Part shown: positions 1 through 64,000 of the stretch, piece by piece
How the letters are laid out: every line of letters starts with the position of its first letter
How positions within the stretch are numbered: the first letter of the stretch is position 1
NCBI GenBank assembly: GCA_963726615.1
Contig: CAVSCX010000003.1
Coordinates: forward strand, 292,238 to 356,237
Direction: 5' to 3'
Source of the DNA: an uncultured Actinomycetota bacterium
GTDB taxonomy: Bacteria > Actinomycetota > Actinomycetes > JACCUZ01
DNA: 64,000 bases
Notes under the pieces: model-generated
Told to the model about the DNA's origin: nothing
The model's database searches: none
What the model saw: only the letters and a program-made list of their open reading frames with translations
Program-made: the position numbers and the translations under genes

Positions 1-336
1 CAGCAGCACCCACATGAGGTGGCTGAACCCCTCCTTGGCCCCGATCGTCGAGATCACCTCGGTCTCGGGGTCCAGCGAGACGCCGAACTTGCGCTGGTAG
101 AGGGCGGCGACGGCCTGGCGCAGCTTCGGGATGCCGCGGCTGGCGGAGTAGCGGTGGTTGCGGGAGTTGCGCGCGGCCTCGGCGAGCTTCTCGACCGCGA
201 CGGCGGGCGAGGGCAGGTCGGGGTTGCCGAAGCCGAGGTCGATGACGTCGCGTCCGGCCCGCCGCGCCTCCAGCTTGAGCCCGTCGATGATGGTGAAGAC
301 GTACGGCGGCAGGCCCGGGATGCGGCGGAACTCCAT
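1..336 (-). CDS. Pyridoxal-phosphate-dependent class I aminotransferase, N-terminal part (3' end runs off window)
   Basis: Reverse-strand ATG at 336 gives [44 protein letters not shown]..., the characteristic start of class-I/LL-DAP-type aminotransferases. Not captured as a separate ORF in the track. Confidence 0.55.
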
Positions 337-361
337 GCCCGCCAGGCTAGACCGGTGCCGG

Positions 362-1222
362 CTAGGTGCGGGCGGCGAGGACGGCGTCGTAGAGCGCCTT
401 GCGGGACACCCCGCGCGCGGCGGCGACCTCGGCGGAGGCCTCCTTGAGCCGCGATCCGGCAGCCACCAGCGCCTCCACCGCGGCGACGAGGTCGGCCGGG
501 TCGGCGGCCGGCGGCTCGGCTCCGGCGACCACGACCGTGACCTCGCCACGTACGCCGCCGGCGGCCCACCCGGCGAGCTCGCGCAGCCCGCCGCGGCGGA
601 CCTCCTCGTAGGTCTTGGTCATCTCCCGGCACACCGCCGCCGCCCTGTCGTCGCCCAGGGTGTCGGCCATCGCCGTCAGCGACGCCGCCAGCCGGTGCGG
701 GGCCTCGAAGAAGACCGTCGTCCGCGCCTCGGTGGCCAGCTCGGCCAGGCGCCGGGCCCGCTCCCCCGCCTTGCGCGGCAGGAACCCCTCGAAGCAGAAC
801 CGGTCCACCGGGAGCCCCGACAGCGCCAGGGCGGTGAGCACCGCGGACGGCCCCGGGGCGGCCGTGACCGCGACGCCGGCCGCGACGGCCGCCGCGACCA
901 GGCGGTAGCCCGGGTCCGAGACGGAGGGCATGCCGGCGTCGGTCACCAGCAGCACGCGGCGGCCGGCCAGCAGCGCCTCGACCAGCTCCGGGGTCCGGGC
1001 CGCCTCGTTCTGCTCGTAGTAGGAGACGACCCGCCCGGTCACCGTCACGGCGAGGGCAGCGGCCAGCCGCCGGAGCCGCCGGGTGTCCTCGGCTGCGACC
1101 ACGTCGGCCGAGGCGAGCTCACGGCGCAGCCGCGGGGTGGCGTCGTCGGGGTCGCCGATCGGCGTCCCCGCGAGCACCAGCACGCCGCTCGCACGGTCCG
1201 CACCCTCGGCCACGGGCACCAT
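362..1222 (-). CDS. rsmI: 16S rRNA (cytidine1402-2'-O)-methyltransferase
   Basis: 286 aa. Tetrapyrrole-methylase fold motifs ([34 protein letters not shown]). Divergent from pmt as in mycobacteria. Confidence 0.85.
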
Positions 1223-1254
1223 CGTGTCGGACGGCCCGTGCGTACGCTGGCCCG

Positions 1255-2835
1255 GTGCTCCAGCCGACCACCCCGCGGATCGATCGGGCCCGCGCCAGGG
1301 AGCGGCTGGTCCCCCCGATGCCGGCCGACGGCATCTGGGGCTGGCTCGCGCCGCTGCTCGTGGCTGCGGTGGCCGGAGTCCTGCGGTTCTGGCGGCTCGG
1401 CCAGCCCCGCGCGTTCATCTTCGACGAGACCTACTACGCCAAGGACGGCTGGTCGCTGCTGCACTTCGGCGTCGAGCAGAGCTACATCAAGGCGGCGAAG
1501 GACGGCGACCCCGACCCGGCCAACCTGCGGATCCTGGCCGGGAACCTCAAGGGGCTGTGGACCGGCGACCCCTCGTACGTCGTGCACCCGCCAGGCGGCA
1601 AGTGGGTGATCGCGCTGGGCGAGCAGCTGTTCGGCATGACGCCGTTCGGCTGGCGCTTCATGGTTGCGCTGCTCGGCACGCTGGCCGTGCTGATGACCGC
1701 CCGGATCGGGCGGCGCCTGTTCCGCTCGACGCTGCTCGGCTGCGTCGCCGGGCTGCTGCTGACCGTGGACGGCCTGGCGTACGTGCACAGCCGCACCGCC
1801 CTGCTCGACCCGATCCTCATGTTCTGGGCCCTCGCGGCGTTCGGTGCCCTGCTGGTGGACCGGGACCGGGTGCGCGAACGGCTGGCGGCCCGGCTCGACG
1901 ACACCGTGGGGTCGAGGTTCGGTCCCGGGCTCGGGCTCCGGCCGTGGCGGCTGCTGGCCGGGGCCTGCCTCGGGGCGGCCTGCGCGACCAAGTGGAGCGG
2001 GCTGTACTTCGTCGCGGTGTTCGGCGTCATGGTCCTGCTCTGGGACATGGGCGCGCGGCGTACGGCGGGAGTGCGCCGCCCCTGGCTCGGCGCCCTGGTG
2101 CGCGACGCCGCACCCGCCTTCGTCTCCGTGGTGCTCGTCGCCGCAGCCGTCTACCTCGCGTCGTGGACCGGCTGGTTCCTGGGCGGCGACCGCGCGTACC
2201 TGCGGTACTGGGCTGTCGACCACCCCGGGGGGCCGTCATGGCTGCCGGATGCGATGCGCAGCCTGCTGCACTACCACCACGAGGCCTTCGACTTCCACAA
2301 GAACCTGCGGACCCCGCACGACTACCAGTCCAACCCGTGGGGCTGGCTGGTGCTCGCCCGGCCGGTCTCGTACTTCTACGAGGGCCCGACCATGGGCGAG
2401 CAGGGCTGCCTGGTCGACCAGTGCTCCCAAGCGGTCACTGCCCTCGGCAGTCCCGCGGTCTGGTGGGCCGCATGCCTGGCCCTGCCCGTCCTGCTCTTCC
2501 TCTGGGCCGCGCGGCGCGACTGGCGGGCCGGCGCGATCCTCGCGGGCGTGGTGGCCGGCTACCTGCCCTGGTTCTTCTTCCAGGAGCGGACCATCTACTC
2601 CTTCTACGCGGTCGTGTTCGTGCCGTTCCTCGTCCTCGCCGTCACCCAGTGCCTGGGGCTGGTGATCGGCGGCACCGACGCCTCGGCCCGGCGGAGGCAG
2701 TGGGGAGCGGCGTTCGCCGGCGCCTACCTGCTGCTGGCGGTGGCCGACTTCATGTGGCTGCTCCCCGTCCTCTCGGCCGAGGTGATCCCGTACGCCGACT
2801 GGGCACGACGGATGTGGTGGCGGTCCTGGATCTGA
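1255..2835 (+). CDS. pmt: Protein O-mannosyltransferase (dolichyl-phosphate-mannose-protein mannosyltransferase family, GT39)
   Basis: 526 aa polytopic membrane protein. N-terminal [15 protein letters not shown] motif typical of PMT. Conserved synteny next to rsmI. Confidence 0.8.
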
Positions 2836-2888
2836 CCGCCGTGGGCCGGTCTGCGGCCGAGCCCGGTCCCCGGAGCTGAGGAGTCGCG

Positions 2889-3899
2889 GTGGCGTCGGAG
2901 AGCAAGCGCACGGTGCTGGTCGCCCTGGTTGCCAACCTGGCGATCGCCGTCGCCAAGCTCGTGGCCGGGCTGCTCAGCGGGTCGAGCGCGATGCTGGCCG
3001 AGGCAGCCCACTCGGTGGCGGACACGCTCAACCAGGTGTTCCTGCTGACCAGCCTGCGGGTCTCCCAGCGCCGGGCCGACCCCGAGCACCCGTTCGGCTA
3101 CGGCAAGGCGCAGTACTTCTGGTCGCTCATCGCGGCGGCAAGCATCTTCGTGGCCGGTGCCGTCTTCTCGGTGTACGAAGGGGTGCACACCCTCCTCTCC
3201 GCCGCCGGTGAGTCCACCGGCGTCCTGGTGTCGCTCGTCGTGCTGGGGGTCGCGTTCCTCGCCGAGGGCACCAGCTGGCTGCGGGCGATCCACCAGCTGC
3301 GCACCGAGGCGGCGGCCGAAGGCCGCACGTTCGCCCAGCACGTGCGGGCCAGCAAGGACCCGAGCGTGACCACCGTGCTGGCGGAGGACAGCGCCGCGCT
3401 CATCGGTCTGCTGCTCGCCGCGGCAGGAATCGGGCTGCACCACCTCACCGGCAGCGCCGTCTGGGACGGGGTCGCGGCGATCCTCATCGGGCTGCTGCTG
3501 GCACTGGTGGCGTTCGTGCTCGGCCACGACGTCGGTGACCTGATCATCGGGGAGTCCGCCGAGCCGGCGATGGTGGTCGACGCGTACGACCGGCTGTGCG
3601 CCTACCCCGAGGTCTCCGAGGTGGTGGAGCTGCTCACGATGCACCTCGGCCCGGCCGAGGTCCTGGTCGCCGTCCGGCTCGACCTGGACGACCGCCTGAC
3701 AGGCGCACACATCGAGGAGTTCAGCAACCGGGCCGACGCCGACCTGCGGACGGCCCACCCGGAGATCACCCAGGTCTTCCTCGACGCGACCCGCCCCGAC
3801 CCCGAGCTGGCCCGCCGGACGGCGGTCCACGTCGAGCGGCTGCGCGAGACCGCCACCCGGTCCCGGCGGGAGGCGGCTGCGCGGTCCCCCTCCGTCTGA
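2889..3899 (+). CDS. Cation diffusion facilitator (CDF) family metal efflux transporter
   Basis: GTG start. 336 aa, 6 TM plus C-terminal cytoplasmic domain. HSVADTLNQ and FGYGKAQYFWSL motifs. Confidence 0.8.
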   Translation: MASESKRTVLVALVANLAIAVAKLVAGLLSGSSAMLAEAAHSVADTLNQVFLLTSLRVSQRRADPEHPFGYGKAQYFWSLIAAASIFVAGAVFSVYEGVHTLLSAAGESTGVLVSLVVLGVAFLAEGTSWLRAIHQLRTEAAAEGRTFAQHVRASKDPSVTTVLAEDSAALIGLLLAAAGIGLHHLTGSAVWDGVAAILIGLLLALVAFVLGHDVGDLIIGESAEPAMVVDAYDRLCAYPEVSEVVELLTMHLGPAEVLVAVRLDLDDRLTGAHIEEFSNRADADLRTAHPEITQVFLDATRPDPELARRTAVHVERLRETATRSRREAAARSPSV

Positions 3900-3917
3900 C
3901 CGCGCGGGGAGGAGGGC

Positions 3918-4370
3918 TCAGGGGGCGTCGACCTCGTCGGCAGCACCGTCCCGCGTCGAGGGGCCCGACCTGCTCCGGGCCACCTGCACGGCGTACGCGG
4001 TCAGGCTGACGGCGGCGACAAGCGCGAGCAGCACCGTCAGCCGGGCGCTGTAGTCGTGGACCAGCAGGGTCTTGCTCGGCGGCTGGGTGCCCTCACGGTG
4101 GATCAGCGGCACGGCGACGACGGTCAGCACCGCGCCGACGACCAGCCCGACCTGCAGGTAGCGGCGCGCACGGGGTGGGACCAGGGTGAGCACCCGGCCC
4201 GCTCCGATCAGGCCCGGTGCGACCAGTCCGTCGTGGATGGCCACCGCCGCCGCCAGCCACAGGGCGATGAACAGCAGGTCCCGCACGGAGTTCTGGCTGA
4301 CCAGGCGCAGCACGCCGTACGCGAGCAGGAGCAGCCCGGCCAGCGCCAGGCCGCGCCGCCAACGGCGCAC
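3918..4370 (-). CDS. Hypothetical small integral membrane protein (4 predicted TM)
   Basis: 150 aa hydrophobic ORF directly downstream of, and abutting, the Moco oxidoreductase gene (stop/start adjacency at 4370/4371). Confidence 0.5.
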   Translation of the reverse strand: MRRWRRGLALAGLLLLAYGVLRLVSQNSVRDLLFIALWLAAAVAIHDGLVAPGLIGAGRVLTLVPPRARRYLQVGLVVGAVLTVVAVPLIHREGTQPPSKTLLVHDYSARLTVLLALVAAVSLTAYAVQVARSRSGPSTRDGAADEVDAP

Positions 4371-5594
4371 TCAGCTCACCTCGATCGTCGTCAGCCACTT
4401 GGTGTTCAGGACCCCGGCCCGGTTGGGAGCGATCAGCCGCAACGGATAGCCGTGGTCGATGTTCAGCCGCTGCCCGTTGATGTGGGTGGCGAGCAACGCC
4501 TCGGACAGCTGTGGCCCGGCGAGCTCGCTGCTGCGGAACGCGCCTCGAGTCTGCATCGAGACAAGCCGGACCCGCGACCCGTCGTCGCCACCGGCCCGGC
4601 GGACGACGTCGAGCAGCCGGACGCCCCGCCAGTCCGCACCGACGGACCAGCCTTCGACGCAGGCGATCGGGAGGCTGGCCTCGGCCTGCGACATCGCCTC
4701 GACCTCGTCCAGCTCGAGCCGGTACGGGCGGTCGCCGACGACCTCCAGCGACCAGCCCCCGGCCTCGACGGCCTGGACGACCCCGGCCTGCAGAGCGGTG
4801 CGGTTGACGGGCACGCCCTGGGGTCCATCGCCGGGGTCGCGGGGGGCGAGCAGCCCGAGCGGGCGCAGCGGGGTGAGCGTCTGCCCGACCGTGGTCACGA
4901 CGACGAGGCCGACACCGACACCGGTTGCCGTGAGCAGCCCTCGCCGGCTGATCGCCGGCGTCGGCGGGGGCGGGACCGTGCCGGCGTTGCTGTGCGAGGC
5001 CGGGTTCTCGCTCCACGGGACCTCGGTGAGCACGTCGGCGTCGGCCACCTTGGCGCGCAGGCCGTAGGCGATGTCGGGGAGCTTCACGGCGATGTGCAGC
5101 AGGATCGAGCCGACGACGACGTAGCCCAGGTAGTGGTGCACGCGCACGAAGTGCCACGGCCACGGGTACCAGGCCAGGACGTTGAAGAAGCCGGTGAACA
5201 GCTGCAGCAGCGAGGACCCGACGAGCACGAACACCGAGAGGCGCTCCAGCCCGTGCTTCACCGACGTCACCGGCGGCCAGCGGAACAGGTTCGGGTAGAC
5301 CGACCAGAGCTTGACCAGCAGCAGCGGGATCGTCGCGATCCCGGTGATGACGTGGGTGCCCTGGGTGACGCGGTAGAGCCACACCGGGCTGGCGGGCTGC
5401 GGCAGCCAGGACCAGGGGTTGTACTGGTAGTGGCTGAGCAGCCCGGTGGCGAAGCAGATCCCGATGCAGATCCCGAGCACCCGGCCGAGCCGGGCCGTCA
5501 CCGCGGTGGACCGCACCGGGCTGGTGAACCGCGGCCAGAACGGCGGCCTGCTGGTCGGCAGCCTGGTCCGTTTCCTGGTCGGAGCCCGGGTCAT
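4371..5594 (-). CDS. Fused MsrQ-like heme-b membrane domain / MsrP (YedY)-like sulfite-oxidase-family molybdopterin oxidoreductase
   Basis: 407 aa. N-terminal ~200 aa polytopic with conserved His pairs (HFVRVHHYLGY, LLHIAV). Internal Tat-like SRRGLLTATGVGVG motif. C-terminal Moco domain (HINGQRLNIDHGYPLRLIAPNRAG). Confidence 0.7.
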   Translation of the reverse strand: MTRAPTRKRTRLPTSRPPFWPRFTSPVRSTAVTARLGRVLGICIGICFATGLLSHYQYNPWSWLPQPASPVWLYRVTQGTHVITGIATIPLLLVKLWSVYPNLFRWPPVTSVKHGLERLSVFVLVGSSLLQLFTGFFNVLAWYPWPWHFVRVHHYLGYVVVGSILLHIAVKLPDIAYGLRAKVADADVLTEVPWSENPASHSNAGTVPPPPTPAISRRGLLTATGVGVGLVVVTTVGQTLTPLRPLGLLAPRDPGDGPQGVPVNRTALQAGVVQAVEAGGWSLEVVGDRPYRLELDEVEAMSQAEASLPIACVEGWSVGADWRGVRLLDVVRRAGGDDGSRVRLVSMQTRGAFRSSELAGPQLSEALLATHINGQRLNIDHGYPLRLIAPNRAGVLNTKWLTTIEVS

Positions 5595-5628
5595 GTCGCG
5601 CCGTCGGACCTGGTCGGGTGCCGCCGGA

Positions 5629-6249
5629 TCACTCGTGCTCGAGGGCTACGAACCACCGGTCCGCCTCCTGCCAGGTCTCGGCCGGCCGCAGGCCGGCCAG
5701 CGCGGCCGCCGGGCCGGCGTCGTGCAGCGCCAGATGGGCCCAGGGGAAATGCCGCGACACCTCACCGCCGCTGACAAGCCGCAGCCGGGTGCGACTGCTG
5801 TGCCCGGCGGGTCCCTCGACCTCCACCAGGGCACGCCCGGACGGCCCGAGCAGCTCGGCGACCCGCCGGAGCAGGACGACCGGCAGCCCGCCGATACCGA
5901 TGTTCCCGTCGACGAGCAGCACCGTGTCCCACCGGCCCGCACGAGGCACCGGTCCGAACACGGAGCACCGGCTGGCGACGGCCCCGGCCGCGCGGGCCAG
6001 CCGGACCGCGTCGCCGTTGACGTCGATGCCGACGGCCGGGACGCCGTTGCGGCGGAGTGCGGCGGCGATGCGACCCGGGCCGCAGCCGACGTCGAGGGTG
6101 GTGCCGGTGCAGCGCCCGAGCAGGCCCGTGTCCCCGGGCCGCAGCGGCCCGCGCCAGGTCTCGACCGGGACCGGCACCCGCCGGCCGTCGGGGTACTCGG
6201 CCTCCAGCGGGGCACCGTTGCGCAACGCACCGGAGTACAGCCGGCCCAT
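5629..6249 (-). CDS. Class I SAM-dependent methyltransferase
   Basis: Start taken at the internal ATG that overlaps the upstream stop (ATGA at 6249). LDVGCGPGRIAAAL glycine-rich SAM motif. Confidence 0.7.
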   Translation of the reverse strand: MGRLYSGALRNGAPLEAEYPDGRRVPVPVETWRGPLRPGDTGLLGRCTGTTLDVGCGPGRIAAALRRNGVPAVGIDVNGDAVRLARAAGAVASRCSVFGPVPRAGRWDTVLLVDGNIGIGGLPVVLLRRVAELLGPSGRALVEVEGPAGHSSRTRLRLVSGGEVSRHFPWAHLALHDAGPAAALAGLRPAETWQEADRWFVALEHE

Positions 6250-6902
6250 CACGCCGCGCCCACCGACAGCCTCCGAACGGCACCCGCGAACGCCGTCCCC
6301 GGGGCCGCCCGTGCCACGGCGACCGCGTCGGCTGCCCGGTCGACGTCCCGCTGCTCCGGCAGCGCGGTCACCCGCAGCCCCTCCTCGCGCAACCTGGCCA
6401 GCTGCTGGGCGCCGGTGTCCCCGCGCGACATCGGGACACCCACCACGTGCTCCGCGCGCGGCCGGCGCAGGCCCATGGCCCACCACCCGCCGTCCTCGGC
6501 CGCGCCGAGCACGGCGTCGGTCCCGTCGCACAGCAGCTGGTCGACCGCGTCGTCCAGGTCGGCGGCGGTGACGTGCGGGGTGTCCATCCCGACCAGAAGG
6601 ACCGGGACCGGCAGGTCGGCGAAGGCACCTGTCATCGCGGCCGCGATCCTCCGGTCCAGCGACCTACCGGCCTGCGGTCGGACCTCCAGTCCCGCCGGCA
6701 GCCAGTCACCGGGCGCACCGTCGAGCACCAGCCGGCAGTGCTGCACCGCCGCGGCGGTCGCAGCGGCGAGAGTGTCGGCGAGGGCGGCCGCCGCGAGCTC
6801 TGCGGCCTGGTGCGGCGTGTACGGCGGCGTCAGCCGGGTCTTGACCCGACCGGCCACCGGACTCTTCGCCAGCACGACGACCTGGGCCCGGCGCGTCCTC
6901 AT
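6249..6902 (-). CDS. DUF2064 / TIGR04282-like nucleotidyl/glycosyl-transferase family protein
   Basis: 217 aa from MRTRRAQVVVLAKSPVAGRVKTRLTPP.... 4-nt ATGA overlaps at both ends (6899-6902 and 6249-6251). Confidence 0.7.
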   Translation of the reverse strand: MRTRRAQVVVLAKSPVAGRVKTRLTPPYTPHQAAELAAAALADTLAAATAAAVQHCRLVLDGAPGDWLPAGLEVRPQAGRSLDRRIAAAMTGAFADLPVPVLLVGMDTPHVTAADLDDAVDQLLCDGTDAVLGAAEDGGWWAMGLRRPRAEHVVGVPMSRGDTGAQQLARLREEGLRVTALPEQRDVDRAADAVAVARAAPGTAFAGAVRRLSVGAA

Positions 6903-7549
6903 CCGGCGAGCACCGCGCGCATGTCGCGCACGGCGCGCAGGTAGCCCGGCACCGTCCCTGTCACCTTCGACCGGCCGACCCTGGGGAGGTAGGTCACCGG
7001 GACCTCCGCCACCCGCCAGCCGGCGGCATGTGCGGCGAGCAGCGTCTGCAGCGGGTAGCCGGAGCGCCGGTCGCTCAGCCCGAGACCCAGCAGGTCCTCG
7101 CGCCGGAAGGCACGCATGGGGCCGAGGTCGCGCAGCGGCAGCCCGGTACGGCGGCGCAGGGTGCGCGCCAACGCCAGGTTGGCGAGCCTGGCCGGCAGCG
7201 GCCAGGCGCGCAGGGAGCGGGTGGTGCGGCGGCCCACGACGAGGTCCGCGGTGCCCTCGAGCACCGGCCCGGCCACGGCGGGCAGCTCCGTCGGGTCGAG
7301 GGTCGCATCGGCGTCCATGACGCACACCACGTCGCTGGTGGCGGCCAGGAGCGCGGCATGGCACGCCGCGCCGTACCCACGCTGCGCGACCTCGACGACG
7401 AGGGCCCCGGCGGCACGGGCCACGTCGGCCGAGCCGTCGGCCGAGCCGTTGTCGGCGACCACCGGCCGGTAGCCCGCCGGCATCCGCCCCAGCACCCACG
7501 GCAGCGCCTCGGCCTCGTCCAGGCACGGGAGAAGGACGTCGACGGTCAC
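6899..7549 (-). CDS. Family 2 glycosyltransferase (DPM1-like)
   Basis: 216 aa. LLPCLDEAEAL...VVADNGSADGSAD...VCVMDADATLDP, a GT2 DxD region. First gene of a three-gene overlapping operon. Confidence 0.75.
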   Translation of the reverse strand: MTVDVLLPCLDEAEALPWVLGRMPAGYRPVVADNGSADGSADVARAAGALVVEVAQRGYGAACHAALLAATSDVVCVMDADATLDPTELPAVAGPVLEGTADLVVGRRTTRSLRAWPLPARLANLALARTLRRRTGLPLRDLGPMRAFRREDLLGLGLSDRRSGYPLQTLLAAHAAGWRVAEVPVTYLPRVGRSKVTGTVPGYLRAVRDMRAVLAG

Positions 7550-7649
7550 GCCTGAACGGTGCCACCTGAGATCAGTCCCAACCCTTACCGATCCGTGACG
7601 CGTGGTCTCGTCCCACCTGCCGGACTGTGTGGTCGCATAGCCTCGCCGG

Positions 7650-8966
7650 ATGCAGGCGGTCGCGGCACCGGCCGGCCGCGCCCGACTGCTCGCGGTCGTC
7701 GGCTGGGCGGTCCCGCTCGCCGTGGCCGTGGTCTGGGGGCACCAGCTGCTCCCCGGAGGGTCGCTGAACGTGCACGCCCCGCCGTTCCAGGGGCACTACC
7801 GGTTCTCCCCTCGGGCCGCCGTCCCCGGCCTGCTCGTCGCCGCCCTCGGCATCCTGCTGCTCCCGGTGCTGGCGCAACGGCTGCCCTGGCGGCTGCTCCC
7901 TCCGCTCGCAGCCGTGGGGGCCGTCGCATGGGCGGTCGCCCTCGCCGTCTGGGACGGGCACCAGAGCCTCGGCGGCACGCTGGGCCGGGCCCACGAGTAC
8001 CTGCCGGCAGTCGCCCGCGTCGGATCCGACCCGGCGGCGTTCCTCGCCGGCTTCTCCGACGCGGTGGCCCACCGGCGGTTGCCCGTGCACGTGAACGGCC
8101 ACCCGCCGCTGATGGTCCTGGTGTTCTGGGCCTGGGAGCGGCTCGGCCTCGCCGGCACGGAGTGGGCGGGCGCGCTCGTCATCGGCGTCGGGGCGTCGGC
8201 GGTGGCGGCACTGCTCGTCACGGTGCGCGCGCTCGGCGACGAGCCCGCCGCCCGGCGGGCGGCGCCGTTCCTCGTGCTCGGACCGTTCGCCATCACCATC
8301 GCGACCAGTGCCGACGCGTTCTTCCTCGGCGTCGGCGCCTGGGCGGCGGCGGCTCTCGCGGTGGGCCTGCGCCGCGGCTCGTGGCCGCTGCTGGGCGTCG
8401 CCGGCCTGCTCGCCGGGGCCCTGCCCTACCTGAGCTACGGCCTGCTGCCGTTCGGGGCGGTGCTCGTCGCTGTCGGCTGGCTCGGCGTACGCGCGCACGG
8501 TCGCCCGGCGGGTGGCCGAGCCGGTCGGGCCGCTCCGCTGCTCGCCGTGGCCCTCGGGCTCGCTGTCGTCCCGGCGGCCATGACGGCGGCCGGGTTCTCC
8601 TGGTTCGAGGGGGCCGCCGCCACCCACCGCGCCTGGTCGCTGGGCAAGGGCGACGACCGGCCCTACCTCTACTCGCTGGTCGCCGACGTCGGGATCCTGG
8701 CGGTCCTGGTGGGGCCGGCGACGGCCGCGGCCGCCACCCGGCGTCCACGGCGCATCCCGGGCCTGCTCGCCGCCGGGGCAGCGGTGGCGCTGCTGGCGCT
8801 GGCGCTCAGCGGCGTCACCCGGTTGGAGGTGGAGCGGATCTGGCTCCCGTTCGCCCCGTGGCTGGTCCTGCTGACCGCCGCGCTGCCCGGCCGGGCCCGG
8901 GGCTGGCTCGCCGCCAACGCCCTGTGCGCGATCCTCTTCCAGGTCCTGGTCCGCGACGTCTGGTGA
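7650..8966 (+). CDS. Polytopic integral membrane protein, possible GT-C-type glycosyl/mannosyltransferase (DUF2029-like)
   Basis: 438 aa, >10 predicted TM. Divergently transcribed from the GT2 operon across a ~100-bp promoter region. Confidence 0.55.
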   Translation: MQAVAAPAGRARLLAVVGWAVPLAVAVVWGHQLLPGGSLNVHAPPFQGHYRFSPRAAVPGLLVAALGILLLPVLAQRLPWRLLPPLAAVGAVAWAVALAVWDGHQSLGGTLGRAHEYLPAVARVGSDPAAFLAGFSDAVAHRRLPVHVNGHPPLMVLVFWAWERLGLAGTEWAGALVIGVGASAVAALLVTVRALGDEPAARRAAPFLVLGPFAITIATSADAFFLGVGAWAAAALAVGLRRGSWPLLGVAGLLAGALPYLSYGLLPFGAVLVAVGWLGVRAHGRPAGGRAGRAAPLLAVALGLAVVPAAMTAAGFSWFEGAAATHRAWSLGKGDDRPYLYSLVADVGILAVLVGPATAAAATRRPRRIPGLLAAGAAVALLALALSGVTRLEVERIWLPFAPWLVLLTAALPGRARGWLAANALCAILFQVLVRDVW

Positions 8967-8996
8967 CGACCGGGTCGGTCCGCCAGGCGGCGCGGG

Positions 8997-10127
8997 TCAG
9001 TCGGCGGCGAGCGGCAGCCGCACCTCGAACCGGCAGCCGGGATGGTGGTTGGCCACCGCGATCACCCCGCGATGCGCCTCGACGATGCCGCGGGCGATGG
9101 CCAGCCCGAAGCCGCCGCCCTGACCGTCCGCCGCCGTGCGCGCGGCACTGCCGCGGAACGCGGACTCGAACAGCCTCGGCAGGTCGTCCTCGGGGATCCC
9201 GCCGCACCCGTCGGCGACAGTGAAGCGGACCAGGTCGTCGCCGGCGCCGCCGGCGCTCACCGCGATCGTCCCGTCGCTGGGGGTGTGCCGGATCGCGTTG
9301 AGCAGCAGGTTGCGCATGACCCGGCCGAACTCGTCCGGGTCCACCCGCACAGGCAGGTCGGACCGCGTCTCGCCCACCAGCCGGACACCCTTGACCCGGG
9401 CCACCGGGTCGGCGCTGGCGAGCGCCTCGGCGAGCAGGTCCCCCGCCGCGACCCGTTCGAGGTGCAGCCGCATCGGCCCCTCGACGCGGGACAGCTCGAA
9501 CAGGTCGGACACCATCTGGGCGAGGCGCTCGACCTCGACGCCGAGCTGCCGGTGGTACCGCTGCACGGTGTCCGGGTCGGTGACGACGCCGTCCTCCAGC
9601 GACTCGACCATGGCCCGCATCCCGGTGAGGGGGGTGCGCAGGTCGTGGCTCATCCCGGCGACGAGCTGCCGGCGGCTGTGCTCGGTGGCCCGGACGACCG
9701 CCTGCGCTCGCTCCAGCCGCAGGTGCGCGTCGTCGAGCGCCCGGGCCACCGTGCCCAGCTCGCCGGTCGGCATCGCCGGCGCACCGCCGTACGCCGGGCC
9801 GCCGACCAGCACCGCCGAGGCGGCCAGCGAGCGGCCGGCGCCGCGCAGCGAGCGCGCCAGCACCAGCGACACCCCTGCCGCCGAGACCACGGCCAGGCCG
9901 CTGACCACGAGCACGACGTGCGAGTCGTGGTCGGACAGGAACATCGCCCTCGTGGTGAGCAGCACGGCACCGGCCACCGTGGCGAGGGCGGCGCAGCTCG
10001 TGACGAGCAGGTGCGCCAGCACCGAGCGTCCGCGCAGCAGCCGCAGCAGCAGCCAGCCGGCTACCAGCGCGGCGACCGCGCAGCCGGCGGTCAGCTGCAC
10101 GACGACGGCGAGGTCGGCCCACGGCAT
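8997..10127 (-). CDS. Sensor histidine kinase (HisKA + HATPase_c)
   Basis: Start at MPWADL... (ATGA overlap with RR stop at 10127). H-box AGMSHDLRTPLT. N/G boxes LLLNAIRHT, GGFGLAIARG. Confidence 0.8.
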   Translation of the reverse strand: MPWADLAVVVQLTAGCAVAALVAGWLLLRLLRGRSVLAHLLVTSCAALATVAGAVLLTTRAMFLSDHDSHVVLVVSGLAVVSAAGVSLVLARSLRGAGRSLAASAVLVGGPAYGGAPAMPTGELGTVARALDDAHLRLERAQAVVRATEHSRRQLVAGMSHDLRTPLTGMRAMVESLEDGVVTDPDTVQRYHRQLGVEVERLAQMVSDLFELSRVEGPMRLHLERVAAGDLLAEALASADPVARVKGVRLVGETRSDLPVRVDPDEFGRVMRNLLLNAIRHTPSDGTIAVSAGGAGDDLVRFTVADGCGGIPEDDLPRLFESAFRGSAARTAADGQGGGFGLAIARGIVEAHRGVIAVANHHPGCRFEVRLPLAAD

Positions 10128-10825
10128 CACGTCTGCTCCTGCGGCTGGTAGCGGTAGCCCGAGCCCCACACGGTCAGCACCCGGCGCGGGTCGGCCGGGT
10201 CGTCCTCCAGCTTCCCGCGGAGCCGGCGCACGTGCACCGTCACCGTGGACTCGTCGCCGACGGTCCAGCCCCACACGCTGGCCAGCAGCTCCTTGCGGGA
10301 GAACACCTGCCCGGGGTTGCTGAGGAAGAAGGCGAGCAGGTCGAACTCGCGGGTGGTGAGCGTGAGCTCGGCCCCGGACCGGACCGCGTGGCGGGCGCCG
10401 AGGTCGACGACAAGGTCGCCGTCGCGCTGGAGGCCGACCTGCCGGGTTCCGGCCGAGCCGCGGGCCCGGCGCAGCACGGCCCGGACCCGCAGGGTCAGCT
10501 CGCGGGGGCTGAACGGCTTGGTCACGTAGTCGTCCGCGCCGACCTCCAGGCCGGCGACCCTGTCGTTCTCCGCGCCGAGCGCGGTGAGCAGGACCACCGG
10601 CGTCGTGACCGACTGGCGCAGCCGCCGACAGACCTCGAGCCCGTCCAGGCCGGGCAGCATGATGTCGAGCACGACAAGGTCCGGCTTGCCGTTGAGGGCG
10701 CGGTGCAGGGCGGTCGGCCCGTCGGTGACGTGCTCGACCTCGTGGCCGTCGCGGACGAGGTAGCGGGCGACGACGTCGGCGATCGTCGGGTCGTCCTCGG
10801 CGAGCAGGATCCTGGTGCGCGCCAC
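10127..10825 (-). CDS. OmpR-family response regulator
   Basis: 232 aa, GTG start preceded by GGAGG. ILLAEDDP...DLVVLDIMLPGLDG receiver. Winged-helix C-terminus (TVWGSGYRY). Confidence 0.85.
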   Translation of the reverse strand: MARTRILLAEDDPTIADVVARYLVRDGHEVEHVTDGPTALHRALNGKPDLVVLDIMLPGLDGLEVCRRLRQSVTTPVVLLTALGAENDRVAGLEVGADDYVTKPFSPRELTLRVRAVLRRARGSAGTRQVGLQRDGDLVVDLGARHAVRSGAELTLTTREFDLLAFFLSNPGQVFSRKELLASVWGWTVGDESTVTVHVRRLRGKLEDDPADPRRVLTVWGSGYRYQPQEQT

Positions 10826-10895
10826 GACCGGACCTCCCTCCGCACGACGGCTCTGCCCCGACGCTAGGCCAGCGACGGCCCCGCTGCCCGGTCCG

Positions 10896-11969
10896 TCACC
10901 GACCTGTAAGACCTGGCGGAGCAGTGCGAGCGCCGCCGTCACCTGCCTCGGCCGCGAAGTCCGCCATCCCCTCGGCCAGCCGGACCGCGGCCCGGAACCC
11001 GAGGTCCTGTCCCGCCCGGGCCGGGGAGGCGACCACGTGCCGGACGTCGCCGAGCCGGAACTCGCCGGTGACCACCGGCGCCGGACCGCCGAGGGCGTCG
11101 GCCAGTGCCGCTGCCATCCCTCCGACCGTCTCCGGCCGCCCGCTCGCCACGTTGTACGCGGTGACCCGTCCCGACTCGGCCTCCGGGTGCTCGAGCGCGA
11201 GCCGGTTCGCCACGGCGACGTCGCGCACGTGGACGAAGTCGCGCAGCTGTCCCCCGTCCTCGAAGACGCGGGGCGGCTCGCCGCGCAGCAGGGCGGACCG
11301 GAACAGCGCCGCGACACCGGCGTACGGCGTGTCCCGCGGCAGCCGGCGGCCGTAGACGTTGTGGTAGCGCAGCGCCACCGCGGACCCGCCGGTGACCCCG
11401 GCCCAGGTCGCTGCCAGGTGCTCCTGGGCGACCTTGGTGGCGGCGTATCCGTTCCGGGGGTCGAGCGGCGCGGACTCGTCCACCTCGCGCACCGCGAGCG
11501 GCTGCGCGCAGCGCGGGCAGGCCGGCTCGAACCGGCCCCGCTCCAGGTCGGCCACCGTTCTCGGCAGCGGGCTGACGGCACCGTGGGTGGCGCAGTCGTA
11601 GCCGCCTTCGCCGTAGACGACCATGGACGAGGCGAGGACGAGCCGGTCGACGTCCGCGCCGGCCAGGGCCGCGAGCAGGACAGCCGTGCCCAGGTCGTTG
11701 CGCCGCACGTAGTCGGCCAGGTCGGCGACGCCCTGCCCGAGCCCCACCTTCGCGGCCTGGTGGCTGACCGCGTCGACGCCGGCGACCGCCGCGGCCACCA
11801 CCTGCGGGTCGGCCAGGTCGCCGACCCGCAGCTCGACGCCGTCGGGCAGGTGGTCGCGGGTCGAGGTGGACAGGTCGTCGAGCACGCGCACGTCGTGGCC
11901 AGCCGCACGCAGCTCCTCGACGACGTGCGAGCCGACGAAGCCGCAGCCGCCGGTGACCAGGACGTGCAT
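10896..11969 (-). CDS. NAD-dependent epimerase/dehydratase (UDP-glucose 4-epimerase-like SDR)
   Basis: 357 aa from MHVLVTGGCGFVGSHV (Rossmann GxxGxxG). AGGAGG RBS. YxxxK in YAATKVAQE. Confidence 0.8.
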   Translation of the reverse strand: MHVLVTGGCGFVGSHVVEELRAAGHDVRVLDDLSTSTRDHLPDGVELRVGDLADPQVVAAAVAGVDAVSHQAAKVGLGQGVADLADYVRRNDLGTAVLLAALAGADVDRLVLASSMVVYGEGGYDCATHGAVSPLPRTVADLERGRFEPACPRCAQPLAVREVDESAPLDPRNGYAATKVAQEHLAATWAGVTGGSAVALRYHNVYGRRLPRDTPYAGVAALFRSALLRGEPPRVFEDGGQLRDFVHVRDVAVANRLALEHPEAESGRVTAYNVASGRPETVGGMAAALADALGGPAPVVTGEFRLGDVRHVVASPARAGQDLGFRAAVRLAEGMADFAAEAGDGGARTAPPGLTGR

Positions 11970-12085
11970 AGGCTCCTCCTCGTGGCGACACTCGGCTCGA
12001 CTGACGTTCCGGACGAGCGAAGCATGCCCGATGCCGCTGCCGCTGCCGGTCCTCAAGCCGGTGCAGGGCCCATGGCGACTCCCGC

Positions 12086-12862
12086 GTGAGCCCACGCCGC
12101 CGGCTGTTCGTCGTCGCGGTGGCCCTGGTCGCCGTGCTCGTCGCGGTGATCGCGGCAGTCCTGGTCCGGCAGGACGGTGACGGCACGGACGCCGTCGCCC
12201 AGGCCCGGCCCGGCCCGGTGCTGCTCGTCCCCGGGTACGGCGGCGGCGTGACCGCGCTCGACCGGCTGGCCGAGGTGCTGCGGGCCGCCGGTCGCGAGGC
12301 CACGGTGGTGACCCTGCCCGGCGACGGGACCGGTCCGCTGGCGGCCCAAGCGGCGGCGCTCGCGGCCCAGGCCGCAGCGGCGGTGGCGGGAGGAGCGCCG
12401 TCGGTCGACGTCGTCGGCTACTCGGCCGGCGGCGTCGTCGCGCGGCTCTGGGTCGCCGAGCAGGGCGGGGCGGCGCTGGCGCGGCGGGTGGTGACGCTGG
12501 GCTCCCCCCAGCACGGCACCGAGATCGCCGGGCTGGCAAGCGTCCTGGCGCCGGGGTCGTGCCCGGCGGCCTGCCAGGAGCTCGCCCCCGACAGCGCGCT
12601 GCTCGGCCGGCTGAACCGCGGCGACGAGACGCCGCCGGGTCCGCGGTGGGTGAGCATCTGGAGCACGGGTGACGAGGTGGTCACCCCGCCGTCGAGCGCA
12701 TCGCTCGCGGGTGCGCTGGACATCCCGCTGCAGGACGTCTGCCCCGGCCGGCAGGTCGGGCACGGTCAGCTGCCCACCGACCCGGCGGTGCAGGCGCTGG
12801 TGGTGGCGGCACTGGGCGTGCCCGCGCCGACCCGGCCGTCGACCTGCCCGGCTGGTCGCTGA
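12086..12862 (+). CDS. Secreted alpha/beta-hydrolase lipase/esterase (PGAP1/LipA-like)
   Basis: 258 aa. Signal-anchor N-terminus. GYSAGG nucleophile-elbow variant. LVPGYGGG oxyanion region. Confidence 0.7.
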   Translation: MSPRRRLFVVAVALVAVLVAVIAAVLVRQDGDGTDAVAQARPGPVLLVPGYGGGVTALDRLAEVLRAAGREATVVTLPGDGTGPLAAQAAALAAQAAAAVAGGAPSVDVVGYSAGGVVARLWVAEQGGAALARRVVTLGSPQHGTEIAGLASVLAPGSCPAACQELAPDSALLGRLNRGDETPPGPRWVSIWSTGDEVVTPPSSASLAGALDIPLQDVCPGRQVGHGQLPTDPAVQALVVAALGVPAPTRPSTCPAGR

Positions 12863-12871
12863 CGGCCGGCG

Positions 12872-13783
12872 TCAAGCCCGGAAGTACTCGACCGACTCGG
12901 TGAGCACGACGGCGTAGCCACCGGCCGGCACCGCCGCCAGCAGCTCGGGGGCCGTGGCGGAGCGACGTGCGACCACGATCGTGTACTCCCCGCCGTAGCC
13001 CGTCAGCGCCGTCTCCGGCGAGCCGGAGTCCAGCCAGGACACCGACAGCGTGCGCCGTTCCAGGTTCCCGCCGTCGGCAGCGCTCCGGACGTACTCGGCC
13101 GACGGCAGGTCGCCGGCGCTGTAGATCCCGTCCCCGCCGATGGTCCCGGAATCGCGCGGCTGTCCGGCCAGCGGCACCCAGTAGCCGAGCAGCACCTGGT
13201 CCATCGTCATCGGGTCACGCGGCTCCCATCCGGCCGCGCGCAGGCCCGCGTCCAGAGCGCCCATCTCGGCCGGGAAGGAGTCGCCGAGCAGGGCCGCCCC
13301 GTCCGCTCCCGTCCCGTCAGGGAGGTCCGAGCCGGGCACCGGCAGCGGCACGACCCGCACCGACCCGGGCGCGGCGAGCGGCACCGACTGGGGAACCGCG
13401 ACGACGGTCCGGTGACTGCGGTGGCAGACCAGGTCGAAGTCGTCGTCGATCTTGAAGTTGTGCTGTCCGGTCCGGCAGTCGGGGGAGGACGCGGCCGAGC
13501 CGACCACGGCCGATCCCGCCGCCAGCGCCGGAGCCGCGACCCGGCCGCCCAGCCGACGGCCGCCCGTCTCGAGCGAGTCGGCCGCTCGCTCACCGGCCGC
13601 GACCACCTGCGCGTCCTCCGCCGCCGGGCCGCCGCCGCTGAACACGTCGTCCAGGCCACCCGAGACAGCGGCGACAAGCCACAGCACGAAGACACCGAGC
13701 GCGACCAGCAGGGCGACCAGGACGCCCACCACCCACAGGACGACCCGCCGTCGGGCACCGGCACCTGCTGCGCTGCTGCTCAT
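12872..13783 (-). CDS. Hypothetical membrane-anchored extracytoplasmic protein
   Basis: Start chosen at internal ATG (MSSSAAGAGARRRVVLWVVGVLVALLVALGV, signal-anchor) rather than the upstream GTG of the track ORF. No recognisable domain. Confidence 0.45.
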   Translation of the reverse strand: MSSSAAGAGARRRVVLWVVGVLVALLVALGVFVLWLVAAVSGGLDDVFSGGGPAAEDAQVVAAGERAADSLETGGRRLGGRVAAPALAAGSAVVGSAASSPDCRTGQHNFKIDDDFDLVCHRSHRTVVAVPQSVPLAAPGSVRVVPLPVPGSDLPDGTGADGAALLGDSFPAEMGALDAGLRAAGWEPRDPMTMDQVLLGYWVPLAGQPRDSGTIGGDGIYSAGDLPSAEYVRSAADGGNLERRTLSVSWLDSGSPETALTGYGGEYTIVVARRSATAPELLAAVPAGGYAVVLTESVEYFRA

Positions 13784-13987
13784 GACGTCCACGGTGCCCG
13801 TCGGCGGGCGGGCCGGGCATCCGCTCGGGTACTCAGACCGGGTGGCATCCGGGTGATGTTCGGCCGCCCGGGAGCACGAACGACGGAGGAACGGGCCACC
13901 GGACCGCCATGGGGCCGCCACCGGCGCATCGTTCCGTCGTTGGTGCCGGCTGCCGGGCTACCAGGGCGGCGGCCTCAGCCGGTGACG

Positions 13988-14809
13988 TCAGCTGGTGACG
14001 TCCTTGGTCGAGAAGCCGGCCCAGGCCAGGCCGAGGAAGACGACGGCATAGGCACCCTGCACGAGGACGCCGAGCCGGACGTCGTGCCACAGGATCGGGT
14101 CGCGGAAGAAGTCGACCCAGGCCAGCCAGTAGCGGGTGGGCAGGTACTGCTTGACCGACGACGCGGCATCCAGGGTGACCAGCACCTGGCTCATCACCAG
14201 GACGGCGAGTGCTCCGAGCGCTGCGCCCAGCGGCGAGTCGGTGAGGGTGGACAGGAACAGTGCGACGGCAGCGACGCCGAGCATCGACCAGGAGATGTAG
14301 AGGATGACCAGCACGGTGCGGGCGGTGAGCTGGGCCGGCGTGAGCGTGCTGCCGGACAGGCCGGTCACGACCTCCGCGGGAGAGCCGGGCTCCGGCACGA
14401 ACAGGTGCGTGCCGACGACGTACGCCGTGGCCGCGACGGCGGTCACCGAGACGACGAGGAACGTCATCACCGACACCAGCTTGGCGAACAGCAGCCGGGT
14501 GCGCCCGACCGGCCGGACCAGCAGGTAGCGCAGGGTGCCGGCAGCGGACTCGCCGGCCACCGCGTCACCGGCCACCACGGCCACGGCGACAGGGAGGAAC
14601 AGCGGCAGGACGATGCCCAGCGCGGCCGCCGGGAAGAGCGCCCCGTTGGCCAGCACCGCCGACAGGAACGCCGGGCCCTCGCCGGGCCGCGGGGCCACGT
14701 CGGTCGCCGCGAGGAACACCGCCACGACGGTGGGCAGCAGGCAGAGCAGCCCGATGGTCACCCAGGTCCGCGGGCGGCGGAACAGCTTGGTCAGCTCGAC
14801 GAGGGTCAT
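13988..14809 (-). CDS. ABC-2 family transporter permease
   Basis: 273 aa, 6 TM. Start overlaps ATPase stop (ATGA at 14806-14809). Confidence 0.7.
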   Translation of the reverse strand: MTLVELTKLFRRPRTWVTIGLLCLLPTVVAVFLAATDVAPRPGEGPAFLSAVLANGALFPAAALGIVLPLFLPVAVAVVAGDAVAGESAAGTLRYLLVRPVGRTRLLFAKLVSVMTFLVVSVTAVAATAYVVGTHLFVPEPGSPAEVVTGLSGSTLTPAQLTARTVLVILYISWSMLGVAAVALFLSTLTDSPLGAALGALAVLVMSQVLVTLDAASSVKQYLPTRYWLAWVDFFRDPILWHDVRLGVLVQGAYAVVFLGLAWAGFSTKDVTS

Positions 14810-15747
14810 CGTCCGGCCGCACCGGGACCGTCACCGGCGACGCGGTCCGAGCCAGGACCGGTGAGCTCCAGGACGACCTCCTCGAGTGTGCGCCGCTCGG
14901 CGCGCAGCTCGGCGAGTCGGACGCCGCTCGCGACGAGCAGCCCCGCCAGCTCGTGCGGATTCGGGTGCCGGACCAGGAGCAGGTCGCCGTCGCGGTGCTC
15001 GACCCGGCCGTCCAGGACGGCCACGGCGGCGTCCGGGTCGGGCGTGCGGACCACGACGCGGCCGGTCGGCGCCTGCATGGCGGCGATGTCGTCCTGGGCG
15101 ACGAGCCGGCCGGCCTGCAGGACACCCACCCTGGTGCACAGGCTCTCGACCTCGCTGAGCAGGTGGCTCGAGACGAACAGCGTGGTGCCGCCGCGGTTGA
15201 GGTCGAGCAGCAGGTCCCGGACCTCCCGGATCCCCTGCGGGTCCAGGCCGTTGGTCGGCTCGTCCAGCACCAGCAGCTGCGGCCGGCGAAGCAGTGCGCC
15301 GGCCAGCCCGAGCCGGGCCCGCATGCCGAGCGAGTAGGCCTTGACCGGCCGGCGCCCGATGCCGTCGAGCCCGACCTGCTCCAGCGCCGCGGCGATCCGT
15401 CGTCGCCGGGTACGCCGGCTGCCGCCCGGCCCGGCGGCATCGAGCAGCGCCAGGTTGGCGCGCGCGGAGAGGTGGCCGTAGGCGGCGGGGCCCTCGATCA
15501 GCGCTCCGACGTCAGGGAGGGCGCCCCGGGCCGGACCCGGCATCCGGCGGCCGAGCAGCTGCACCGAGCCGGCCGTGGGGTAGACCAGGCCGAGCAGCAT
15601 CCGCACCGTGGTGGTCTTGCCGGAGCCGTTCGGGCCGAGGAAGCCGTACCGGTCCCCCTCGGCCACCTCGAGGGACACGTCGTCGACGGCGAGCACGCGG
15701 CCGAAACGCTTGGTGAGCCCCTCGGTGACGATGGCGGGGCGGGTCAT
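14806..15747 (-). CDS. ABC transporter ATP-binding protein
   Basis: Start at MTRPAIVTEGLTKRFG. Walker A GPNGSGKTT. Signature YSLGMRARLG. Walker B LLVLDEPT. Confidence 0.85.
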   Translation of the reverse strand: MTRPAIVTEGLTKRFGRVLAVDDVSLEVAEGDRYGFLGPNGSGKTTTVRMLLGLVYPTAGSVQLLGRRMPGPARGALPDVGALIEGPAAYGHLSARANLALLDAAGPGGSRRTRRRRIAAALEQVGLDGIGRRPVKAYSLGMRARLGLAGALLRRPQLLVLDEPTNGLDPQGIREVRDLLLDLNRGGTTLFVSSHLLSEVESLCTRVGVLQAGRLVAQDDIAAMQAPTGRVVVRTPDPDAAVAVLDGRVEHRDGDLLLVRHPNPHELAGLLVASGVRLAELRAERRTLEEVVLELTGPGSDRVAGDGPGAAGR

Positions 15748-15760
15748 CCCTGGGTCGCGT

Positions 15761-16903
15761 TCATCGCAGCGACGGAGGGTTGTCGAGCAGGTCGCGGGCG
15801 GCATCCTGCAGCACTGCCGGGACGACGGTGCCGGCCAGCAGGTAGGACCGGCGGCCCCGGCCAGGGGTGGCGGAGCGCACGACGACGGCGTTGAGCAGCG
15901 GGGTTCCGATCAGCACCGCATCGCCGCCGGTGCCGACGTCAAGCGGTAGGCCGCCTCCGGCGGTGGCGGCCTCCGAGGCCGACCGGCCGAGCCGGTCCCA
16001 CAACGGCAGCACGACGAACCGGGCGAGGCCGCGCCCGTAGGTGGCGGAGCCGCCGCCACCGCCCAGCAGCCCGGGGCTGCGGCCGGAGCCGGCCAGCCGG
16101 GTCGGGAGCGCGAACGGCGCGTACCTGTCGACGGCCGTGGCGAGATCGGGGGTCACCGTCGTGCGCACGCGGGCCGAGGGCGGCACCCGGGGGCGGACCG
16201 TTCGGGCGGGCGGTCGGTCGAAGGACACCTCGACGAACGTCGTGCGCAGCGCGGGGGCGTCACTGCCCCGCGGCACCACCAGCAGCGAGAGCGGCAGCCC
16301 GGTGGCGGTGTCGACGTACAGGTCCAGCCGGCCCACCGTGCTCGACTCGTCGGCCGGCACGATGCGGACGCCGTCGGCGTCCCGGCCGGCCACCCGCCGA
16401 GCCGGCAGCGGCGTGACCCGGTCCCGCCGGCTGACTCCGGCCAGCGCGCGCCGGGCCGCCTGCGGCGGCAGCAGGTCGTCGACCCGGGGCAGGCGCACCG
16501 GCGAGACCCCCACCTGCTGGACGACCGCCGAGGACTCGAAGTCCCAGGTCTGCACGCCGCCGGGGATCGCATAGCTGCCGGACTCGCCGGTCGGGGTGAT
16601 CCGGTCGACCCGCCAGGACTGCGACGACCGCCACCAGACCCGGGCGCGGGTGGTGCCACCCAGGAGCGCGGCCACGTTGCCCAGCCGCGGGAGGTCCGGC
16701 AGGCCGAGCGTGCCGGTGCTGTCGGCCAGGCCGGCGTGTGCGACGCCGGCCGAGTGCCGGGCCGTCGCCACCAGCTGCTGCGGGGTCCGGCCGGACTCGT
16801 GCGCCGGCAGCCGGGCGTACGCAGGCGGGGCGAGCGCGACCGCGGTCATCCCCACGAGGGCGAGGGCCCACCGGCGGGCGGTCCCCGCCGTGACCACGCT
16901 CAT
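15761..16903 (-). CDS. Secreted hypothetical protein (signal peptide; possible lipoprotein-carrier-like accessory of the ABC exporter)
   Basis: 380 aa. N-terminal MSVVTAGTARRWALALVGMTAVALAPPAYA signal. Immediately upstream of the ABC ATPase/permease. Confidence 0.5.
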   Translation of the reverse strand: MSVVTAGTARRWALALVGMTAVALAPPAYARLPAHESGRTPQQLVATARHSAGVAHAGLADSTGTLGLPDLPRLGNVAALLGGTTRARVWWRSSQSWRVDRITPTGESGSYAIPGGVQTWDFESSAVVQQVGVSPVRLPRVDDLLPPQAARRALAGVSRRDRVTPLPARRVAGRDADGVRIVPADESSTVGRLDLYVDTATGLPLSLLVVPRGSDAPALRTTFVEVSFDRPPARTVRPRVPPSARVRTTVTPDLATAVDRYAPFALPTRLAGSGRSPGLLGGGGGSATYGRGLARFVVLPLWDRLGRSASEAATAGGGLPLDVGTGGDAVLIGTPLLNAVVVRSATPGRGRRSYLLAGTVVPAVLQDAARDLLDNPPSLR

Positions 16904-16939
16904 GCCCCCACGCTACGTCGCGCCCGGGCCGCCGGCGGA

Positions 16940-17380
16940 TCACGACCTCCGGTCGCCACCCGCGAGGTCGGGGCCACGGTCGGGCAGCCTGCGCTCGATG
17001 GTGGCGAGCCGCTGCTCGAGCGAGGCGAGCGCGCGGAGGATCGCCGCGTCGGTGGCCTCGTCGCGGATGTCGCGGGGCTGCTCCTCCTCCCGGACGAACA
17101 GCGCCGCGAGCGACGCGCTGACCATCGCGAGCAGCAGGAAGCCAAGGATCATGAGCACGGCCGACAGCACCTGCCCCGAGACCGTCTCCGGCGGCTCACC
17201 GACGAAGCCCACCGTGGTGAGCAGGCTGACCGCCCACCACAGGCCGGCCCAGTACGACGTCACGGTGCGCGACTCGATCGCGGCGGAGGCACCGGCCGCC
17301 ACGACCACCACCACGATCGCGCCGGTCAGCGCCGGGACCAGCCACGTCGCATCGAGATGGGGCCGCCGAATCTTCGCCAT
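16940..17380 (-). CDS. Small two-TM ion channel (Ion_trans_2 / K+-channel-like pore)
   Basis: Start at MAKIRRPHLD. Pore-helix/filter-like WWAVSLLTTVGFVGE with a non-canonical filter. Confidence 0.55.
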   Translation of the reverse strand: MAKIRRPHLDATWLVPALTGAIVVVVVAAGASAAIESRTVTSYWAGLWWAVSLLTTVGFVGEPPETVSGQVLSAVLMILGFLLLAMVSASLAALFVREEEQPRDIRDEATDAAILRALASLEQRLATIERRLPDRGPDLAGGDRRS

Positions 17381-17399
17381 GGGTGTCCTCACACTCGGG

Positions 17400-17758
17400 C
17401 CGGGTGGCCGGTGCCGGCGCTTGTTGCCTCCGGTAGCGACGACCCGACGACCACGATCGTCTACCACCGGCCGGAGGAGCCGCGACTCGTGGGAGCGCGC
17501 ACGCGCGGCCCCGTCGAGATCGCCCGGGCACTCGTCGGGCACCTGCGCTCCGCTTCGGCCGAGCCCGTCGTGTACGCCGAGCTGCCCGGGTCACAGCACG
17601 GCTTCGACGTGTTCCGGTCGGTCCGCTACGAGGCCGTGCTCGACGGCGTCGATGTCTTCCTCGATCACGTCCTGACGGTCGCCGGCCGGCCGCGGGCTGA
17701 GCGGCCAGACGGCGGGCTCGCCGCCGGCCAACCTCGGATCAGCCGCGCAAGGCCTTGA
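17400..17758 (+). pseudogene. C-terminal remnant of an alpha/beta-hydrolase-3 esterase (catalytic His region only)
   Basis: Tail of the track ORF 16736..17758 reads ...LVASGSDDP...VVYAELPGSQHGFDVF..., the conserved C-terminal Asp/His block of fold-3 esterases. No N-terminal nucleophile region is present. Confidence 0.35.
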
Positions 17759-17945
17759 AAGCGTCGTACACGAGCAGCGCAGGCCAGACCAGCGCCTTGA
17801 GGACGGCCAGCAGGTACTCGACGAACGAGTCGGCCTGCCGCCAGAAGAACACGAGGGCGCCGACCAGCCCGAGCCCATAGACGGCGCCGCCGCCTCCGGT
17901 GCCGGCCTGGCTCGCCCGGCGCCCGCGGCGTCCGGTGTCGGTCAT
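17739..17945 (-). CDS. Small hypothetical membrane protein (68 aa)
   Basis: Gly-rich N-terminus followed by a hydrophobic helix. Compact ORF with no overlap with other calls. Confidence 0.35.
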   Translation of the reverse strand: MTDTGRRGRRASQAGTGGGGAVYGLGLVGALVFFWRQADSFVEYLLAVLKALVWPALLVYDAFKALRG

Positions 17946-18456
17946 GGCGAGCTCCCTCCTGCCGTTTTCGTCTCACATCGTCGCCGCGTCACGGGCCGGC
18001 TCGCTAGGGCCATCAGACCCGAGATCGACCCAGGTGCCGTGGTGACGCCGTGCTCATGATCTTCGGCCTCTGCCGGCGGCACCGGGCGATGGCAAGGCCG
18101 ACGCTCCGACTCGACTTCATCTGGGCTGACGACTCCGGAACCTTCCATGACGCATGGCAGCGGGTGGGTCGTCGCCAGCGCTCGTCGGGCACGGACGTCG
18201 CCGAGGGATACAGCCCGAGCCAGCGACCGAACAACCGTGACATGAGTCCCCGCGGGCGAGCCTGGTGGCGTGGGCAGCGGCATCGCTGGTTCGCGGGACC
18301 CGCGCAGGACCTTGTCGATGTGGTGGCCTCAGCAGGCGTTGGTGGGCCTGCGGCAGGTCGGCACGTGAGGCGCCGGCGTCGGCCCACGAGGTCGTGGTGG
18401 TGGAGACCGGTGCAGCGCTGAGGCGCTTCGGCGTTCTGAGCAGCCGACAACAACGG

Positions 18457-18529
18457 TGGAGCTGAGGGGACTCGAACCCCTGACCCCCTCGTTGCGAACG
18501 AGGTGCGCTACCAGCTGCGCTACAGCCCC
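18457..18529 (-). tRNA. tRNA-Ala (anticodon CGC), CCA not encoded
   Basis: Reverse complement folds as GGGGCUG / D-arm GCGCAGCUGGUAGCGC / anticodon arm CCUCG-UUCGCAA-CGAGG / T-arm AGGGGUUCGAGUCCCCU / CAGCUCC+A. G3-U70 present. Confidence 0.85.
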
Positions 18530-18563
18530 TGGTGGAGACGTCGAGGTTATCAGGGGGCTGTGC

Positions 18564-19433
18564 TCAGTCGTTCACCGCGCGGCGCTCGATGATGGCTCCG
18601 AGCTGCTCCTCGGCCGAGTCGGCGTCGTCGACAAGCGCGGACATCCCGGAGCGTGGCGCCGCTGTCGGCTCCACCGTGGCGGCCGGGGCGGACGGAGCGT
18701 CTGTGGAGACCGCGGGCTGCGCGCGTCGGGGCGCGACCGGCTTGCTCACGTAGGTGGGCAGCGGCACCGGGACGGGGTCCCACCGGCCGGCCTCGTCGGC
18801 GGCTCGCCGCTCCTCCTGGTCGCGCAGCCGTCGCTCGGCCTCCTCCGCGGCGGCCCAGCGGGCGTCCTCGGCGGCGCGCTCCTCGGCCAGCTCCCGGCGT
18901 ACCGACATCAGCCTGTCGAGAGAGTCGAAGCGCAGCAGGCGCGAGGACATGCTGCGCCGGACGGCCTCCCTGGACCGCGTGACCTCACGGCTGCTGCGGA
19001 CCTGGGCGCGCAGGTGGGCGATGTCGGCGAGCGTGAGGACCAGCAGCGTCACCGGCGCCCACCAGGGCACCGCCGTCAGCGGGGAGAGAACCGTCGCGAC
19101 GAACGTCGAGAGCAGCAGCCCGGCAAGCACCCGGCGCCGGCGGACGGCGGCTCTGCTTGCCCGGCGCGGCCGGACGGAGGCGCCGCGCTGTGCAGGCAGC
19201 GGCGTCCGGGCCGGAAGGGTCGCTCGCGGGGCCGCCGGCCTGGGCGGCATGACCACCTGGCGCCGGTCCGGCGTGGCCTCTCGGCGCGAGAGGATCCGCA
19301 TCGCCTGGTCGAACTTCTCCACCGACCTCGTCTCGGAGAGCTCCTCGTGCCTGCGCAGCCAGCGGGGGATGAAGTACGCAGCCCACATCACGATGATGAC
19401 CGCGTAGATGATCCCGCTCCCCACCCGCGTCAC
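18564..19433 (-). CDS. Conserved transmembrane protein (Rv0996-like), two TM plus charged coiled-coil region
   Basis: Start placed at GTG before VGSGIIYAVIIVMWAAYF. Syntenic position after the rimJ-like gene as in mycobacteria. Confidence 0.5.
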   Translation of the reverse strand: MTRVGSGIIYAVIIVMWAAYFIPRWLRRHEELSETRSVEKFDQAMRILSRREATPDRRQVVMPPRPAAPRATLPARTPLPAQRGASVRPRRASRAAVRRRRVLAGLLLSTFVATVLSPLTAVPWWAPVTLLVLTLADIAHLRAQVRSSREVTRSREAVRRSMSSRLLRFDSLDRLMSVRRELAEERAAEDARWAAAEEAERRLRDQEERRAADEAGRWDPVPVPLPTYVSKPVAPRRAQPAVSTDAPSAPAATVEPTAAPRSGMSALVDDADSAEEQLGAIIERRAVND

Positions 19434-19545
19434 GGTAGGACGACTCCGCGTCACGGCCAGGGACCTGGACCGGTGTGTCGCACGATCAGTCCTGTGGCTG
19501 GTGTGACGAGTGTGACTCGACCGCCGCCGGTCGCAACCAACTGTC

Positions 19546-19599
19546 GAGTGGCGCGCTGTTGCAGTTTCCGCGCTCGAAAACTGCAACAACGCGCCACTC
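19546..19599. terminator. 22-bp near-perfect inverted repeat (stem-loop), putative intrinsic terminator/attenuator
   Basis: GAGTGGCGCGCTGTTGCAGTTT-(11 nt)-AAACTGCAACAACGCGCCACTC with 1 mismatch. Lies 22 nt downstream of the rimJ-like stop and upstream of the Rv0996-like start. Confidence 0.45.
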
Positions 19600-19620
19600 A
19601 GGGCGGGAGGCGGGCCACGG

Positions 19621-20265
19621 TCAGCGGTCGTTGCGCTGCTGCGCCACCTGCCAACGGGCCAGCAGGCCGTCCGGGACCTCCTCCGCCGTGAGGGCGAAGG
19701 ACCGGTGGTCGCGCCACGCGCCGGCGATGTGCAGGAACGCGGCCCGGGTGCCCTCCTCGCGGAAGCCGAGCTTCTCGACGACCCGCAGCGACGCCGCGTT
19801 CTCCGGCCGGATGTTCACCTCGAGGCGGTGCAGGCCGACAGTGCCGAAGCAGTGGTCCGCGGCGAGGGCGACGGCGGTCGGCATGACGCCCCGGCCGGCG
19901 ACCCGCTGGTCGACCCAGTAGCCGACGTGGCCGGAGGCCAGCGACCCCCAGGTGATGCCGCCGACGGTGACCTGACCGACAAGCTGCTCGTCGTGGGTGA
20001 CGACGAAGGGCAGCATCAAGCCCTGGCGGGCCTGGCGCCGCAGCGACCGAACCATCTGGTGGAAGCTCAGGGCCCGACCGGTGTCGCGCGGGGGGGTCGC
20101 CTCCCACGGGGCCAGCCAGGCCGCGTTGCGCGAGCGGACCTCGAGCCAGGCCGTGCGGTCATGGCGGGTGATCGGTCGCAGGCCGACCCGGCCGGCGCGC
20201 AGCGTCGCCGGCCAGCCCGTGGTCGGCCCCCTTGTCGGCCCCTTGGTCGGCCCCCGGCTAGGCAT
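19621..20265 (-). CDS. rimJ: GNAT N-acetyltransferase (ribosomal-protein-alanine acetyltransferase RimJ-like)
   Basis: 214 aa. Start ATG 2 nt after the moaB/mog stop. N-terminal GPTKGPTRGPTTG repeat. Confidence 0.7.
   Translation of the reverse strand: MPSRGPTKGPTRGPTTGWPATLRAGRVGLRPITRHDRTAWLEVRSRNAAWLAPWEATPPRDTGRALSFHQMVRSLRRQARQGLMLPFVVTHDEQLVGQVTVGGITWGSLASGHVGYWVDQRVAGRGVMPTAVALAADHCFGTVGLHRLEVNIRPENAASLRVVEKLGFREEGTRAAFLHIAGAWRDHRSFALTAEEVPDGLLARWQVAQQRNDR
20212..20258. repeat. Short tandem ~12-bp repeat (ggtcggcccc-ttg) encoding GPTxGPTxGPT at the rimJ-like N-terminus
   Basis: ggtcggcccccttgtcggccccttggtcggccccc on the + strand. Confidence 0.5.
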
Positions 20266-20267
20266 GG

Positions 20268-20738
20268 TCAGTGGTCGCTCCCGTGGACCTGCTCGACCGC
20301 GTGCACCAGCAGCGGCGCGAGCACCTCGAGCCCGTCCCGCACACCGCCCGGCGAGCCCGGCAGGTTGACCACCAGCGTGGTCCCCGCGAGCCCGGCCAGC
20401 CCGCGCGAGAGCGCCGCTGTCGGCACCCCCTTGCCGACGCCGTGGGCCCGGAGCGCCTCGGCGATGCCCGGCAGGTCGGTGTCGAGCACCTCACGGGTCA
20501 TCTCGGGGGTCCGGTCGGTGGGCGTGATGCCCGTCCCCCCGGACGTGAGGACCACGTCGTACGCCGACGCGACCGCCTCGCGCAGCACTGCCGCCACCGG
20601 CTCGCCGTCGGGCACCACCCGCGGTCCGTCGACGTCGAAGCCGAGGGCAGCGAGGCCCGCGACGAGCACCGGCCCGGTCCGGTCCTCGTAGACGCCGGCG
20701 CTGGCGCGGTTGGAGACCGACACCACGAGCCCTCTCAC
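20268..20738 (-). CDS. moaB: Molybdenum cofactor biosynthesis protein B / molybdopterin adenylyltransferase (MoaB/MogA family)
   Basis: 156 aa. VLTSGGTGITPTDRTPE signature of the MoaB/MogA fold. Confidence 0.8.
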   Translation of the reverse strand: MRGLVVSVSNRASAGVYEDRTGPVLVAGLAALGFDVDGPRVVPDGEPVAAVLREAVASAYDVVLTSGGTGITPTDRTPEMTREVLDTDLPGIAEALRAHGVGKGVPTAALSRGLAGLAGTTLVVNLPGSPGGVRDGLEVLAPLLVHAVEQVHGSDH

Positions 20739-21238
20739 GAGGGGCCGCCGTCACCGGGCGCCCGGGTCCAGGTGCCGGAGCGGCCACCGGTCTTGGACTC
20801 GACCCGCACGTCGGTGATGGTCGCGCCCTTGTCGACCGCCTTCACCATGTCGACGAGGGCGAGGCCGGCGACCGCCACGCACGTCAACGCCTCCATCTCG
20901 ACGCCGGTGCGGTCGGCGGTGCGGACCGTGGCCGTCACGTGCACGCAGTCGTCGGCGACCCGCAGGTCGACCTCGACGCCGTGGATGGCGATCGGATGGC
21001 AGAGCGGCACGAGGTCGGGCGTCCGCTTCGCAGCCTGGATCCCGGCGATCCGCGCGACCGCGATCGCATCGCCCTTCGGCAGCCCGGCGCCACGCAGCAG
21101 GGCCACCACCTCGGTCGAGACGAGGACCCGACCGGACGCCGTCGCCGTCCGCACCGTGACCTCCTTGCCGGACACGTCGACCATGCGGGCCGCACCGTGC
21201 TCGTCGACGTGCGTCAGGCGCCGCGGCTGCTCGCTCAT
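20735..21238 (-). CDS. moaC: Cyclic pyranopterin monophosphate synthase accessory protein
   Basis: 167 aa. ...LTHVDEHGAARMVDVSGKEVTVR...CHPIAIHGVEVD motif. Confidence 0.85.
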   Translation of the reverse strand: MSEQPRRLTHVDEHGAARMVDVSGKEVTVRTATASGRVLVSTEVVALLRGAGLPKGDAIAVARIAGIQAAKRTPDLVPLCHPIAIHGVEVDLRVADDCVHVTATVRTADRTGVEMEALTCVAVAGLALVDMVKAVDKGATITDVRVESKTGGRSGTWTRAPGDGGPS

Positions 21239-22485
21239 GACAACCGGCGCTCCAGGACCATCACCTCGACGGCGCCGCCCTCGGGCACCTCGGTGACCGC
21301 CTCGGGTACGACGATGAGCGCGTTCGCCTGGGCGAGCGCCCCGACGAGGTGCGAGCCGCTGCCGCCGACGGGTCGCACGACGTAGCGGCCGTCGGCCACG
21401 TCGAGCCAGCCGCGCAGGTACTGCCGCCGCCCTGCTGGCGAGGCCAGTCCTTCGACACTGACCGCGCGCACCGTCGGGCGGTGCAGCGGCTCGACGCCGA
21501 GCATCCGCCGGATCACCGGTCGCACGAAGACCTCGAACGACACGTAGGACGAGACCGGGTTCCCGGGCAGGGTGATGATCGGAGTCGAGTCTGGGCCGAT
21601 GGTGCCGAACCCCTGGGGCTTGCCGGGCTGCATCGCGACCTTCTCGAACTTCACGGTCCCGAGACGCGACAGGACCTCCTTGACGACGTCGTAGGCGCCG
21701 ACGCTGACCCCGCCGCTCGTGAGGACCAGGTCGGCGCGGATCAGCTGGTCCTCGAGAGCGTTCATGAGGGTCCGCGCGTCGTCCGGGATGATGCCGACGC
21801 GGAACGCCAGCGCGCCGGCCTCGCGCGCCGCCGTCGTGAGCATGTACGAGTTCGAGTCGTGGATCTGGCCCGCCGTCGGGCGGGTGCCCGGCTCGACAAG
21901 CTCGCTGCCGGTGGACACGATGACGACGCGGGGCCGGGGTCGCACGACGACGCGGTCACGGCCGACGGCAGCGAGCAGCCCGAGCTGTCCCGGGCCGAGC
22001 CGGGTGCCGGCCTCGAGCACGACCTGGCCGGTGGTGACGTCCTCGCCCCGGCGCCGTATGTGTGCGCCGGACTGCGCTGGCCGGTTGATCGCGACGGACG
22101 CGAGCCCCCGGTCGGTCCACTCGAGCGGCACGACGGCGTCGGCCCCGGTGGGCACCGGGGCGCCGGTCATGATCCGCACCGACATGCCGGGCTGAACCGA
22201 GTAGCTCGACGGTGCGCCGGCTGCGACGTCACCGACGACCGGCAGCCGGACGGGGTCGGCTGTCGACGCCGGGGCGACGTCGTCGACCCGGACCGCGTAC
22301 CCGTCGTGCGAGGCGTTGTCGAACGGCGGCAGGTCGACCTCGGCGGTCACCTTCTCGGCCAGGATGCAGCCGTGCGCGTCCAGCAGCTGGAGGTCGAGCG
22401 GGGCGATCGCCTCGATGGCGCCGAGGACGTCGTCCAGGTGCTGCTCGACCGACTTGAGCTCACCGGGTGACTCCAGCTCGCTCAT
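21235..22485 (-). CDS. moeA: Molybdopterin molybdotransferase
   Basis: Start at MSELESPGELKSVEQHL (ATGA overlap with galU stop). MoeA N-terminal, MoCF-binding (SGGVSVGAYD) and C-terminal domains. Confidence 0.85.
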   Translation of the reverse strand: MSELESPGELKSVEQHLDDVLGAIEAIAPLDLQLLDAHGCILAEKVTAEVDLPPFDNASHDGYAVRVDDVAPASTADPVRLPVVGDVAAGAPSSYSVQPGMSVRIMTGAPVPTGADAVVPLEWTDRGLASVAINRPAQSGAHIRRRGEDVTTGQVVLEAGTRLGPGQLGLLAAVGRDRVVVRPRPRVVIVSTGSELVEPGTRPTAGQIHDSNSYMLTTAAREAGALAFRVGIIPDDARTLMNALEDQLIRADLVLTSGGVSVGAYDVVKEVLSRLGTVKFEKVAMQPGKPQGFGTIGPDSTPIITLPGNPVSSYVSFEVFVRPVIRRMLGVEPLHRPTVRAVSVEGLASPAGRRQYLRGWLDVADGRYVVRPVGGSGSHLVGALAQANALIVVPEAVTEVPEGGAVEVMVLERRLS

Positions 22486-23402
22486 CGGGGCAGCCCGGTC
22501 GCGACGAAGTCGCGCAGCCATTCGGTGAAGTCGGGACCGAGATCGTCCCGCTCGCTGGCCAGCCGCACGACTGTCTTGAGGTATTCCAGGCGGTCGCCGG
22601 TGTCGTAGCGACGGCCCTCGAAGATGACGCCGTGCACCGGACCCTGATCGCCGGTGACGGCCATCTGCCGCAGCGCGTCGGTGAGCTGGATCTCGCCCCC
22701 GCGGCCGGGGTCGGTCTTCCGGAGGACGTCGAAGACGCCGGGGTCGAGGAGGTAACGGCCGATGACAGCAAGGTCGCTCGGCGCCTCCTCCACCGGAGGC
22801 TTCTCGACGAGGTCGGTGATGGTCACGGCAACAGGGTCTCCTGAGTCGGAGACGGCTGCGCAGCCGTAGAGGTTCACCTGGTCCTTCGGGACACGCATGA
22901 GGGCGACCACGCTCCCGCCGTGCCGGGCCCGTACGTCGAGCATCGTCGAGAGCAGGTTGTCGCGCACGTCGATCAGGTCGTCGCCGAGCAGGACGACGAA
23001 CGGCTCCGAGCCGACGTGCCGGGCGGCGCAGAGCACGGCGTGCCCGAGGCCCCGCGGGTCGCCCTGCCGGGTGTAGTGCATGTCGGCGCCGACAGCGGAC
23101 TCGCGCACCCGCGCGAGCCGTTCGGTGTCGCCCTTCGCCTCGAGCGCGGCCTCGAGCTCCCAGTTGCGGTCGAAGTGGTTCTCGATGGCGTTCTTGTTGC
23201 GCCCGGTGACGAGCAACACGTCTGTCAGCCCCGCGGCGACAGCCTCCTCGACGACGTACTGGATGGCCGGCTTGTCGACGACGGGGAGCATCTCCTTCGG
23301 CGTCGCCTTGGTCGCCGGGAGGAACCTGGTGCCCAGCCCGGCAACCGTCACGACGGCCTTGGTCACAGGACGGTGCGGCGCGGTCGGCGGGTCGCTGGCC
23401 AT
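22482..23402 (-). CDS. galU: UTP--glucose-1-phosphate uridylyltransferase
   Basis: 306 aa. AVVTVAGLGTRFLPATKATPKEMLPVVDKP N-terminal nucleotidyltransferase motif. Confidence 0.85.
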   Translation of the reverse strand: MASDPPTAPHRPVTKAVVTVAGLGTRFLPATKATPKEMLPVVDKPAIQYVVEEAVAAGLTDVLLVTGRNKNAIENHFDRNWELEAALEAKGDTERLARVRESAVGADMHYTRQGDPRGLGHAVLCAARHVGSEPFVVLLGDDLIDVRDNLLSTMLDVRARHGGSVVALMRVPKDQVNLYGCAAVSDSGDPVAVTITDLVEKPPVEEAPSDLAVIGRYLLDPGVFDVLRKTDPGRGGEIQLTDALRQMAVTGDQGPVHGVIFEGRRYDTGDRLEYLKTVVRLASERDDLGPDFTEWLRDFVATGLPR

Positions 23403-23423
23403 GACGCAGACCCTAGTGGCCGC

Positions 23424-25397
23424 CTAGGAGCCGGCCGCGCCCACGTTGTCGACGTCGGGCACGTACCACTGGTCCCGGCCGGCCGCCTTGGCCGTGTACA
23501 GGGCCTGGTCGGCGGCCCGCATCAGCGTCGCCGGGGTCTGCCCGTGCGCCGGGAACGACGCCACACCGATCGAGACCGAGATGTCCAGCGCCTCCTCCCC
23601 GTCCTGCCGGAACGGGTTCCGGCGCACCGCTACACAGATCCGCTCGGCCAGCTGGACCGCCCCCTCGACCGAGGTCTCCGGGAGGACCACGACGAACTCC
23701 TCGCCCCCGTAGCGGGCGAACGTGTCCACCTCGCGGACCTGCTCCTGGACCCGGTGCGACAGCTCCCGCAGGACTGCGTCCCCACGTGCGTGTCCGTGGC
23801 GGTCGTTGACCCGCTTGAAGTGGTCGAGGTCGAGCATCAGAACGGCCAGCGGACGGTCGAACCGGGTGGACCGCTCGATCTCCCGGGCCAGGCTCATCGA
23901 CAGGTAGCGGAAGTTCCACAGGCCGGTCAGCGCATCCGTGGTGGACAACCGCTGCGCCTCATGGTGCAGGTGGATGTTGTCCACCGCGATGCTCGCCTGG
24001 TTGGCGAGAGTGCGCAGCGCATCCTCGTCGGCCGCGTCGAAGCTCCGTCCGTCCAGGCGGTCGTACAGCGCGACAACAGCGACGACGTTGCCCATGCTGC
24101 GCAACGGAACCGCGAGCACGACGCCTTCGGCCGGCTCGGTGCCGGCTGCCGCCAGCCCCGCGGACCCCAGCCGGCCCCGCGCGCACTCGCCGGTCGACAG
24201 CACCCGGCCGAGGACCCCGGCGCCGGGAGCAACCGACACCGGCGGCGGCAAGCCGCTCTCGTGCAGCCCGTGCTCGGCGACGAGCTGGAGCCGGTCGGCC
24301 TGCAGGTGCAGGACGGCGCCCGCCCTTGCCTGCAGGGTGACCACCGCGGTCTCGAGGACGACGTGCAGCAGGCCGTCGAGGTCGTGGGTGCTGGTGAGCG
24401 TGTCGCCGATCCGCTCGAGCGAGTCGCGCAGGTCGTCCCGGCTGCGCTCCACCTCGGCGACGCTGCGGCGCAGCTCGCCGGTCAGCGTGTTGAAGGCGCT
24501 GCCCAGACGTCCCGCCTCACCGTCGGTGGTTGCGGAGATGCTGGCGTCGAGGTCGCCGCCGGCGACCCGTTCGGCGGCCTCGGTGATCTCGGCGTAGGGC
24601 CGGCTCAGGTTCCGAGCCACGACCGTGACGAGGGCTCCGGCCGCCAGCGCGCCGGCCACCAGGATCAGTGTCAGCAGCCCGACGCTGCTGCCCCCGGTGT
24701 CGCGCACCGCGACCACGGTGGTCCAGGGGATCCCTCCCTGCGGGGGGCCCACCCGCGCGGTCCAGCCGTCGACGGCGACAACCCCGGTCCGGTCCCGGGT
24801 GGCTCGGACGAGGTCGGCGGTCGGGGCCGGGCCCAGGGTGGACAGGACGACGTCGTCCCCGGCCAGCAGGACGATCTCGCCTGGTGTACCGGACCGCTGC
24901 CGGACGTCGTCGAGCAGCTCACGGTCGAGCCGCTTGGCCACCACCGCGGTGGGCACCGGGTCGCCGGCCCCGTCGGGGGTGAACTCCTGAGCGACCACCG
25001 GGGCGGCTGCGGCACCCAGGCCGGCGACCGGGTCGTCGGTGCAGCGCGGCAGGTCCGTGACCTGGGCACCGTCCGGCAACCGGCCGGCGGATGCCTGCAC
25101 CGCACCGTCCGAGTCCAGCACCGCGGCGTAGTCGACGGAGCTCCCGACCACGGTGGCGACCGCCGCCTCCGGCGTCCCGGCGACCGCCGTGAGTGCCGTG
25201 AGCTGGGCCGCGAGGTTGACCTCGGTGCACTCGTCGCGCAGCTCGGAGCGCACCGCAGCCGACGCGGTCGAGGCGTCGCCCGCCGAGCGGTCCGACCGCG
25301 CGTCCGGGACCGCGACCAGCAGCACGAGGGCGCCGACCACCAGAGGGACCAGGAACAGGCCGGCGAGCACGAGCCAGAGCCGGCGTCGCAGGCTCAC
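23424..25397 (-). CDS. Membrane-bound sensor diguanylate cyclase (periplasmic sensor-HAMP-GAF-GGDEF)
   Basis: GTG start before VSLRRRLWLVLAGLF TM. C-terminal RYGGEEF GGDEF active site plus RxxD I-site-like region. Confidence 0.75.
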   Translation of the reverse strand: MSLRRRLWLVLAGLFLVPLVVGALVLLVAVPDARSDRSAGDASTASAAVRSELRDECTEVNLAAQLTALTAVAGTPEAAVATVVGSSVDYAAVLDSDGAVQASAGRLPDGAQVTDLPRCTDDPVAGLGAAAAPVVAQEFTPDGAGDPVPTAVVAKRLDRELLDDVRQRSGTPGEIVLLAGDDVVLSTLGPAPTADLVRATRDRTGVVAVDGWTARVGPPQGGIPWTTVVAVRDTGGSSVGLLTLILVAGALAAGALVTVVARNLSRPYAEITEAAERVAGGDLDASISATTDGEAGRLGSAFNTLTGELRRSVAEVERSRDDLRDSLERIGDTLTSTHDLDGLLHVVLETAVVTLQARAGAVLHLQADRLQLVAEHGLHESGLPPPVSVAPGAGVLGRVLSTGECARGRLGSAGLAAAGTEPAEGVVLAVPLRSMGNVVAVVALYDRLDGRSFDAADEDALRTLANQASIAVDNIHLHHEAQRLSTTDALTGLWNFRYLSMSLAREIERSTRFDRPLAVLMLDLDHFKRVNDRHGHARGDAVLRELSHRVQEQVREVDTFARYGGEEFVVVLPETSVEGAVQLAERICVAVRRNPFRQDGEEALDISVSIGVASFPAHGQTPATLMRAADQALYTAKAAGRDQWYVPDVDNVGAAGS

Positions 25398-25481
25398 GCC
25401 GGGCCGCCGCGCACGCCCCGGCGCCGTCCCGGCCGCCGGTCGAGCCTGCCGCGACCCGCCCACGGCTGGGACGATGACCGC

Positions 25482-26087
25482 GTGACGGCTGGGACGGGAG
25501 TCGACGTGGGAGGCGCCAAGGCCCGGCTGCGCGCGGCCGTCATCGCCGCGCGCCGGGCGATGTCCGGCCCGGAGCGCGCTGCCGCCGCCTCCTCGGTCAC
25601 TGCCGCCCTGCTCTCCCTTCCTCAGGCCCGGTCCGCCCGGACCGTCGCCCTCTACGTCTCCCTCGGCACCGAGCCTGCCACCGACGAGCTGCTGGAGGCG
25701 TTCCGGTCGGTCGACGTCCGGGTGCTGCTCCCCGTGGTTCGCGGCGACCTCGACCTGGACTGGGCAATCTACGCAGGAGTGGAGCATCTGTCGCCCGCCG
25801 CACGGGGGACCCGGGCACCCGACGGGGAGCTCCTGGGCGTGGCCGCGGTCTCAGGGGCCGACCTGGTTGTCGTCCCGGCCCTGGCCGTGGGGCCGGACGG
25901 CTCCCGCCTGGGCCGCGGCGGGGGGTCGTACGACCGCGCGCTGAGCCGGGTGCCGCCCGGGCGGGCGGTGGTCGCCCTGCTCTACGACGGGGAGCTGCTC
26001 CCGTCCGTACCCAGCGAGCCGCACGACCGGCCCGTCACCCTCGCGGTGACGCCCTCCGGGGTGCACCGACCGGACCCGGGCCCGTGA
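25482..26087 (+). CDS. 5-formyltetrahydrofolate cyclo-ligase
   Basis: 201 aa (GTG start) in the C-terminal frame of the giant spurious track ORF 22920..26087. Conserved neighbour of galU (as Rv0992c). Confidence 0.65.
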   Translation: MTAGTGVDVGGAKARLRAAVIAARRAMSGPERAAAASSVTAALLSLPQARSARTVALYVSLGTEPATDELLEAFRSVDVRVLLPVVRGDLDLDWAIYAGVEHLSPAARGTRAPDGELLGVAAVSGADLVVVPALAVGPDGSRLGRGGGSYDRALSRVPPGRAVVALLYDGELLPSVPSEPHDRPVTLAVTPSGVHRPDPGP

Positions 26088-27610
26088 GCATCCACGAGCT
26101 CGACGTGTTCCTGCTCGTCGGGGCCGTCGTCCTGCTGGTGTCGATCGCGGCTGTCCGGCTGGCGGTGGGGAGCGGCCTGCCGACGCTGCTGCTCTACCTC
26201 GGCGTCGGCCTGGTGCTCGGCGAGAACGTCCTCGGGCTGGGCTTCGACGACGCCCAGCTGGCGCGGGTGCTCGGGTACGCGGCCCTGGTCGTCATCCTGG
26301 CCGAGGGCGGGCTGACGGCGTCGTACTCCAGCATCCGGGCGGCGGTGCCGTCGGCCGCCGCACTGGCGACACTGGGCAGCGCGGTCTCGGTGGCGGTCGT
26401 CGCGGGCGCGGCGCACCTCGTGCTCGACGTCGGCTGGCGCGACGCCCTGCTCATCGGTGCCGTGCTCGCACCCACCGACTCGGCGGCGGTCTTCTCCGTC
26501 CTGCGCAAGGTGCCACTCCCCCCTCGTGTCGGCGGCCTGCTCGAGGCCGAGTCCGGCTTCAACGACGCACCCGTCGTCATCCTGGTGGTCGCCCTCGCCG
26601 GGTCGGAGGCCCCGACCTGGTGGGGGCTGTCGCTGCTGATCGGCTACGAGCTGGCCCTCGGCGCAGTCGTGGGCCTGGCGGTGGGGTTCGCCGGCGCCTG
26701 GGGCGTGCGTCGGATCGCGCTGCCCTCGTCGGGTCTCTACCCGTTGGCCGTGCTCGCGCTCTGCGTGACGGCCTACGGCGCGGCGGCCGTGGCGCACGCG
26801 AGCGGCTTCCTGGCCGTGTACCTGGCGGCCCTCGTCCTGGGCAACGTGCGGCTGCCGCACCGTCCGGCAACGCGCGGTTTCGTCGAGGGGGCCGGCTGGC
26901 TGGCGCAGATCGGCCTGTTCGTCATGCTCGGCCTGCTCGCGACGCCCTCCGAGCTGGGTTCCTCCGTCCTGCCGGCTTTGGCCATCGGGCTGGTCCTGCT
27001 CGTGGTGGCCAGGCCGCTCGCCGTGATGGCGTCGCTGCTGCCGTTCCGGTGGTCCCTGTCCCGGCTCTCGTTCCCCGGGTGGTGGCACTTCCCGACCACG
27101 CGCCCCGAACTGCTGCTGCTGTCCTGGGCCGGCCTGCGCGGCGCCGTACCCGTCGTGCTCGCCACCGTGACGGCAGACCAGGAGATCTTCAACCTGGTCT
27201 TCGTCCTGGTCGTCGTCTTCACCCTCGTCCAGGCACCGACGCTGCCCTGGGTCGCGCGAAAGCTCGGGGTGGTGGACGAGGAGGAGGCGCACGAGCTCGA
27301 CATCGAGTCGTCGCCGCTGACCAGGCTCGACGCCGACCTGCTCCAGGTCCACGTCGCCCCCGGATCACGTCTGGCCGGGGTGGAGGTGGTGGAGCTGAAC
27401 CTGCCGAGGGGCGCCGCGGTCACGCTGATCGTCCGCGGCGGGCAGGCGTTCGTGCCGACGTCGAGCACGCCGTTGCAGGTGGGCGACGACCTGATCCTTG
27501 TCGCCACCGAGTCGGTGCGCACCGAGGTCGAGCGCCGGTTGCGCGCCGTCTCACGCGGCGGCCGGCTGGCCGACTGGCAGAACCCGGTACGCCGGCCCCG
27601 GCGCCCCTGA
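26084..27610 (+). CDS. K+/H+ (monovalent cation/proton) antiporter, CPA1/NhaP2 family with C-terminal TrkA-C domain
   Basis: 508 aa. GTG start overlapping previous stop (GTGA). ~12 TM plus RCK_C-like tail. Confidence 0.8.
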   Translation: MSIHELDVFLLVGAVVLLVSIAAVRLAVGSGLPTLLLYLGVGLVLGENVLGLGFDDAQLARVLGYAALVVILAEGGLTASYSSIRAAVPSAAALATLGSAVSVAVVAGAAHLVLDVGWRDALLIGAVLAPTDSAAVFSVLRKVPLPPRVGGLLEAESGFNDAPVVILVVALAGSEAPTWWGLSLLIGYELALGAVVGLAVGFAGAWGVRRIALPSSGLYPLAVLALCVTAYGAAAVAHASGFLAVYLAALVLGNVRLPHRPATRGFVEGAGWLAQIGLFVMLGLLATPSELGSSVLPALAIGLVLLVVARPLAVMASLLPFRWSLSRLSFPGWWHFPTTRPELLLLSWAGLRGAVPVVLATVTADQEIFNLVFVLVVVFTLVQAPTLPWVARKLGVVDEEEAHELDIESSPLTRLDADLLQVHVAPGSRLAGVEVVELNLPRGAAVTLIVRGGQAFVPTSSTPLQVGDDLILVATESVRTEVERRLRAVSRGGRLADWQNPVRRPRRP

Positions 27611-27733
27611 CTCCGCCGCGACACCAGCAACAGCGGAACACCAACGACGGCGAAACACACCCCCGGCGGCGAGTCGCCGTCCCCGGACGGGGTTGTGCCG
27701 TCGTCCGTGCGCGGACGCGGAGTACTGCCTGGC

Positions 27734-29095
27734 TCAGGTCAGCGGGACCCCGAGGACGGCGGCCGCCACCCCCAGCAGCGCGCACGCGCCGAGGGTGCGG
27801 AGCACCGACCACCGGTACCGGAACAGGAGCACCGCGGCGAGCAGGGCCGCGACGACAGCGAGCGGGCGCAGGGTCGTGACGTCCGGGACGTCGAGGTGCA
27901 AGGGCCCGGCGTCGCGGCGGTCCACCTCGGCGAACAGTGTGTGCAGGGCGAAGAACAGCGCGAGGTTCGCGATCACCCCGACCACCGCCGCGGTGACGCC
28001 CTGCAGCGCGGCGGCCACGGCCCGGTTGCTGCGCAGCCGCTCGACGTACGGCGCCCCGAGGAACACCAGCAGCATGGCGGGCACGAACGTCACCCACGTC
28101 GTGAGCAGGGCGCCGAGCGTGGCCGCCACCCACGGGTCGAGCCCACCTGGGTCGCGGTAGGCACCGAGGAAGCCGACGAACTGCAGCACCATGATGAGCG
28201 GGCCAGGGGTGGTCTCGGCGAGGCCGAGGCCGCGGACCATCTCCCCCGGCCCCAGCCAGCCGTAGGACTCGACCGCGTGCTGCGCGACGAAGGAGAGCAC
28301 GGCGTACGCGCCACCGAAGGTCACGAGTGCGGTGCCCGAGAAGAAGAGGCCCTCGGTCGTGAGGGTGCTGCCGCGACCGGTGGCGACGACCACGACGAGC
28401 ACGGGCAGCCACCACACGACCAGCCCGAGGGAGAGCACCCGGCCGGTCCGCGCGAGGCTGGGGCGGTCGTCGTGCAGGGCGTCGTCGCGGACGAGCGGCG
28501 CGGCGCCCTCGCCGGCGTCCCCGTCCGGTGCCGTCAGCGCATCGGGGCGGGCCCGCCCGAGCAACCAGCCGGTCAGGCCCGCGGCGAGCACCACGACGGG
28601 GAACGGCACCGCGAACAGCGCCAGGGCTGCGAACGCCAGCACCGCGACCGCCACCAGGGACCGGCGCCGGAGGGCACGACGGCCCAGCCGGACCAGGGCC
28701 TGCGCCACGATCGACAGCACGGCCGGAGCGATCCCGGCGAACAGCGCCGTGACCGCCGTGGTGGTGCCGTAGGCGACGTACACCGCGGAGAGCGCGAACA
28801 GGGCGATGGCGCCCGGCAGCACGAACAGAGTCCCGGCGAGCAGCCCGCCCCGCGTCCCGTTGAGCAGCCAGCCGACGTACACCGCGAGCTGGGTTGCCTC
28901 GGGGCCGGGCAGGATGGTGCAGAAGTTCAGGGCGTGCTGGAACCGGCCTCGGCCGATCCAGCGGCGCTCGTCCACCAGGGTCCGCTGCATGACCGCGATC
29001 TGGCCGGCCGGACCGCCGAAGGACTGGAGCGCGACAAGGCCCCACACCTTGGCCGCGGTCCGCAGCGGGACCACGTCCTGCCCGGCCCCACCCAC
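27734..29095 (-). CDS. chrA: Chromate transporter ChrA (tandem CHR domains)
   Basis: Start uncertain (GTG around 29074-29095). LVALQSFGGPAGQIAVMQ and second-repeat ...FGGAYAVLSFVAQHAV... motifs. Confidence 0.7.
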   Translation of the reverse strand: MGGAGQDVVPLRTAAKVWGLVALQSFGGPAGQIAVMQRTLVDERRWIGRGRFQHALNFCTILPGPEATQLAVYVGWLLNGTRGGLLAGTLFVLPGAIALFALSAVYVAYGTTTAVTALFAGIAPAVLSIVAQALVRLGRRALRRRSLVAVAVLAFAALALFAVPFPVVVLAAGLTGWLLGRARPDALTAPDGDAGEGAAPLVRDDALHDDRPSLARTGRVLSLGLVVWWLPVLVVVVATGRGSTLTTEGLFFSGTALVTFGGAYAVLSFVAQHAVESYGWLGPGEMVRGLGLAETTPGPLIMVLQFVGFLGAYRDPGGLDPWVAATLGALLTTWVTFVPAMLLVFLGAPYVERLRSNRAVAAALQGVTAAVVGVIANLALFFALHTLFAEVDRRDAGPLHLDVPDVTTLRPLAVVAALLAAVLLFRYRWSVLRTLGACALLGVAAAVLGVPLT

Positions 29096-29112
29096 ACGGG
29101 GCAGCGTAGGGG

Positions 29113-31467
29113 TCAGACCACCGCCCCGCTGCCGTCGCGCTGCGAGGAGCGACCGGTGGGTCTCGACGTCCGGACCGGAGGCGGCGGCGAGGGGCTGCGC
29201 CGCTCCAGCTCGATCGCCAGCGGGGCGGCGGTGAACATCGAGGAGTAGGTGCCGACCGCGATGCCGATGAGCAGTGCGATGGCGAAGTCCGTCAGGGAGT
29301 CGCCGCCGAGGACGGCGAGCGCCGCGAGGATGAAGACGGCACCCAGCCCGGTGTTGACCGTACGGGGCACGGTGCTCAGGATCGCGGAGTTCACGACCCG
29401 GTCGAACCCGCGACGTCGCTGGGAGCCCCACAGCTCGCGCACCCTGTCGAAGACGACCACCGAGTCGTTCACCGAGTAGCCGATGACTGTCAGCAGGGCG
29501 GCGAGGAAGACGCCGTCGATCGGCTTGCCGAGCCAGGCGAAGACACCGACGAGCACGAGCACGTCGTGGGCCATGGCGCCGACAGCGGCCGCGCCGAAGG
29601 TCCAGCGGAACCGCACCGCCAGGTACAGCAGCTGCACCACCAGCGCGACCCCGAGCGCGATGAGCGCCTTGCGGCGTAGCTCGTCGCCGAGGCTGGGCCC
29701 GATCAGCTCGTCGCGCTGCTTGACGACGTCGCCACCGGATGCGTCGGCGAGTGCGGCCCGCACTTCGGCCTCCTGGTCGTTGGTCATGTCAGCGGTGCGG
29801 ATCGAGATGTCGTCGGCTCCGCTCTCCTGCACGACCGCCCGCGGGAAACCAGAGTCCGAGACGACGGCTCGGGCCTCGTCGACGCTGATCGGCGCCGTCG
29901 TCGAGTACTCGACCAGGCGGCCGCCGGTGAACTCCACCCCGAGGTCGAGCCCGCGCCAGCCGATGCCGGTCAGGGCCAGCACCAGTGCCGCACCGGACAC
30001 GGCCAGCCACCGCCTGCCCAGGCGCATCAGGTCGGGGTCCCGCCTGGTGAGCCAGCTGCGGACCCGCCCGGGGGTGGAGATGCCGGTCACGCCGGGTCGC
30101 CGTACGACGGCTTGTCGACGCACCACCCAGTCGGCCAGCACCCGGGTGATGACCAGGGCCGACACCATCGAGGCGAGCACGCCGATGCCGAGGGTCACCC
30201 CGAAGCCGCGAACCGGGCCGGACGCCAGGTAGAACAGCAGGGCAGCCGCGAGCAGCGTCGTGACGTTCGAGTCGATGATCGCGCTCCACGCGTTGCGGAA
30301 GCCCGCAGTCACGGCCTGGCGCAGACCCTTGGCCGGCTCGGCGGCGTACTCCTCCTTCGCGCGTTCGAAGACGAGGACGTTCGCGTCGATCGCCATGCCG
30401 ATGGCCAGCACGAAGCCGGCCAGCCCCGGCAGCGTGAGCGTCGCACCGAGCCACGCCAGGGTGGCGTAGCTGATGAGCGCGTAGCTCGCGAGCGCGACGA
30501 CCGCCAAGGCACCGAGGAGCCGGTACACCACCATGATGAACACGGCGGTCAGGGCGACGCCGATGAGGGCTGCCTGCGCGCTCGCCTCGATCGCGGCCGC
30601 ACCGAGGGTGGGGCCGACGGTGCGCTGCTCGATCACCTCGACCGGCACCGGCAGCGCGCCACCACGGATCAGCACCGCGAGGTCCTTCGCCTCGTCCGGG
30701 GTGAAGTCACCGGTGATCTGGGTGGCACCACCGGCGATGCCGACGTCGCAGGCCACGGACGGGTCGACCTGCGGCGACGAGATGACCTGGTCGTCGAGGA
30801 CGATCGCGACCCGCCGCTGCGGGTCGCCCGGCGGCGCGCAGGCCGCGGTCCCGGTGAGCTGCTGCCAGGCGGAGCCGCCGGACCCCTTGAAGTCGATGGA
30901 CACGTACCACCCGCCCAGTCCCTGCGGGTCGATCTCGGCGGACGCGCCGTCGACGCCGTCACCGGTCAGGGCGGCCGGGCCGAGCTGGATGTCCTGACCC
31001 GTCTCGTCCGGCAGCACCACGGCGTCGCCGGGCTCCGTCGGCTGCTGCGACGGCTGGTCCGTCGGCGAGGGTGAGGACGTGGACCCCGGTGGCTGCACAC
31101 CCTGCACCGGGTGGAAGGTGAGCTGGGCCGTACGGCCGATCACGTCGGCGGCCTCGCGCGGGTCCTGCAGGCCGGGCAGCTCGACGATGATGCGCCGGTC
31201 GCCCGAGCGGGTCAGCGTGGGCTCCGCGATGCCGAGCGCGTCGACCCGGCGCCGCAGCACTTCGACAGCGCGGTCGGTGGACTCGGAGTCCGCGGTGACC
31301 GTGGCCGAGTCCCTGGTCTCGAGGACGATCTGGGTGCCGCCGCGAAGGTCGAGACCGAGGCGGACGGGAGTCGTGGCGGTGATCCACACGGCACCGGCGA
31401 GGATGCCGAGGGCGACGAGCGCACGGACGACGGGTGCGGACACGGGTGCCTCCGGGGGCACGGGCAC
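29113..31467 (-). CDS. secDF: Fused protein-export membrane protein SecDF (SecD and SecF in one polypeptide)
   Basis: 784 aa, GTG start. SecD periplasmic (LGLDLRGGTQIVLE) and TM regions followed by SecF periplasmic (LGVEFTGGRLVEY) and TM regions. Confidence 0.8.
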   Translation of the reverse strand: MPVPPEAPVSAPVVRALVALGILAGAVWITATTPVRLGLDLRGGTQIVLETRDSATVTADSESTDRAVEVLRRRVDALGIAEPTLTRSGDRRIIVELPGLQDPREAADVIGRTAQLTFHPVQGVQPPGSTSSPSPTDQPSQQPTEPGDAVVLPDETGQDIQLGPAALTGDGVDGASAEIDPQGLGGWYVSIDFKGSGGSAWQQLTGTAACAPPGDPQRRVAIVLDDQVISSPQVDPSVACDVGIAGGATQITGDFTPDEAKDLAVLIRGGALPVPVEVIEQRTVGPTLGAAAIEASAQAALIGVALTAVFIMVVYRLLGALAVVALASYALISYATLAWLGATLTLPGLAGFVLAIGMAIDANVLVFERAKEEYAAEPAKGLRQAVTAGFRNAWSAIIDSNVTTLLAAALLFYLASGPVRGFGVTLGIGVLASMVSALVITRVLADWVVRRQAVVRRPGVTGISTPGRVRSWLTRRDPDLMRLGRRWLAVSGAALVLALTGIGWRGLDLGVEFTGGRLVEYSTTAPISVDEARAVVSDSGFPRAVVQESGADDISIRTADMTNDQEAEVRAALADASGGDVVKQRDELIGPSLGDELRRKALIALGVALVVQLLYLAVRFRWTFGAAAVGAMAHDVLVLVGVFAWLGKPIDGVFLAALLTVIGYSVNDSVVVFDRVRELWGSQRRRGFDRVVNSAILSTVPRTVNTGLGAVFILAALAVLGGDSLTDFAIALLIGIAVGTYSSMFTAAPLAIELERRSPSPPPPVRTSRPTGRSSQRDGSGAVV

Positions 31468-31563
31468 GGTGCGGCGACGGGTCGCGCGGACCGTGCGGAT
31501 GGCTGGTGGGGCGCGGCGGCGAACGTCTGTCGGCGCGCGGCGGTGGGTGCTGTGGCGCTCGGG

Positions 31564-32007
31564 TCAGGCGAAGGCGAGCGCAGGCGGGGCCCGGTCCCGG
31601 CGCGCACCGGTGCGGCGCTGCACCCGCGGGGCCGTCGTGGCGACGGTCAGCAGACCGAGCGACAGGACCGCCACCACGAGGATCCCCGCGGCGACGGCGC
31701 CGGCAGGTGCCACCGCACCGGGCCGCATGCCGCGACGCGCCGTCTCAGCCGTGGGCGCCGCCTGCTCGCGGGCACCGCGCCGTACCCCTGCCCGGGCAGC
31801 GGCCCGGCCGTCACGGTGGGCGCTGCTGTACGTCGACGCGGCGGCCGCGACCGAGCTCCGGGTCGCTGTGCCCGCCGGGTACGCGACCTCCCCGGCCCGC
31901 GCGCCTGCTGTCGGCGCCAGGAGGAGCGCAGCCAGGACCGCACAGGCGGCGAGGAGCACAGCGACGACGCTGCTGGCTCCGCGGTGCGCGCGGGTCCTGG
32001 GGGTCAC
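31564..32007 (-). CDS. Hypothetical small secreted/membrane protein
   Basis: 147 aa. N-terminal signal-like segment and C-terminal TM. Upstream of secDF. Ala/Arg-rich, weak support. Confidence 0.3.
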   Translation of the reverse strand: MTPRTRAHRGASSVVAVLLAACAVLAALLLAPTAGARAGEVAYPAGTATRSSVAAAASTYSSAHRDGRAAARAGVRRGAREQAAPTAETARRGMRPGAVAPAGAVAAGILVVAVLSLGLLTVATTAPRVQRRTGARRDRAPPALAFA

Positions 32008-32079
32008 GGGCTCATCCTTGTCGGGGCGGCGGGCTGTCCACGGTACCCGTGGAGGGCCCGCCGGCTGCCCCGGACGGCG

Positions 32080-32550
32080 TCACGCCTCGCGGAGAGCCGT
32101 GGCGAGGGCCACGACCCCGAACAGTGCCACCGCGAGCACGTGCACGACGGTGCACCACAGGCAGATCGCGTCGACACGGAACAGCTCCGCCCACACGAGG
32201 TACAGGACGAACAGCGCGCCAGCCGCGACCGCGGTCAGCCTGGCACGGTGGACCGCGCCGACGCGCGAGCGCCAGGCAACCGGAAGGCAGAGCCCCACCA
32301 TGAGGACGAAGAACGCCAGCCCGAGCACCGCCACGGGGACGCCGAGCAGCTCCGAGTAGGAGCTCGTCGTCACCTTCACGCAGTTGATGACACCGGTGTC
32401 CGGACAGGCGAGCGTGGTGGACGAGGAGTAGTGCTCCACGGTGAGGTACGCCGACACCGCGACGCCGAGCAGGGCGAGCGCCAGCGAGGCGGGGCCGGCC
32501 CACCGGGGGGCGCTGACCGTCACGCCGACCTCGGCAGGAGCGCCGCTCAC
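32080..32550 (-). CDS. Vitamin K epoxide reductase (VKOR) family membrane protein
   Basis: GTG start overlapping the upstream stop (GTGA at 32547-32550). CxxC in TGVINCVKV... and a second Cys pair (LWCTVVH). Confidence 0.7.
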   Translation of the reverse strand: MSGAPAEVGVTVSAPRWAGPASLALALLGVAVSAYLTVEHYSSSTTLACPDTGVINCVKVTTSSYSELLGVPVAVLGLAFFVLMVGLCLPVAWRSRVGAVHRARLTAVAAGALFVLYLVWAELFRVDAICLWCTVVHVLAVALFGVVALATALREA

Positions 32551-33473
32551 CTCGCCTGTGCCCCGGCGACCGCCTTCGCGGCGGCCGTCACGCCGGGCGA
32601 GGTGCACACGTCGGCGGGTTGCCCGGACGTGGCCTCGCACAGGGCCGCCGTGAGCACGTTGGCACTGCCGTCCACGGCCTTGGCGACCGGGCTGGTCGGG
32701 TCGGACAGGGACGCGGCGATCTCGGCCCGGGACATGCCCTTGAGCAGCTCCGGGCTGTAGGTCGCGCCGGACGTGACGTACTTCCCCGCCACGTCGAGGA
32801 ACGGGATGCTCCCCTCGGACGACGTGTACGGCGGCTTGTTGTAGGTCTGCACGATCTTCGCGTCCGCGGGGGCGAGCTCGTCCAAGGGCTCGTACACATC
32901 GCCGCTGCGAGTGTTGCCGGCGGTCTCGACCCCGGTGAAGGACAGGTAGTCGCTCGTGTACGCCGCGCCGTGGAAGGACAGCGTCTGGGTGTCCGGGTAG
33001 ACGTCCTCGGTGGCCGAGTGGCTCGCGCCGAGCCGGGACCACGTCCCGAACCGGGAGAGCGCCACCACGACCGGCCAGCGCTCCGCGGCGCAGTAGGGGC
33101 AGTACTCCGCACCGACGTAGAGGACCTTGGGCTTCCCGCCCTGCTCGAGCAGCGGGGCATCGATCTTCGCCGGCGCCGTCTGGGCGGCGCCGACACCGAT
33201 CGTGTCCAGGACCGCGGCGGGCACGTTCGTCACGTCGCGGACCACACCCGCCGCGGCGGGTCCACCGCTCGTGGCGCCGGTCGAGGGGCTGTCCGATCCG
33301 GACCCCAGCCCGGCCGCCTTGGCGACCACCAGGCCGATCACCACGACGAGGACGAGGCCGAGAGCCCCACCCGCGAGGAGAACGCGACGGCGCCGGGCGG
33401 TCCGCGCCTCGGTCGCTCGCATCGCGGCCACCCGCTCCCGACCGGCGGCCCTCGCGTCGACCCGGCTGCTCAT
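32547..33473 (-). CDS. DUF929 thioredoxin-fold (DsbA-like) protein, signal-anchored, CPYC active site
   Basis: Start at MSSRVDA... (alternative MRATEAR at 33422). YVGAEYCPYCAAERW. Confidence 0.7.
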   Translation of the reverse strand: MSSRVDARAAGRERVAAMRATEARTARRRRVLLAGGALGLVLVVVIGLVVAKAAGLGSGSDSPSTGATSGGPAAAGVVRDVTNVPAAVLDTIGVGAAQTAPAKIDAPLLEQGGKPKVLYVGAEYCPYCAAERWPVVVALSRFGTWSRLGASHSATEDVYPDTQTLSFHGAAYTSDYLSFTGVETAGNTRSGDVYEPLDELAPADAKIVQTYNKPPYTSSEGSIPFLDVAGKYVTSGATYSPELLKGMSRAEIAASLSDPTSPVAKAVDGSANVLTAALCEATSGQPADVCTSPGVTAAAKAVAGAQAR

Positions 33474-33588
33474 CGGTCTGCCTCCCTCGGCGCGGCGCAC
33501 ATCACGGTCCTGCAGGCTACGTCGTGCGCCTGGGCGCCGGCTGGGACAGACACCCGGCCGTGACCGGGCCGAGACACGGCCACCGGTG

Positions 33589-33858
33589 TCACCAGGCCCG
33601 CGGGTCCGGCCGGCGGCCCGGTCGGGCGGGGGTCGCGTCGGGTCCGGCCCGGCGCACCGAGGTGTCGTCCAGGTGCCGGCAGTCGGCGGCCGGCATCGCC
33701 CGCACGTAGGTCTGACCCGCTCCGGTCGTGTAGCGCACGACGACCCGCCAGCTCCCGTCGGAGCGGGAGCGGTACTGGTCGAGCAGCGTCGCGACCCGGA
33801 ACCGGCCGTCGTCGTGCGGGGCGAGGATCTGGGTGACGACGGCTCGGCCGGGTCGCAT
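33589..33858 (-). CDS. Hypothetical small protein (89 aa)
   Basis: Non-repetitive, beta-rich-looking sequence. No homolog recognised. Confidence 0.3.
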   Translation of the reverse strand: MRPGRAVVTQILAPHDDGRFRVATLLDQYRSRSDGSWRVVVRYTTGAGQTYVRAMPAADCRHLDDTSVRRAGPDATPARPGRRPDPRAW

Positions 33859-34018
33859 CGGGGCCTCTGGCGCGCTGGTGGCTGCTCGTGCAGCCGGACG
33901 GCTCGACCCCGGACGACCTGACCGTAGCGTGAGGCAACAGCCTCAGCGACGACGAGGGCCGGGTCGTGGCGACCCGGCCCTCGTCGACTCTCGTCGACTC
34001 TCGAAGATCAGTCAGCGA

Positions 34019-34092
34019 TCAGTCGTCGTCGCCGTCCTCGCCCTCGTCGTCGTTGTCGTCGTCGTTGTCGTCCTCGTCGTCGTGGTCGTCGC
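34019..34092. repeat. (GTC/GAC)n-type imperfect trinucleotide tract encoding the poly-Asp/Glu tail
   Basis: gtcgtcgtcgccgtcctcgccctcgtcgtcgttgtcgtcgtcgttgtcgtcctcgtcgtcgtggtcgtc. Confidence 0.6.
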
Positions 34093-34618
34093 ACTGCTGC
34101 CCGGAGCTCGCCGTGGGGGCGTCGTCCTCCTCTTCGCAGTCGTCGTTGCCGTTGTCGCCGTCGAGCTCGTCGTCGCCGGTGCCGCCGGACAGGTTGTCGT
34201 CGCCGCGGTTGCCGTGCAGCGAGTCGTCGCCGTCCTCGCCCCACTCGTCGTCGTCCCCGGTGCCGCCGGAGATGCTGTCGTCGTCCGACCCGCCGCGAAG
34301 CGCGTCGCGCCCGGCGAAGCCGAGGATCCGGTCCCGGCCGCCGCCGCCGAACACCCTGTCGCGCCCGCTGGACCCGCAGAGCAGGTCGTCGCCGCCGCGC
34401 AGCCGCACGACGTGGCCGGAGCTCTTCACCACGACGACGTCGCGGTGCCGGGTGCCTCGCACGACGTGCGCGGAGCCGGAGTCCACGACCATGGTCGCCG
34501 CCTGGCCGGCGCAGGTGGGGGTGGCCGCTGACACCGGCAAGGCCTGGTAGCCGAAGAACGCGAAGGGCAGCGTCGCGGTCAGCGACAGGGCGCGGAGCTT
34601 CTGCCGAGAGAGGGTCAT
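34019..34618 (-). CDS. Secreted calcium-binding RTX-type (GGxGxDxL) repeat protein with poly-acidic C-terminal tail
   Basis: Start at MTLSRQKLRALSLTATLPFAFFGYQALPVSAA (signal peptide). Repeats GGGGRDRILGFAGRDALRGGSDDD..GGTGDDDEWG..GGTGDDELDGDNGND. Tail DDNDDDNDDEGEDGDDD. Confidence 0.6.
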   Translation of the reverse strand: MTLSRQKLRALSLTATLPFAFFGYQALPVSAATPTCAGQAATMVVDSGSAHVVRGTRHRDVVVVKSSGHVVRLRGGDDLLCGSSGRDRVFGGGGRDRILGFAGRDALRGGSDDDSISGGTGDDDEWGEDGDDSLHGNRGDDNLSGGTGDDELDGDNGNDDCEEEDDAPTASSGQQCDDHDDEDDNDDDNDDEGEDGDDD

Positions 34619-34840
34619 GAGGGTGGGCTCCCGTGGTCCGGCCGAGTCGCTCGATGCGTCCGGCGTCGCAGATGTCATCGCGGAGCGCCGCTGCGGGGAT
34701 ACGGCTCAGGACGTGACAGTCGCCCGGACGGCGCATCGCAGACGGTTTCCGGGCGCACCGCGGGGCCACCGTTGGGCATCGCTTTGCCTGGGGGAAACCC
34801 GGACGTGGAATCGTGCTCAGCCCGGCGCCCGTACCTGTCG

Positions 34841-35485
34841 ATGGTGCTCTGGAACACGGAGCGAGAACGGTCGGAGGACGGCGTGGAGGAGGACCTGGAC
34901 CCGCTCGTCGACGCTGCTCGCGCCGGCGGCGGCCGGGCCTTCGGCCGGCTGTGGGAGCTGCTCGCTCCCCCGGTGGCCGCGTACCTGCGTCGTCGGCGGG
35001 TTCGCGACGTCGACGACGTCACGTCCGAGGTGTTTCTCGCCGCCTTCGCCGGCATCGGCCGGTTCGACGGCGACGGCCGGGCGTTCCGGGCGTGGGTGTT
35101 CACCATCGCCCACCACAAGAGCGTCGACGCCGCCCGCCGGGCGGGTGGTCGCGAGCTGCTGGTCGACACGTACGAGAGCACCGACGGGGACCGGGTCGCG
35201 AGCCGCCAGGACCTCCGCAGCGCGGAGGACGAGGCCGTGGACCGGATCGCGACGTCCGATGCCGTGCGCCGGCTGGACGTCCTGACCGAGGACCAGCGCG
35301 CCGTCCTGCTGCTGCGGGTGGTTGCGGACCTGTCGCTGGCCGAGACCGCCACCGTCCTCGGTCGACCGGTGGGCGCCGTCAAGGCTCTGCAGCACCGGGC
35401 GCTCGCCCGGCTGCGCTCCACCCTTGCCGGTTCACCCGACGCCGTATCCCCGCCGGCCGCCACCACGATGTGGAGGGTGAGATGA
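34841..35485 (+). CDS. ECF (group IV) RNA polymerase sigma factor
   Basis: Region 2 (FRAWVFTIAHHKSVDAARR) and region 4 (DQRAVLLLRVVADLSLAETATVLGRPVGAVKALQHRA). Confidence 0.8.
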   Translation: MVLWNTERERSEDGVEEDLDPLVDAARAGGGRAFGRLWELLAPPVAAYLRRRRVRDVDDVTSEVFLAAFAGIGRFDGDGRAFRAWVFTIAHHKSVDAARRAGGRELLVDTYESTDGDRVASRQDLRSAEDEAVDRIATSDAVRRLDVLTEDQRAVLLLRVVADLSLAETATVLGRPVGAVKALQHRALARLRSTLAGSPDAVSPPAATTMWRVR

Positions 35486-36288
35486 CCGACCTCCTCGCCG
35501 AGCTGCGCCGATCGACCCGACCGGGCGACGATCGGGTCGCCGACCTCTTGACGGTCCTGCGCGCCGGCGAGGGCGCGACACCGCGGGCCAACGAGCAGCT
35601 CGCCACCTTCCTCAGCGCACGGGTCGGCGGTGTGACGGCCCGGCCGGCGCATGAGCTGGACCCGGCAGAGCCCGAGCTTGTCGTGGTGCTCGGTCCGGCC
35701 CGGGTCGCCCGTCGGCCACGGCGCTTCGGTGCTGCTCTGGCCGGCGGCATCTGGGTCAAGGTCGCGCTGGGCGCGGCGGCCGCGGTCGCCGCGACCGCCC
35801 TCGCCGCTGGGGAAGGCCCGGCGCGCGACGTCGTGGTCCGGCCCGCCGCGAGCCCCACGCCCACGGCCCCCGCCGGCCCGCTGGCCGGTCCGGACGACGG
35901 CGAGCCCACACCGCGCGCCCGGCACCTGGCGCCCGTCGGCCCGACCGGCCCCCGGGACAGCGAGCGCGCATCGGCGCCCACCGTCCGACCGGGCTCCACT
36001 GCCGCGCCTGCGGCCGGGGCCGGCCCGAAGGCCGGCCACGACGAGCAGCGCGCGGGGCAACGACCCGGAGGGGGTCGGGACGACACCGGCGCCAGGTCGG
36101 GAGGGTCCGGCGGCATCGGTGCTGAGGCGGACGACGGGGACGAGGGCGATCAGGGCGGCGAGGGCGACGAGGGCGGCGAGGCCGACGGCGACGAGGTCGA
36201 CGGCTCCGGGTCGTCCGGGTCGTCCGGGTCGTCCGGGTCCGGGTCCGACGAGAGGCCAGGCTCGGCCGACGCCGACGGGGGCGACTGA
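35482..36288 (+). CDS. Putative anti-sigma factor (single TM) with Gly/Asp/Glu/Ser-rich low-complexity C-terminus
   Basis: ATG overlaps sigma stop (ATGA). GGAGGG RBS. 268 aa. TM FGAALAGGIWVKVALGAAAAV. Located in the C-terminal frame of track ORF 34813..36288. Confidence 0.55.
   Translation: MTDLLAELRRSTRPGDDRVADLLTVLRAGEGATPRANEQLATFLSARVGGVTARPAHELDPAEPELVVVLGPARVARRPRRFGAALAGGIWVKVALGAAAAVAATALAAGEGPARDVVVRPAASPTPTAPAGPLAGPDDGEPTPRARHLAPVGPTGPRDSERASAPTVRPGSTAAPAAGAGPKAGHDEQRAGQRPGGGRDDTGARSGGSGGIGAEADDGDEGDQGGEGDEGGEADGDEVDGSGSSGSSGSSGSGSDERPGSADADGGD
36208..36246. repeat. Tandem 9-bp repeat (GGGTCGTCC)x3 plus degenerate copy, encoding (GSS)n
   Basis: gggtcgtccgggtcgtccgggtcgtccgggtccgggtcc inside the anti-sigma C-terminus. 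Confidence 0.6.
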
Positions 36289-36446
36289 GTGCGCGCCCGG
36301 TGTCCGCTTCGTCATGCTCTCACCCGAACGGCGGTAAAGCGGAGGTCAAGAGATCCCGAAGCACACACCATGAACCTCCGCTGCAGCCCAGCCCCAGCTG
36401 CGCCGTCCGGGCCGTCCGGCACTGCCGGCGCGTCGGCGGTGTCCGC

Positions 36447-36647
36447 ATGAGCGAGGTCACGCGGCTGGCCGAGCGGCCCCTGCTCTCGGTCGCCGAGGCG
36501 GCGTCGTACGCCGGCGTCGGCCCCGAGCTGCTGACCGGCCTGCCGGTCCTTGTGGCGGACCCGTGGTCGCACGCCGACTCGCTCGTCGAGCGCCGGGCGG
36601 TCGACGCCTGGTGGCGCGAGCAGGTGCTCGCCCGCCCCGTCGCCTGA
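36447..36647 (+). CDS. Small hypothetical protein with HTH-like segment (66 aa)
   Basis: Internal ATG of track ORF 36300..36647. ...PLLSVAEAASYAGV... resembles excisionase/MerR-type HTH. Weak support. Confidence 0.3.
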   Translation: MSEVTRLAERPLLSVAEAASYAGVGPELLTGLPVLVADPWSHADSLVERRAVDAWWREQVLARPVA

Positions 36648-36692
36648 CCGGCCCGCCCGCGCGCCCTCCGCTGGGGTCGCGATGATGTCCGG

Positions 36693-37358
36693 GTGAACGG
36701 ACGGGTGCTGGTCGTCGAGGACGACCACGGCCTGCGCGACGTGGTGGCCCGCGGGCTGCGCGAGGCCGGCTTCGAGGTGACGACGGCGAGCGACGGGACG
36801 GGGGCCCTGCGCACTGCGGGGGCCGGGCAGTTCGACGTCGTGGTGCTGGACATCGGCCTGCCCGATGCGGACGGCCGCGACGTCTGTCAGGCGATGCGCG
36901 CTGCCGGGACCAGGGCACCGGTGGTGTTCCTCACCGCCAAGGACGGCGTCACCGACCGCCTGTCGGGCTTCGCCGCCGGCGGGGACGACTACCTGGCCAA
37001 GCCGTTCCACCTCGCGGAGCTCGTCGCCCGGCTGCGGGTCGCCGTCCGCCGCGGCGGGGAGCTCGCCGGGAGCACCGTCGGCGACCTGCAGGTGGACCCG
37101 GCCCGCCACGACCTGTCCGGACCGGCCGGGTCCGTGTCGCTGTCGCCCACGGAGTTCCGGCTGCTGGCCCGGCTGATGGCTCAGCCCGGCAGCGTCACCC
37201 GGCGGCACGAGCTCGTCGCAGCCGCCTGGGCCCATGGTTCCGTCGTCGCCGACAACACCCTGGACCAGTACGTCGCGAAGCTGCGCCGCAAGCTGGTCCA
37301 GGCGGGCAGCGAGCAGTCCATCGACACTGTGCGCGGCGTGGGCTACCGGCTCACGTGA
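36693..37358 (+). CDS. OmpR-family response regulator
   Basis: GTG start. VLVVEDDHGLRD...VVVLDIGLPDADG...LTAKDG. Winged helix TVRGVGYRL. Confidence 0.85.
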   Translation: MNGRVLVVEDDHGLRDVVARGLREAGFEVTTASDGTGALRTAGAGQFDVVVLDIGLPDADGRDVCQAMRAAGTRAPVVFLTAKDGVTDRLSGFAAGGDDYLAKPFHLAELVARLRVAVRRGGELAGSTVGDLQVDPARHDLSGPAGSVSLSPTEFRLLARLMAQPGSVTRRHELVAAAWAHGSVVADNTLDQYVAKLRRKLVQAGSEQSIDTVRGVGYRLT

Positions 37359-38683
37359 GGCGGCCACGCGCTCTGCGCAACCGGCTTGCCCTGGTCGCGC
37401 TGCTGAGCACCGGCGCCTGGGTGCTCGTGCTGACCGCCGTCTTCAACCTGCTGCTCACCGCACAGCTGAGCCGGCAGGCGGATGACGTGCTGCGCACCAG
37501 GGCAGCTGCTGTGGCCTCGACGGTGCTCGTGGCCGACGACGGGTCGGTGTCCCTGCGCGAGCCACCCAACGACGAGGCGCTGGACGCGGGGGTGTGGGTG
37601 TTCGCCGGGAGCACCGTGCTGGAGCAGCCGCGCGCCTCACCGACAGCCACCGCACAAGCCAGCCGGATGGCCTTGCGCGGCGGCCCGAGCTTCCGGGACG
37701 TGGCCGGCTCACCCACGGTCCGCCTGCACGTGCGCCCGTTGCGGCACGACGGGGCAAGGGTCGGGGCGATCGTCGTCGAGACCAGCCTGGAGCCGTACCG
37801 CCGGCCGTCGCGCGCGGCACTGGTGGGCTCGGTCCTGCTGGCGATGCTGGTGCTGGTCGGCGCCTTCGCAGCCACCCGGCAGGTGGTGCGCCGAGCCCTG
37901 GTGCCGGTGTCGGAGATGGCCGAGCAGGCGGCGCGGTGGAGCGCGCACGACGTCGGGCAGCGCTTCGGCGACGACCCGCGACCGGACGAGCTCCGCGATC
38001 TGGCAGGCAGCCTGGACGCCGTCCTCGACCGGATCGGCTCGGTGCTGCGGCACGAGCAGCAGCTGGCTGCCGAGATCTCGCACGAGCTGCGCACCCCGCT
38101 CGCCGTGATCTCCACCGAGACCGAGCTGCTGCTGTCGGGCGAGCGCGACGAGGACGAGCGACGGCGCGCCCATCGCGCGATCGCCGACACCGCGGACCGG
38201 ATGTCCACGCTGCTCGACGCCCTGCTCGCCCAGGCCGCCCAGGACGTCACCGAGGCGCCGGGGAGCTGCGTGGTCGCGCCGGTCGCCGAGCAGGTGCTGG
38301 CGTCGACCGGACCCTCCCCCACGACGTACGACGTCCAGGTGCCGGCCGACCTGGAGGTCGGCGTGACGGGCGACGTCCTCGCCCGCATCCTCATGGCGCT
38401 GGTGGGCAACGCGATGCGATACGCCGACGGGCGGGTCACGGTGGACGCTGTCCGGGCCGGGCACGAGGTGCGCATCCGCGTGCGCGACGACGGGCCGGGG
38501 GTGCCCGCCGCGTTCCGGGCCGACGTCTTCGAGCCGGGCCGCCGCGCCGAACCGGGTGACGGGCACCCCGGCGCCGGCCTCGGGCTGGCGCTGGCCCGAC
38601 GGCTGGCCCGCGCCGCCGGCGGGGACATCACCCTCGACGGCGACGCGGGGTCCGAGTTCGTCGTCGTCCTGCCACCCGCCTGA
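37355..38683 (+). CDS. Sensor histidine kinase
   Basis: GTG start overlapping RR stop (GTGA). Two TM. H-box AAEISHELRTPLAV. HATPase_c (LVGNAMRYA, GAGLGLALARR). Confidence 0.8.
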   Translation: MRRPRALRNRLALVALLSTGAWVLVLTAVFNLLLTAQLSRQADDVLRTRAAAVASTVLVADDGSVSLREPPNDEALDAGVWVFAGSTVLEQPRASPTATAQASRMALRGGPSFRDVAGSPTVRLHVRPLRHDGARVGAIVVETSLEPYRRPSRAALVGSVLLAMLVLVGAFAATRQVVRRALVPVSEMAEQAARWSAHDVGQRFGDDPRPDELRDLAGSLDAVLDRIGSVLRHEQQLAAEISHELRTPLAVISTETELLLSGERDEDERRRAHRAIADTADRMSTLLDALLAQAAQDVTEAPGSCVVAPVAEQVLASTGPSPTTYDVQVPADLEVGVTGDVLARILMALVGNAMRYADGRVTVDAVRAGHEVRIRVRDDGPGVPAAFRADVFEPGRRAEPGDGHPGAGLGLALARRLARAAGGDITLDGDAGSEFVVVLPPA

Positions 38684-38703
38684 GCGTGGGCAGGACAGCG
38701 ACG

Positions 38704-39501
38704 TCAGAGCGCGCGGACCTCCTCGACGTCGACCCTGGTCGCGGTCAGGTACGCGACCAGCACGAGGATCGCGCCGAGGAACGCGTAGCTCGTTCCCGTG
38801 GTGCCGAGGCCGATCCCGCCGTGCTTGTTCGACTGCGACATCAGGTCGCCGATCGAGGCACCAAGCGGGCGGGTGAGGATGTAGGCCAGCCAGAACGTCA
38901 GGACAGCGTTGGCCTTGAAGCCGTAGTGCGCGACGGCAACCAGGGCGATCGCCGCCGCGAACAGCAGCACCGACACGCCGTACCCGAGGGCGAACTGCTC
39001 GCCCACGAGGTCACCCGCGGCGGTGCCCAGGGCGAAGGTGAACAGGATCGCCAGCCAGTACCAGCTCTCGCGGCGCGACGTCACGATGCTGTGGATCGAC
39101 AGCGTGCCCTCGCTGCGGTACCAGAGGGCGAACGTGCCCGCGAGCAGCACGGCGAACACCGCCGTGCTCAGCGGCAACGGCACGCCGAAGCGGTCAGTGA
39201 GGTTGTCCGTGAGCAGCGTGCCGACCACGCTGATCACGACAACGGCCGCCCAGTAGACCGGTGCCACGTAGCGGCGGCTGCGGAACTGCCCGACCAGCAG
39301 GACCACGAGCAGCGCGGACGTCGCCACCGTCGTCCAGGTGAGGCCGAAGCCGAGCGTGTCGTTGAGGTAGTCGGCGGCCGTCTCGCCGACCGTCGTGGCC
39401 AGCACCTTGATCAGCCAGAAGTACAGCGTGACCTCGGGGACCTTGTTCAGCATCACCCGCACGGCGTCGCGGCGCGGGCTCGTCGTAGATGTCTCAGTCA
39501 T
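38704..39501 (-). CDS. Uncharacterised polytopic membrane protein (COG4705-like)
   Basis: Start at MTETSTTSP within the longer track ORF. ~7 TM. Confidence 0.55.
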   Translation of the reverse strand: MTETSTTSPRRDAVRVMLNKVPEVTLYFWLIKVLATTVGETAADYLNDTLGFGLTWTTVATSALLVVLLVGQFRSRRYVAPVYWAAVVVISVVGTLLTDNLTDRFGVPLPLSTAVFAVLLAGTFALWYRSEGTLSIHSIVTSRRESWYWLAILFTFALGTAAGDLVGEQFALGYGVSVLLFAAAIALVAVAHYGFKANAVLTFWLAYILTRPLGASIGDLMSQSNKHGGIGLGTTGTSYAFLGAILVLVAYLTATRVDVEEVRAL

Positions 39502-39579
39502 GGTGATCACGGTGACCGGCTGTGCCTGAACCCGACCTGACCAGTGGTTGGCGTCCCCGGGAGCGGGCAAGCGGGCCAC

Positions 39580-39960
39580 ATGGACGAGACATGGGACCTG
39601 TGGATCCGTGCGGTAGGGGCGACGGGGCTGTCGTTCGCGAGGGCGACTGTCGCCGCGGCGGCCGCCCGCGACCGGGTGCTGGTGCACGCCGCGCCGGAGC
39701 AGCTGGAGGTCGTGGTCCGGGACGGGAACGGCACCCTCGTCGCGGAGGGACGGGAGCTGGCGCGGGGCGAGCCCGGACCCATGACCTACCTGGTGCGGGA
39801 CGGGGACCAGATCCGGCTCGAGGACGGCTGGCCCACCGACGCCGACCTGGGTCGGCTGGTGATCCTGCCCGGCGGCGAGGCCGGTGTGCTCACCGCGTGG
39901 TGGCACGCGGAGGACCGGTCCGAGTGGCGCTGGTCGGTCGAGTTCGCCAACCACGTCTGA
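39580..39960 (+). CDS. Hypothetical protein (126 aa)
   Basis: Start at MDETWDLW. No recognised family. Divergent from the TauE gene. Confidence 0.45.
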   Translation: MDETWDLWIRAVGATGLSFARATVAAAAARDRVLVHAAPEQLEVVVRDGNGTLVAEGRELARGEPGPMTYLVRDGDQIRLEDGWPTDADLGRLVILPGGEAGVLTAWWHAEDRSEWRWSVEFANHV

Positions 39961-39988
39961 GCAGCCAGACCGTCGTCACCGGTGCGGC

Positions 39989-40768
39989 TCAGCTGCCGGC
40001 CCCCGGGTTGACCACCGCCTGCACGGCGACGAACGCGGCGACCAGCAGGACGAGCCCGGCGAACCCTCGACGCAGACGGTCCGCGGGCAGGCGGGTGGCC
40101 AGTCGCGCCGCGGCCAACGAGCCGGCGACCGCGGCACCGGTGAACACGGCGGCGAGGCCGTAGTCGACCTCCGCGCCGCCGACGTGCGCCGCGAACCCGG
40201 CGGCGGAGTTCACGGTCACCACGACCAGGGACGTGCCGACGGCGACCGCCATCGGCAGCCCCAGCAGCAGGACGAGTGCGGGGACCACGAGGAAGCCGCC
40301 CCCGACGCCGAACAGGCCGGTGAGCAGCCCGACGGCGACGCCCGACCCGATCGCCTTCGGCAGGCAGCCGCGCCAGTCCACCCGGCCGCCCGGCAGCGCG
40401 CAGTCCCCGCCGGCCTCCGGCTGCTCCCGGAGCATCCGGACAGCCGCCACGACCATCACCAGGGCGAAGCCGATGAGCACCATCCGGGGGTCCAGCGCCC
40501 GGTTCACCGCGGTCCCCGCGTAGGCGGCGGGGATACCAGCGGCACCCACGACCGCTGCGATGCGCCACTGGACCTGCCGCGCCCGGATCCGCGGGACGAC
40601 CGCAGCGGCGGCCGAGACCCCGACGACGAGCAACGACGTCGGCACCGCCGCCGACAGCGGCTGATCGGCGCCGTAGACCAGTGCCGGGACGGCGAGGATG
40701 CTGCCTCCGGCACCGAGCAGCCCGAGCAGGACCCCGATGGCCAGCCCGAGCGCGGCCGCGACAGCCAT
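39989..40768 (-). CDS. TauE/SafE (DUF81) sulfite/anion exporter family permease
   Basis: 259 aa. Two internal repeats each with GxGGG ([12 protein letters not shown] and [11 protein letters not shown]). ATGA overlap with upstream gene at 40768. Confidence 0.8.
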
Positions 40769-42153
40769 CAGCGGGCTGCGGCCGTCCTCGGCGCCTCGAG
40801 CCCGGCCTCCGCCGCCGCCGCGTAGTCCTCGTTCACGTGCACGACAGTCCGCCGGTCGACGTCGAGCATCGACGCGGCGATCGCGGCCCGGTACCCGGAG
40901 CCGCAGTACACCCACACCTCGCCGTCCGGCACCTCGGCCAACCGGTCCGGCAGCTCGTGGATGGGGATGTGCATCGACGCTTCGACATGTCCCGTGGCGC
41001 GCTCGTCGTGCCGTCGCGCGTCGAGCACGTGCACCTCGGCACTGTCGTCCTCCCCGAGACGGGCGGCGAGCCCGGCGAAGTCGGAGACGCGGTAGGTGCG
41101 CAGCGGACTTCCGGCGGCCATGGCCTCGACGTCGCCTACCGCGGCGCCCGCCAGCTCGTCGATACCGATGCGCACGAGCTCGCGCCGCGCATCGGCGACC
41201 TGCTCGGACGTCTCGCCGATGAGAGTGAGCGGGGCGCCCCACGGCACCAGCCATCCCACGTAGGTGACGAAGTTCGTACCCAGCTCGAAGTTCCGGCTGC
41301 CCGTCAGGTGACCGGCCGCGAACGCTGTCCGTTCGCGCAGGTCCACGACCCACTCTCCGGCCTCGATCCGTGAGCGCAGCTCGGCCGGGTCGACCGGCCG
41401 GGGGGCGCCGAGGTCGACCGGCTCCGGGCCGCGGTTGTTGGCCGGCCCCATGTGCGCGTAGTAGGCGGGGTAGGCGTCCAGCCCGGCGAGCAGCGTCTCG
41501 ACGTAGGTCTGCTCGTCCTGGGTGAGGGCCGGGTTCGTGGCACGCTGCTCCGCCACGGTGGAGTCGTCGCCTGAGGTCGGGGTGGCCGAGCAGAAGCTGC
41601 CGAACCCGTGGGTGGGCAGCACCTGGGCGTCGGACGGCAGGTCCGCAGCCAGCCGGCGCACCGACCGGTACTGCGCGCGGGTCAGGTCCACGGTGTGCTC
41701 CGGGCCGACGAGGTCCGTCCGGCCGGTGGAGCCGAACAGCATGGACCCGCCGGTCAGGACTGCCTGGACCGGGCCGTCCAGCACCGCGACGGCGTAGGCG
41801 ACGTGGTGGTGGGTGTGGCCCGGGGTGTGCAGCACCGACACCCGTAGGTCCCCCACCTCGAACGTGTCACCGTCGGCCACCGGCGTGTGCGGGAACTGTG
41901 CACCCATGTCGTGCGGCACGACGTAGGAAGCCCCGGCGACAGTCGCCAGCTCGAGGCCGCCGGTGACGTAGTCGTTGTGCCCGTGGGTCTCCGCGACGGC
42001 TGCGATGCGGACTCCCAGCGTCTGCGCCAGGTCCAGCACTCGGTCGATGTCGCGCTGCGGGTCGACGACAAGGGCGACGGTGCCGTCGGTGAGCAGGTAG
42101 CTGCGGTCACCGAGCGACGGTGTCTCGATCACGTGGTGGGTGAGTCCGGACAT
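40768..42153 (-). CDS. Persulfide dioxygenase (ETHE1-like MBL fold) fused to C-terminal rhodanese domain (CstB-like)
   Basis: Start at MSGLTHHV. MBL metal motif AETHGHNDYVTG plus HTPGHT. C-terminal rhodanese with active-site CGSGYRA. Confidence 0.8.
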   Translation of the reverse strand: MSGLTHHVIETPSLGDRSYLLTDGTVALVVDPQRDIDRVLDLAQTLGVRIAAVAETHGHNDYVTGGLELATVAGASYVVPHDMGAQFPHTPVADGDTFEVGDLRVSVLHTPGHTHHHVAYAVAVLDGPVQAVLTGGSMLFGSTGRTDLVGPEHTVDLTRAQYRSVRRLAADLPSDAQVLPTHGFGSFCSATPTSGDDSTVAEQRATNPALTQDEQTYVETLLAGLDAYPAYYAHMGPANNRGPEPVDLGAPRPVDPAELRSRIEAGEWVVDLRERTAFAAGHLTGSRNFELGTNFVTYVGWLVPWGAPLTLIGETSEQVADARRELVRIGIDELAGAAVGDVEAMAAGSPLRTYRVSDFAGLAARLGEDDSAEVHVLDARRHDERATGHVEASMHIPIHELPDRLAEVPDGEVWVYCGSGYRAAIAASMLDVDRRTVVHVNEDYAAAAEAGLEAPRTAAAR

Positions 42154-42169
42154 CTCGCTGCCTCCCGTC

Positions 42170-42517
42170 TCAGGCCGGCTCCGAGCCGGCGACAACCGGG
42201 TTGCCCGCCTTCATCCAGCCGCCGGTGCCCCCGGCGACCGAACGCGCGTCCGCACCGGCCTGGCCGAGCAGCCCGGCGCCGGCCTTGCTCCGGTTCCCCG
42301 AGGCGCAGACGACGAACACCGGGGCTCCGGCTGCCTCCCGTACCAGGTCGTCGGTGTGACGTCCGAGCTGGTCGAGCGGGATGTTGCGCGCGCCAGGGAC
42401 GTGGCCGCCGACGTACTCGTCCGGCTCGCGAACGTCCACGGTCAGCGCGCCCGCTGCATGGGCGGTGGCGAAGTCGGCGAGCTCGGTCTCACGGACGGTG
42501 TTGCCTTGGCTGGACAT
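42170..42517 (-). CDS. Single-domain rhodanese-like sulfurtransferase
   Basis: 115 aa. GAGGAG RBS. Active-site loop CASGNRS. Confidence 0.75.
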   Translation of the reverse strand: MSSQGNTVRETELADFATAHAAGALTVDVREPDEYVGGHVPGARNIPLDQLGRHTDDLVREAAGAPVFVVCASGNRSKAGAGLLGQAGADARSVAGGTGGWMKAGNPVVAGSEPA

Positions 42518-42529
42518 CAACACTCCTCT

Positions 42530-42545
42530 ATACGGGTGGGGGTAT
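42530..42545. promoter_or_regulatory. Operator-like box 1: ATACGGGTGGGGGTAT (ATAC-N8-GTAT), in the 5'UTR of the rhodanese operon
   Basis: Exact reverse complement of box 2. Sits immediately upstream of the rhodanese RBS. Confidence 0.5.
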
Positions 42546-42655
42546 CGTTCGAACCTATCAAGGCGCCGGGACCGGCCCTCATTCCGGTCTGCCCCGGTCA
42601 ACCTCCGACATACCCCGGCGGGGGCGTCTCGCACTCCTGCTTGCGGTATGGCAAC

Positions 42656-42671
42656 ATACCCCCACCCGTAT
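42656..42671. promoter_or_regulatory. Operator-like box 2: ATACCCCCACCCGTAT, 24 nt upstream of the MMPL GTG start
   Basis: Exact reverse complement of box 1, 110 nt away. Same ATAC-N8-GTAT architecture. Confidence 0.5.
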
Positions 42672-42694
42672 CCGAGAAACCGCGAGGACCCTCC

Positions 42695-44869
42695 GTGACG
42701 ACTGCCCCGACCGCCCGCGACACGAGCGTCAGCGGCCCCAAGAACACCAGGGACGACGGTAATGCCCGGCTGGGCCCGCTCGGCCGCCTCGGTGTGTGGA
42801 CCGCCACCCGTGCCCGGACTGTCTTCGTCGTGTGGCTGCTGATCGTCGTCTCCCTGGGGGCCTTCGCGCCGAAGGTGGAGCACGCGCTCGCCGGCGCCGG
42901 CTGGGAGGCGTCGGGGTCGGAGTCGGTCGCCGTGCGGGACATCGCGCACCGCGAGTTCGGCGGGATGTCGAGCGCCGCTCTCCAGGTCGTCGTGCACACC
43001 GACTCGGGCACCGTGACCACCGGTCCCGGCCGGGTCGCGGTCGACCGGGCCGTGGCACTGCTGCGCGCCGACGATCGGGTCTCCACCGTCCAAGCGCCGC
43101 GGCCCGGCACGTCGCTGTCCCCCGACGGACGCACTGCACTGATCCGCGGCGGCGCAGCCAGTGCCAACACCAACGAGATGGTCCGCGCGGCGGACGACCT
43201 CAAGGGACCGGTGCGCGACCTGAGCGGTGACGACGTGACTGTCGCGCTCACGGGGTCGTCCGCGCTGTGGAGCGACTTCAACGCCGCCAACCTCGACGCG
43301 ATGATGAAGAGCGAGCTCATCAGCTGGCCGGTCACACTGGTCATCCTCGTGCTCGCGTTCGGGTCCCTGGTGGCCGCCGGCCTGCCGCTGATGCTGACGA
43401 TCACCGGGCTGGTCGCCGCAGCCGGATCCCTCTACCTCGGCACCCTGCTCGGTGACATCAGCATCTGGGCGATGAACTTCGCGCTGATGTTCGCGCTCGC
43501 GCTGGGCATCGACTACGCACTGTTCGTGGTCGTCCGGTACCGAGCCGCGCGGTTCGGAGACCACCAGAACACCCGGTCAGCCGTTGGCGAGACCATGGAC
43601 ACGGCCGGCAAGGCGGTCCTCTTCTCCGGCGTCACCGTCCTGGTCTCCCTGTCGGCAGTGATGCTGGTGCCGTCGCCGGCCTTCCGCTCGATGGCCCTCG
43701 GCATCATGCTCGCCGTCGTCTTCGTCCTGGCCGCGACGCTGACCCTGCTCCCGGCCGTCCTCGGGAAGCTCGGTCACCGGGTGGACGCCCTCGCACTGCC
43801 CTGGGTGCACGCCGGTGAGCACCGGTCGCTCCGCTTCGAGCGGTGGGCCCAGCGGTTGTGGCGTCGGCCGGTCGGCTACGGACTGCTCGCCCTCGTGGCC
43901 CTCGCTGTCCTCGCAGCCCCGGTGCTGGGACTACGGACCGGGATGCCCTCGATCAAGGTCGTTCCGGAGACCGACTCCAGCCGGGTCGGCTACGCCGCCG
44001 TCCAGGACGCGTTCGGCCCGGGCGCACCAGGCACGCTGCAGGTCGTCGTCCCCCAGGACCGGGCCGGCCGGGCCGCGGCCGTGCTCGCCGACGATCCGGG
44101 AGTGGTCATGGTCATGCCGCCCGCTGCCGGCATTGGGAAGAAGGTCCTGCTGGCCGCCGTACCCGACGACGGCCCGTCCACCCGCGCCCTGGGCACGACG
44201 ATCGACCGGCTCCGTGCCGACCTGCCGTCGGAGGCCCTCGTCGGAGGCCCCTCGGCCGAGAACCACGACCTCGAGCGGCTGCTGGCCGACAAGACACCAC
44301 TGGTCATCGGCGTCGTGCTGGCGCTCGGCTTCCTGCTGCTGCTGGTCGCCCTGCAGGCGCCGCTGGTGGCGGCTCTGGGCACCCTGACGAACCTGCTCGC
44401 CACCGGTGCCGCCTTCGGCGTGGCGAAGCTGATCTTCCAGGACGGGCACGGATCGGGCCTGCTCGGGTTCGAGCCGCAGGGCTTCCTCGACGCCTGGGCT
44501 CCGGTGTTCTTCTTCGCCATGATCTTCGCCATCGGCATGGACTACACCGTCTTCCTGCTGGCGTCCGCGAAGGAGCACTGGGAGCGGTCGAACGACGCAC
44601 GCGAGGCGATGGTGGGCGGGCTGGCGCACTCCGGCCGGGTCATCTTCGCCGCTGCCGGCGTGATGGTCGCTGTCTTCTTCACCTTCGCCCTGTCCGGCCC
44701 GCTCCCCCCGAAGGAGATGGGTGTCGTCCTCGGCGTCGCCGTGCTCCTCGACGCAGCGCTGGTCCGTCTCCTGCTGCTGCCGGTGCTCCTGCGACTCAGC
44801 GGCCGAGCCGCGTGGGCTTCGCCCTCCTGGTTGCGCCGGCTGCTGCCGCGGGTGCGGTTCAGCCACTGA
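42695..44869 (+). CDS. MMPL-family (RND superfamily) membrane transporter
   Basis: 724 aa from GTG preceded by GAGGA. Two 6-TM bundles each followed by an extracytoplasmic domain. Confidence 0.8.
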   Translation: MTTAPTARDTSVSGPKNTRDDGNARLGPLGRLGVWTATRARTVFVVWLLIVVSLGAFAPKVEHALAGAGWEASGSESVAVRDIAHREFGGMSSAALQVVVHTDSGTVTTGPGRVAVDRAVALLRADDRVSTVQAPRPGTSLSPDGRTALIRGGAASANTNEMVRAADDLKGPVRDLSGDDVTVALTGSSALWSDFNAANLDAMMKSELISWPVTLVILVLAFGSLVAAGLPLMLTITGLVAAAGSLYLGTLLGDISIWAMNFALMFALALGIDYALFVVVRYRAARFGDHQNTRSAVGETMDTAGKAVLFSGVTVLVSLSAVMLVPSPAFRSMALGIMLAVVFVLAATLTLLPAVLGKLGHRVDALALPWVHAGEHRSLRFERWAQRLWRRPVGYGLLALVALAVLAAPVLGLRTGMPSIKVVPETDSSRVGYAAVQDAFGPGAPGTLQVVVPQDRAGRAAAVLADDPGVVMVMPPAAGIGKKVLLAAVPDDGPSTRALGTTIDRLRADLPSEALVGGPSAENHDLERLLADKTPLVIGVVLALGFLLLLVALQAPLVAALGTLTNLLATGAAFGVAKLIFQDGHGSGLLGFEPQGFLDAWAPVFFFAMIFAIGMDYTVFLLASAKEHWERSNDAREAMVGGLAHSGRVIFAAAGVMVAVFFTFALSGPLPPKEMGVVLGVAVLLDAALVRLLLLPVLLRLSGRAAWASPSWLRRLLPRVRFSH

Positions 44870-44876
44870 AAGGCGC

Positions 44877-44892
44877 ATACCCTGGCGTGTAT
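44877..44892. promoter_or_regulatory. Operator-like box 3: ATACCCTGGCGTGTAT, 19 nt upstream of the CstR-like gene
   Basis: Same ATAC-N8-GTAT frame as boxes 1 and 2, with a less G/C-run core. Confidence 0.4.
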
Positions 44893-44910
44893 CGAGAGAG
44901 TGGAGTCGTC

Positions 44911-45171
44911 GTGCAGGTGGACCTCGAGACCGTCGGACCGGTCGTGAACCGGCTCAAGCGCGCCCAGGGGCAGCTGGCCGGGGTGCTGCGGATGCTGGAG
45001 GAGGAGCGGGACTGCGCGGACGTCGTGACCCAGCTCGCCGCGGTGTCCCGTGCGCTGGACAAGGCAGGGTTCGCCCTCATCGCGGCCGGCCTCGAGCAAT
45101 GTCTCCGTGCCGGCGACGACGGTGCGCTGGACCGCGAGAAGCTCGAGAAGGTCTTCATGTCGCTGGCCTGA
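44911..45171 (+). CDS. CsoR/RcnR-family (DUF156) repressor, CstR-like (two Cys, no His)
   Basis: 86 aa from GTG. VNRLKRAQGQLAGVLRMLEEERDCADVVTQLAAVSRALDKAGFALIAAGLEQC. Cys residues 29 apart, as in S. aureus CstR. No His at the Cu-ligand position. Confidence 0.7.
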   Translation: MQVDLETVGPVVNRLKRAQGQLAGVLRMLEEERDCADVVTQLAAVSRALDKAGFALIAAGLEQCLRAGDDGALDREKLEKVFMSLA

Positions 45172-45245
45172 CCTGGCTGCCGACCGGCACGGCATTGGCC
45201 GGCTCGGCCGTGCGGGGTCCGACGGCAGCTCGCGGCGATCCAGGC

Positions 45246-45857
45246 TCAGGCGGACCCGGTCAGGGCAGGCAGCCGTCGCCGGCGGCGCACCGCCACTGCG
45301 CTGAGCGCGAGCAGGACGACGGCGAGCGCAGCTGCACCGGCCAGCACCCGACCGGCGACGGGCTGCGGACCGTCGTCGCCGAGCGGGCCCGGGTCGAACG
45401 AGGCGCTGAGTCCCAGTCCGCGGACGGGACCGGCCTCGGCGACGTGGACCTCGCCGGTGGCCGTCCCGACTGTGGGCCCCAACGTCGCCACCCGCAGGAC
45501 CCACCGGCCGGCCGGCAGGTGGATCCGTGCGGTGTAGAGACCGGGCGCGGACCGGTCCGGCATCAGGCGCACGGAGCGCTCGCCCTGGGGGCCGGACAGG
45601 GCCGCCAGCACGAACTCGTCCACGACCGGCTCGCGGTCGCCGGCGTAGACGACGAGGGCCTGGACGACGGCGGCCGATGCGTCACCGGCCACCGCCAGCC
45701 TGATCTCGGAGGTGCCGCTGTGGGCGTCGGCCGGCGCCGACGCCAGGCCGGTCAGGGCTGCGACGAGGCATAGCAGCGCGACGTACCGACGGACCGCCCT
45801 GGGCGCGCGGGCGCGAAGCGGCTTTCCGGCAGGCGCCGCCTTCGCTGTCCCGACCAT
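45246..45857 (-). CDS. Secreted, C-terminally TM-anchored hypothetical protein with predicted mature N-terminal His
   Basis: Start at MVGTAKAAP... Signal ...LTGLASAPADA|HSGTSE. C-terminal TM plus RRRRR stop-transfer. Confidence 0.45.
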   Translation of the reverse strand: MVGTAKAAPAGKPLRARAPRAVRRYVALLCLVAALTGLASAPADAHSGTSEIRLAVAGDASAAVVQALVVYAGDREPVVDEFVLAALSGPQGERSVRLMPDRSAPGLYTARIHLPAGRWVLRVATLGPTVGTATGEVHVAEAGPVRGLGLSASFDPGPLGDDGPQPVAGRVLAGAAALAVVLLALSAVAVRRRRRLPALTGSA

Positions 45858-45991
45858 GACGACGACGCTAGGCAGTTCCGACCCCGCGCACGCCGGCCGC
45901 GTCCGGACTGTCATCGACCTGTCATGCGGCCCCGACCGCTGCTGGCGTCACCGCGGACGACCACCCGGGGGACTGACCCCGGGCTGTCCGC

Positions 45992-46669
45992 TCACGACGC
46001 GCCGGACTCCAGGGCTCCCTCGAGGCCGTCGAGCAGGAGGTCGAGACCGAACGCGAACTCCTTGCCGTAGTCGTAGCCCGGCTTCAGGACGTGCTCGAAG
46101 GTGAGCTCGGCGAGGTGCGGGTACTCGTCGACCGGGAACCGCGCGAGGATTGCCTGCGCGAGCTCGGCGATCTGCTCCGGGGACTCGAACGGCAGGGCCC
46201 GATCGGACATCGCGAAGCCGTAGATGTAGCTGTCGAGGGCGGCGTACGCGTGCGCGACGAGCGCGATGGGGAAGCCGGCGCGCCGGAGGCAGGCGATGAC
46301 GTCGTCGTGGTGCCGGAGGTTGGCGGGCCCGGGTGCGCTGCGGGACTCCATCAGCCCGTTGGCCCACCGGTGGCGGCCGAGGACCTCGCGGACGGACACG
46401 CCGCGGGCTCGCATCGCGGTCTTCCAGTCGACGTCGGACGGGATCTCGATCTCGGCGAAGACGAGGTCGATCATGCCGTCGAGGAGGTCGTCGCGGTTCG
46501 CGACGTGGTGGTACAACGACATCGCCTCCACCCCGAGCGCGTTGCCCAGCTTGCGCATGCTGAGCCACTCGAGACCGTGCTCGTCGGCAAGCGCCAGCCC
46601 CGTACGCAGCACGCGCTCCCTGGACAGCGGGGTCCGCGGTTCGGGTCGGACGTCGGACGACGCGGACAT
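45992..46669 (-). CDS. TetR/AcrR-family transcriptional regulator
   Basis: Start at MSASSDV. N-terminal HTH ([27 protein letters not shown]). Confidence 0.75.
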
Positions 46670-46754
46670 CGTCGGCTCCTCTCGCGGCATGCCCCCGGGG
46701 TTCCGGTCGGCTGTCGCGCCCATCTTACGTTGTAAGGCACGGGTGCCGCGCCGT

Positions 46755-47006
46755 TCAGCGGCGGTTGAGCAGCCAGACGCGGACGCGGTGCAGCTGCGGC
46801 ATCACGCCGTAGATGACGACGGGGACGGCGATCGTGGCGAGGACGAGGGTCCGGACGACGACCGACAGGTCCTGCAGGTACGGACCCAGTGACACGTTGA
46901 GCACGGTCAGGGTCGGGAAGACGGCGACCCAGATCATCAGGGCCAGCTGGTGCTTGGTCGGCGGGGTCATCCTGGCCGGCGGGACGGCGACGGGCTGGTT
47001 CGACAT
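46755..47006 (-). CDS. Small membrane protein (83 aa, 2 TM)
   Basis: Immediately upstream of the TetR gene, same strand. Confidence 0.45.
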
Positions 47007-47087
47007 GGTGATGCTCCTTTATGTGGTGGGGATGAAGGGGTCGGCGGGAGCCGCCGCCACAGGCGTCGGCTGCCCGGATCGTTCGGG

Positions 47088-48020
47088 CTAGCGCGCGAGT
47101 TCGCCGCGGTGGCGGACGGCTCGGTCGACGTCCTCCTCGACGAGGTCGGCGTTGATGGCGATGGCCGCCGTCGAGCCTTCACCGGCAGCGGTGATGACCT
47201 GGGCCCGCGGATTCGCGAGGTTCCCGGCGACCCAGACGCCGGTCACAGTGGTGCGTCCGGTCGGGTCTGTCTCCGGCCAGCCGGCGCTGTCGACGGCGCA
47301 CCCGAGGTCCGTCAGCAGGTCGTTGTGGGGGACGAAGCTCGGGCGGACGAACACTGCCGCCCGGGGAACGGCCCGGCCGTCCTCGAGCTCGAGGCCGCGG
47401 AGCACGTCGTCGACGACGGCGACACGGGCCACGGCGCCGTCGACGACACCGATGCCCCGGGCGGCAAGCTGCTCCCGCTGGTCGGCGGTCGATGGGTCGG
47501 TGTGGGTGAACAAGATGACGTCGGAGGACCACTGCCGCACCAGCTGCGCATGGGCCATCGCCTCCGGCGTCCCACCGAGCACGGCGATCGGCTGGTCACG
47601 CACCTCGTACCCGTGGCAGTACGGGCAGTGCAGGACGTCCCTGCCCCACCGCTCCCGCAGTCCGGGGACGTCCGGGATCTCGTCTCGTAGGCCGGTGGCG
47701 ACCAGCAGGCGGCGGGCCATCAGCTGCGACCCGTCTCGCAGGCGCACCTGGAAGCCGGGCCGGCCCACCACGTCGACCGCGACCACCCGGCCGTCGAGAA
47801 GGCGCCCGCCGTAGCCGGCGACCTCCTCCCGGCCGGCGGACAGCAGGTCCCTGGGAGACATGCCGTCCCTGGAGAGGAAGCCCTGCATGTGGGCGGCCGG
47901 GGCGTTGCGCGGCTCACCCGCATCGACAACCGTGACGGTGCGCCGCGCCCGGGTCAGCACGAGTGCCGCCGACAGCCCGGCGGCGCCGCCGCCGATGATC
48001 ACCACGTCGTTGTCGTCCAT
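47088..48020 (-). CDS. NAD(P)/FAD-dependent oxidoreductase (thioredoxin-reductase-like, CPYC motif)
   Basis: Start at MDDNDVVIIGGGAAGLSAAL (GxGxxG). HCPYCHGYE redox-active site. Confidence 0.75.
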   Translation of the reverse strand: MDDNDVVIIGGGAAGLSAALVLTRARRTVTVVDAGEPRNAPAAHMQGFLSRDGMSPRDLLSAGREEVAGYGGRLLDGRVVAVDVVGRPGFQVRLRDGSQLMARRLLVATGLRDEIPDVPGLRERWGRDVLHCPYCHGYEVRDQPIAVLGGTPEAMAHAQLVRQWSSDVILFTHTDPSTADQREQLAARGIGVVDGAVARVAVVDDVLRGLELEDGRAVPRAAVFVRPSFVPHNDLLTDLGCAVDSAGWPETDPTGRTTVTGVWVAGNLANPRAQVITAAGEGSTAAIAINADLVEEDVDRAVRHRGELAR

Positions 48021-48098
48021 GCCCTCGACGGTGCCCGCGCCACGCCGGATCGACAACTCTTGTTGCCATAACCGGGAACTGCGCCGTTCACTGGTGCC

Positions 48099-48698
48099 AT
48101 GGACTCCGCTACCGCCATGGCCGCCGCGCTCGAGCAGGTCGGGCCGCGCATCAAGCGGATCCGCTCCCAGCGGGGCATCACGCTGACCGCACTCGCCGCG
48201 ACGACCGGCATCTCCATCAGCACCTTGTCACGCCTCGAGACCGGGCAGCGGCGCCCGAGCCTGGAGCTGCTGCTGCCGCTGGCCCAGGCCTACCGCGTGC
48301 CCCTCGACGACCTCGTCGGGGCGCCGGAGGTCGGCGACCCGCGGGTCCGGCCCAAGCCGCGGCGCGTCAACGGCCGTACCGTCCTGCCGCTGACCGGCCA
48401 GCCCGGAGGCATGCAGGCCTGGAAGATCCTCGTCCCCGCGTCCCAGACCGAGCCGCAGCTGAAGGCGCACGAGGGGTACGAGTGGCTCTACGTTCTCGCC
48501 GGTCGGATGCGCCTCGTCCTCGGTGACCACGACCTCGCGCTCGGCGCCGGCGAGGTGGCCGAGTTCGACACCCGGGTGCCGCACTGGTTCGGAAGCACGG
48601 GTAAGGGCCCCGCGGAGATCTTGAGCCTCTTCGGGCCGCAGGGCGAGCGGTTGCACGTCCGGGCGAAGTCCAGACGGGACGACACCGGTCAACCATGA
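48099..48698 (+). CDS. XRE-family HTH regulator with C-terminal cupin domain
   Basis: HTH IKRIRSQRGITLTALAATTGISISTLSRLETGQRRPSL. Cupin GYEWLYVLAGRMRL. Divergent from the oxidoreductase. Confidence 0.75.
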   Translation: MDSATAMAAALEQVGPRIKRIRSQRGITLTALAATTGISISTLSRLETGQRRPSLELLLPLAQAYRVPLDDLVGAPEVGDPRVRPKPRRVNGRTVLPLTGQPGGMQAWKILVPASQTEPQLKAHEGYEWLYVLAGRMRLVLGDHDLALGAGEVAEFDTRVPHWFGSTGKGPAEILSLFGPQGERLHVRAKSRRDDTGQP

Positions 48699-48903
48699 GC
48701 ACGACCGGCAGCACGGCGGCGTGCACGCTTCTGTGCACCGGACGCGACGCGTTCACGGACCATGTCGGCTCCGTCGCTACGGGGCCGGTAGCCCGGACCC
48801 GGTACGCGATGCACCCGCGTCGTGGGTGGCGCTGCCCGGGTCGACAGGCCGCATCCGTGGCCGCGCAGAGCGCGGTAACGGCGACTCGCCGGCCAGGGCA
48901 GCG

Positions 48904-50250
48904 TCATCGCACACCGCGCACCGGCAGGATGCACGCCGCCGCGACCAGAGCACACAGGCCGGCCACGGCGTACAAGGCCGGGTAGCTGCCGAGCGCGAGT
49001 ATGCCCGGTGCCAGGGCCGGAGCGAGCGAGTACGGCAGGGCTCCGGCGATGTTGAACACGCCGAGGTCCTTCGCTGCGGTGGCGGGGTCGGGCAGCACGT
49101 CGACGACCAGCGCGAGGTCGATGGCGACGTACAGGCCGAGCCCGACGCCGCTGATGGCCAGCGCGAGGTAGAACCCGGCAAGCTGCGAGCTTGATGCGAG
49201 CACGAGCATGGCGACGCCGAACACGGCTGCGGCCACCATCACGAACACCTTGCGACGGCCGGTGCGGTCGGACAGCGGACCCCCGACCAGCGAGGCGGTG
49301 ATGACCAGGGCGGACTGCAGCGCGGTGGCGAGGAACACCTGGTCGGGCACGTCGTGGTCCGGGCTGCCGAGATGGTCGAGGAGGTAGAACGCCTCGTAGG
49401 TGGTGAGGCAGGCATAGGCGAACACGAACAGGAACCGGCTGGCGAACGCCCACAGGAAGTCGCCGCTGGCATGCGGCCGCACCCAGAAGGTGCGCGCCAG
49501 CTCTCCCCACGACCAGGGCGCCCGACCGGCCGGGTCGAGTCGCCGGTCGTCGAGGCGCCACATGAACCACCCGATGGCGACTCCGCCGACGAGGCACGGC
49601 GCGAGGAACATGGCCAGCGCGTGCGGGCTGAACACCTTCACGAGCAGGGTCCCGAGCACCGAAGCGACCGGAAGGCACACGCCGAGCACCCCCGACACCA
49701 TCCCTCGCTGCCGGGAGGGGACCTGGTCGGGCAGCACCGCCAGCAGGGCCGCGAGCACCGCGTTCAGGAACAGCTGCGCCAGGCACCAGCCGAGCACGAC
49801 GACCGCGACGTTGGGGGCCAGGGCGACGATGACCGTACCGACGGTGCCGCCGGCCAGGCCGACGAGCACCCACGGCCGGCGCATCCCCAGCCGTGAGGTG
49901 GTCCGGTCCGAGAGCCGGCCGAACACCGGGTTCCCGACCACCGCGACCAGCGACCCCAGGCCGGCGACAACGGCGAGGCGGTTCGGCGCCTTGTCGCCGA
50001 CCAGCGCGTCGAGCTTGAGCGCCAGGGTCACGACCAGCGGCGCGACGAGCATGACGATGACCCCGGTGTAGGCGGCCGCGAACTCCACGACGAACCGCCA
50101 CCCGACCGCGACCACGTCCGGCCGGCCGTCGCCACCGCCGACCGACAGCGGCGCGAACGGCGGTCCCGGCAGCGCGGACGTGGGTGACGTGTCGGACATC
50201 GCGGCCCCCGCGGGAGACTGGGCGATGACAGACGCCTCGCTCGTGATCAT
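48904..50250 (-). CDS. MFS transporter
   Basis: Start ATG with GGAG 8 nt upstream. 12 TM. GRLSDRTTSRLGMRRP loop 2-3 motif. C-terminal portion of the giant track ORF 48904..52590. Confidence 0.75.
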   Translation of the reverse strand: MITSEASVIAQSPAGAAMSDTSPTSALPGPPFAPLSVGGGDGRPDVVAVGWRFVVEFAAAYTGVIVMLVAPLVVTLALKLDALVGDKAPNRLAVVAGLGSLVAVVGNPVFGRLSDRTTSRLGMRRPWVLVGLAGGTVGTVIVALAPNVAVVVLGWCLAQLFLNAVLAALLAVLPDQVPSRQRGMVSGVLGVCLPVASVLGTLLVKVFSPHALAMFLAPCLVGGVAIGWFMWRLDDRRLDPAGRAPWSWGELARTFWVRPHASGDFLWAFASRFLFVFAYACLTTYEAFYLLDHLGSPDHDVPDQVFLATALQSALVITASLVGGPLSDRTGRRKVFVMVAAAVFGVAMLVLASSSQLAGFYLALAISGVGLGLYVAIDLALVVDVLPDPATAAKDLGVFNIAGALPYSLAPALAPGILALGSYPALYAVAGLCALVAAACILPVRGVR

Positions 50251-50322
50251 GAGACTGCTCCTGCAACCTGACTGCCGCAAGAGCCGTCCCGCGCCTCGGC
50301 GCGCGTTCGTATCTCGCGCCGC

Positions 50323-53191
50323 GTGAGACGGCCTTGCGGTGTCGCGGGTCTGCGCGACGATGGCCGGGTGGGAGGGACGGGGTCGCGCGCGCCGAGGGGT
50401 GCACCGCTCGTCCAGACCAAGCTGCACGTGCCCAGCGGCCGCGCGGCCGCGGTGCCCCGGCCACGGCTGTCCGACCGGCTCGCGCGAGGGCTGACGGGGA
50501 AGCTCACGCTCGTGTCGGCTCCGGCGGGGTTCGGCAAGACGACGGTGCTGGCGCAATGGCTCGCAGAGTCCCGTCAGGCACCTGGTGGTCCGGCGGTCGC
50601 GTGGGTGTCGCTGGACGAGCACGACAGCGAGCCGGGCCGGTTCTGGTCGTACGTCGTTGCTGCTCTGGCCGGCATCAGCGACGCCCTGCACGCCGACTCG
50701 TTGCCGCTGCTGCAGGGCCCGTCCGCAGCGAGCGAGGCGGCGATGGCCTCGCTGCTGAACGCTCTCTGTGAGCTGCCCGTGGACGTCGTGCTGGTCCTGG
50801 ACGACTACCACACCGTGACAGCGCACGAGATCCACGAGGCGGTGGGCTACCTGCTCGACCACCTGCCGTCGCAGGTGCATCTGGTGCTCTCGTCGCGATC
50901 CGACCCGCCGTTGCCGCTGTCCCGGCTGCGGGCCCGCGGCGACCTCGTCGAGGTGCGCTCGGCCGACCTGCGGTTCACCCGGGACGAGGCCGCGCAGTAC
51001 CTGACCGGTTCGATGGGGCTCGACCTGGCGGCAGCCGAGGTCACGCTGCTCGCCGAGCGCACCGAGGGGTGGGCAGCCGCGTTGCAGCTGGCGGGCCTGT
51101 CGCTGCGGGACCGCGACGACACGGCCGCGGCCGTCGCCGGGTTCGCCGGCGACGACCGGTTCATCGTCGACTTCCTCGCCGAGGAGGTCCTGACCCGGCT
51201 GCCGGCCGATGCGCGGGAGTTCCTCCTGCGGACCGCGGTCCTGCGGCGGCTGACCGGGCCGCTGTGCGACGCCGTCACGGGACAGACCGGCGGCGCGGCA
51301 CGGCTCATCGAGCTCGAGCGGGCCAACATGTTCCTGGTCCCGCTCGACGACCGCCGCGAGTGGTACCGGTACCACCACCTGTTCGGTGACGTGTTGCGCG
51401 CGCACCTGTCCGAGCAGCATCCGGACGAGGTCGCGGCGTTGCACCGGCGCGCCAGCGACTGGTGGCACGGCCGGGGTGACGCTGCCGAGGCCGTCGAGCA
51501 CGCGCTCGCCGCCGACGACCCGGAGCGGGCAGCCGAGCTGATGGAGCTCGCCTTCCCGCTGATGGCGCGTGAGCGGCGCGAGGCCGAGCTCGCCCGCTGG
51601 GTCGGCGCCCTCCCGGACGACGTGGTGCGGACCAGGCCGGTGCTGGCCATCGCCTTGGCAGGCGCACTTGCGCAGGTGTCCGACTTCGCGACGGTCGAAC
51701 AACGACTTGACGACGTCGAGCGGCTGTTGGTCGATGCGGACGGCAGGTGGCCAACCGAGCCGCCGGACGGACTGGTCGTCGTCGACACCGACGGCTTCAG
51801 GGCCCTGCCGGCGACGGTGCACATGTACCGGTCGGCGCTGGCGTTGTCCCACGGCGACCCAGCCGGAACGCTCGGGCTCGCCCGGCGCGCGCTGCAGCTG
51901 GCGCCTGAGGGCCACCACCTGCTCCGGGCGGGTGCCCGCGCCCTGGCGGGGCTTGCTGCCTGGGGCATGGGAGATCTGACGGCCGCCCACGCCGCCTACA
52001 CCGACTCGACCATCGACATGCGCCGGGCCGGGCACCTGGCCGACGTCCTGGGGCTGTGCATCACCCTCGGCGAGCTGTGCCTGGCACAGGGGCGCCTGAC
52101 CGACGCCGAACGAACCTTCCGGGACGCCCTCGACCTCACCGCAACCGTTGACGGAGCGCCGCTGCGCGGCACTGCCGACATGCACGTGGGCCTCGCCGGC
52201 GTACTGCTGGAGCGCGGCGACATCGCCGGAGCCGCCGCCGAGCTGGTCACCGCCGACGCCCTCGGTGAGCACAAGGGGCTGCCGCAGAACCCGTACCGCT
52301 CTCGGGTTCTCCACGCATCGCTGGCCGAGACCGCGGGGGACCTCGACGCCGCGCTGAGCCTGCTCGACGAGGCGGAGCGGGTCTACAACGGTGACTACGC
52401 CCCGGACGTGCGGCCGGTGCCCGCGGTGCGAGCCCGGCTGCGGCTGCGCCGCGACGAGCTCGACCTCGCCGAGGCATGGGCCCTTGAGCGACACCTCGCG
52501 CCCGCCGACGAGCTGTCGTACCTGCGTGAGTACGAGCACATCACCCTCGCCCGGCTCCTGCTCGCACGGCACGGGACCGGCGGGGCGCACACGGCAGCCG
52601 GTGGCTCACCGCCGCTGGACGAGGCGACCGGCCTGCTCCAGCGGCTGGCCGCCGCGGCCGAGACCGGCGGCCGCGTGCGACCGCTCATCGAGATCCTCGC
52701 CCTGCTGGCGCAGGCCCACGCGGCGCGTGCCGAGCGCGACACCGCCCTGAGCACCTTGCGGCGGGCGGTCGAGCTCGCTGAGCCCGAAGGACATGTCCAC
52801 GTTTTCACCGGCGAAGGACCCGCGCTGGCCAGCCTGCTGCGGGCTCTCTCACGTGCCGAGCCAGGCTCCGCGTTACCTGCGGCGACTCGCGACAAGCAGC
52901 GAGCCGGAGCCGACCGGAGCGCGCACCGCTCGGCAGACCGCCGCGGAGCACCCGGACCGACCCTGGGGGCACACGCTCGTCGAGCCGCTGTCGGAGCGGG
53001 AGCTGCAGGTTCTGCGGCTGCTGGCCACCGACCTCGACGGCCCGGACATCGCTCGCGAGCTGCACATCTCGCTGAACACGATGCGCACCCACAGCCGCAA
53101 CATCTTCCGCAAGCTGCAGGTCACCAGCCGCCGGGCCGCGGTACGGCGGGCCGTCGAGCTCGACCTGCTGCCCCGCCGACGCCGCACCTGA
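50323..53191 (+). pseudogene. LAL/MalT-type LuxR-family regulator (AAA ATPase + TPR-like + C-terminal LuxR HTH) interrupted by a +1 frameshift near 52.87 kb
   Basis: Walker A LVSAPAGFGKTT. The LuxR HTH ([43 protein letters not shown]) lies in the +2 frame (track ORF 52793..53191). The main frame continues into Pro/Arg-rich nonsense to 53295. Confidence 0.6.
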
Positions 53192-53357
53192 CCCACACCG
53201 GCAAGCGGGCCGCCGCGCGGCGCGCACGTTCACCATGCCGCTCACCAGATGTGGTGACGACGGCTCACCACATCGGTTCCTACCTTCCCGGGTGATGGGG
53301 GACGCGAACCCGCGCCGACCCCCGCCGGAACAGCCCACAACTCCCACGAGGTGTCCC

Positions 53358-53534
53358 ATGTGCCAGCACCAGCCCCAGTGCCCTCCCGCCGACAGCCCGG
53401 CGCGCCAGCTCGCGCGCACCGTCGCGGGCCACCCGGATCAGGGCTGGAGCCTCCTGTGCAACGGGGTCGTCGTGTTCGACGACCTCGGCGAGCTGCTGCC
53501 GCACGGCGCCCCGGGCGTCGCGCAGGCCGCGTGA
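53358..53534 (+). CDS. Small Cys-containing protein resembling the actinobacterial DUF5999 family (58 aa)
   Basis: MCQHQPQCPPADSPARQLARTVAGHPDQGWSLLCNGVVVFDDLGELLPHGAPGVAQAA. Internal start of track ORF 53235..53534. Confidence 0.5.
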   Translation: MCQHQPQCPPADSPARQLARTVAGHPDQGWSLLCNGVVVFDDLGELLPHGAPGVAQAA

Positions 53535-53667
53535 GGGGCGTGACTGCCGTGCGCCAGGTCCAGCAGAGGCGGCTCCCGCGGCCGGCTCGCCCGGCAGATC
53601 TCGACCTCACCACCCCGTCCGGCCGATCCCTGCCCTTCTGACCAGCCGAGAACCGGAAGGACATCCG

Positions 53668-54006
53668 ATGAGAAACGCGAACCCGACGACCCGCCCGCGG
53701 GAGCCGAGGCAGTACGCGATCCGAGTCGACAGCCTCCTCGACCAGAGGTGGGCGACGTGGTTCGACGGGCTCACGCTCACCCACCAGGACGACGGCACCA
53801 CCGTCCTCGACGGAGCCGTGGCCGACCAGGCCGCCCTGCACGGTCTGCTCCAGAAGATCCGCGACCTGGGCCTACCGCTGCTGTCCGTCACGCCCGCAGA
53901 CACCACGACCAGCCCCGCCACCGACGACCCCACCGACCGGCCCGGGGCGGGCGCCTCGACACCCACCACCACGACCACCACCGCGACCACCGGGAGCTCC
54001 TCATGA
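53668..54006 (+). CDS. Hypothetical soluble protein with Thr/Pro-rich tail, translationally coupled to the MMPL gene
   Basis: ATG with GGAAGGA RBS. Stop overlaps MMPL start (ATGA at 54003-54006). Confidence 0.5.
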   Translation: MRNANPTTRPREPRQYAIRVDSLLDQRWATWFDGLTLTHQDDGTTVLDGAVADQAALHGLLQKIRDLGLPLLSVTPADTTTSPATDDPTDRPGAGASTPTTTTTTATTGSSS

Positions 54007-56225
54007 ACCGCTTCATCCGTCGCCTCGGCGACCTCAGCGCCCGCCGCCCCTGGACCATCATCGGAACCTGGGCCGTCGTGGCCGCGCTCGTGGCCGTGCT
54101 CTCCGGCGCACTCGGCGGCGCGTTCGTCGACGACTTCAGCGCACCCGGCAGCGACAGCGCCAACGCCATGGACCTGCTCGACGAGCGGTTCCCCGCCGTG
54201 GCCGGCGGCACCGCCGTCGCCGTGTTCGCCGCCCCCGAAGGTCAGCAGGCAACGGCTTTCCGGCCCGCCGTCGACGCCGCACTGTCCCGGGTCGCGAGGA
54301 TCGACCACGTCGCCGCCGTCGGCGACCCGTTCGCCGCCGGGCACGTCTCCCCCGACGGTCGCGTCGCCTACGCGGACATCGCCCTGGACGTGCCCTCGAC
54401 CCAGTTCGGACGCGACACCGCCGCCACCCTCGTGCACGCCCTCAAGACAGCCCAGGTGAACGGGCTGCGGACCGAGTTCGGCGGCGACGCAGCGTTCCTC
54501 AACGCTGAGGAGGAGAAGTCCGGCTCCGAGGTCTTCGGCATCGTGGCCGCCCTCGTCGTGCTGCTCGTCGCGTTCGGGACCGTCGTGGCCGCACTCGTGC
54601 CCATCGTCCTCGCGCTGGTGGCGGTCGGTGTCGGGCTCGCCGGCATCGTGCTGCTGGCCGGCGGCATCACGGTCTCCACCGCCGCACCGACCATCGGGGC
54701 CATGGTGGGACTGGGCGTCGGCATCGACTACGCGCTGCTGATCGTGTCCCGCTACCGCGAGAACCGTGCCGCCGGGCACGCCAACGGCCCCGCGCTCTCG
54801 GTCGCCATGAGCTCGTCCGGCACCGCCGTGTTCTTCGCCGGTGGCACCGTCGTGCTCGCGATGGGTGCCCTCGTGCTCACCGGCGTCGGCTTCCTCGCCT
54901 CCATCGGCATCAGCACCTCCATCGTCGTCCTGTTCGCGGTCGCCACCGCAGTCACCCTGCTGCCCGCGCTGCTGTCCGTCCTCGGTGACCGCATCGACGC
55001 TGTGCGGGTCGTCGGCCGTCGCCGCGACAGGACCGCCAAGGCGGCGAAGCCGGTGGAGGCGACCGTCTGGTGGCGGCTCGCGCACCGCATCTCCGCCCGG
55101 CCCGTCCCGTACCTCGTCGCCGGTGCTCTGGTCATGCTGACGCTGGCCGTCCCGGCCCTGTCGCTGCAGACCGGCTTCCCCGACGCGAGCGACAACCCGT
55201 CCGGCCACACCGAGCGCAAGGCGTACGAGCTGCTCGCCGACGGCTTCGGTCCCGGCTACAACGCCCCGCTCGTCGTGGTCGCCGACCTGCGCGCCGCCCA
55301 CCTCGACCCGATCGACGTCTCGTCGCTGGCGGCCGACATCGGCGCCGTCCCCGGAGTCGCCCAGGTCGGCGAGCCGCGCACCAACCGGGCCGGCGACACC
55401 GTCGTGCTGCCCACGCTGCCGACCACCGATCCCTCGGACCCGGCGACCGTGCGCACCCTCGAGCGGGTCCGTGCCGTCACCCCGCCCGGGGTCTTCGTGA
55501 CCGGCCCGACCGCGCTGACCCTCGACCTGGACAGGCAGCTGTCCGAGACTCTGCCGCTGTTCATCGGCGCCATCCTCGCGACCTCGATCCTGCTGCTGAT
55601 GATCGTGTTCCGCTCGATCGCCGTGCCGCTCAAGGCCGCCGTGATGAACATGCTGTCCATCGGTGCCGCCTACGGGGTCGTGGTCGCCATCTTCCAGTGG
55701 GGCTGGCTTGCCGGCGCGTTCAACATCCACGACACGTACCGGATCGCCTCGCCCCTGCCGGTCATCTTCTTCGCGGTGCTGTTCGGCCTCTCGATGGACT
55801 ACGAGGTGTTCCTCGTCTCCCGGATCCGCGAGTCCTACGAGGCCACCCGGGACAGCACGGAGGCGGTCGCCCGCGGCCTGGCGTCCACCGGACGGGTCGT
55901 GACGTCCGGCGCGCTGATCATGGTGCTGGTGTTCCTGTCGTTCGTCACGAACCCGTCCCCGTTCGTCAAGATGATCGGCATCGGCCTGGCCACCGCGATA
56001 GCGCTGGACGCCACGGTCGTCCGCATGGTGCTGGTGCCGGCCACGATGGCTCTGATGGGCCGGACCAACTGGTGGCTGCCCGGGTGGCTGGACCGAGTCC
56101 TGCCGCACCTGAGCCTCGAAGGTCCCTCAGCCCAGCCGCCCGCCGCTCCGGTGCCCGTGCCCGCGCAGGGCGACAACCGCGCCCCGGAACCGGACGCCAC
56201 GCCGGTCCCGAGCGCCTCTCGCTGA
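54003..56225 (+). CDS. MMPL-family (RND superfamily) membrane transporter
   Basis: 740 aa from MNRFIRRLGDLSARRPW. Duplicated 6-TM plus periplasmic domain architecture. Confidence 0.8.
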   Translation: MNRFIRRLGDLSARRPWTIIGTWAVVAALVAVLSGALGGAFVDDFSAPGSDSANAMDLLDERFPAVAGGTAVAVFAAPEGQQATAFRPAVDAALSRVARIDHVAAVGDPFAAGHVSPDGRVAYADIALDVPSTQFGRDTAATLVHALKTAQVNGLRTEFGGDAAFLNAEEEKSGSEVFGIVAALVVLLVAFGTVVAALVPIVLALVAVGVGLAGIVLLAGGITVSTAAPTIGAMVGLGVGIDYALLIVSRYRENRAAGHANGPALSVAMSSSGTAVFFAGGTVVLAMGALVLTGVGFLASIGISTSIVVLFAVATAVTLLPALLSVLGDRIDAVRVVGRRRDRTAKAAKPVEATVWWRLAHRISARPVPYLVAGALVMLTLAVPALSLQTGFPDASDNPSGHTERKAYELLADGFGPGYNAPLVVVADLRAAHLDPIDVSSLAADIGAVPGVAQVGEPRTNRAGDTVVLPTLPTTDPSDPATVRTLERVRAVTPPGVFVTGPTALTLDLDRQLSETLPLFIGAILATSILLLMIVFRSIAVPLKAAVMNMLSIGAAYGVVVAIFQWGWLAGAFNIHDTYRIASPLPVIFFAVLFGLSMDYEVFLVSRIRESYEATRDSTEAVARGLASTGRVVTSGALIMVLVFLSFVTNPSPFVKMIGIGLATAIALDATVVRMVLVPATMALMGRTNWWLPGWLDRVLPHLSLEGPSAQPPAAPVPVPAQGDNRAPEPDATPVPSASR

Positions 56226-56286
56226 CCGGATCCCGGCGACCGGCCGTCCCACCACCCGCAGACCGCGCACAGACAGGACCAGACCG

Positions 56287-57273
56287 ATGATCCAGGCCCG
56301 CAACATCACCAAGCACTACGGCGACAAGGTGGCCGTCGACGACATCAGCTTCACCGTCGCCGCCGGCAAGGTCACCGGCTTCCTCGGCCCGAACGGCGCC
56401 GGCAAGTCCACCACGATGCGCATGGTCGTCGGGCTGGACCGTCCGACCGCCGGCACCGTGACCGTGAACGGCCGCCGGTACGCCGAGCACGGGTCGCCGC
56501 TGACCGAGGTCGGCGTGCTGCTCGAGGCGAAGGCCGTGCACACCGGTCGGTCCGCGGTGGACCACCTGCGCGCCGTGGCCGCCACCCATGCCTTCGGCCG
56601 CCGCCGCGTCGAGCAGGTCATCGACATGACCGGCCTGCACAGCGTCGCCGGCAAGCGGGTCGGCGGGTTCTCCCTCGGCATGGGCCAGCGCCTCGGCCTG
56701 GCAGTCGCGCTGCTCGGGGACCCGCACACCCTCATCCTCGACGAGCCCGTCAACGGGCTCGACCCGGAAGGGGTTCTGTGGGTGCGGAACCTGCTGCGGC
56801 AGCTCGCCGCGGAAGGGCGCACCGTGTTCCTGTCCTCGCACCTGATGAGCGAGATGGCCCTGACCGCCGACCACATCCTGGTGATCGGACGCGGCCGTAT
56901 CATCGCCGACGCCCCGGTCGCCGACATCATCGCCCGCTCCAGCGGCACCAGCGTGACCGTCCGCACGCCCGAAGCCGGCAGGCTGGCCGATCTGCTGCGC
57001 GGCCCCGACGTCACTGTCATCCCGGCGGACGACGGCCGCCTCGAGGTCCGCGGTACCAGCGCCCAGGTCATCGGCGAGGCGGCAGCCTCCGCCGGCCTGG
57101 TGCTGCACGAGCTGGCCCCGCACCGCGGCAGCCTCGAGGACTCCTACATGTCGCTGACCGCCGACGCCGTCGAGTACCACGCCGCCGGCAGCCCCTCCGC
57201 CGACCCGACCCCCCAGACCGCACCGGTGCCCGCCACCCGGCAGGCGCCGAACTCGAAGGAGACCCACCGATGA
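56287..57273 (+). CDS. ABC transporter ATP-binding protein
   Basis: Walker A GPNGAGKST. Signature FSLGMGQRLG. Walker B LILDEPV. Confidence 0.85.
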   Translation: MIQARNITKHYGDKVAVDDISFTVAAGKVTGFLGPNGAGKSTTMRMVVGLDRPTAGTVTVNGRRYAEHGSPLTEVGVLLEAKAVHTGRSAVDHLRAVAATHAFGRRRVEQVIDMTGLHSVAGKRVGGFSLGMGQRLGLAVALLGDPHTLILDEPVNGLDPEGVLWVRNLLRQLAAEGRTVFLSSHLMSEMALTADHILVIGRGRIIADAPVADIIARSSGTSVTVRTPEAGRLADLLRGPDVTVIPADDGRLEVRGTSAQVIGEAAASAGLVLHELAPHRGSLEDSYMSLTADAVEYHAAGSPSADPTPQTAPVPATRQAPNSKETHR

Positions 57274-58148
57274 GCACTCTTACCGCCCCCGCCCCCGCCC
57301 CCGCAGTCGCCCGCGCCCGCGCGCACCACGTGACGTTCCCCCGGGTGCTGCACGCCGAGTGGATCAAGTTCTGGTCGCTGCGGTCGACAGTGTGGACCGT
57401 CGCCGCGACCGTCGTCGTCATGGCCGCCGTGAGCTGGCTCGCCGCGTTCTTCACCGCCCGCGAGGCCACCAGCCCCAGCACGACGCCGCAGGACGCCGCC
57501 GAGCTGACCCGGCTGCTGCACGACCCGGGCCTCATCCTGACCGGCACCGAGCTCGCCAAGCTCGTCGTTGCCGTCCTCGGTGTACTCATCATCACCGGTG
57601 AGTACTCCACCGGCATGATCCGCTCCACGCTCACCGCGGTCCCACGCCGCCTGCCGGCCCTGTGGGCCAAGGCGCTCGTGCTCTTCGCGGTCACCACCGG
57701 CACCGTGGTGGTCGCCGAGGGCCTCTCCTGGCTGGTGGCCGCCCCGACCCTGCACTCCCACGACGCCGCCCTGGACCTGGGTTCCGCCGAGACGCAGCGC
57801 ATCCTGCTCGGCGGCGTCCTCTACCTGGCCGGCATCGCCCTGCTCGCGTTCGCGGTCGGCGCCATCATCCGGGTGGCTGCGGGCGCCCTCGCGACCGTGC
57901 TCGGCCTGCTGCTCGTCGTCGAGGTCCTGTTCCGCACCTTGCCGGTCGACTTCTTCCGCCAGGTCAGCCCGTTCCTTCCGGCAACCGCCGGGCACCAGCT
58001 GCTCGTCACCCAGTCCAGCATCGAGCAGGCCCGCGCCACCACCAGCGCAACCGTCCTCGAACCCTGGGTGGGGTTCTCCGTGATGGTCGCCTGGGTCGCA
58101 GTCGCACTCGCCGTTGCCGCCGTGCAGCTGCGCCGTCGCGATGCATGA
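57270..58148 (+). CDS. ABC-2 family transporter permease
   Basis: ATG overlapping ATPase stop (ATGA). GAAGGAG RBS. 6 TM. Confidence 0.7.
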   Translation: MSTLTAPAPAPAVARARAHHVTFPRVLHAEWIKFWSLRSTVWTVAATVVVMAAVSWLAAFFTAREATSPSTTPQDAAELTRLLHDPGLILTGTELAKLVVAVLGVLIITGEYSTGMIRSTLTAVPRRLPALWAKALVLFAVTTGTVVVAEGLSWLVAAPTLHSHDAALDLGSAETQRILLGGVLYLAGIALLAFAVGAIIRVAAGALATVLGLLLVVEVLFRTLPVDFFRQVSPFLPATAGHQLLVTQSSIEQARATTSATVLEPWVGFSVMVAWVAVALAVAAVQLRRRDA

Positions 58149-58632
58149 GCAGCAGCAGCGTGCAGATATCGGAAACAGCTGGGGCAGGAACCGAGCTCCA
58201 CCGTCGTCACCATGAGCACGCCACACCGGTCGGAGTCCGCGGACGCAGCCGAAGCCGCGGTGGGGGGCGACCAGCGTTCGGACGAGCATGCCGGTGCCAG
58301 TCGTCTGCGGCCGCCCCGCCTGGTGGTTACCGCCTGGCGGCAGTCCTGCCCGCCGATCGGGTGAGGACGGCGAGGACGGCCGCGGTGAGCAGCACCCAGA
58401 CGGCGGCCACGTTGAGCGCGGACGCTGCTGGACGTCCAGGTACAGGAGCCCCGCGTCGGCATGCCCGACGACGGCGACGGCGGCGAGCAGTCCAACGGCT
58501 CGGTGCCACCGGCGGCCGAGCGTCCTGCGGTGGCGCCAGCCGCGACGGTGATCATCATGGTGCTGGTGTTCGCGGCGTTCATCCCCGCGCCGGACATCAC
58601 CACCAATCTGGGCCCGTCGTGCGAGTCGGCGG

Positions 58633-59751
58633 TCAGATGAGCAGGTCGGCCGGCAGGGCCTGGGCTCGTGACGACGCGAGCTCGTCGCGGATGTGGTCGG
58701 CGAGCCAGGCGGCGTCGTCCTTCACGTATCCGAGCAGCGCGGAGCCGCGGGTGTGCAGCCAGGGCTGCCCCACGACACTGAGCCCTGGGACCGGGCTGAT
58801 GCCGCGCTCGTTCGCGACCGTGCCGTCGACGACGGCGCCGGGGATGTCGAGCCACGAGTAGTCGGTGCGGAACCCGGTGGCCCAGACGACTGCCGTGACA
58901 TGGGTGACGCTGCCGTCTGCGAACATCGCCCGGGTCAGGTCGACGTCGTCCAGGCGGGGCCGGACCCGGACGCCGAGCCGGGTGAGGTCGCGCCAGCGGG
59001 TGCCGATGACCAGGTCGCCCTTCTTCTGCGCGCGCCGCGCGAGGCGGGAGTCCGCGGTCTTGGCGAGCAGCCCGAGCCGGGACAGCCACCAGAACAGGTC
59101 CCGGCCGAAGACGCGCTGGGGCAGCATCGGAGACCGGGTGCCCACGGCGACGGTGACGGGCCGGGAGGCGGCGAGCTCGCGGGCGATCTGCAGCCCGGAG
59201 TTGCCGGCGCCGACGACCAGCACCGGCCCGTCCGGCAGCTGGCCCGGGTTGCGGTAGGCCGACGAGTGCAGCTGGACGACGTCGGCCGCCAGGTTGTGGG
59301 ACAGGGTCGGGACGACCGGGGTCTGGAAGGGGCCGGTCGCGACGACGACCTGCCGGGCGGTGATGAGGCCGGTCGAGGTGTCGGCGTGGAAAAGGTCGCC
59401 GGCCCTCGACAGGCGGATGGCGCGCGTGTTGAGGCGGACCGGAAGCTCGAACGCTGCCGCGTACCTGCGCAGGTAGTCGGCGACCTGGTCCTTGCTCGGG
59501 TAGGTCCCGGCGGGGGCGGGGAACGGCATGCCCGGCAGCGCGTCGTACTCGGCGGGGGTGAACAGCCGCAGCGAGTCCCACCGGTTGCGCCACACGTGCC
59601 CGACCTCCGGGCCGGCGTCGATGAGCACGAACGAGCGGATGCCCTGCTGGCGCAGGTGCCAGCCGATGGCGAGGCCGGCCTGGCCGGCGCCGACGACGAG
59701 CACGTCGACGTGCTCCGCGAGGGCGGGATCCTGCTGGTCGGGGGTCTGCAT
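58633..59751 (-). CDS. Flavin-containing monooxygenase / NAD(P)-binding oxidoreductase (CzcO-like)
   Basis: Two dinucleotide motifs VLVVGAGQAGL and VLVVGAGNSGLQIA. Confidence 0.75.
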   Translation of the reverse strand: MQTPDQQDPALAEHVDVLVVGAGQAGLAIGWHLRQQGIRSFVLIDAGPEVGHVWRNRWDSLRLFTPAEYDALPGMPFPAPAGTYPSKDQVADYLRRYAAAFELPVRLNTRAIRLSRAGDLFHADTSTGLITARQVVVATGPFQTPVVPTLSHNLAADVVQLHSSAYRNPGQLPDGPVLVVGAGNSGLQIARELAASRPVTVAVGTRSPMLPQRVFGRDLFWWLSRLGLLAKTADSRLARRAQKKGDLVIGTRWRDLTRLGVRVRPRLDDVDLTRAMFADGSVTHVTAVVWATGFRTDYSWLDIPGAVVDGTVANERGISPVPGLSVVGQPWLHTRGSALLGYVKDDAAWLADHIRDELASSRAQALPADLLI

Positions 59752-59907
59752 GGTGGCTCCCGGTGCTCGGGGTGGTGACGCGGGCGGTCGGACGCGGACT
59801 GGTCGGAGGCTGATCAGTGCGTGTGGCGGGCGGGCTGTCGGCAGCCGGTCAGCGGCTGGGCTGCCGGCCGGCTGCCTCGCTCGCCCCGCTTACGGGTGCA
59901 GGTCATG

Positions 59908-60066
59908 TCAGAGGACGCCGCGCAGCCGGGTGGACTGCGGGTCGAGCTCGTGGAAGTGCGACCGGGGCGCCACGAACGAGCGGTCACCGCGGACGACGGC
60001 GGACAGTCGGGCCATGACAGCGGCGACGGCGACGATGGCGAGGGCGATGAGGACGAGAGCGAACAT
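59908..60066 (-). CDS. Small single-TM protein (52 aa)
   Basis: AAGGAG 6 nt upstream of ATG. MFALVLIALAIVAVAAVMARLSAVVRGDRSF.... C-terminal end of track ORF 59908..60654. Confidence 0.4.
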   Translation of the reverse strand: MFALVLIALAIVAVAAVMARLSAVVRGDRSFVAPRSHFHELDPQSTRLRGVL

Positions 60067-60392
60067 GACGGGCTCCTTCGGGTTGCGGGTGGTGGTCGAG
60101 CGGGACATCTCGAGGTTGCGGCGGCGGCACGGGGCTCGCGCCGGCAGAACCGCCAGGTCTGACTGGACGGGCAGCGCGCGGTCCGGCGGCCGACGGGACG
60201 GGCCGAGGGCGTCGGGCGGTGCGGCAAGGCGGCTGCGCCACGGCGGCCGGGCCGGGTGACCCTTGCGTTGCGGGTCTGCGCGGAGTCGAACCTGGCAGTT
60301 TCGCCGGCTCGAACCTGGCCGTCGCTTCCTAGCGTCGTTCGTGTCAGCCGAAGCACCCCGACGCTCGGCCGGCACCCCGGAAGGAGACCCCG

Positions 60393-60485
60393 ATGACCCA
60401 GACGCAGATCCGCCGCCCGGCCCGCCCGGCGCAGCCGGCGACCCTCGACCGGCGCACCCCGTCCGGGCGTCTCCTCCCGTTCTGA
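60393..60485 (+). CDS. 30-codon Arg/Pro-rich upstream mini-ORF (possible leader peptide)
   Basis: GGAAGGAG 7 nt upstream of ATG. MTQTQIRRPARPAQPATLDRRTPSGRLLPF. Ends 29 nt before the GNAT start. Not in ORF track. Confidence 0.3.
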   Translation: MTQTQIRRPARPAQPATLDRRTPSGRLLPF

Positions 60486-60514
60486 CCACGTCCCACTCCT
60501 TCTCCGGAGCTCCG

Positions 60515-61261
60515 ATGACCGCCTCGACCATCGCCACCGCCGCTACGTTCGGCGCCGTGACCGTGCTGCCGCCGACGCTGCGGCAGCACCTGTCGGGTTG
60601 GGTCGGATCCCCTCCGGGCGAGACGCCGGTCCTGGTGGTGCCGAACCCGCGCAACGCCGCATCTGGCTGGGACCGGCGCCCGCCGCTGCTGACCGGCCTG
60701 GTCGACCCGGCCGGCCACGCTGTGGTCGCGCTGCCGCCGGCCGTCGCCGCCCCCGGAGCTCGGCTGCTCGCGCAGGCCCGTGACCTCGCCGAGGTCGACG
60801 CCGGCCTTCAGCTGCTGCCCGGCCTGCTCGGCAAGCCTGGTCACGCCGTCGAGCGGGTGGCGTTCCGCTGGACAGTGCGCCCGGCAGACCTCCCAGACGC
60901 CGGTGTCTGGGTCGACACCGACACGCCCGGGCTGCCCGGCTGGCTGCGACCGTTCGGCGGTCAGGCTCTGGTCGCGTTCGACGACCGCGGCCGGTACCTC
61001 GCCGGGGTCGGCATCAAGCGCCACGACCGATGCGGGCGCGAGATCTCGGTCGGGACCGAGCCGCACGCCCGTGGTCAGGGCCTGGCCCGGCGCCTGGTCG
61101 CCCAGGCCGCCCGGCACCTCCTCGACCATGACCGCGTCCCGACGTACCTGCACACGTTCGACAACGTGGCCTCGTCGCGGGTCGCGGCCGCCGCCGGCTT
61201 CGACGACGCGGGCTGGTCCGCACTGATGCTCAGCGACCACCCGGCTGCGGCGGCCGCCTGA
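60515..61261 (+). CDS. GNAT-family N-acetyltransferase with N-terminal uncharacterised domain
   Basis: Start at MTASTIATAA. C-terminal GNAT motif A (RGQGLARRLVAQAARHL). Confidence 0.6.
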   Translation: MTASTIATAATFGAVTVLPPTLRQHLSGWVGSPPGETPVLVVPNPRNAASGWDRRPPLLTGLVDPAGHAVVALPPAVAAPGARLLAQARDLAEVDAGLQLLPGLLGKPGHAVERVAFRWTVRPADLPDAGVWVDTDTPGLPGWLRPFGGQALVAFDDRGRYLAGVGIKRHDRCGREISVGTEPHARGQGLARRLVAQAARHLLDHDRVPTYLHTFDNVASSRVAAAAGFDDAGWSALMLSDHPAAAAA

Positions 61262-61264
61262 GGT

Positions 61265-61408
61265 TCAGCGCACCATCGTGCCGTTGAGCAGGGTCAGCAT
61301 CCAGCTCGCGCTCGGCTGCTGACCGGTCCTGCGGGTCACCCTGCGGCGGTCGGCACGACCGGCACGACCGGCGAGGATCGAGGTGTGGGTGCTGGATGTG
61401 CGGGCCAT
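61265..61408 (-). CDS. Small basic protein (47 aa)
   Basis: AAGGAG 6 nt upstream of ATG. MARTSSTHTSILAGRAGRADRRRVTRRTGQQPSASWMLTLLNGTMVR. Confidence 0.35.
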   Translation of the reverse strand: MARTSSTHTSILAGRAGRADRRRVTRRTGQQPSASWMLTLLNGTMVR

Positions 61409-61515
61409 GGTCGACTCCTTGGTGGAAGGGACCTCACCATGGGCCGCTTGCCTGTTCGGCGGCTGTCGCGCCGGCGTCCGGAGCCTGTCGCGGCCGCAGC
61501 ACGCTCGCGCTTCTC

Positions 61516-64000
61516 TCAGTCGAGGGTGAGAGCCATCAGCTCGGCCCGTGAGGTGACGCCGACCTTGGTGAAGACGTTGCGCAGGTGGAAGTCGACCGTG
61601 CGGGGGCTGACGAACAGCTGCCCGGCGACGTCTCGGTTCGACATACCCTGCCGGACCAGACGCGCCACGTTCAGCTCCTGCGCGGTCAGGTCGGTCGCGG
61701 TCGACACGTCCCGGCGTCGGGCGGTCTCCCCGGATGCGCGCAGCTCCGCCGCGGCCCGGTCCGCGAACGGTGCCGCGCCGAGCTCCTCGAACGTCGCCAG
61801 CGCGGCCCGCAGGTGCACCCGGGCGTCGACCCGTCGGCGGCCGCGACGGAGGAACTCGCCGTACGCGAGCTCGGTCCGCGCTCTGGCCGGCGGACGCGCG
61901 GACGCGGCGTGCTGGGCGAGAGCCGCCTCGAAATGCCGCTCGGCGTCGTGGGCCTCGGTCGCGAGCAGTGCGGCGCCGTGCTCGGCGACCGCGAGCGCCC
62001 ATGACGCACCGGTCTGCTCGCCGTAGAGCTGCATCTCGTCCGTCCACGCTCGGGCCGCGTCGTGCTGGTCGGCGCGCACCGCCGCCTCGATGCGGTCCAG
62101 AGCCGCGAACCGCCGGACCGGCCCGTCATGGATGTGCTCGAGGAGGTGGAAAGCGGTTGCCGGCGCCCCGCCGGACCGCGCGGCGACCACGGCCTTCGCC
62201 CAGCGGGCGAAGTCGCCCAGCAAGTGCTCGGCGACACCCACCGGGTACGCGGCCGCAACCTGCTCGGCCTCCGCGAGCCGATCCTCGAACTGCTCGTCGC
62301 CGCGGAACGCCGCGACCAGCGCCGCCTCCGCGAGCGGCAGCGCGGCCAGCCCTGGCTGCCCCGAGCCCTGCGCCAGCGGCATCGCCTCCGATGCGCCGGT
62401 GACCAGCGACGTCCACCGGCCGGTGACGAGCTCGATGAGGCCGCGGCGGGTCAGCGCGTACAGCACCATGATGAGCGCCCCGGTCGCGCGCGCCCCCGTC
62501 AGCAGCATGTCGTGGTAGCGGAACGCGAGCTCGTCGTCGCCGACGTGGAACGCGGCGATGCCGAGGTTCGGCAGCAGGTCCTGGTCGTCGCCCTCGACGA
62601 ACTCGGCGCGCTCGAACGCCTCCCGGAGCGCCGGCATGGCCTGCGGCCACTCCGCGCGACGCACATGGTCCAGCCCGACCAGCAGCCAGTAGAACGAGTG
62701 CGCCCGCGCCGGCTCGTCCGGCCCAGGCGGCGGCGCGACCGTCGTCGGGTCGACCTCGAGCTGCGCGTGCGGGTTGAACGACGCGAGCGCCGCGGCGAAC
62801 ATCGCCATCTCCCGGGCGCGTCGCGGGTCGTGCGGCGCGACATCCCGGGCGCCGCGCAGCACCATGGTGATGCCGTCGTGCACCGACCCGGTGTTCCACT
62901 CGATGCGGGCCCGCAGCCGTGCGATGTCCGCACCGAGGAGTGGGTCGCTGACCGCGTCAGCGGCAGCGGCCGCCAGCGCGCGTGCCCGGCCGGGCTGTGC
63001 GGCCAGCCACGCTCCCCACGCCGCGCCGAAAAGGCGCCGCGCCCGTGCCTCCCGGTCCGCCGACAGCTCCGCGGCCCGCTCCCACGCCGCCGATGCGGCC
63101 TCGTGACCGCCACGAGCACTACCGCGCTCCGCCGCGGCGTCCAGCGCCGCGACCACCGTGTCGTCCGGACCTTCCGCGGCGGCCGCGAGATGCCACGCGC
63201 GCCGGTCGTCGTCGCCGGTCGACGCGAGCGCGTCGGCGAGGGCCCTGTGTGCGCGTCGCCGCTCGAGGCTGGTCGCCGCGCCGTACACCGCGGACCGGAC
63301 CAGCGGGTGCCGCATCGCGACAACTCCGTCGCGCACCTGAGCCAGCGCGGACCGCTCGACCTCCTGCTGCGCCTCCTCGTCCGACCCGAGGGCGGCCGCC
63401 GCCGCGCCGACGGCGGCCGCGTGCCCAGAATCGTCGGCGGCCGCGACCAGCAGCCACGTCTGGGACGGCTCCGACAGGCGGCGGAACCGGTCCAGGAACG
63501 CCCGTTCGACTCCCTCGGTCAGCGGCAGTGTCGCCGGAAGCGGCACGACGCCGCGGAGCTGGTCAGGGGACAGCGCGTCGGCCATCTCGACGAGCGCCAG
63601 CGGGTTCCCGCCGGTCTCCTGCGCCAGCCGCTGCGCGACGCCGGCGGCGACGGTCGTGCGCGCGTGAGTGCTGAGCAGCTCGGCCGTACCGGGTTCGTCG
63701 ACCCCGCCGAGAAGCAGCTCCGGCAGGTCGCCGGAGTCGAACCGGCGCACGTCACCGTCGCGCGCGGCGAACAGCAGTGCGACCCGCTCGTCCGAGAGCC
63801 GGCGGGCCACGAACTGCAGCGCGGCCGCGGACGCGTCGTCGAGCCAGTGCGCGTCGTCGACCACCGCCAGCACAGGCGCCTCGTCAGCCGCCTCGCTGAG
63901 CAGGCTCAGCGCGCCCAGGAACACCAGGAATCGGTCACCGTCGCCGTCGGCCTGCCCGAACACCGCCCGCAGCGCCCGGCTCTGCGGCTCCGGCAGCCTC
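61516..64000 (-). CDS. LAL/MalT-type LuxR-family transcriptional regulator (N-terminus beyond window)
   Basis: >815 aa. C-terminal LuxR HTH LTAQELNVARLVRQGMSNRDVAGQLFVSPRTVDFHLRNVFTKVGV. Reading frame continues past 64000. Confidence 0.75.
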   Translation of the reverse strand, partial: RLPEPQSRALRAVFGQADGDGDRFLVFLGALSLLSEAADEAPVLAVVDDAHWLDDASAAALQFVARRLSDERVALLFAARDGDVRRFDSGDLPELLLGGVDEPGTAELLSTHARTTVAAGVAQRLAQETGGNPLALVEMADALSPDQLRGVVPLPATLPLTEGVERAFLDRFRRLSEPSQTWLLVAAADDSGHAAAVGAAAAALGSDEEAQQEVERSALAQVRDGVVAMRHPLVRSAVYGAATSLERRRAHRALADALASTGDDDRRAWHLAAAAEGPDDTVVAALDAAAERGSARGGHEAASAAWERAAELSADREARARRLFGAAWGAWLAAQPGRARALAAAAADAVSDPLLGADIARLRARIEWNTGSVHDGITMVLRGARDVAPHDPRRAREMAMFAAALASFNPHAQLEVDPTTVAPPPGPDEPARAHSFYWLLVGLDHVRRAEWPQAMPALREAFERAEFVEGDDQDLLPNLGIAAFHVGDDELAFRYHDMLLTGARATGALIMVLYALTRRGLIELVTGRWTSLVTGASEAMPLAQGSGQPGLAALPLAEAALVAAFRGDEQFEDRLAEAEQVAAAYPVGVAEHLLGDFARWAKAVVAARSGGAPATAFHLLEHIHDGPVRRFAALDRIEAAVRADQHDAARAWTDEMQLYGEQTGASWALAVAEHGAALLATEAHDAERHFEAALAQHAASARPPARARTELAYGEFLRRGRRRVDARVHLRAALATFEELGAAPFADRAAAELRASGETARRRDVSTATDLTAQELNVARLVRQGMSNRDVAGQLFVSPRTVDFHLRNVFTKVGVTSRAELMALTLD

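Follow-up and report, generated by a model that had tools for sequence, protein, structure and literature searches.

A putative CstR-controlled MMPL transporter gene linked to reactive-sulfur detoxification genes in Actinomycetota

The MMPL gene and the divergent rhodanese operon

The window analyzed here, a 64,000-nt stretch of DNA from an uncultured Actinomycetota bacterium, contains on its forward strand a gene (42695–44869) encoding a 724-aa MMPL transporter. This gene, already called in an earlier note on the same DNA, was borne out by GC3 frame analysis, by the public gene call on the source contig, and by a match of its product to the Pfam family MMPL (PF03176; E = 6.6e-70, 236 bits over two stretches, against a gathering score of 20.5 bits); its start codon is GTG and its ribosome-binding site GAGGAC. 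The closest solved relative of the protein by sequence is MmpL3 (E = 8e-48, 24% identity). Residues D273-Y274 and D616-Y617, all four of which are invariant across 13 orthologs, align with the two Asp-Tyr proton-relay pairs of MmpL3, which we take to be D256-Y257 and D645-Y646; because both relay pairs are conserved, the MMPL protein looks like an active pump. The structure predicted by AF2 (mean pLDDT 64.5) has a layout that fits 12 transmembrane helices and two extracytoplasmic alpha/beta domains after TM1 and TM7, and Foldseek aligned this model, which is of moderate to low confidence, to MmpL3 (7n6b) with a TM-score of 0.77. The model confirms the fold; no pointers to a substrate were found in either the sequence or this low-confidence model. 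The protein thus resembles MmpL3, MmpL4, and MmpL5 in having two MMPL domains, 12 predicted helices with two extracytoplasmic domains, and Asp-Tyr pairs in the equivalents of TM4 and TM10, but is shorter than full-length MmpL3 (1013 aa) and MmpL5 (964 aa). It scored 190 bits with the NCBIfam model for MmpL3 (NF052608), far below the equivalog cut-off of 1400, and no NCBIfam model passed its own cut-off for this protein or for the 86-aa regulator described below. No Cys is present in the window protein, nor in 71 of the 81 subfamily members counted (i.e., 80 orthologs and the window protein); Cys depletion was rejected as a clue to sulfur handling, as unrelated MMPL paralogs likewise hold only 0–2 Cys.

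Divergently from the MMPL gene, an operon of three genes, absent from the earlier note on the MMPL gene, is transcribed on the reverse strand from 42517 down to 39989. Its first gene (42170–42517; public gene call) encodes a 115-aa single-domain rhodanese (PF00581, E = 1.6e-15) with the active-site loop CASGNRS. The second gene (40768–42153; public gene call) encodes a 461-aa fusion of a metallo-beta-lactamase-fold persulfide dioxygenase (PDO) and a rhodanese, similar to CstB and type III PDO; its rhodanese part matched PF00581 (E = 3.3e-15), the Lactamase_B match was weak, and the NCBIfam matches GloB-like (4.4e-19) and Blh (2e-9) were both below cut-off. The last gene of this cst-like operon (39989–40768; GC3 frame plot) encodes a TauE/SafE-type sulfite exporter (PF01925, E = 3.6e-49).

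The CstR-like regulator and candidate operators

Downstream of the MMPL gene, 41 nt after its stop codon, lies a forward-strand gene (44911–45171) encoding an 86-aa CsoR-family repressor (PF02583; E = 1.2e-22, 80.5 bits, cut-off 22.8) of the CstR, or persulfide-sensor, type. Its best solved relative is CstR of Streptococcus pneumoniae (7MQ1, E = 7e-14), and its Cys35 and Cys64, 29 residues apart, align with C30 and C59 of that protein, while Gly60 occupies the Cu(I)-ligand position held by His in G. thermodenitrificans CsoR; this x-C-x-C signature lacking the Cu-ligand His is common to all 23 other MMPL-linked regulators aligned. The family match, the signature, and the solved relative all uphold the earlier assignment of a CstR-like repressor beside the MMPL gene. 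As a CstR-type protein, it is predicted to be released from DNA by persulfide or polysulfide through Cys crosslinking and not to respond to Cu(I). The genes around it, with rhodanese, PDO-rhodanese, and TauE on the divergent strand, are those of sulfide and persulfide detoxification. A metal locus, in which the regulator would respond to Cu(I) or some other thiophilic metal and the exported cargo would be the metal or metal-thiolate complexes, fits the family annotation "metal-sensitive transcriptional regulator" and the surroundings of the plasmid copies, which include P-type ATPase, cadmium, and DUF305 genes. Such a function nevertheless appears highly improbable, given that Gly replaces the Cu-ligand His in 24/24 regulators aligned, that the best match among solved structures is to a persulfide sensor, that the neighbors are rhodanese, PDO, TauE, and SQR-like genes rather than CopA/CopZ, and that in S. 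coelicolor the homolog, which uses the same operator, is responsive to sulfane sulfur.

The 64-kb window contains three copies of the motif ATAC-N8-GTAT (at 42530, 42656, and 44877), all of them at the MMPL locus; no occurrence was expected, and none was found in 100 shuffled sequences. These three candidate CsoR/CstR-type operators, annotated without strand, include box 1 (ATACGGGTGGGGGTAT; 42530–42545), which is the reverse complement of box 2 and lies 12 nt from the rhodanese start codon, the 16-bp box 2 (ATACCCCCACCCGTAT; 42656–42671), and box 3 (ATACCCTGGCGTGTAT; 44877–44892), which lies within the 41-nt spacer between MMPL and cstR and is absent from the earlier note. Box 2 is the box that the earlier note had placed 24 nt before the MMPL start; its presence was confirmed, with the spacing to the GTG corrected to 23 nt. 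Each box is one mismatch off the EMSA-defined site ATACCn6GGTAT of S. coelicolor ScCsoR. In the related loci L001–L003, box 1 is unchanged despite diverged flanks, box 2 is kept (with a single substitution in L001), and box 3 is kept; ahead of cstR, L007 has an equivalent of box 3 and L060 a one-mismatch version. In a footprinting comparison, the boxes were invariant in L002 and L003 while the remaining spacer DNA had diverged. A half-box (ATACCCCGGCGGGGGC; 42610–42625, no strand assigned) retains the left arm and C-tract but not the GTAT arm; its function is uncertain, and ATACCCCG is kept in 4/4 aligned intergenic regions.

A consensus scan of positions 42100–45400 gave no match to a sigma-70-type promoter; overlap of the boxes with a promoter is assumed here by analogy with S. 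coelicolor. Between the MMPL and cstR genes, no terminator-like site was found; the sole terminator-like match (44656–44672) is inside the MMPL coding region and within chance expectation. The earlier proposal of a single transcription unit that begins with the MMPL gene and ends in cstR, the next forward-strand gene, is not established, given the conserved box 3 in the spacer, which suggests that cstR may additionally be driven by an autoregulated promoter of its own and be transcribed separately.

The locus as a whole resembles the ScCsoR (CstR-type) sulfane-sulfur circuit SCO0618–SCO0621 of S. coelicolor (Lu et al. 2020, PMC7533328), where a two-Cys actinobacterial CsoR-family repressor, whose own gene bears a box, controls a PDO-rhodanese fusion, TauE, and a single-domain rhodanese through several copies of its 16-bp operator. 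The window has the same set of a two-Cys repressor, multiple boxes (one of them linked to cstR), PDO-rhodanese, TauE, and rhodanese, and its PDO-rhodanese has the same architecture as SCO0618 (PMC7533328). However, the window boxes have CGTAT or TGTAT in place of GGTAT in one arm, and the window places an MMPL gene between the divergent operator region and cstR, whereas experiments confined the S. coelicolor circuit to four genes, none of them for an MMPL transporter (PMC7533328). The window likewise shares an x-C-x-C CsoR-family protein of the persulfide-sensor type and sulfurtransferase, PDO, and TauE genes with the CstR-controlled cst operons of Staphylococcus aureus, Enterococcus, and Streptococcus, which comprise sulfurtransferases, persulfide dioxygenase, and a TauE-type exporter (Fakhoury et al. 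2021, PMC8643695); those operons, however, are found in Firmicutes, and RND/MMPL has 0 occurrences in the main text of that study, in which the window regulator would fall into the actinobacterial group, SSN cluster 3.

Neighborhoods and regulation of MMPL orthologs

MMPL orthologs with 64–98% identity were collected from 80 species-level genomes. A first tblastn pass (E <= 1e-5, window proteins as queries) placed sulfur genes near only about half of them; clustering of all neighbors added divergent rhodaneses and YgaP-like proteins that this pass had missed. With these included, a sulfur gene directly adjoins the MMPL gene in 69 of the 80 genomes and lies within four genes of it in 72. By loci, the sulfur neighbors are rhodanese (62), YgaP-like transmembrane (TM) proteins (21), TauE (18), DUF302 (16), and SQR-like proteins (11), and the genes found directly beside MMPL orthologs include all of these (the SQR-like protein being a flavoprotein) as well as CstR. 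At least five distinct gene orders, among them those on Rhodococcus plasmids, share the association. The order MMPL then cstR, whose conservation in related genera had been proposed as a check, was found in L001–L003, L007, L060, and L087; other arrangements of MMPL with a CsoR-like gene, its boxes, and sulfide-oxidation genes occur in Nocardioides, Aeromicrobium, Marmoricola, Kitasatospora, Streptomyces, Kineosporiaceae, and on Rhodococcus and Tsukamurella plasmids. As a control, two MMPL paralogs of about 30% identity sit in non-sulfur contexts (i.e., an NRPS cluster, and lnt with cell-wall genes).

In many ortholog loci, the MMPL gene and adjoining genes have 4-nt stop/start overlaps, with translational coupling to rhodanese and YgaP-like TM genes. 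E. coli YgaP is a membrane-anchored rhodanese (YgaP-like_TM, PF11127); comparably, a rhodanese and/or a small YgaP-like TM gene adjoins MMPL in 21 ortholog loci and on plasmids, with stop and start codons that often overlap, and the YgaP-like TM proteins have an invariant Cys. Where both are present, the rhodanese and YgaP-like TM genes amount to YgaP split into two genes. The window locus differs in having a rhodanese but no YgaP-like TM gene. We know of no association of E. coli YgaP with an RND pump.

To our knowledge, all characterized MMPL proteins transport lipids or siderophores, and a conventional exporter of lipids or glycolipids, remodeling the envelope during sulfide stress, would agree with MmpL3, MmpL4, and MmpL5 as the closest solved relatives. 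However, unlike in mycobacterial MmpL systems, no mmpS partner or lipid or siderophore biosynthesis genes lie near the window gene, the neighbors being sulfur genes, and neither mmpS nor such biosynthesis genes recur in the 80 ortholog neighborhoods; instead of pks, fadD, acyltransferase, or mmpS genes, it is sulfur enzymes and carriers that recur, and the translational coupling is with rhodanese and YgaP-like TM genes. The subfamily is also present in Thermoleophilia and on plasmids, i.e., in lineages expected to differ strongly in envelope, and conventional lipid export is thus quite unlikely. Among the roles suggested for this gene previously, export of a sulfur metabolite fits the gene contexts, while a sulfur-modified lipid and envelope remodeling found no support, as neither lipid-biosynthesis genes nor mmpS accompany the subfamily.

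Export of thiosulfate and/or sulfite, the hydrophilic anions in which sulfide oxidation ends, alongside or in place of TauE, would be consistent with the presence of MMPL in the same regulons and operons as the PDO-rhodanese expected to produce them, and with the many ortholog loci that have MMPL without TauE. However, TauE and MMPL share one operon in Nocardioides and in Rhodococcus plasmid clusters, suggesting different jobs and arguing against MMPL being just another exporter of sulfite. Known substrates of MMPL/HAE2 proteins such as MmpL3, MmpL4, and MmpL5, whose fold the window protein matches, are amphiphiles taken from the membrane or the periplasmic face, not small anions. We consider export of these anions unlikely.

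In 25 loci, CsoR-type boxes stand ahead of the MMPL gene or of the operon that contains it. The motif ATAC-N8-GTAT is directly upstream of MMPL in 13 loci and before the first gene of a rhodanese-PDO-TauE-MMPL operon in 6, and 6 further loci and a Tsukamurella plasmid have boxes of another class (AWCCCCC..GGGGGWT) together with a different regulator subtype; across loci, regulator subtype co-varies with box subtype. It has to be weighed whether the adjacency in the window is meaningless, with MMPL transcribed from its own constitutive promoter and the boxes serving only the rhodanese operon and cstR. The promoter scan, which mapped none, leaves room for such an arrangement, and box 3 could supply a promoter for cstR. 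However, box 2 lies close to the MMPL start and is separate from box 1 beside the rhodanese start, the 13 other loci with a box directly upstream of MMPL include two (L029 and L032) without a called sulfur gene on the opposite strand, and direct adjacency to sulfur genes prevails among the orthologs; chance adjacency is therefore barely credible. Nor is the adjacency unique to this strain, which, together with an independent MMPL promoter, the earlier note had named as counting against its reading: the linkage recurs across genera, and the boxes are invariant amid diverged spacer DNA. CstR control of the window MMPL gene, as predicted from these sequence patterns, is thus very likely.

About 55 of the 80 ortholog loci contain neither a CsoR-like gene nor a CsoR-type box. 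A DNA motif search identified a different palindrome, ACAAC-N6-GTTGT, before the operon in 22 of these; it is absent from the 64-kb window. A Pfam scan of 150 unclustered neighbors gave no recurrent regulator family in the loci without a CsoR-like gene. CstR control of this pump is therefore lineage-specific. Of 80 metagenomic CstR loci surveyed in a reverse search starting from CstR, only 6 carry the MMPL gene, as do 3 of the 14 whose flanks are long, so MMPL is an accessory, not a core, part of the regulon.

A possible role in sulfane-sulfur export

Disposal of excess sulfane sulfur in bacteria is understood mainly through soluble enzymes (SQR, persulfide dioxygenase, and rhodanese) together with TauE as an anion exporter. 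That an RND-type pump of high conservation accompanies sulfur genes in dozens of actinobacterial species, and on plasmids as well, implies that a transport step is missing from this picture. The explanation we favor, and regard in its full form as probable, is that MMPL is a CstR-repressed, proton-driven exporter belonging to reactive-sulfur detoxification; a role of MMPL in reactive-sulfur homeostasis, taken by itself, is likely. From computed gene identities, box positions and their conservation, and sulfur-gene linkage, we infer repression and induction, the direction in which MMPL transports and, most tentatively, the substrate. When reactive sulfur is low, a CstR-like tetramer would sit on the ATACC-N6-(G/C/T)GTAT boxes in the divergent spacer between rhodanese and MMPL and in the MMPL-cstR spacer, repressing rhodanese, PDO-rhodanese, and TauE on one strand and MMPL and cstR on the other. 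Crosslinking of Cys35 and Cys64 by persulfide or polysulfide would then take the repressor off the DNA, leading to joint expression of all these genes, and MMPL would remove sulfur species that the enzymes and TauE leave unhandled.

The leading candidate cargo would be sulfane sulfur that partitions into the membrane, for example polysulfide (inorganic or organic), S8, or the persulfide of a low-molecular-weight thiol; sulfane-sulfur species as the substrate of MMPL are possible, and we propose them tentatively. In many relatives, the cargo may be handed to MMPL by rhodanese and the YgaP-like membrane protein. More speculatively still, and with some doubt on our part, the subfamily could be the first example of RND-type efflux devoted to zero-valent (sulfane) sulfur, in which persulfide on rhodanese would pass to the conserved Cys of the YgaP-like protein or directly to the pump, and polysulfide or S8 would be expelled from the membrane; such a system would be spread by plasmids in soil Actinomycetota and governed by at least three regulators (i.e., two CstR/operator subtypes and a factor for ACAAC-N6-GTTGT).

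The group looks like an undescribed sulfur-handling branch of the MMPL family, and a role in sulfur handling would extend this family past lipid and siderophore export. In open-access papers and bioRxiv preprints, we found no description of an association of MMPL with CstR, with persulfide, with rhodanese and sulfide, or with DUF2892, YgaP-like, or DUF302 proteins; the "SUL" modules of Arthrobacter plasmids contain an MFS transporter instead of MMPL. The different operators found on the same pump operon in different lineages make it useful for the study of regulatory rewiring, and cultured carriers include R. erythropolis BD2 (on plasmid pBD2), Nocardioides species such as N. guangzhouensis and N. 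koreensis, Streptomyces sp. NBC_00114, and Paraconexibacter sp. AEG42_29.

The MMPL gene and its surroundings

Because the window has a G+C content of ~74%, genes were called by codon-position GC instead of from raw ORFs; the resulting MMPL gene (42695–44869, + strand; 724 aa, GTG start preceded by GAGGAC) is called identically in a public assembly (ENA ERZ25039476, contig_2619, 1.9 Mb). The encoded protein matched Pfam MMPL over two stretches (E = 6.6e-70), and its nearest solved relative is MmpL3 (E = 8e-48), followed by MmpL5 and MmpL4, with HpnN distant. D273-Y274 and D616-Y617 align with both Asp-Tyr proton-relay pairs of MmpL3, and 13 orthologs share all four residues without exception; the AlphaFold model, which is of moderate confidence (mean pLDDT 64.5), superposes on MmpL3 with a TM of 0.77 at 24% identity. 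Judged by sequence and predicted fold, this is a genuine MMPL/RND pump, orthologous to no characterised member; no curated NCBIfam model scored above its own cut-off against it.

The strand opposite MMPL carries a typical cst-like operon encoding a rhodanese (42517–42170, − strand), a metallo-beta-lactamase-fold dioxygenase fused to a rhodanese (42153–40768, −), and TauE/SafE (40768–39989, −). An 86-aa CsoR-family gene, cstR (44911–45171, + strand; PF02583, E = 1.2e-22), begins 41 nt after the MMPL stop, with no terminator-like site found between the two genes; a scan of the region for sigma-70 consensus promoters gave no match anywhere. A 16-bp operator-like box (ATACCCCCACCCGTAT, 42656–42671) lies 23 nt before the MMPL start codon. 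The earlier note thus described this arrangement correctly.

Immediately 3′ of cstR, the other strand encodes a predicted 222-aa protein (45246–45914, −) with a signal-like N-terminal segment, a His right after the likely cleavage site (ADA|HSG), and a membrane anchor at the C terminus; neither Pfam nor NCBIfam gave a match, and only one of 80 ortholog loci (L001) carries a homolog at the same position. A separate small cluster (45992–48698), in which no CsoR-type boxes were found, encodes a TetR regulator (45992–46723, −), an 83-aa membrane protein with no family match (46755–47006, −), a thioredoxin-reductase-like flavoprotein (47088–48056, −), and a divergent XRE-cupin regulator (48099–48698, +). 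Adjoining TauE on the other side (36693–39957) are a response regulator and histidine kinase pair (36693–38683, +), a DUF347 membrane protein (38704–39507, −), and a DUF7712 protein (39544–39957, +; E = 3.4e-53); a DUF347 gene is also near the cluster in ortholog loci L001 and L002.

The regulator and its putative operators

Metal-related efflux is one rival explanation for the pump, and the residues of the adjacent regulator bear on it. The best solved relative of this regulator is S. pneumoniae CstR (7MQ1, E = 7e-14), with whose sensing Cys30 and Cys59 its Cys35 and Cys64 align, and it has a Gly where Geobacillus CsoR has a Cu(I)-ligand His. In the alignment it carries the x-C-x-C signature of persulfide sensors, which Fakhoury et al. 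used to tell these from metal sensors (PMC8643695); the same Cys/Gly/Cys pattern is common to all 23 other CsoR-like proteins found beside MMPL orthologs, three of them on plasmids.

The pattern ATAC-N8-GTAT has three matches in the 64-kb window and none in 100 shuffles: box 1 (42530), separated by 12 nt from the start of the rhodanese gene; box 2 (42656), before MMPL and the reverse complement of box 1; and box 3 (44877), within the MMPL–cstR spacer. Each has one mismatch to ATACCn6GGTAT, the EMSA-defined site of the S. coelicolor CsoR-like sulfane-sulfur sensor ScCsoR (PMC7533328). In ortholog loci L002 and L003 (MMPL identity 84%), the divergent spacer has drifted, but boxes 1 and 2 have kept their sequence, as have a half-box and the ribosome-binding site; box 3 is likewise retained. 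In the 1.03 Mb of ortholog loci, ATAC-N8-GTAT has 32 matches, spread over 19 loci: 13 loci have it just ahead of MMPL, and six have it ahead of the first gene of rhodanese-PDO-TauE-MMPL (PDO, persulfide dioxygenase).

A second CsoR-type box class, AWCCCCC-N(1-4)-GGGGGWT, often present as two copies ~34 bp apart, was found in six further loci (L019, L045, L050, L055, L067, and L075) and on a Tsukamurella plasmid (L083, 5920–5975). This class co-varies with a second regulator subtype, in which ITRMKRANGHL replaces VNRLKRAQGQL in the N-terminal helix; this co-variation supports the boxes as probable cognate sites of the adjacent regulators. Approximately 55 of the 80 ortholog loci lack a CsoR-type box, and in 22 of these another palindrome precedes the operon; CstR control would therefore reach the lineage of the window and several more, but not the subfamily as a whole.

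This exact palindrome, ACAAC-N6-GTTGT (consensus ACAACTGTTAAGTTGT; 23 matches in L011, L017, L026, L030, L031, L034, L036, L038–L040, L046, L048, L052, L054, L056, L058, L062, L065, L073, L077, L078, and L080), lies nearly always 15–60 nt upstream of a rhodanese-(YgaP_TM)-MMPL operon or in a divergent spacer. It is absent from the window, and the loci carrying it contain neither a CsoR-like gene nor a box of the CsoR type; its likely role is as operator for another regulator, one whose gene is not close by.

Conservation of the link with sulfur genes

Close relatives of the window MMPL are numerous in the protein database (>70% identity across the best 120 matches). One genome per species was scanned, which gave 80 loci (64–98% identity) from Solirubrobacterales, other Thermoleophilia, Gaiellales, Nocardioides, Aeromicrobium, Marmoricola, Kitasatospora, Streptomyces, Frankiaceae, Kineosporiaceae, and a few others; most genomes are metagenome-assembled, and taxon labels may be imprecise. 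Genes in all loci were called with a simple GC3-based caller, and four neighbours per side were clustered, the clusters being named with Pfam. Another rival reading is that the adjacency is meaningless; in this survey, a sulfur gene lies within four genes of MMPL in 72 of the 80 loci and immediately adjacent in 69. Neighbours include rhodanese-containing (62 loci), YgaP-like transmembrane (21), TauE (18), DUF302 (16), CsoR-like (11; more by tblastn), and SQR-like flavoproteins (11), as well as thioredoxin, OsmC-like, and DsrE-like proteins. In ~15 loci, the preceding rhodanese or YgaP-like gene runs 4 nt into the start of MMPL, which indicates translational coupling. The association occurs in at least five gene orders: sulfur operon, divergent spacer, MMPL-cstR (window type); cstR, divergent spacer, rhodanese-PDO-TauE-MMPL (Nocardioides); cstR-DUF302-thioredoxin, divergent spacer, MMPL; MMPL-YgaP_TM-SQR-like; and rhodanese-YgaP_TM-MMPL (most Thermoleophilia).

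Plasmids carry the subfamily too: over 30 from Rhodococcus, Tsukamurella, and Nocardia have orthologs at 58–64% identity. R. erythropolis pBD2, which has two boxes upstream of MMPL, and a plasmid of R. fascians are both annotated with the gene order MMPL, YgaP-like TM, DUF302, TauE, "metal-sensitive transcriptional regulator", and MBL-fold hydrolase. Identity to the window MMPL is bimodal (58–64% or ~30%), and the two ~30% paralogs inspected lie in an NRPS cluster and beside lnt and cell-wall genes, respectively; the sulfur-gene association is therefore specific to the subfamily of the window protein. With the regulator as query, 80 metagenomic CstR-like loci were retrieved, of which only six (and three of the 14 with >2.5 kb on both sides) contain an MMPL ortholog. 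To CstR regulons, MMPL is thus an accessory, although the subfamily itself is almost always beside sulfur genes. Neither the CstR regulon nor the MMPL family is new; among open-access papers and bioRxiv preprints, we found none on an MMPL subfamily dedicated to sulfur gene clusters.

Predicted role of the pump and further observations

The evidence for the window locus and the subfamily is computational throughout. Most likely, the CstR-like repressor would hold both divergent promoters closed, and possibly also a cstR promoter at box 3, until released by persulfide or polysulfide; the pump would then be made along with rhodanese, PDO-rhodanese, and TauE, and would export a sulfur species. Export of thiosulfate or sulfite is a rival proposal, but TauE and MMPL share operons, which speaks against plain redundancy in sulfite export. 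MMPL family substrates are amphiphilic or membrane-partitioning, and lipid remodelling is a further rival; the most persistent partners of this MMPL are rhodanese and the YgaP-like membrane protein with its Cys, joined in some loci by an SQR-like flavoprotein. The co-occurrence with TauE, the amphiphilic type of family substrates, and these sulfur partners point to sulfane sulfur (polysulfide, S8, or thiol persulfide), which we infer, tentatively, as the substrate.

All 21 small YgaP-like TM proteins in L009–L080 (e.g., L038, 2980–3240; L050, 8474–8674) match PF11127 at E ≤ 1 (best 5e-11) and share a G-x-C-P motif whose Cys is invariant; pBD2 (L082, 8088–8423) also encodes such a protein. Their genes are coupled to MMPL, often by a 4-nt overlap, and where a rhodanese gene also adjoins, the pair looks like E. 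coli YgaP split in two. The window locus has no such gene. Identity to the window locus is much higher for MMPL (64–75%) than for rhodanese (33–55%), PDO (29–57%), or TauE (32–53%) within the same loci of L001–L080, and this holds even across classes (Thermoleophilia versus Actinomycetes); this excess and the plasmid carriage suggest horizontal spread, strong constraint, or both. Heavy-metal genes surround the plasmid clusters (pBD2, L083, and L084): P-type ATPases, a cadmium transporter, DUF305, and TlpA/CcdA/ResB thiol-disulfide genes. Sulfide handling may therefore be functionally linked with metal resistance. A SAM-dependent methyltransferase (Methyltransf_25/11; seven of 150 scanned neighbours are of this type) lies just 3′ of MMPL in the Nocardioides-group loci L032 (8315–9043), L045, L055, and L067, where a role in sulfide or thiol methylation is conceivable. 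Two metagenomic contigs (L092, 417–851; L093, 5111–5545) encode a 145-aa stretch with 47–49% identity to part of MMPL and no Pfam match; a CstR-like gene lies divergent from it, with SQR-like and thioredoxin genes next in line. The stretch may be what is left of a gene, or it may be a small protein in its own right.

Follow-up and report, generated by a model that had tools for sequence, protein, structure and literature searches.

A probable CstR-type repressor with predicted operators at a sulfur-gene locus of an uncultured actinomycete

A small gene in DNA from an uncultured Actinomycetota bacterium raises the question of what its product senses and which genes it controls. The window, meaning the whole stretch analysed, is 64,000 nucleotides long. 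The original prediction took the product for a CsoR-family repressor of the persulfide-sensing CstR kind, rather than a Cu(I) sensor, with an operator-like box of its own. Our analysis makes it very probable that the protein is a CstR-type repressor whose two cysteines sense persulfides or sulfane sulfur, not Cu(I). The closest characterised protein is ScCsoR of S. coelicolor (SCO0620, also called CstR), which has Cys37 and Cys66 and represses PDO-TauE, a rhodanese gene and itself. Its operators, ATACCn6GGTAT, overlap a promoter with a 12-nt leader, polysulfide releases the protein, and persulfidation of Cys37 was the only modification seen (Lu et al. 2020, PMC7533328).

The cstR-like gene is genuine. 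Translation on the forward strand from the GTG at 44911 to the end of the stop codon at 45171 gives an 86-aa product, VQVDLETVGPVVNRLKRAQGQLAGVLRMLEEERDCADVVTQLAAVSRALDKAGFALIAAGLEQCLRAGDDGALDREKLEKVFMSLA. The gene had been described as visible only as the tail of a spurious 442-aa ORF (43843..45171), and codon-position GC confirms this. Over the first 342 codons of that ORF, which lie in a wrong frame of the MMPL gene, GC3 is 0.49, whereas GC1/2/3 over the last 87 codons is 0.80/0.40/0.91, a coding-like profile for a 74% GC genome. The 442-aa ORF was discarded as a gene on this measure, as were three antisense ORFs across cstR (99, 320 and 350 aa). The contig's public record, whose genes were called independently, lists the identical 86-aa gene, and NCBI/ENA contain an identical copy of the protein. 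When relatives were aligned, a purine-rich stretch was also present at the place of the cstR Shine-Dalgarno sequence. The ORF is kept in relatives, with more than 7,000 homologues at E ≤ 1e-5, thousands of actinomycete sequences among them, and a length of exactly 86 aa in most of the best 120. A tblastn search found no second CsoR paralogue in the 64-kb window. We also observed that a naive longest-ORF track misses the cstR gene.

The pattern ATAC-N8-GTAT occurs at exactly three sites in the 64-kb window, all of them in the cstR locus (Table 1). The shuffled expectation was 0.00 (none of 100 shuffles contained any match), and allowing one mismatch gave no extra sites in the window. All three boxes lie 12–23 nt upstream of start codons. 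Boxes 1 and 2 sit in the divergent promoter region between the rhodanese, PDO-rhodanese and TauE genes on the reverse strand and MMPL-cstR on the forward strand, and box 1 repeats box 2 exactly in reverse complement, reading ATACCCCCACCCGTAT toward the rhodanese gene. Box 1 is invariant in related loci L002–L005, and box 2 is conserved in these and in L007. A degenerate half-box between them, with its three mismatches to ATACCCNNNNGGGTAT, is not above chance when taken alone; its ATACCCCG is kept in L002–L005, and it is possibly an auxiliary site. Relaxing the search to ATACCCNNNNGGGTAT with up to three mismatches returned 5 matches against 4.9 expected in the window, which is uninformative, and the strict ATAC-N8-GTAT is the only informative operator pattern. 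Across 1.03 Mb of related loci, the strict pattern occurred 121 times against about 1.6 expected, with at least one box in 72 of 81 loci.

Table 1. Features of the cstR locus, with positions in the window.
Feature	Position	Strand	Basis
TauE/SafE-family sulfite exporter, 259 aa	39989..40768	-	PF01925 E 3.6e-49, gene call
Metallo-beta-lactamase-fold persulfide dioxygenase (PDO) + rhodanese domains, 461 aa, CstB/type III PDO-like	40768..42153	-	Pfam Rhodanese + Lactamase_B
Single-domain rhodanese, 115 aa, first gene of divergent operon	42170..42517	-	PF00581 E 1.6e-15, gene call
Box 1, predicted operator, 12 nt upstream of rhodanese ATG	42530..42545	-	Pattern match
Degenerate half-box ATACCCCGGCGGGGGC, between boxes 1 and 2	42610..42625	+	3 mismatches to ATACCCNNNNGGGTAT
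Box 2 ATACCCCCACCCGTAT, predicted operator, 23 nt upstream of MMPL GTG	42656..42671	+	Pattern match
MMPL/RND-family transporter, 724 aa, no Cys, first gene of MMPL-cstR unit	42695..44869	+	PF03176 E 1.7e-69, gene call
Box 3 ATACCCTGGCGTGTAT, predicted CstR operator	44877..44892	+	One of 3 sites; conserved in relatives
GGAG Shine-Dalgarno, 5 nt ahead of cstR GTG	44902..44905	+	Read from sequence
cstR-like gene, CsoR-family (PF02583) repressor, 86 aa, Cys35/Gly60/Cys64	44911..45171	+	Translation, Pfam, GC3, public gene call

Box 3 is the site that had been put forward as the gene's own box, 19 nt upstream of its start. The site is real and begins 8 nt past the MMPL stop codon. The distance holds in the sense that the GTG begins 19 nt past the end of the box, but only 18 nt lie between the two. 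In seven relatives with the MMPL-cstR arrangement, ATACCCT..GTAT is invariant even though its centre and flanks vary and indels surround it. This conservation, together with an operator type like that demonstrated by experiment for the autoregulated Streptomyces orthologue (PMC7533328), supports the autoregulation that the original prediction had suggested in addition to read-through from the MMPL gene.

Another account of box 3, which we regard as possible but somewhat unlikely, denies it the role of autoregulatory operator for a separate cstR promoter. It would then be a roadblock or attenuating site within one continuous MMPL-cstR transcript, or serve no function of its own, and cstR would be expressed only by read-through from the box-2 promoter. 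The MMPL stop is only 41 nt from the cstR start, and the spacer between them holds no terminator or stable hairpin (z +1.5). RNA folding of this spacer and of the region 3' of cstR was no better than for shuffled sequence, giving no evidence of an attenuator or terminator. No sigma-70-type promoter was detected in 42400-45400, a scan that is uninformative for a 74% GC actinomycete, and the internal cstR promoter is therefore a candidate only. A terminator scan of the same interval, equally uninformative at this GC content, gave one terminator-like site, inside the MMPL coding region. Against read-through as the sole route stand the seven relatives and the invariant ATACCCT, which supplies a TANNNT-type -10 candidate that boxes 1 and 2 do not have; judged by its letters, TACCCT within box 3 could double as a -10 hexamer. 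In addition, 40 of the 81 related loci have a box no more than 120 nt upstream of the regulator gene, and ScCsoR is autoregulated through a box in its own promoter. Even a roadblock, if bound by the product of cstR, would still be autoregulation.

Membership of the CsoR/DUF156 family, also proposed originally, was borne out by a profile search in which PF02583 matched residues 11–81 of 86 (E 1.2e-22, 80.5 bits against a cutoff of 22.8); a PDB search matched nine family members. The "four-helix" signature that had been ascribed to the product was mistaken, in that a CsoR protomer has three helices and the four-helix bundle is formed by the dimer. The two cysteines, Cys35 in ERDC and Cys64 in LEQC, are spaced 29 residues apart as described, and the protein contains no histidine at all. 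Pairwise alignment places Gly60 at the Cu(I)-ligand His of M. tuberculosis CsoR (MtCsoR, H61), Geobacillus CsoR, InrS and TtCsoR, so there is no His/Cys/Cys Cu(I) triad. Gly60 also aligns with Asn55, the "wedge" of S. pneumoniae SpCstR (7MQ1), a proven persulfide sensor (PMC8643695). Asp34 occupies the position of the second-shell Tyr (Tyr35 of MtCsoR); this residue is Asp in SpCstR too, D or E in 80 of the 81 related loci, and Tyr in MtCsoR, GtCsoR and TtCsoR. Cys35, Gly60 and Cys64 are invariant across the 81 loci, and C-x24-G-x3-C is kept in 115 of the best 120 homologues. Five close homologues lack the second Cys, and a two-Cys crosslink therefore cannot be obligatory throughout the clade.

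In the W-X-Y-Z scheme the motif reads x-C-x-C, with Gln2/Val3 at W followed by Cys35, Gly60 and Cys64, and there is no metal ligand at W or Y. Fakhoury et al. (2021, PMC8643695) use the x-C-x-C motif to define the CstR-type clusters (SSN clusters 3, 4 and 10), and they assign the actinomycete x-C-x-C proteins, ScCsoR and Rv1766 included, to cluster 3, treating them as candidate sensors of RSSH. Our protein fits cluster 3. The cysteine pattern had been said to define CstR; it is characteristic of the CstR-type clusters but is not sufficient alone. The closest solved relative in the PDB search was SpCstR (7MQ1, E 7e-14, against 9e-9 for MtCsoR), which has the RDCAD(I/V)VTQL motif in common with our protein. 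Identity was 40% over 72 aa to SpCstR and 41% over 54 aa to MtCsoR, and is thus no higher to SpCstR. Since overall identity does not separate the two, the CstR call rests on the ligand positions, the motif, the E-values and the gene context.

That context is one of sulfur handling. The PDO-rhodanese matched 3TP9 (E 5e-63), 3R2U (E 4e-41), ETHE1 and BpPRF in the PDB, and the start of the TauE gene overlaps the PDO stop codon. The rhodanese, PDO-rhodanese and TauE genes are neighbours of the regulator in this locus, as they are in most of the 81 related ones, and in Nocardioides-type loci DUF302 and thioredoxin genes are co-transcribed with it. Of the 16 genes called within 8 kb on either side of cstR, none was of the copA/copZ type. 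Together with Gly60, Asp34 and the best match to 7MQ1, these neighbours support the original choice of a CstR-like over a Cu-sensing protein.

The same neighbours weigh on a broader reading, in which the protein would be a thiol redox or electrophile sensor that is not specific to persulfide (answering, e.g., peroxide, hypochlorite, quinones, aldehydes or sulfite) and the sulfur genes would be only one component of a wider response to thiol stress. We consider this improbable. CstRs do react in vitro with tetrathionate besides RSS, their specificity being kinetic and not absolute (PMC8643695), the clade has Gly in place of the Asn wedge that tunes SpCstR reactivity, and some related operons include thioredoxin and OsmC-type genes. 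However, it is persulfide and sulfite genes (rhodanese, PDO-rhodanese, TauE, DUF302) that are regulated in most of the 81 loci, and the S. coelicolor orthologue answers polysulfide and controls cellular sulfane sulfur. Determinants of the FrmR and RcnR/InrS types are likewise absent, as detailed below.

A Cu(I)-sensing CsoR with a reduced two-Cys site, controlling copper export, is very improbable: our protein shares with MtCsoR (2HH7), S. lividans CsoR (4ADZ), Geobacillus CsoR (4M1P) and RicR the PF02583 fold, both cysteine positions (aligned with the Cu(I)-ligand Cys of MtCsoR) and an operator of ATAC, G/C tract and GTAT like that of Cu-CsoR and RicR, and RicR is its best NCBIfam match, though far below threshold (44 bits against a cutoff of 175), but the His ligand (His61) is Gly in 81 of 81 loci, the second-shell Tyr35 is replaced by Asp, the C-terminal tail of MtCsoR is missing, the regulated neighbours all handle sulfur with no CopA/CopZ-type gene within 8 kb, and all characterised Cu sensors retain x-C-H-C or x-C-H-H (PMC8643695). 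The NCBIfam models for RcnR and FrmR were also below threshold, at 28 bits (cutoff 138) and 28.5 bits (cutoff 133). Ligand positions rule out both an RcnR/InrS Ni-Co sensor (H-C-H-H, H-C-H-C), whose His3, His60 and His/Cys64 do not occur in this His-free protein, and a formaldehyde sensor of the FrmR type (P-C-H-x), since our protein begins M/V-Q-V-D and has Gly at position 60, against Pro2 and His60 in FrmR. S. aureus CstR reportedly binds Cu(I) in vitro and gives no response to it. Metal binding by our protein is beyond what sequence alone can exclude.

Without its MMPL gene, the locus matches the characterised ScCsoR circuit of S. coelicolor. We compared the sequence with ScCsoR through a Streptomyces homologue standing in for SCO0620 (S. 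beihaiensis, locus L075), which is 63% identical and lies in a Rhod/TauE/PDO locus. Both regulators are actinomycete proteins of about 86–88 aa with a 29-residue Cys spacing (37/66 and 35/64), and both loci comprise PDO-rhodanese, TauE, rhodanese and regulator genes, with an SQR gene in neither. Both have 16-bp ATAC...GTAT operators near start codons, and ours is predicted to be autoregulated as well. The gene order differs: here the regulator comes second in an MMPL-headed unit, whereas the four-gene Streptomyces circuit has no MMPL gene. The operators differ too. Boxes 1–3 start with ATACC and end in CGTAT or TGTAT, not GGTAT, with a G/C tract that is not palindromic. They read ATACCC-N5-[C/T]GTAT, with a one-sided C-tract, against ATACCn6GGTAT, a one-position deviation from the ScCsoR consensus. 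Most boxes of other relatives fit ATACC..GGTAT.

The firmicute CstRs of S. pneumoniae (SpCstR), E. faecalis (cluster 10) and S. aureus (cluster 4) resemble our protein in their x-C-x-C motif, in the RDCAD(I/V)VTQL sequence around the attacking Cys and in having no His ligand, and they too regulate rhodanese, persulfide-dioxygenase and TauE-type genes. They fall in SSN clusters other than that of our protein and differ at the wedge, which is Asn55 in SpCstR and the clade-invariant Gly60 here. Firmicute cst operons carry SQR or CoA-persulfide reductase, both absent from our locus, and tri- and tetrasulfide crosslinks have been documented in the firmicute CstRs, though not in the actinomycete protein.

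By analogy with the characterised relatives, from which we take the oligomeric state, Cys chemistry, derepression and promoter positions, the reduced repressor would be a homotetramer that binds the three ATAC-N8-GTAT operators. Occupancy of box 1 would keep the rhodanese, PDO-rhodanese and TauE genes off, and occupancy of box 2 would do the same for MMPL-cstR, while box 3 would either repress a weak internal promoter (autoregulation) or block read-through from MMPL. A rise in organic or inorganic persulfides or polysulfides would lead to persulfidation of Cys35, which in CstRs is the attacking Cys and the more N-terminal of the two. The Cys35-SSH might persist, stabilised by Cys64', as reported for ScCsoR, or a di-, tri- or tetrasulfide link might join Cys35 to Cys64' of the adjacent protomer, as happens in the CstRs of S. 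aureus and enterococci. Because ScCsoR showed only Cys37 persulfidation, such crosslinks may be absent even if the persulfide-sensor reading is right. The modified repressor would lose DNA affinity and the genes would be expressed. Sulfane sulfur would then be transferred by the rhodanese and oxidised to sulfite or thiosulfate by the PDO-rhodanese, with export of the products by TauE and perhaps also the MMPL pump, and newly made reduced repressor would close the loop.

The MMPL gene, which appears to be co-regulated with cstR, is possibly the only new element of the locus. The closest solved structures to its product are MmpL3, MmpL5 and MmpL4. All 18 CstR-like loci that have an orthologue (64–100% identity) carry it in a box-headed unit, and in 12 loci a box lies 24–106 nt upstream of the MMPL gene. 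Six MMPL orthologues, chosen only for the length of their contigs, all lie beside sulfur-stress genes (DUF302, rhodanese, OsmC, TauE, PDO, DsrE/DsrC). Two of the six are under predicted CstR-type boxes, and three instead follow a YgaP-like membrane peptide and an ArsR-type regulator whose C-terminal part has a CEQVC motif. That two unrelated sensor families stand beside the same pump would suggest that MMPL exports a product of sulfur stress; its cargo might be a thiol or lipid in persulfidated form, or zero-valent sulfur or polysulfide soluble in the membrane. We tentatively propose that this MMPL/RND subfamily is a pump induced by reactive sulfur species, a function not previously described. 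The literature that we searched held nothing relevant on MmpL with CstR, on Rv1766 with persulfide, or on MMPL with DUF302 and rhodanese.

The persulfide-sensor group is already described in the literature, and the regulator is an ordinary member of it. Public sources name the product only as a "metal-sensitive" or "FrmR family" regulator; its annotation should be a CstR-type sulfane-sulfur-responsive repressor with the flanking genes as its regulon. Little biology is added beyond ScCsoR and SSN cluster 3, save for three points. Where firmicute CstRs carry the Asn wedge that tunes reactivity, this clade invariably has Gly, and a sub-lineage without the second Cys bears on the need for crosslinking in actinomycete CstR sensing. 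The third concerns the regulon, which both here and in many soil actinomycetes takes in an MMPL transporter. Should this link prove functional, the transporter would be the first of the MMPL proteins to be connected with reactive-sulfur homeostasis.

The mechanical ORF list has no separate entry for the cstR frame, which forms the end of a 442-aa ORF there, and codon-position G+C splits this ORF in two, as the original prediction of a gene hidden at the C-terminal end of a spurious reading frame had proposed. In a window of 73.9% G+C, the last 87 codons (GC1/2/3 of 0.80/0.40/0.91) resemble the certain genes around them. The first 342 codons were rejected as coding; their GC3 is 0.49 because they read the MMPL gene off-frame. 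Antisense and overlapping ORFs at cstR were rejected for their non-coding codon-position G+C profiles. A public gene call on the same contig (ENA ERZ25039476, contig_2619, 1.9 Mb, from an uncultured actinomycete assembly) gives exactly the same 86-aa gene. Its product has an identical match in the databases, and homologues at E ≤ 1e-5 number more than 7,000, most of the best being exactly 86 aa long. The ORF is thus a real, conserved gene, and the concern that it might lack relatives in other genomes falls away. A profile search placed the product in the DUF156/CsoR family, as expected (PF02583, E 1.2e-22). It has two cysteines, Cys35 (in ERDC) and Cys64 (in LEQC), and zero histidines.

Features of the cstR locus (window coordinates) and of related loci fetched through regulator homologues (L001–L081) or MMPL homologues (L082–L087)
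Feature	Position or loci	Strand	Remarks
Box 1	42530–42545		12 nt before ATG of minus-strand rhodanese gene
Degenerate element	42610–42625		between boxes 1 and 2
Box 2	42656–42671		23 nt before GTG of plus-strand MMPL gene
Box 3	44877–44892		ATACCCTGGCGTGTAT; starts 8 nt past MMPL stop, ends 18 nt before cstR GTG
MMPL gene, 724 aa	42695–44869	+	PF03176; first gene of cstR-carrying unit
MMPL, 909-aa reading (rejected)	42140–44869	+	from GTG 42140
442-aa ORF	43843–45171	+	
GGAG	44902–44905	+	within 18-nt spacer, box 3 to cstR GTG
cstR	44911–45171	+	GTG 44911, 86 codons, TGA 45169–45171; in frame with upstream long ORF
Rhodanese, 115 aa		−	operon starting at box 1
Metallo-beta-lactamase-fold persulfide dioxygenase (PDO) fused to rhodanese domains, 461 aa		−	box-1 operon
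TauE/SafE sulfite exporter		−	box-1 operon; start overlaps preceding stop codon
DUF7712 gene	39544–39960	+	convergent with TauE gene
(Thioredoxin-)DUF302-regulator operons	L013 6160–6998; L025 6136–7001; L016 6591–7001; L010 6170–6999; L020 6136–6995		Nocardioides-/Kribbella-type genomes
MMPL in reactive-sulfur loci	window; L013, L018, L023, L028, L044, L046, L048, L053, L063, L071, L072		
MMPL in reactive-sulfur loci, MMPL-side picks	L082–L087		
ArsR-family (HTH_5/HTH_20) CEQVC regulators	L082 5607–5966; L085 5463–6013; L087 5409–6004		precede MMPL orthologue

The 64 kb hold exactly three copies of the ATAC-N8-GTAT element, where 0.00 are expected, and all belong to the cstR locus; a one-mismatch search of the window gave no further sites. 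Box 1 is the exact reverse complement of box 2, each reading ATACCCCCACCCGTAT towards its own downstream gene, and both are conserved among relatives. The third box, predicted upstream of the cstR GTG, is likewise present and conserved: in seven relatives with the MMPL-cstR arrangement (MMPL 76–100% identical), ATACCCT and GTAT are invariant while the five bases between them differ, and the sequence to either side of the box has taken up insertions. In the 81 loci retrieved by way of the regulator (1.03 Mb) we counted 121 boxes, nearly all fitting ATACC(C)...(G)GGTAT; 72 loci have at least one, and in 40 a box precedes the regulator gene by no more than 120 nt. Because 121 boxes stand against about 1.6 expected and 72/81 loci carry them, the boxes are, on comparative grounds, a genuine, conserved cis-element tied to the cstR protein family.

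Boxes 1 and 2 have their G/C tract on one side only, as a C-tract, and not the palindromic CCCC..GGGG, and the 3' half of the window boxes is CGTAT or TGTAT, versus GGTAT in the consensus of ScCsoR (SCO0620 of Streptomyces coelicolor). In Arthrobacter-type loci, too, the box nearest the regulator is asymmetric in this way (ATACCCCACCGAGTAT). The degenerate third element, ATACCCCGGCGGGGGC, could be an auxiliary half-site or a piece of the MMPL promoter; its ATACCCCG half is kept in L002–L005, followed by a TTGAC -35-like motif.

Terminator scanning and folding detected neither a terminator nor a stable structure in the spacer from MMPL to cstR, so read-through into cstR is likely. This would also suit a box 3 that acts purely as a roadblock or within a read-through transcript, a less likely reading. 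TANNNT is the actinomycete -10 pattern, and an invariant TACCCT inside box 3 fits it; boxes 1 and 2 have no counterpart. This hints at an internal, self-repressed cstR promoter, and it speaks against the pure roadblock or read-through model. A sigma-70 consensus scan of the locus returned nothing, as expected for such a genome. Promoter or roadblock alike, a predicted site for its own product directly upstream of cstR would amount to autoregulation.

In the majority of the 81 related loci, rhodanese, PDO-rhodanese and TauE genes adjoin the regulator. The best PDB matches of the 461-aa PDO-rhodanese are 3TP9, 3R2U, ETHE1 and the PDO-rhodanese fusion BpPRF. Among the genes called within 8 kb of cstR there are no copper genes and no SQR. 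In Nocardioides-type loci the regulator is last in a box-headed operon (thioredoxin-DUF302-regulator or DUF302-regulator); the five tabulated operons of this kind have no MMPL gene ahead of the regulator. The DUF7712 gene, found in the same place in L001–L003, has no box and is probably outside the CstR regulon.

We consider it most likely that the cstR product is a repressor at the three boxes, released on persulfide or polysulfide modification of Cys35. The reduced tetramer would sit on the three operators; persulfides or polysulfides would modify Cys35, yielding a persulfide stabilised by Cys64' or sulfur bridges to Cys64'; DNA affinity would then fall and both divergent units would be transcribed, until freshly made reduced repressor brought repression back. 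A broader thiol-oxidant sensor is unlikely: CstR specificity is kinetic (PMC8643695), which leaves some room for it, whereas the regulon speaks for reactive sulfur. Absence of di-, tri- or tetrasulfide crosslinks could be compatible with the persulfide-sensing model: ScCsoR shows none, and position 64 is Ala in five close homologues. These five (P0091, P0097, P0108, P0115 and P0119; 77–79% identity) form a sub-lineage that reads LEQA or LDQA and keeps Cys35 and Gly60; some members of the clade may therefore be able to sense with the N-terminal Cys and no second one.

Pairwise alignment with M. tuberculosis CsoR (MtCsoR; the sequence used is 100% identical to PDB 2HH7) pairs Cys36/Cys65 with Cys35/Cys64, and places Gly60 at the Cu(I)-ligand His61 and Asp34 at second-shell Tyr35. 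Gly also occupies the Cu-ligand His position against Geobacillus CsoR, InrS and Thermus CsoR. Both cysteines are thus present and the Cu-site His is lacking, as foreseen, so a His/Cys/Cys Cu(I) triad is absent. None of the RcnR/InrS determinants (His3, His60, His64) or FrmR determinants (Pro2, His60) is in the product, which scores far under the cutoffs of the NCBIfam RicR, FrmR and RcnR models. Its best solved relative is 7MQ1/7MQ2/7MQ3 (E 7e-14), deposited as "copper-sensing repressor CsoR" and actually C9A S. pneumoniae CstR (SpCstR), a demonstrated persulfide sensor (PMC8643695). The two share the RDCAD(I/V)VTQL motif. The SpCstR "wedge" Asn55, which replaces the Cu-ligand His there, aligns with Gly60. 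Overall identity is no guide here (40% to SpCstR, 41% to MtCsoR); ligand positions, motif and E-values tell the two kinships apart. A Cu(I) sensor is very unlikely from the ligand positions and gene context; these, with the SpCstR motif, support the CstR-like reading originally put forward.

ScCsoR, characterised by Lu et al. (PMC7533328), carries Cys37 and Cys66, which are 29 residues apart like Cys35/Cys64. Acting at 16-bp ATACCn6GGTAT sites, it represses PDO(-rhodanese)-TauE, a rhodanese and its own gene; polysulfide releases it, with Cys37-SSH alone detected and both Cys required (PMC7533328). One site is at position -9 of a promoter whose leader measures 12 nt (PMC7533328). With boxes here 12–23 nt from start codons and an operator there overlapping the -10/start of a short-leader promoter, we infer a parallel in position. 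ScCsoR and Rv1766 belong to SSN cluster 3, a group of 3,175 actinomycete proteins, for the most part uncharacterised, which are regarded as candidate RSSH sensors, have an x-C-x-C motif and are encoded near sulfur-detoxification genes (Fakhoury et al., PMC8643695). The cstR product shows every testable feature of that description, ScCsoR being compared through its published properties, and is 63% identical to a Streptomyces homologue in a Rhod/TauE/PDO locus; it is therefore a new representative of an already described regulator type. The MMPL transporter, absent from the S. coelicolor circuit, is the one added element here.

The supported MMPL start has AGGA 6 nt upstream and matches the public gene call; the 909-aa reading was rejected, spanning the whole divergent promoter region and the rhodanese antisense strand. 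The nearest solved structures are MmpL3, MmpL5 and MmpL4. Of the 81 regulator-derived loci, 18 contain an MMPL orthologue (64–100% identity), always within a box-headed unit (18/18): in 12 a box lies 24–106 nt upstream of the MMPL gene, and in six MMPL is last in a Rhod-PDO-(TauE)-MMPL cluster. For the reverse test, six MMPL homologues (72–76% identity) were chosen solely for lying on long contigs. All six adjoin sulfur-stress genes (DUF302, rhodanese, OsmC, TauE, PDO or DsrE/DsrC). Two have a CsoR-like gene, with boxes 22–42 nt upstream of MMPL; one is followed by a rhodanese; and in three the gene ahead of MMPL encodes an ArsR-family regulator that has a CEQVC motif at its C-terminal end, with DUF302, or rhodanese and OsmC, downstream. 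This regulator may serve the same pump as a second thiol-based sensor, unrelated to the first. A YgaP-like transmembrane peptide of 70–85 aa lies between it and MMPL in two of the three (L085 and L087). The 724-aa protein has no cysteine; among its best 120 homologues (P0121–P0240), 91 have none and 27 have one. A search of one literature collection for MMPL proteins linked to CstR or reactive sulfur found no paper. Across these small samples, an MMPL/RND subfamily appears repeatedly embedded in reactive-sulfur loci under CstR-box or ArsR-type control.

The cstR product is a correctly recognised regulator of an already described type; what goes beyond ordinary annotation is the MMPL association, the clade-specific Gly60 and the one-Cys variants.

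Follow-up and report, generated by a model that had tools for sequence, protein, structure and literature searches.

The locus under study lies within a 64-kb stretch of DNA with a GC content of 74%, which is referred to in its entirety as the window. It comprises a gene for a regulator of the LAL type, a divergent gene for an MFS transporter, and a downstream series encoding a DUF5999 protein, a 112-residue protein, an MMPL transporter, and the ATPase and permease of an ABC transporter (Table 1). The divergent MFS gene and the downstream DUF5999, MMPL and ABC genes had been named in a preceding sequence-only reading, with which the Pfam matches agree, and the order MFS / regulator / (DUF5999) / 112-aa / MMPL / ABC is kept in relatives. 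The permease was assigned from a gene call in the sister contig described below, its match to ABC2_membrane_2 in Pfam falling below the gathering score (25.7 versus 27.2 bits, E 8e-6).

The regulator is encoded in two reading frames. The ORF 50323..53295 (+) is the frame that holds both Walker motifs and a long helical body, with weak Pfam matches to AAA_22 and NACHT and a match to TPR_MalT (PF17874) over residues 498–843 (nt 51814–52851; E 3.4e-54, 184.8 bits against a cut-off of 45). The complete GerE/LuxR HTH is carried by a second ORF in the +1 frame, 52793..53191. The NCBIfam MalT model NF003420 (903 positions) is divided between the two, with positions 2–787 matched by the body frame and 836–896 by the +1 frame, and such a split match is far beyond chance. 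In GC3 frame plots, the coding signal jumps from frame 0 to frame +1 at about 52.8–52.9 kb, and no other well-supported ORF in the 64-kb window loses its coding signal more than 200 nt before its stop, as the regulator ORF does. The shift falls at the end of the sensor domain, at position 334 of the 336 in the TPR_MalT model. The assignment to the LAL type made in the earlier reading is borne out by the TPR_MalT, GerE and MalT-model matches, as is its claim that the body and an intact LuxR HTH lie on either side of a single-nucleotide shift, by the domain matches in two frames and the GC3 frame switch.

Translation probably starts at GTG 50323. The start called in the sister contig, GTG 50428, drops the conserved motif PLVQTKLH at 50404–50427, and the ATG at which the relatives start is AGG in the window and in the sister alike. 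This AGG was not counted as a second lesion, since the upstream in-frame GTG 50323 fits the longer N-terminus of other homologues.

Table 1. Coordinates of the features in and around the regulator gene (positions in the window).
Feature	Position	Strand	Details
MFS transporter gene, divergent	48904..50250	-	Pfam MFS_1, E 9.5e-30
Regulator body (NTPase, helical/winged-helix part, TPR_MalT sensor)	50323..52872	+	Frame 0 up to the surplus base
Walker A, GFGKTT	50527-50544	+	Residues 69-74, read from translation
Walker B-like, VLVLDDYH	50788-50811	+	Residues 156-163, read from translation
Hypervariable patch, 143 bp	52834..52976	+	The indel and 9 substitutions; 18 differences from the sister in all in 38-64 kb
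Surplus G causing the frameshift	52872	+	Placement equally possible anywhere in 52870-52872
Frame-0 tail past the surplus base	52873..53295	+	141 codons, Ala/Arg/Pro/Gly/His-rich, without coding signal
Linker between sensor and HTH	52874..52984	+	+1 frame, ends ...HTLVE
GerE/LuxR HTH, intact	52985..53191	+	+1 frame; Pfam GerE nt 52985-53152, E 2.2e-17; stop 53189-53191
Conserved intergenic block	53228..53298	+	Four exact TCACCA boxes and a perfect palindrome
DUF5999 gene, 58 aa	53358..53534	+	Pfam PF19462, E 5e-28
112-aa protein gene	53668..54006	+	Large unannotated family, usually directly downstream of such regulators
MMPL transporter gene	54003..56225	+	Pfam MMPL, E 3.3e-84; ATG overlaps stop of 112-aa gene (ATGA)
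ABC transporter ATPase gene	56287..57273	+	Pfam ABC_tran, E 2.2e-25
ABC-2 type permease gene	57270..58148	+	ATGA overlap with ATPase gene; gene call in sister contig

The surplus base

Deletion of G52872 yields an uninterrupted protein of 955 residues, which spans positions 2–896 of the 903 of NF003420 in one stretch with 408 bits (E 7.9e-122), compared with 368.9 bits for the unrepaired form. The GerE domain then shares a polypeptide with the body, as it does in the sister, while in the window as given it stands in the +1 frame. A search with the joined protein returned thousands of intact homologues, of which the nearest is P0001 (932 aa, 91% identity), and these read EPGS-G/A/R-YLRRLA across the junction. 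Because the homologues are one residue shorter at this point than a two-base join would be, the window contains one base too many and not one too few.

At the DNA level, the window was aligned with L001, L002 and L004, relatives at 91–95% identity taken from GTDB representative genomes. All three show a single 1-nt gap at 52871/52872, which is the only indel of a length other than a multiple of three in 8 kb of aligned coding sequence. The junction codons are TCC GCG TTA C in the window, TCC GCT CAC in the sister and TCC/TCG GGT/GGC TAC in the relatives.

The sequence-only reading had placed the indel correctly to within 1–2 nt, the best position, G52872, lying 1 nt from its mark, and the check it proposed, alignment of both frames with intact homologues, is what pinpoints this base. 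It had called for one added nucleotide to join the frames, whereas the homologue alignments demand the reverse, the deletion of one base; and the G/C run that it saw at the site is absent, the local context CCGC[G]TTAC containing neither a homopolymer nor a G/C run. For annotation purposes, the appropriate reading is a single MalT-like regulator of about 955 aa whose gene has a single-base problem at 52872, in place of the protein of 955/990 aa with a Pro/Arg-rich tail found in public collections. There the window product is stored as P0123 (955 aa with the nonsense tail; NCBI and ENA, 499,899-bp contig).

Comparison with the sister assembly

Exact matches of neighbouring window proteins led to contig_2619 (1.9 Mb) of ENA assembly ERZ25039476, which matches the window at 99.9% identity across 47 kb (12483–33406 and 38099–64000) and is referred to as the sister. 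Its regulator is intact and called as one protein of 920 aa with WHD_MalT, TPR_MalT and GerE, and the repaired 955-aa protein aligns with it without gaps and with 6 amino-acid differences. The sister protein and five further proteins make up the other members of the 90% identity cluster of the window product, all six of which read through the junction; the cluster members are labelled as Sporichthyaceae bacterium or Actinomycetes bacterium MAGs. No further copies of the allele were found in JGI metagenome contigs with a degenerate junction pattern or with a conserved 44-mer from the HTH, and a search with the repaired C-terminal 172 aa, directed at same-species fragments from independent assemblies such as short-read ones, gave no match above 78% identity.

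Between window and sister there are 23 substitutions, an in-frame indel of 3 nt (31041) and three indels of 1 nt, of which those at 19528 and 31522 are intergenic and the third is G52872. Outside a short patch that encloses the surplus base (Table 1), the substitutions comprise seven synonymous, three non-synonymous and four intergenic changes, and bear the signature of real divergence under purifying selection rather than random error. From this pattern, and from the intergenic position of the two other indels, it follows that the local error rate is low in both assemblies and that real 1-nt indels separate the two strains.

The patch holds nine of the 23 substitutions found over 47 kb, and eight of its ten differences fall within 41 bp. 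At all substituted sites, the window agrees with the more distant relatives and it is the sister that deviates, its changes including replacements of conserved residues (Tyr to His, Leu to Phe). Divergence within the patch is roughly 90 times a rough estimate of the synonymous-site divergence elsewhere (7 changes in about 10,000 sites), so that relaxed constraint alone is insufficient to account for it, although the linker is neutral among relatives (pN/pS about 1). Gene conversion from a paralogue was considered as the origin of the sister's patch, but no matching sequence was found in the window or in any fetched locus. Hairpins and repeats near the surplus base were sought as a source of instability, with nothing notable found.

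Substitution patterns were also used to date the lesion. Relative to the relatives, pN/pS is 0.23–0.26 for the regulator body and 0.29–0.50 for the HTH. Codon changes on the window lineage number 49 synonymous to 26 non-synonymous in the body (30:18 and 53:27 in relatives) and one synonymous to zero non-synonymous in the HTH, and the GerE domain (52985–53188) shows zero amino-acid differences between window and sister. Since the ratio of the body resembles those of the relatives and no decay is seen 3' of the shift, the regulator was under normal selection until very recently; and as purifying selection extends to the present with nothing downstream decayed, the lesion is either very young or non-biological. 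An old pseudogene was rejected on the same grounds: there is no other indel of a length other than a multiple of three, the 49:26 ratio is like that of relatives, and the HTH is unchanged.

Origin of the frameshift

The two options named in the earlier reading, assembly error or inactivating mutation, are still the right pair. With confidence only a little better than even, we regard the extra G52872 as a consensus error of a long-read metagenome assembly at a site where co-occurring strains differ, in which case the real gene would be a normal one-piece regulator. The error would have arisen where reads of different haplotypes disagree, the sample presumably containing mixed strains, and it could have done so if both alleles, C from the sister-type GCT and G from the relatives' GGT, were retained at one polymorphic position, giving GCGT. 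This reading is favoured by the identity of the inserted base, as the G is the relatives' alternative allele at the same position (GGT versus GCT) and the window holds both. Consensus errors should cluster at points of difference between haplotypes, and the location of the indel inside the patch likewise favours an artefact, the chance of an independent event landing there being about 0.3%. Further support comes from the restriction of the extra base to the window assembly, given that the three close relatives, the sister and six of six other cluster members lack it, and from the repaired protein, which is gap-free, collinear with the MalT model and free of decay.

The probable provenance of the data also argues for an assembly artefact. 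Related MAGs were produced with a Flye and Medaka pipeline (PMC12313526). The close relatives are Nanopore-only Flye/Medaka MAGs from the Microflora Danica project, and the sister, whose contig name is Flye-style, belongs to the ERZ250394xx accession series; the source assembly of the window is probably of the same Nanopore-only Flye/Medaka type. In two other assemblies of that series, MalT-like genes occur in two to three pieces beside other split genes, and these fragmented genes, together with the Flye/Medaka-type related records, favour an artefact. Like single-base indels of Nanopore assemblies, and like ordinary frameshift pseudogenes, the present case involves a conserved gene that is intact but for one extra base. 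It differs from typical Nanopore-only assembly indels in lying outside a homopolymer and in affecting the only frameshifted gene of the window. Homopolymers are the usual site of Nanopore indel errors, so the position of the surplus base outside any of them weakens the case for an artefact, as do the accurate appearance of both assemblies outside the patch and the real 1-nt indels that separate the strains. The intact sister and the position within the patch shift the balance somewhat towards an artefact.

We give somewhat less than an even chance to the extra G being real, that is, a very recent, strain-specific loss-of-function mutation. Its product would consist of the NTPase and sensor with a 141-residue nonsense tail, the DNA-binding domain being lost. 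Such a mutation is consistent with the non-homopolymer context, with the accuracy of both assemblies outside the patch and the signature of purifying selection in their substitutions, and with the true intergenic 1-nt indels at 19528 and 31522. With indels at that density, a tolerated coding frameshift about once in 41 kb would be unsurprising; no other window gene looks frameshifted, so the contig is not generally error-ridden. Regulators of accessory transporters are, moreover, common targets of loss-of-function. However, a real mutation would have to coincide with the 143-bp patch by chance or be tied to it through some unexplained mechanism, and it must be extremely young, given that neither a second lesion nor a non-synonymous excess is found on the window lineage. 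The base is also absent from the sister, the only other assembly of the species found. If the mutation is real, the strain would be without the presumed activator of the DUF5999, 112-aa, MMPL and ABC genes, and perhaps of the MFS gene, while its closest known relative keeps that activator, which would make this a routine case of strain-level regulatory loss.

A functional gene split, in which a sensor-only STAND protein and a free 132-aa HTH protein starting at ATG 52793 cooperate, or the HTH acts constitutively, is very improbable. The ATG of the +1-frame ORF is preceded by GAAGGA, but this motif ends 1 nt before it, too close for a normal ribosome-binding site, and the body frame is without a stop until 53295, so that ribosomes would pass through the HTH ORF with no coupling point. 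Public data do contain numerous calls of short TPR_MalT+GerE proteins on long contigs, yet those inspected come from visibly fragmented genes, and neither the sister nor any relative has the split. Judging from these features, separate translation of the HTH ORF is unlikely.

Least probable of all, and close to negligible, is programmed +1 ribosomal frameshifting, in which the ribosome would stall at the rare Leu codon TTA at 52873–52875, slip by +1 and read TAC, so that full-length regulator is made solely under particular tRNA conditions. We attach equally little weight to the corresponding proposal that, with the G real and the +1 shift conditional, stalling at the TTA would let some of the ribosomes enter the HTH frame, and the amount of regulator able to bind DNA would be set by the supply of the rare Leu-tRNA(UAA), as an unusual bldA-type variant. 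This codon, the first of the out-of-frame tail and the sole TTA of the regulator ORF, does lie exactly at the shift site; TTA does not occur in any of the five other genes or gene segments, all correctly framed, that were counted, and a slip there would restore the ancestral ...EPGSAYLRRL.... Any 1-nt insertion before TAC would, however, give the same pattern, and the P-site codon GCG is unable to re-pair in the +1 frame (CGU). Sites of the prfB type combine an in-frame stop with a Shine-Dalgarno-like stimulator; unlike prfB, the present site has neither. The arrangement is, furthermore, not kept in the sister or in any homologue, all of which are one-frame, and no Rfam element supports it, a scan of 48–58.5 kb having returned no matches. 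At this locus, a regulator gene of a well-known type is interrupted by an ordinary frameshift of one base, with no new mechanism, and the case raises no new question on frameshifting or on LAL regulators.

Family placement and predicted regulatory role

LAL regulators are defined by an N-terminal ATP-binding site and a C-terminal LuxR HTH, with MalT as the prototype (PMC3551636). Judged by its sequence, the regulator fits this definition once the surplus base is removed, with Walker A and Walker B motifs, a TPR_MalT region, end-to-end similarity to MalT and a length in the range of ~900–1000 aa. Escherichia coli MalT, a STAND NTPase with a LuxR-type HTH, is the activator of the maltose regulon, and the repaired protein has the same end-to-end architecture (Walker A/B, TPR_MalT, GerE, model positions 2–896/903). 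It is not a MalT orthologue, since its 408 bits compare with a curated cut-off of 537 for NF003420, and in contrast to MalT its gene sits among MFS, DUF5999, MMPL and ABC transporter genes, without a maltose regulon. The LAL regulators FkbN, RapH and PikD are likewise about 950 aa long and come from high-GC actinomycetes, but the window gene, unlike theirs, lies outside any polyketide or other biosynthetic cluster in the window. The subfamily of the regulator is also present in Chloroflexota and other phyla, and its genes are usually followed by one for a small protein of the 112-aa type.

The intergenic block at 53228–53298, between the regulator and the DUF5999 gene, hardly varies among relatives with divergent flanking sequence. 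It contains a perfect 9-bp palindrome, ATGTGGTGA-N7-TCACCACAT, at 53249–53273, and its four exact TCACCA boxes fall within 41 bp, compared with 45 such boxes in the whole 64-kb window. The block is a candidate operator/promoter of the genes that follow it.

MalT-like STAND regulators oligomerise once ATP and an inducer are bound, and activate promoters via their C-terminal LuxR HTH. By analogy with MalT and the actinomycete LAL regulators, the intact regulator would oligomerise upon binding of ATP and a ligand, and the oligomer would then switch on neighbouring promoters through the HTH. Its likely target is the TCACCA-box region that precedes the DUF5999, 112-aa, MMPL and ABC genes; the divergent MFS gene is possibly a further one. 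The family of the 112-aa partner protein is itself widespread.

Start codon and hypervariable patch of the regulator

The ATG start codon of the MalT-like regulator in the relatives, which opens the sequence MGAPLVQTKL, reads AGG in the window (positions 50395–50397) and likewise in the sister assembly (ENA ERZ25039476 contig_2619). The start proposed by the gene caller, GTG 50428, removes the conserved PLVQTKLH motif, and an in-frame GTG further upstream, at 50323, fits the longer N-terminus of other homologues. Of the two, GTG 50323 is more likely to be the true start.

The sister assembly, 99.9% identical to the window, differs from it by substitutions that are concentrated in a short patch of the gene (see table), in which the derived states are those of the sister and include alterations of conserved residues (Y851H and L885F). 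A recombination micro-tract, a mutation cluster and a mixed-strain consensus are candidate causes; comparison of the window and the fetched loci yielded no donor. Three further indels distinguish the two assemblies.

Features of the window and differences from the sister assembly
Feature	Position	Strand	Remarks
Indel, 1 nt	19528		Intergenic; T absent from window, CCTGG in sister
Indel, 3 nt	31041–31043		In-frame in SecDF-like gene; extra GCT in window
Indel, 1 nt	31522		Intergenic; extra A in window
Second MMPL gene	42140–44869	+	
Hypervariable patch	52834–52976		143 bp; 9 of the 23 window-versus-sister substitutions
Intergenic block	53228–53298		Between regulator and DUF5999 gene; candidate operator
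112-aa gene	53668–54006	+	No Pfam family; very large family of "hypothetical" proteins
Second large AAA_16+GerE (LAL-like) regulator gene	61516–64000	−	Extends past window end; 898 aa in sister

Broken and paralogous regulator genes

MalT-like regulators were also called as two to three genes in two other assemblies from the same accession series as the sister, namely ENA ERZ25039534 contig_43865 and ENA ERZ25039495 contig_23171. One such broken gene was split into products of 587, 95 and 151 aa, and the broken genes were adjoined by an MFS gene that was likewise split and by a DUF4386 gene that was truncated. A search with the C-terminal 172 aa of the repaired regulator also matched many short TPR_MalT+GerE "proteins" encoded on long ENA contigs, which are probably fragments of genes broken in this way. 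In the window itself, MMPL and LAL-like regulator genes each occur a second time, so that it holds a cluster of several paralogous regulator/transporter sets.

Intergenic block and downstream genes

The intergenic block downstream of the regulator is near-identical among the relatives despite divergent flanks. It contains four exact TCACCA boxes within 41 bp, compared with 45 across the whole window, as well as a perfect palindrome, ATGTGGTGA-N7-TCACCACAT. An Rfam scan of 48–58.5 kb returned no match for the block, which is possibly an operator for the MalT-like regulator.

In one relative, MFD02581.bin.1.161, a 246-nt deletion corresponding to window positions 53354–53600 takes out the entire DUF5999 gene, while the regulator, the 112-aa gene, and the MMPL and ABC genes are retained. 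Since DUF5999 alone was deleted and its neighbours were kept, it is a dispensable insert in the gene row.

The family of the 112-aa protein, with at least 7952 matches at E ≤ 1e-5, shares a core of 60 aa in which W28, F32, D33, G34, D42, G43, D53 and Q54 are invariant. A homologue lies immediately 3′ of a MalT-like regulator, on the same strand, at 20 of 42 loci (Actinomycetota and Chloroflexota), and within approximately 3 kb of one at five further loci, including a Bacteroidota MAG. Regulators of this subfamily may have the protein as a conserved partner or as their first target. Its AlphaFold model displays a β-α-β-β-α-β arrangement of ferredoxin/ACT-like fold, with core pLDDT values of 77–87, to which PDB matches were only weak (best E 0.011).
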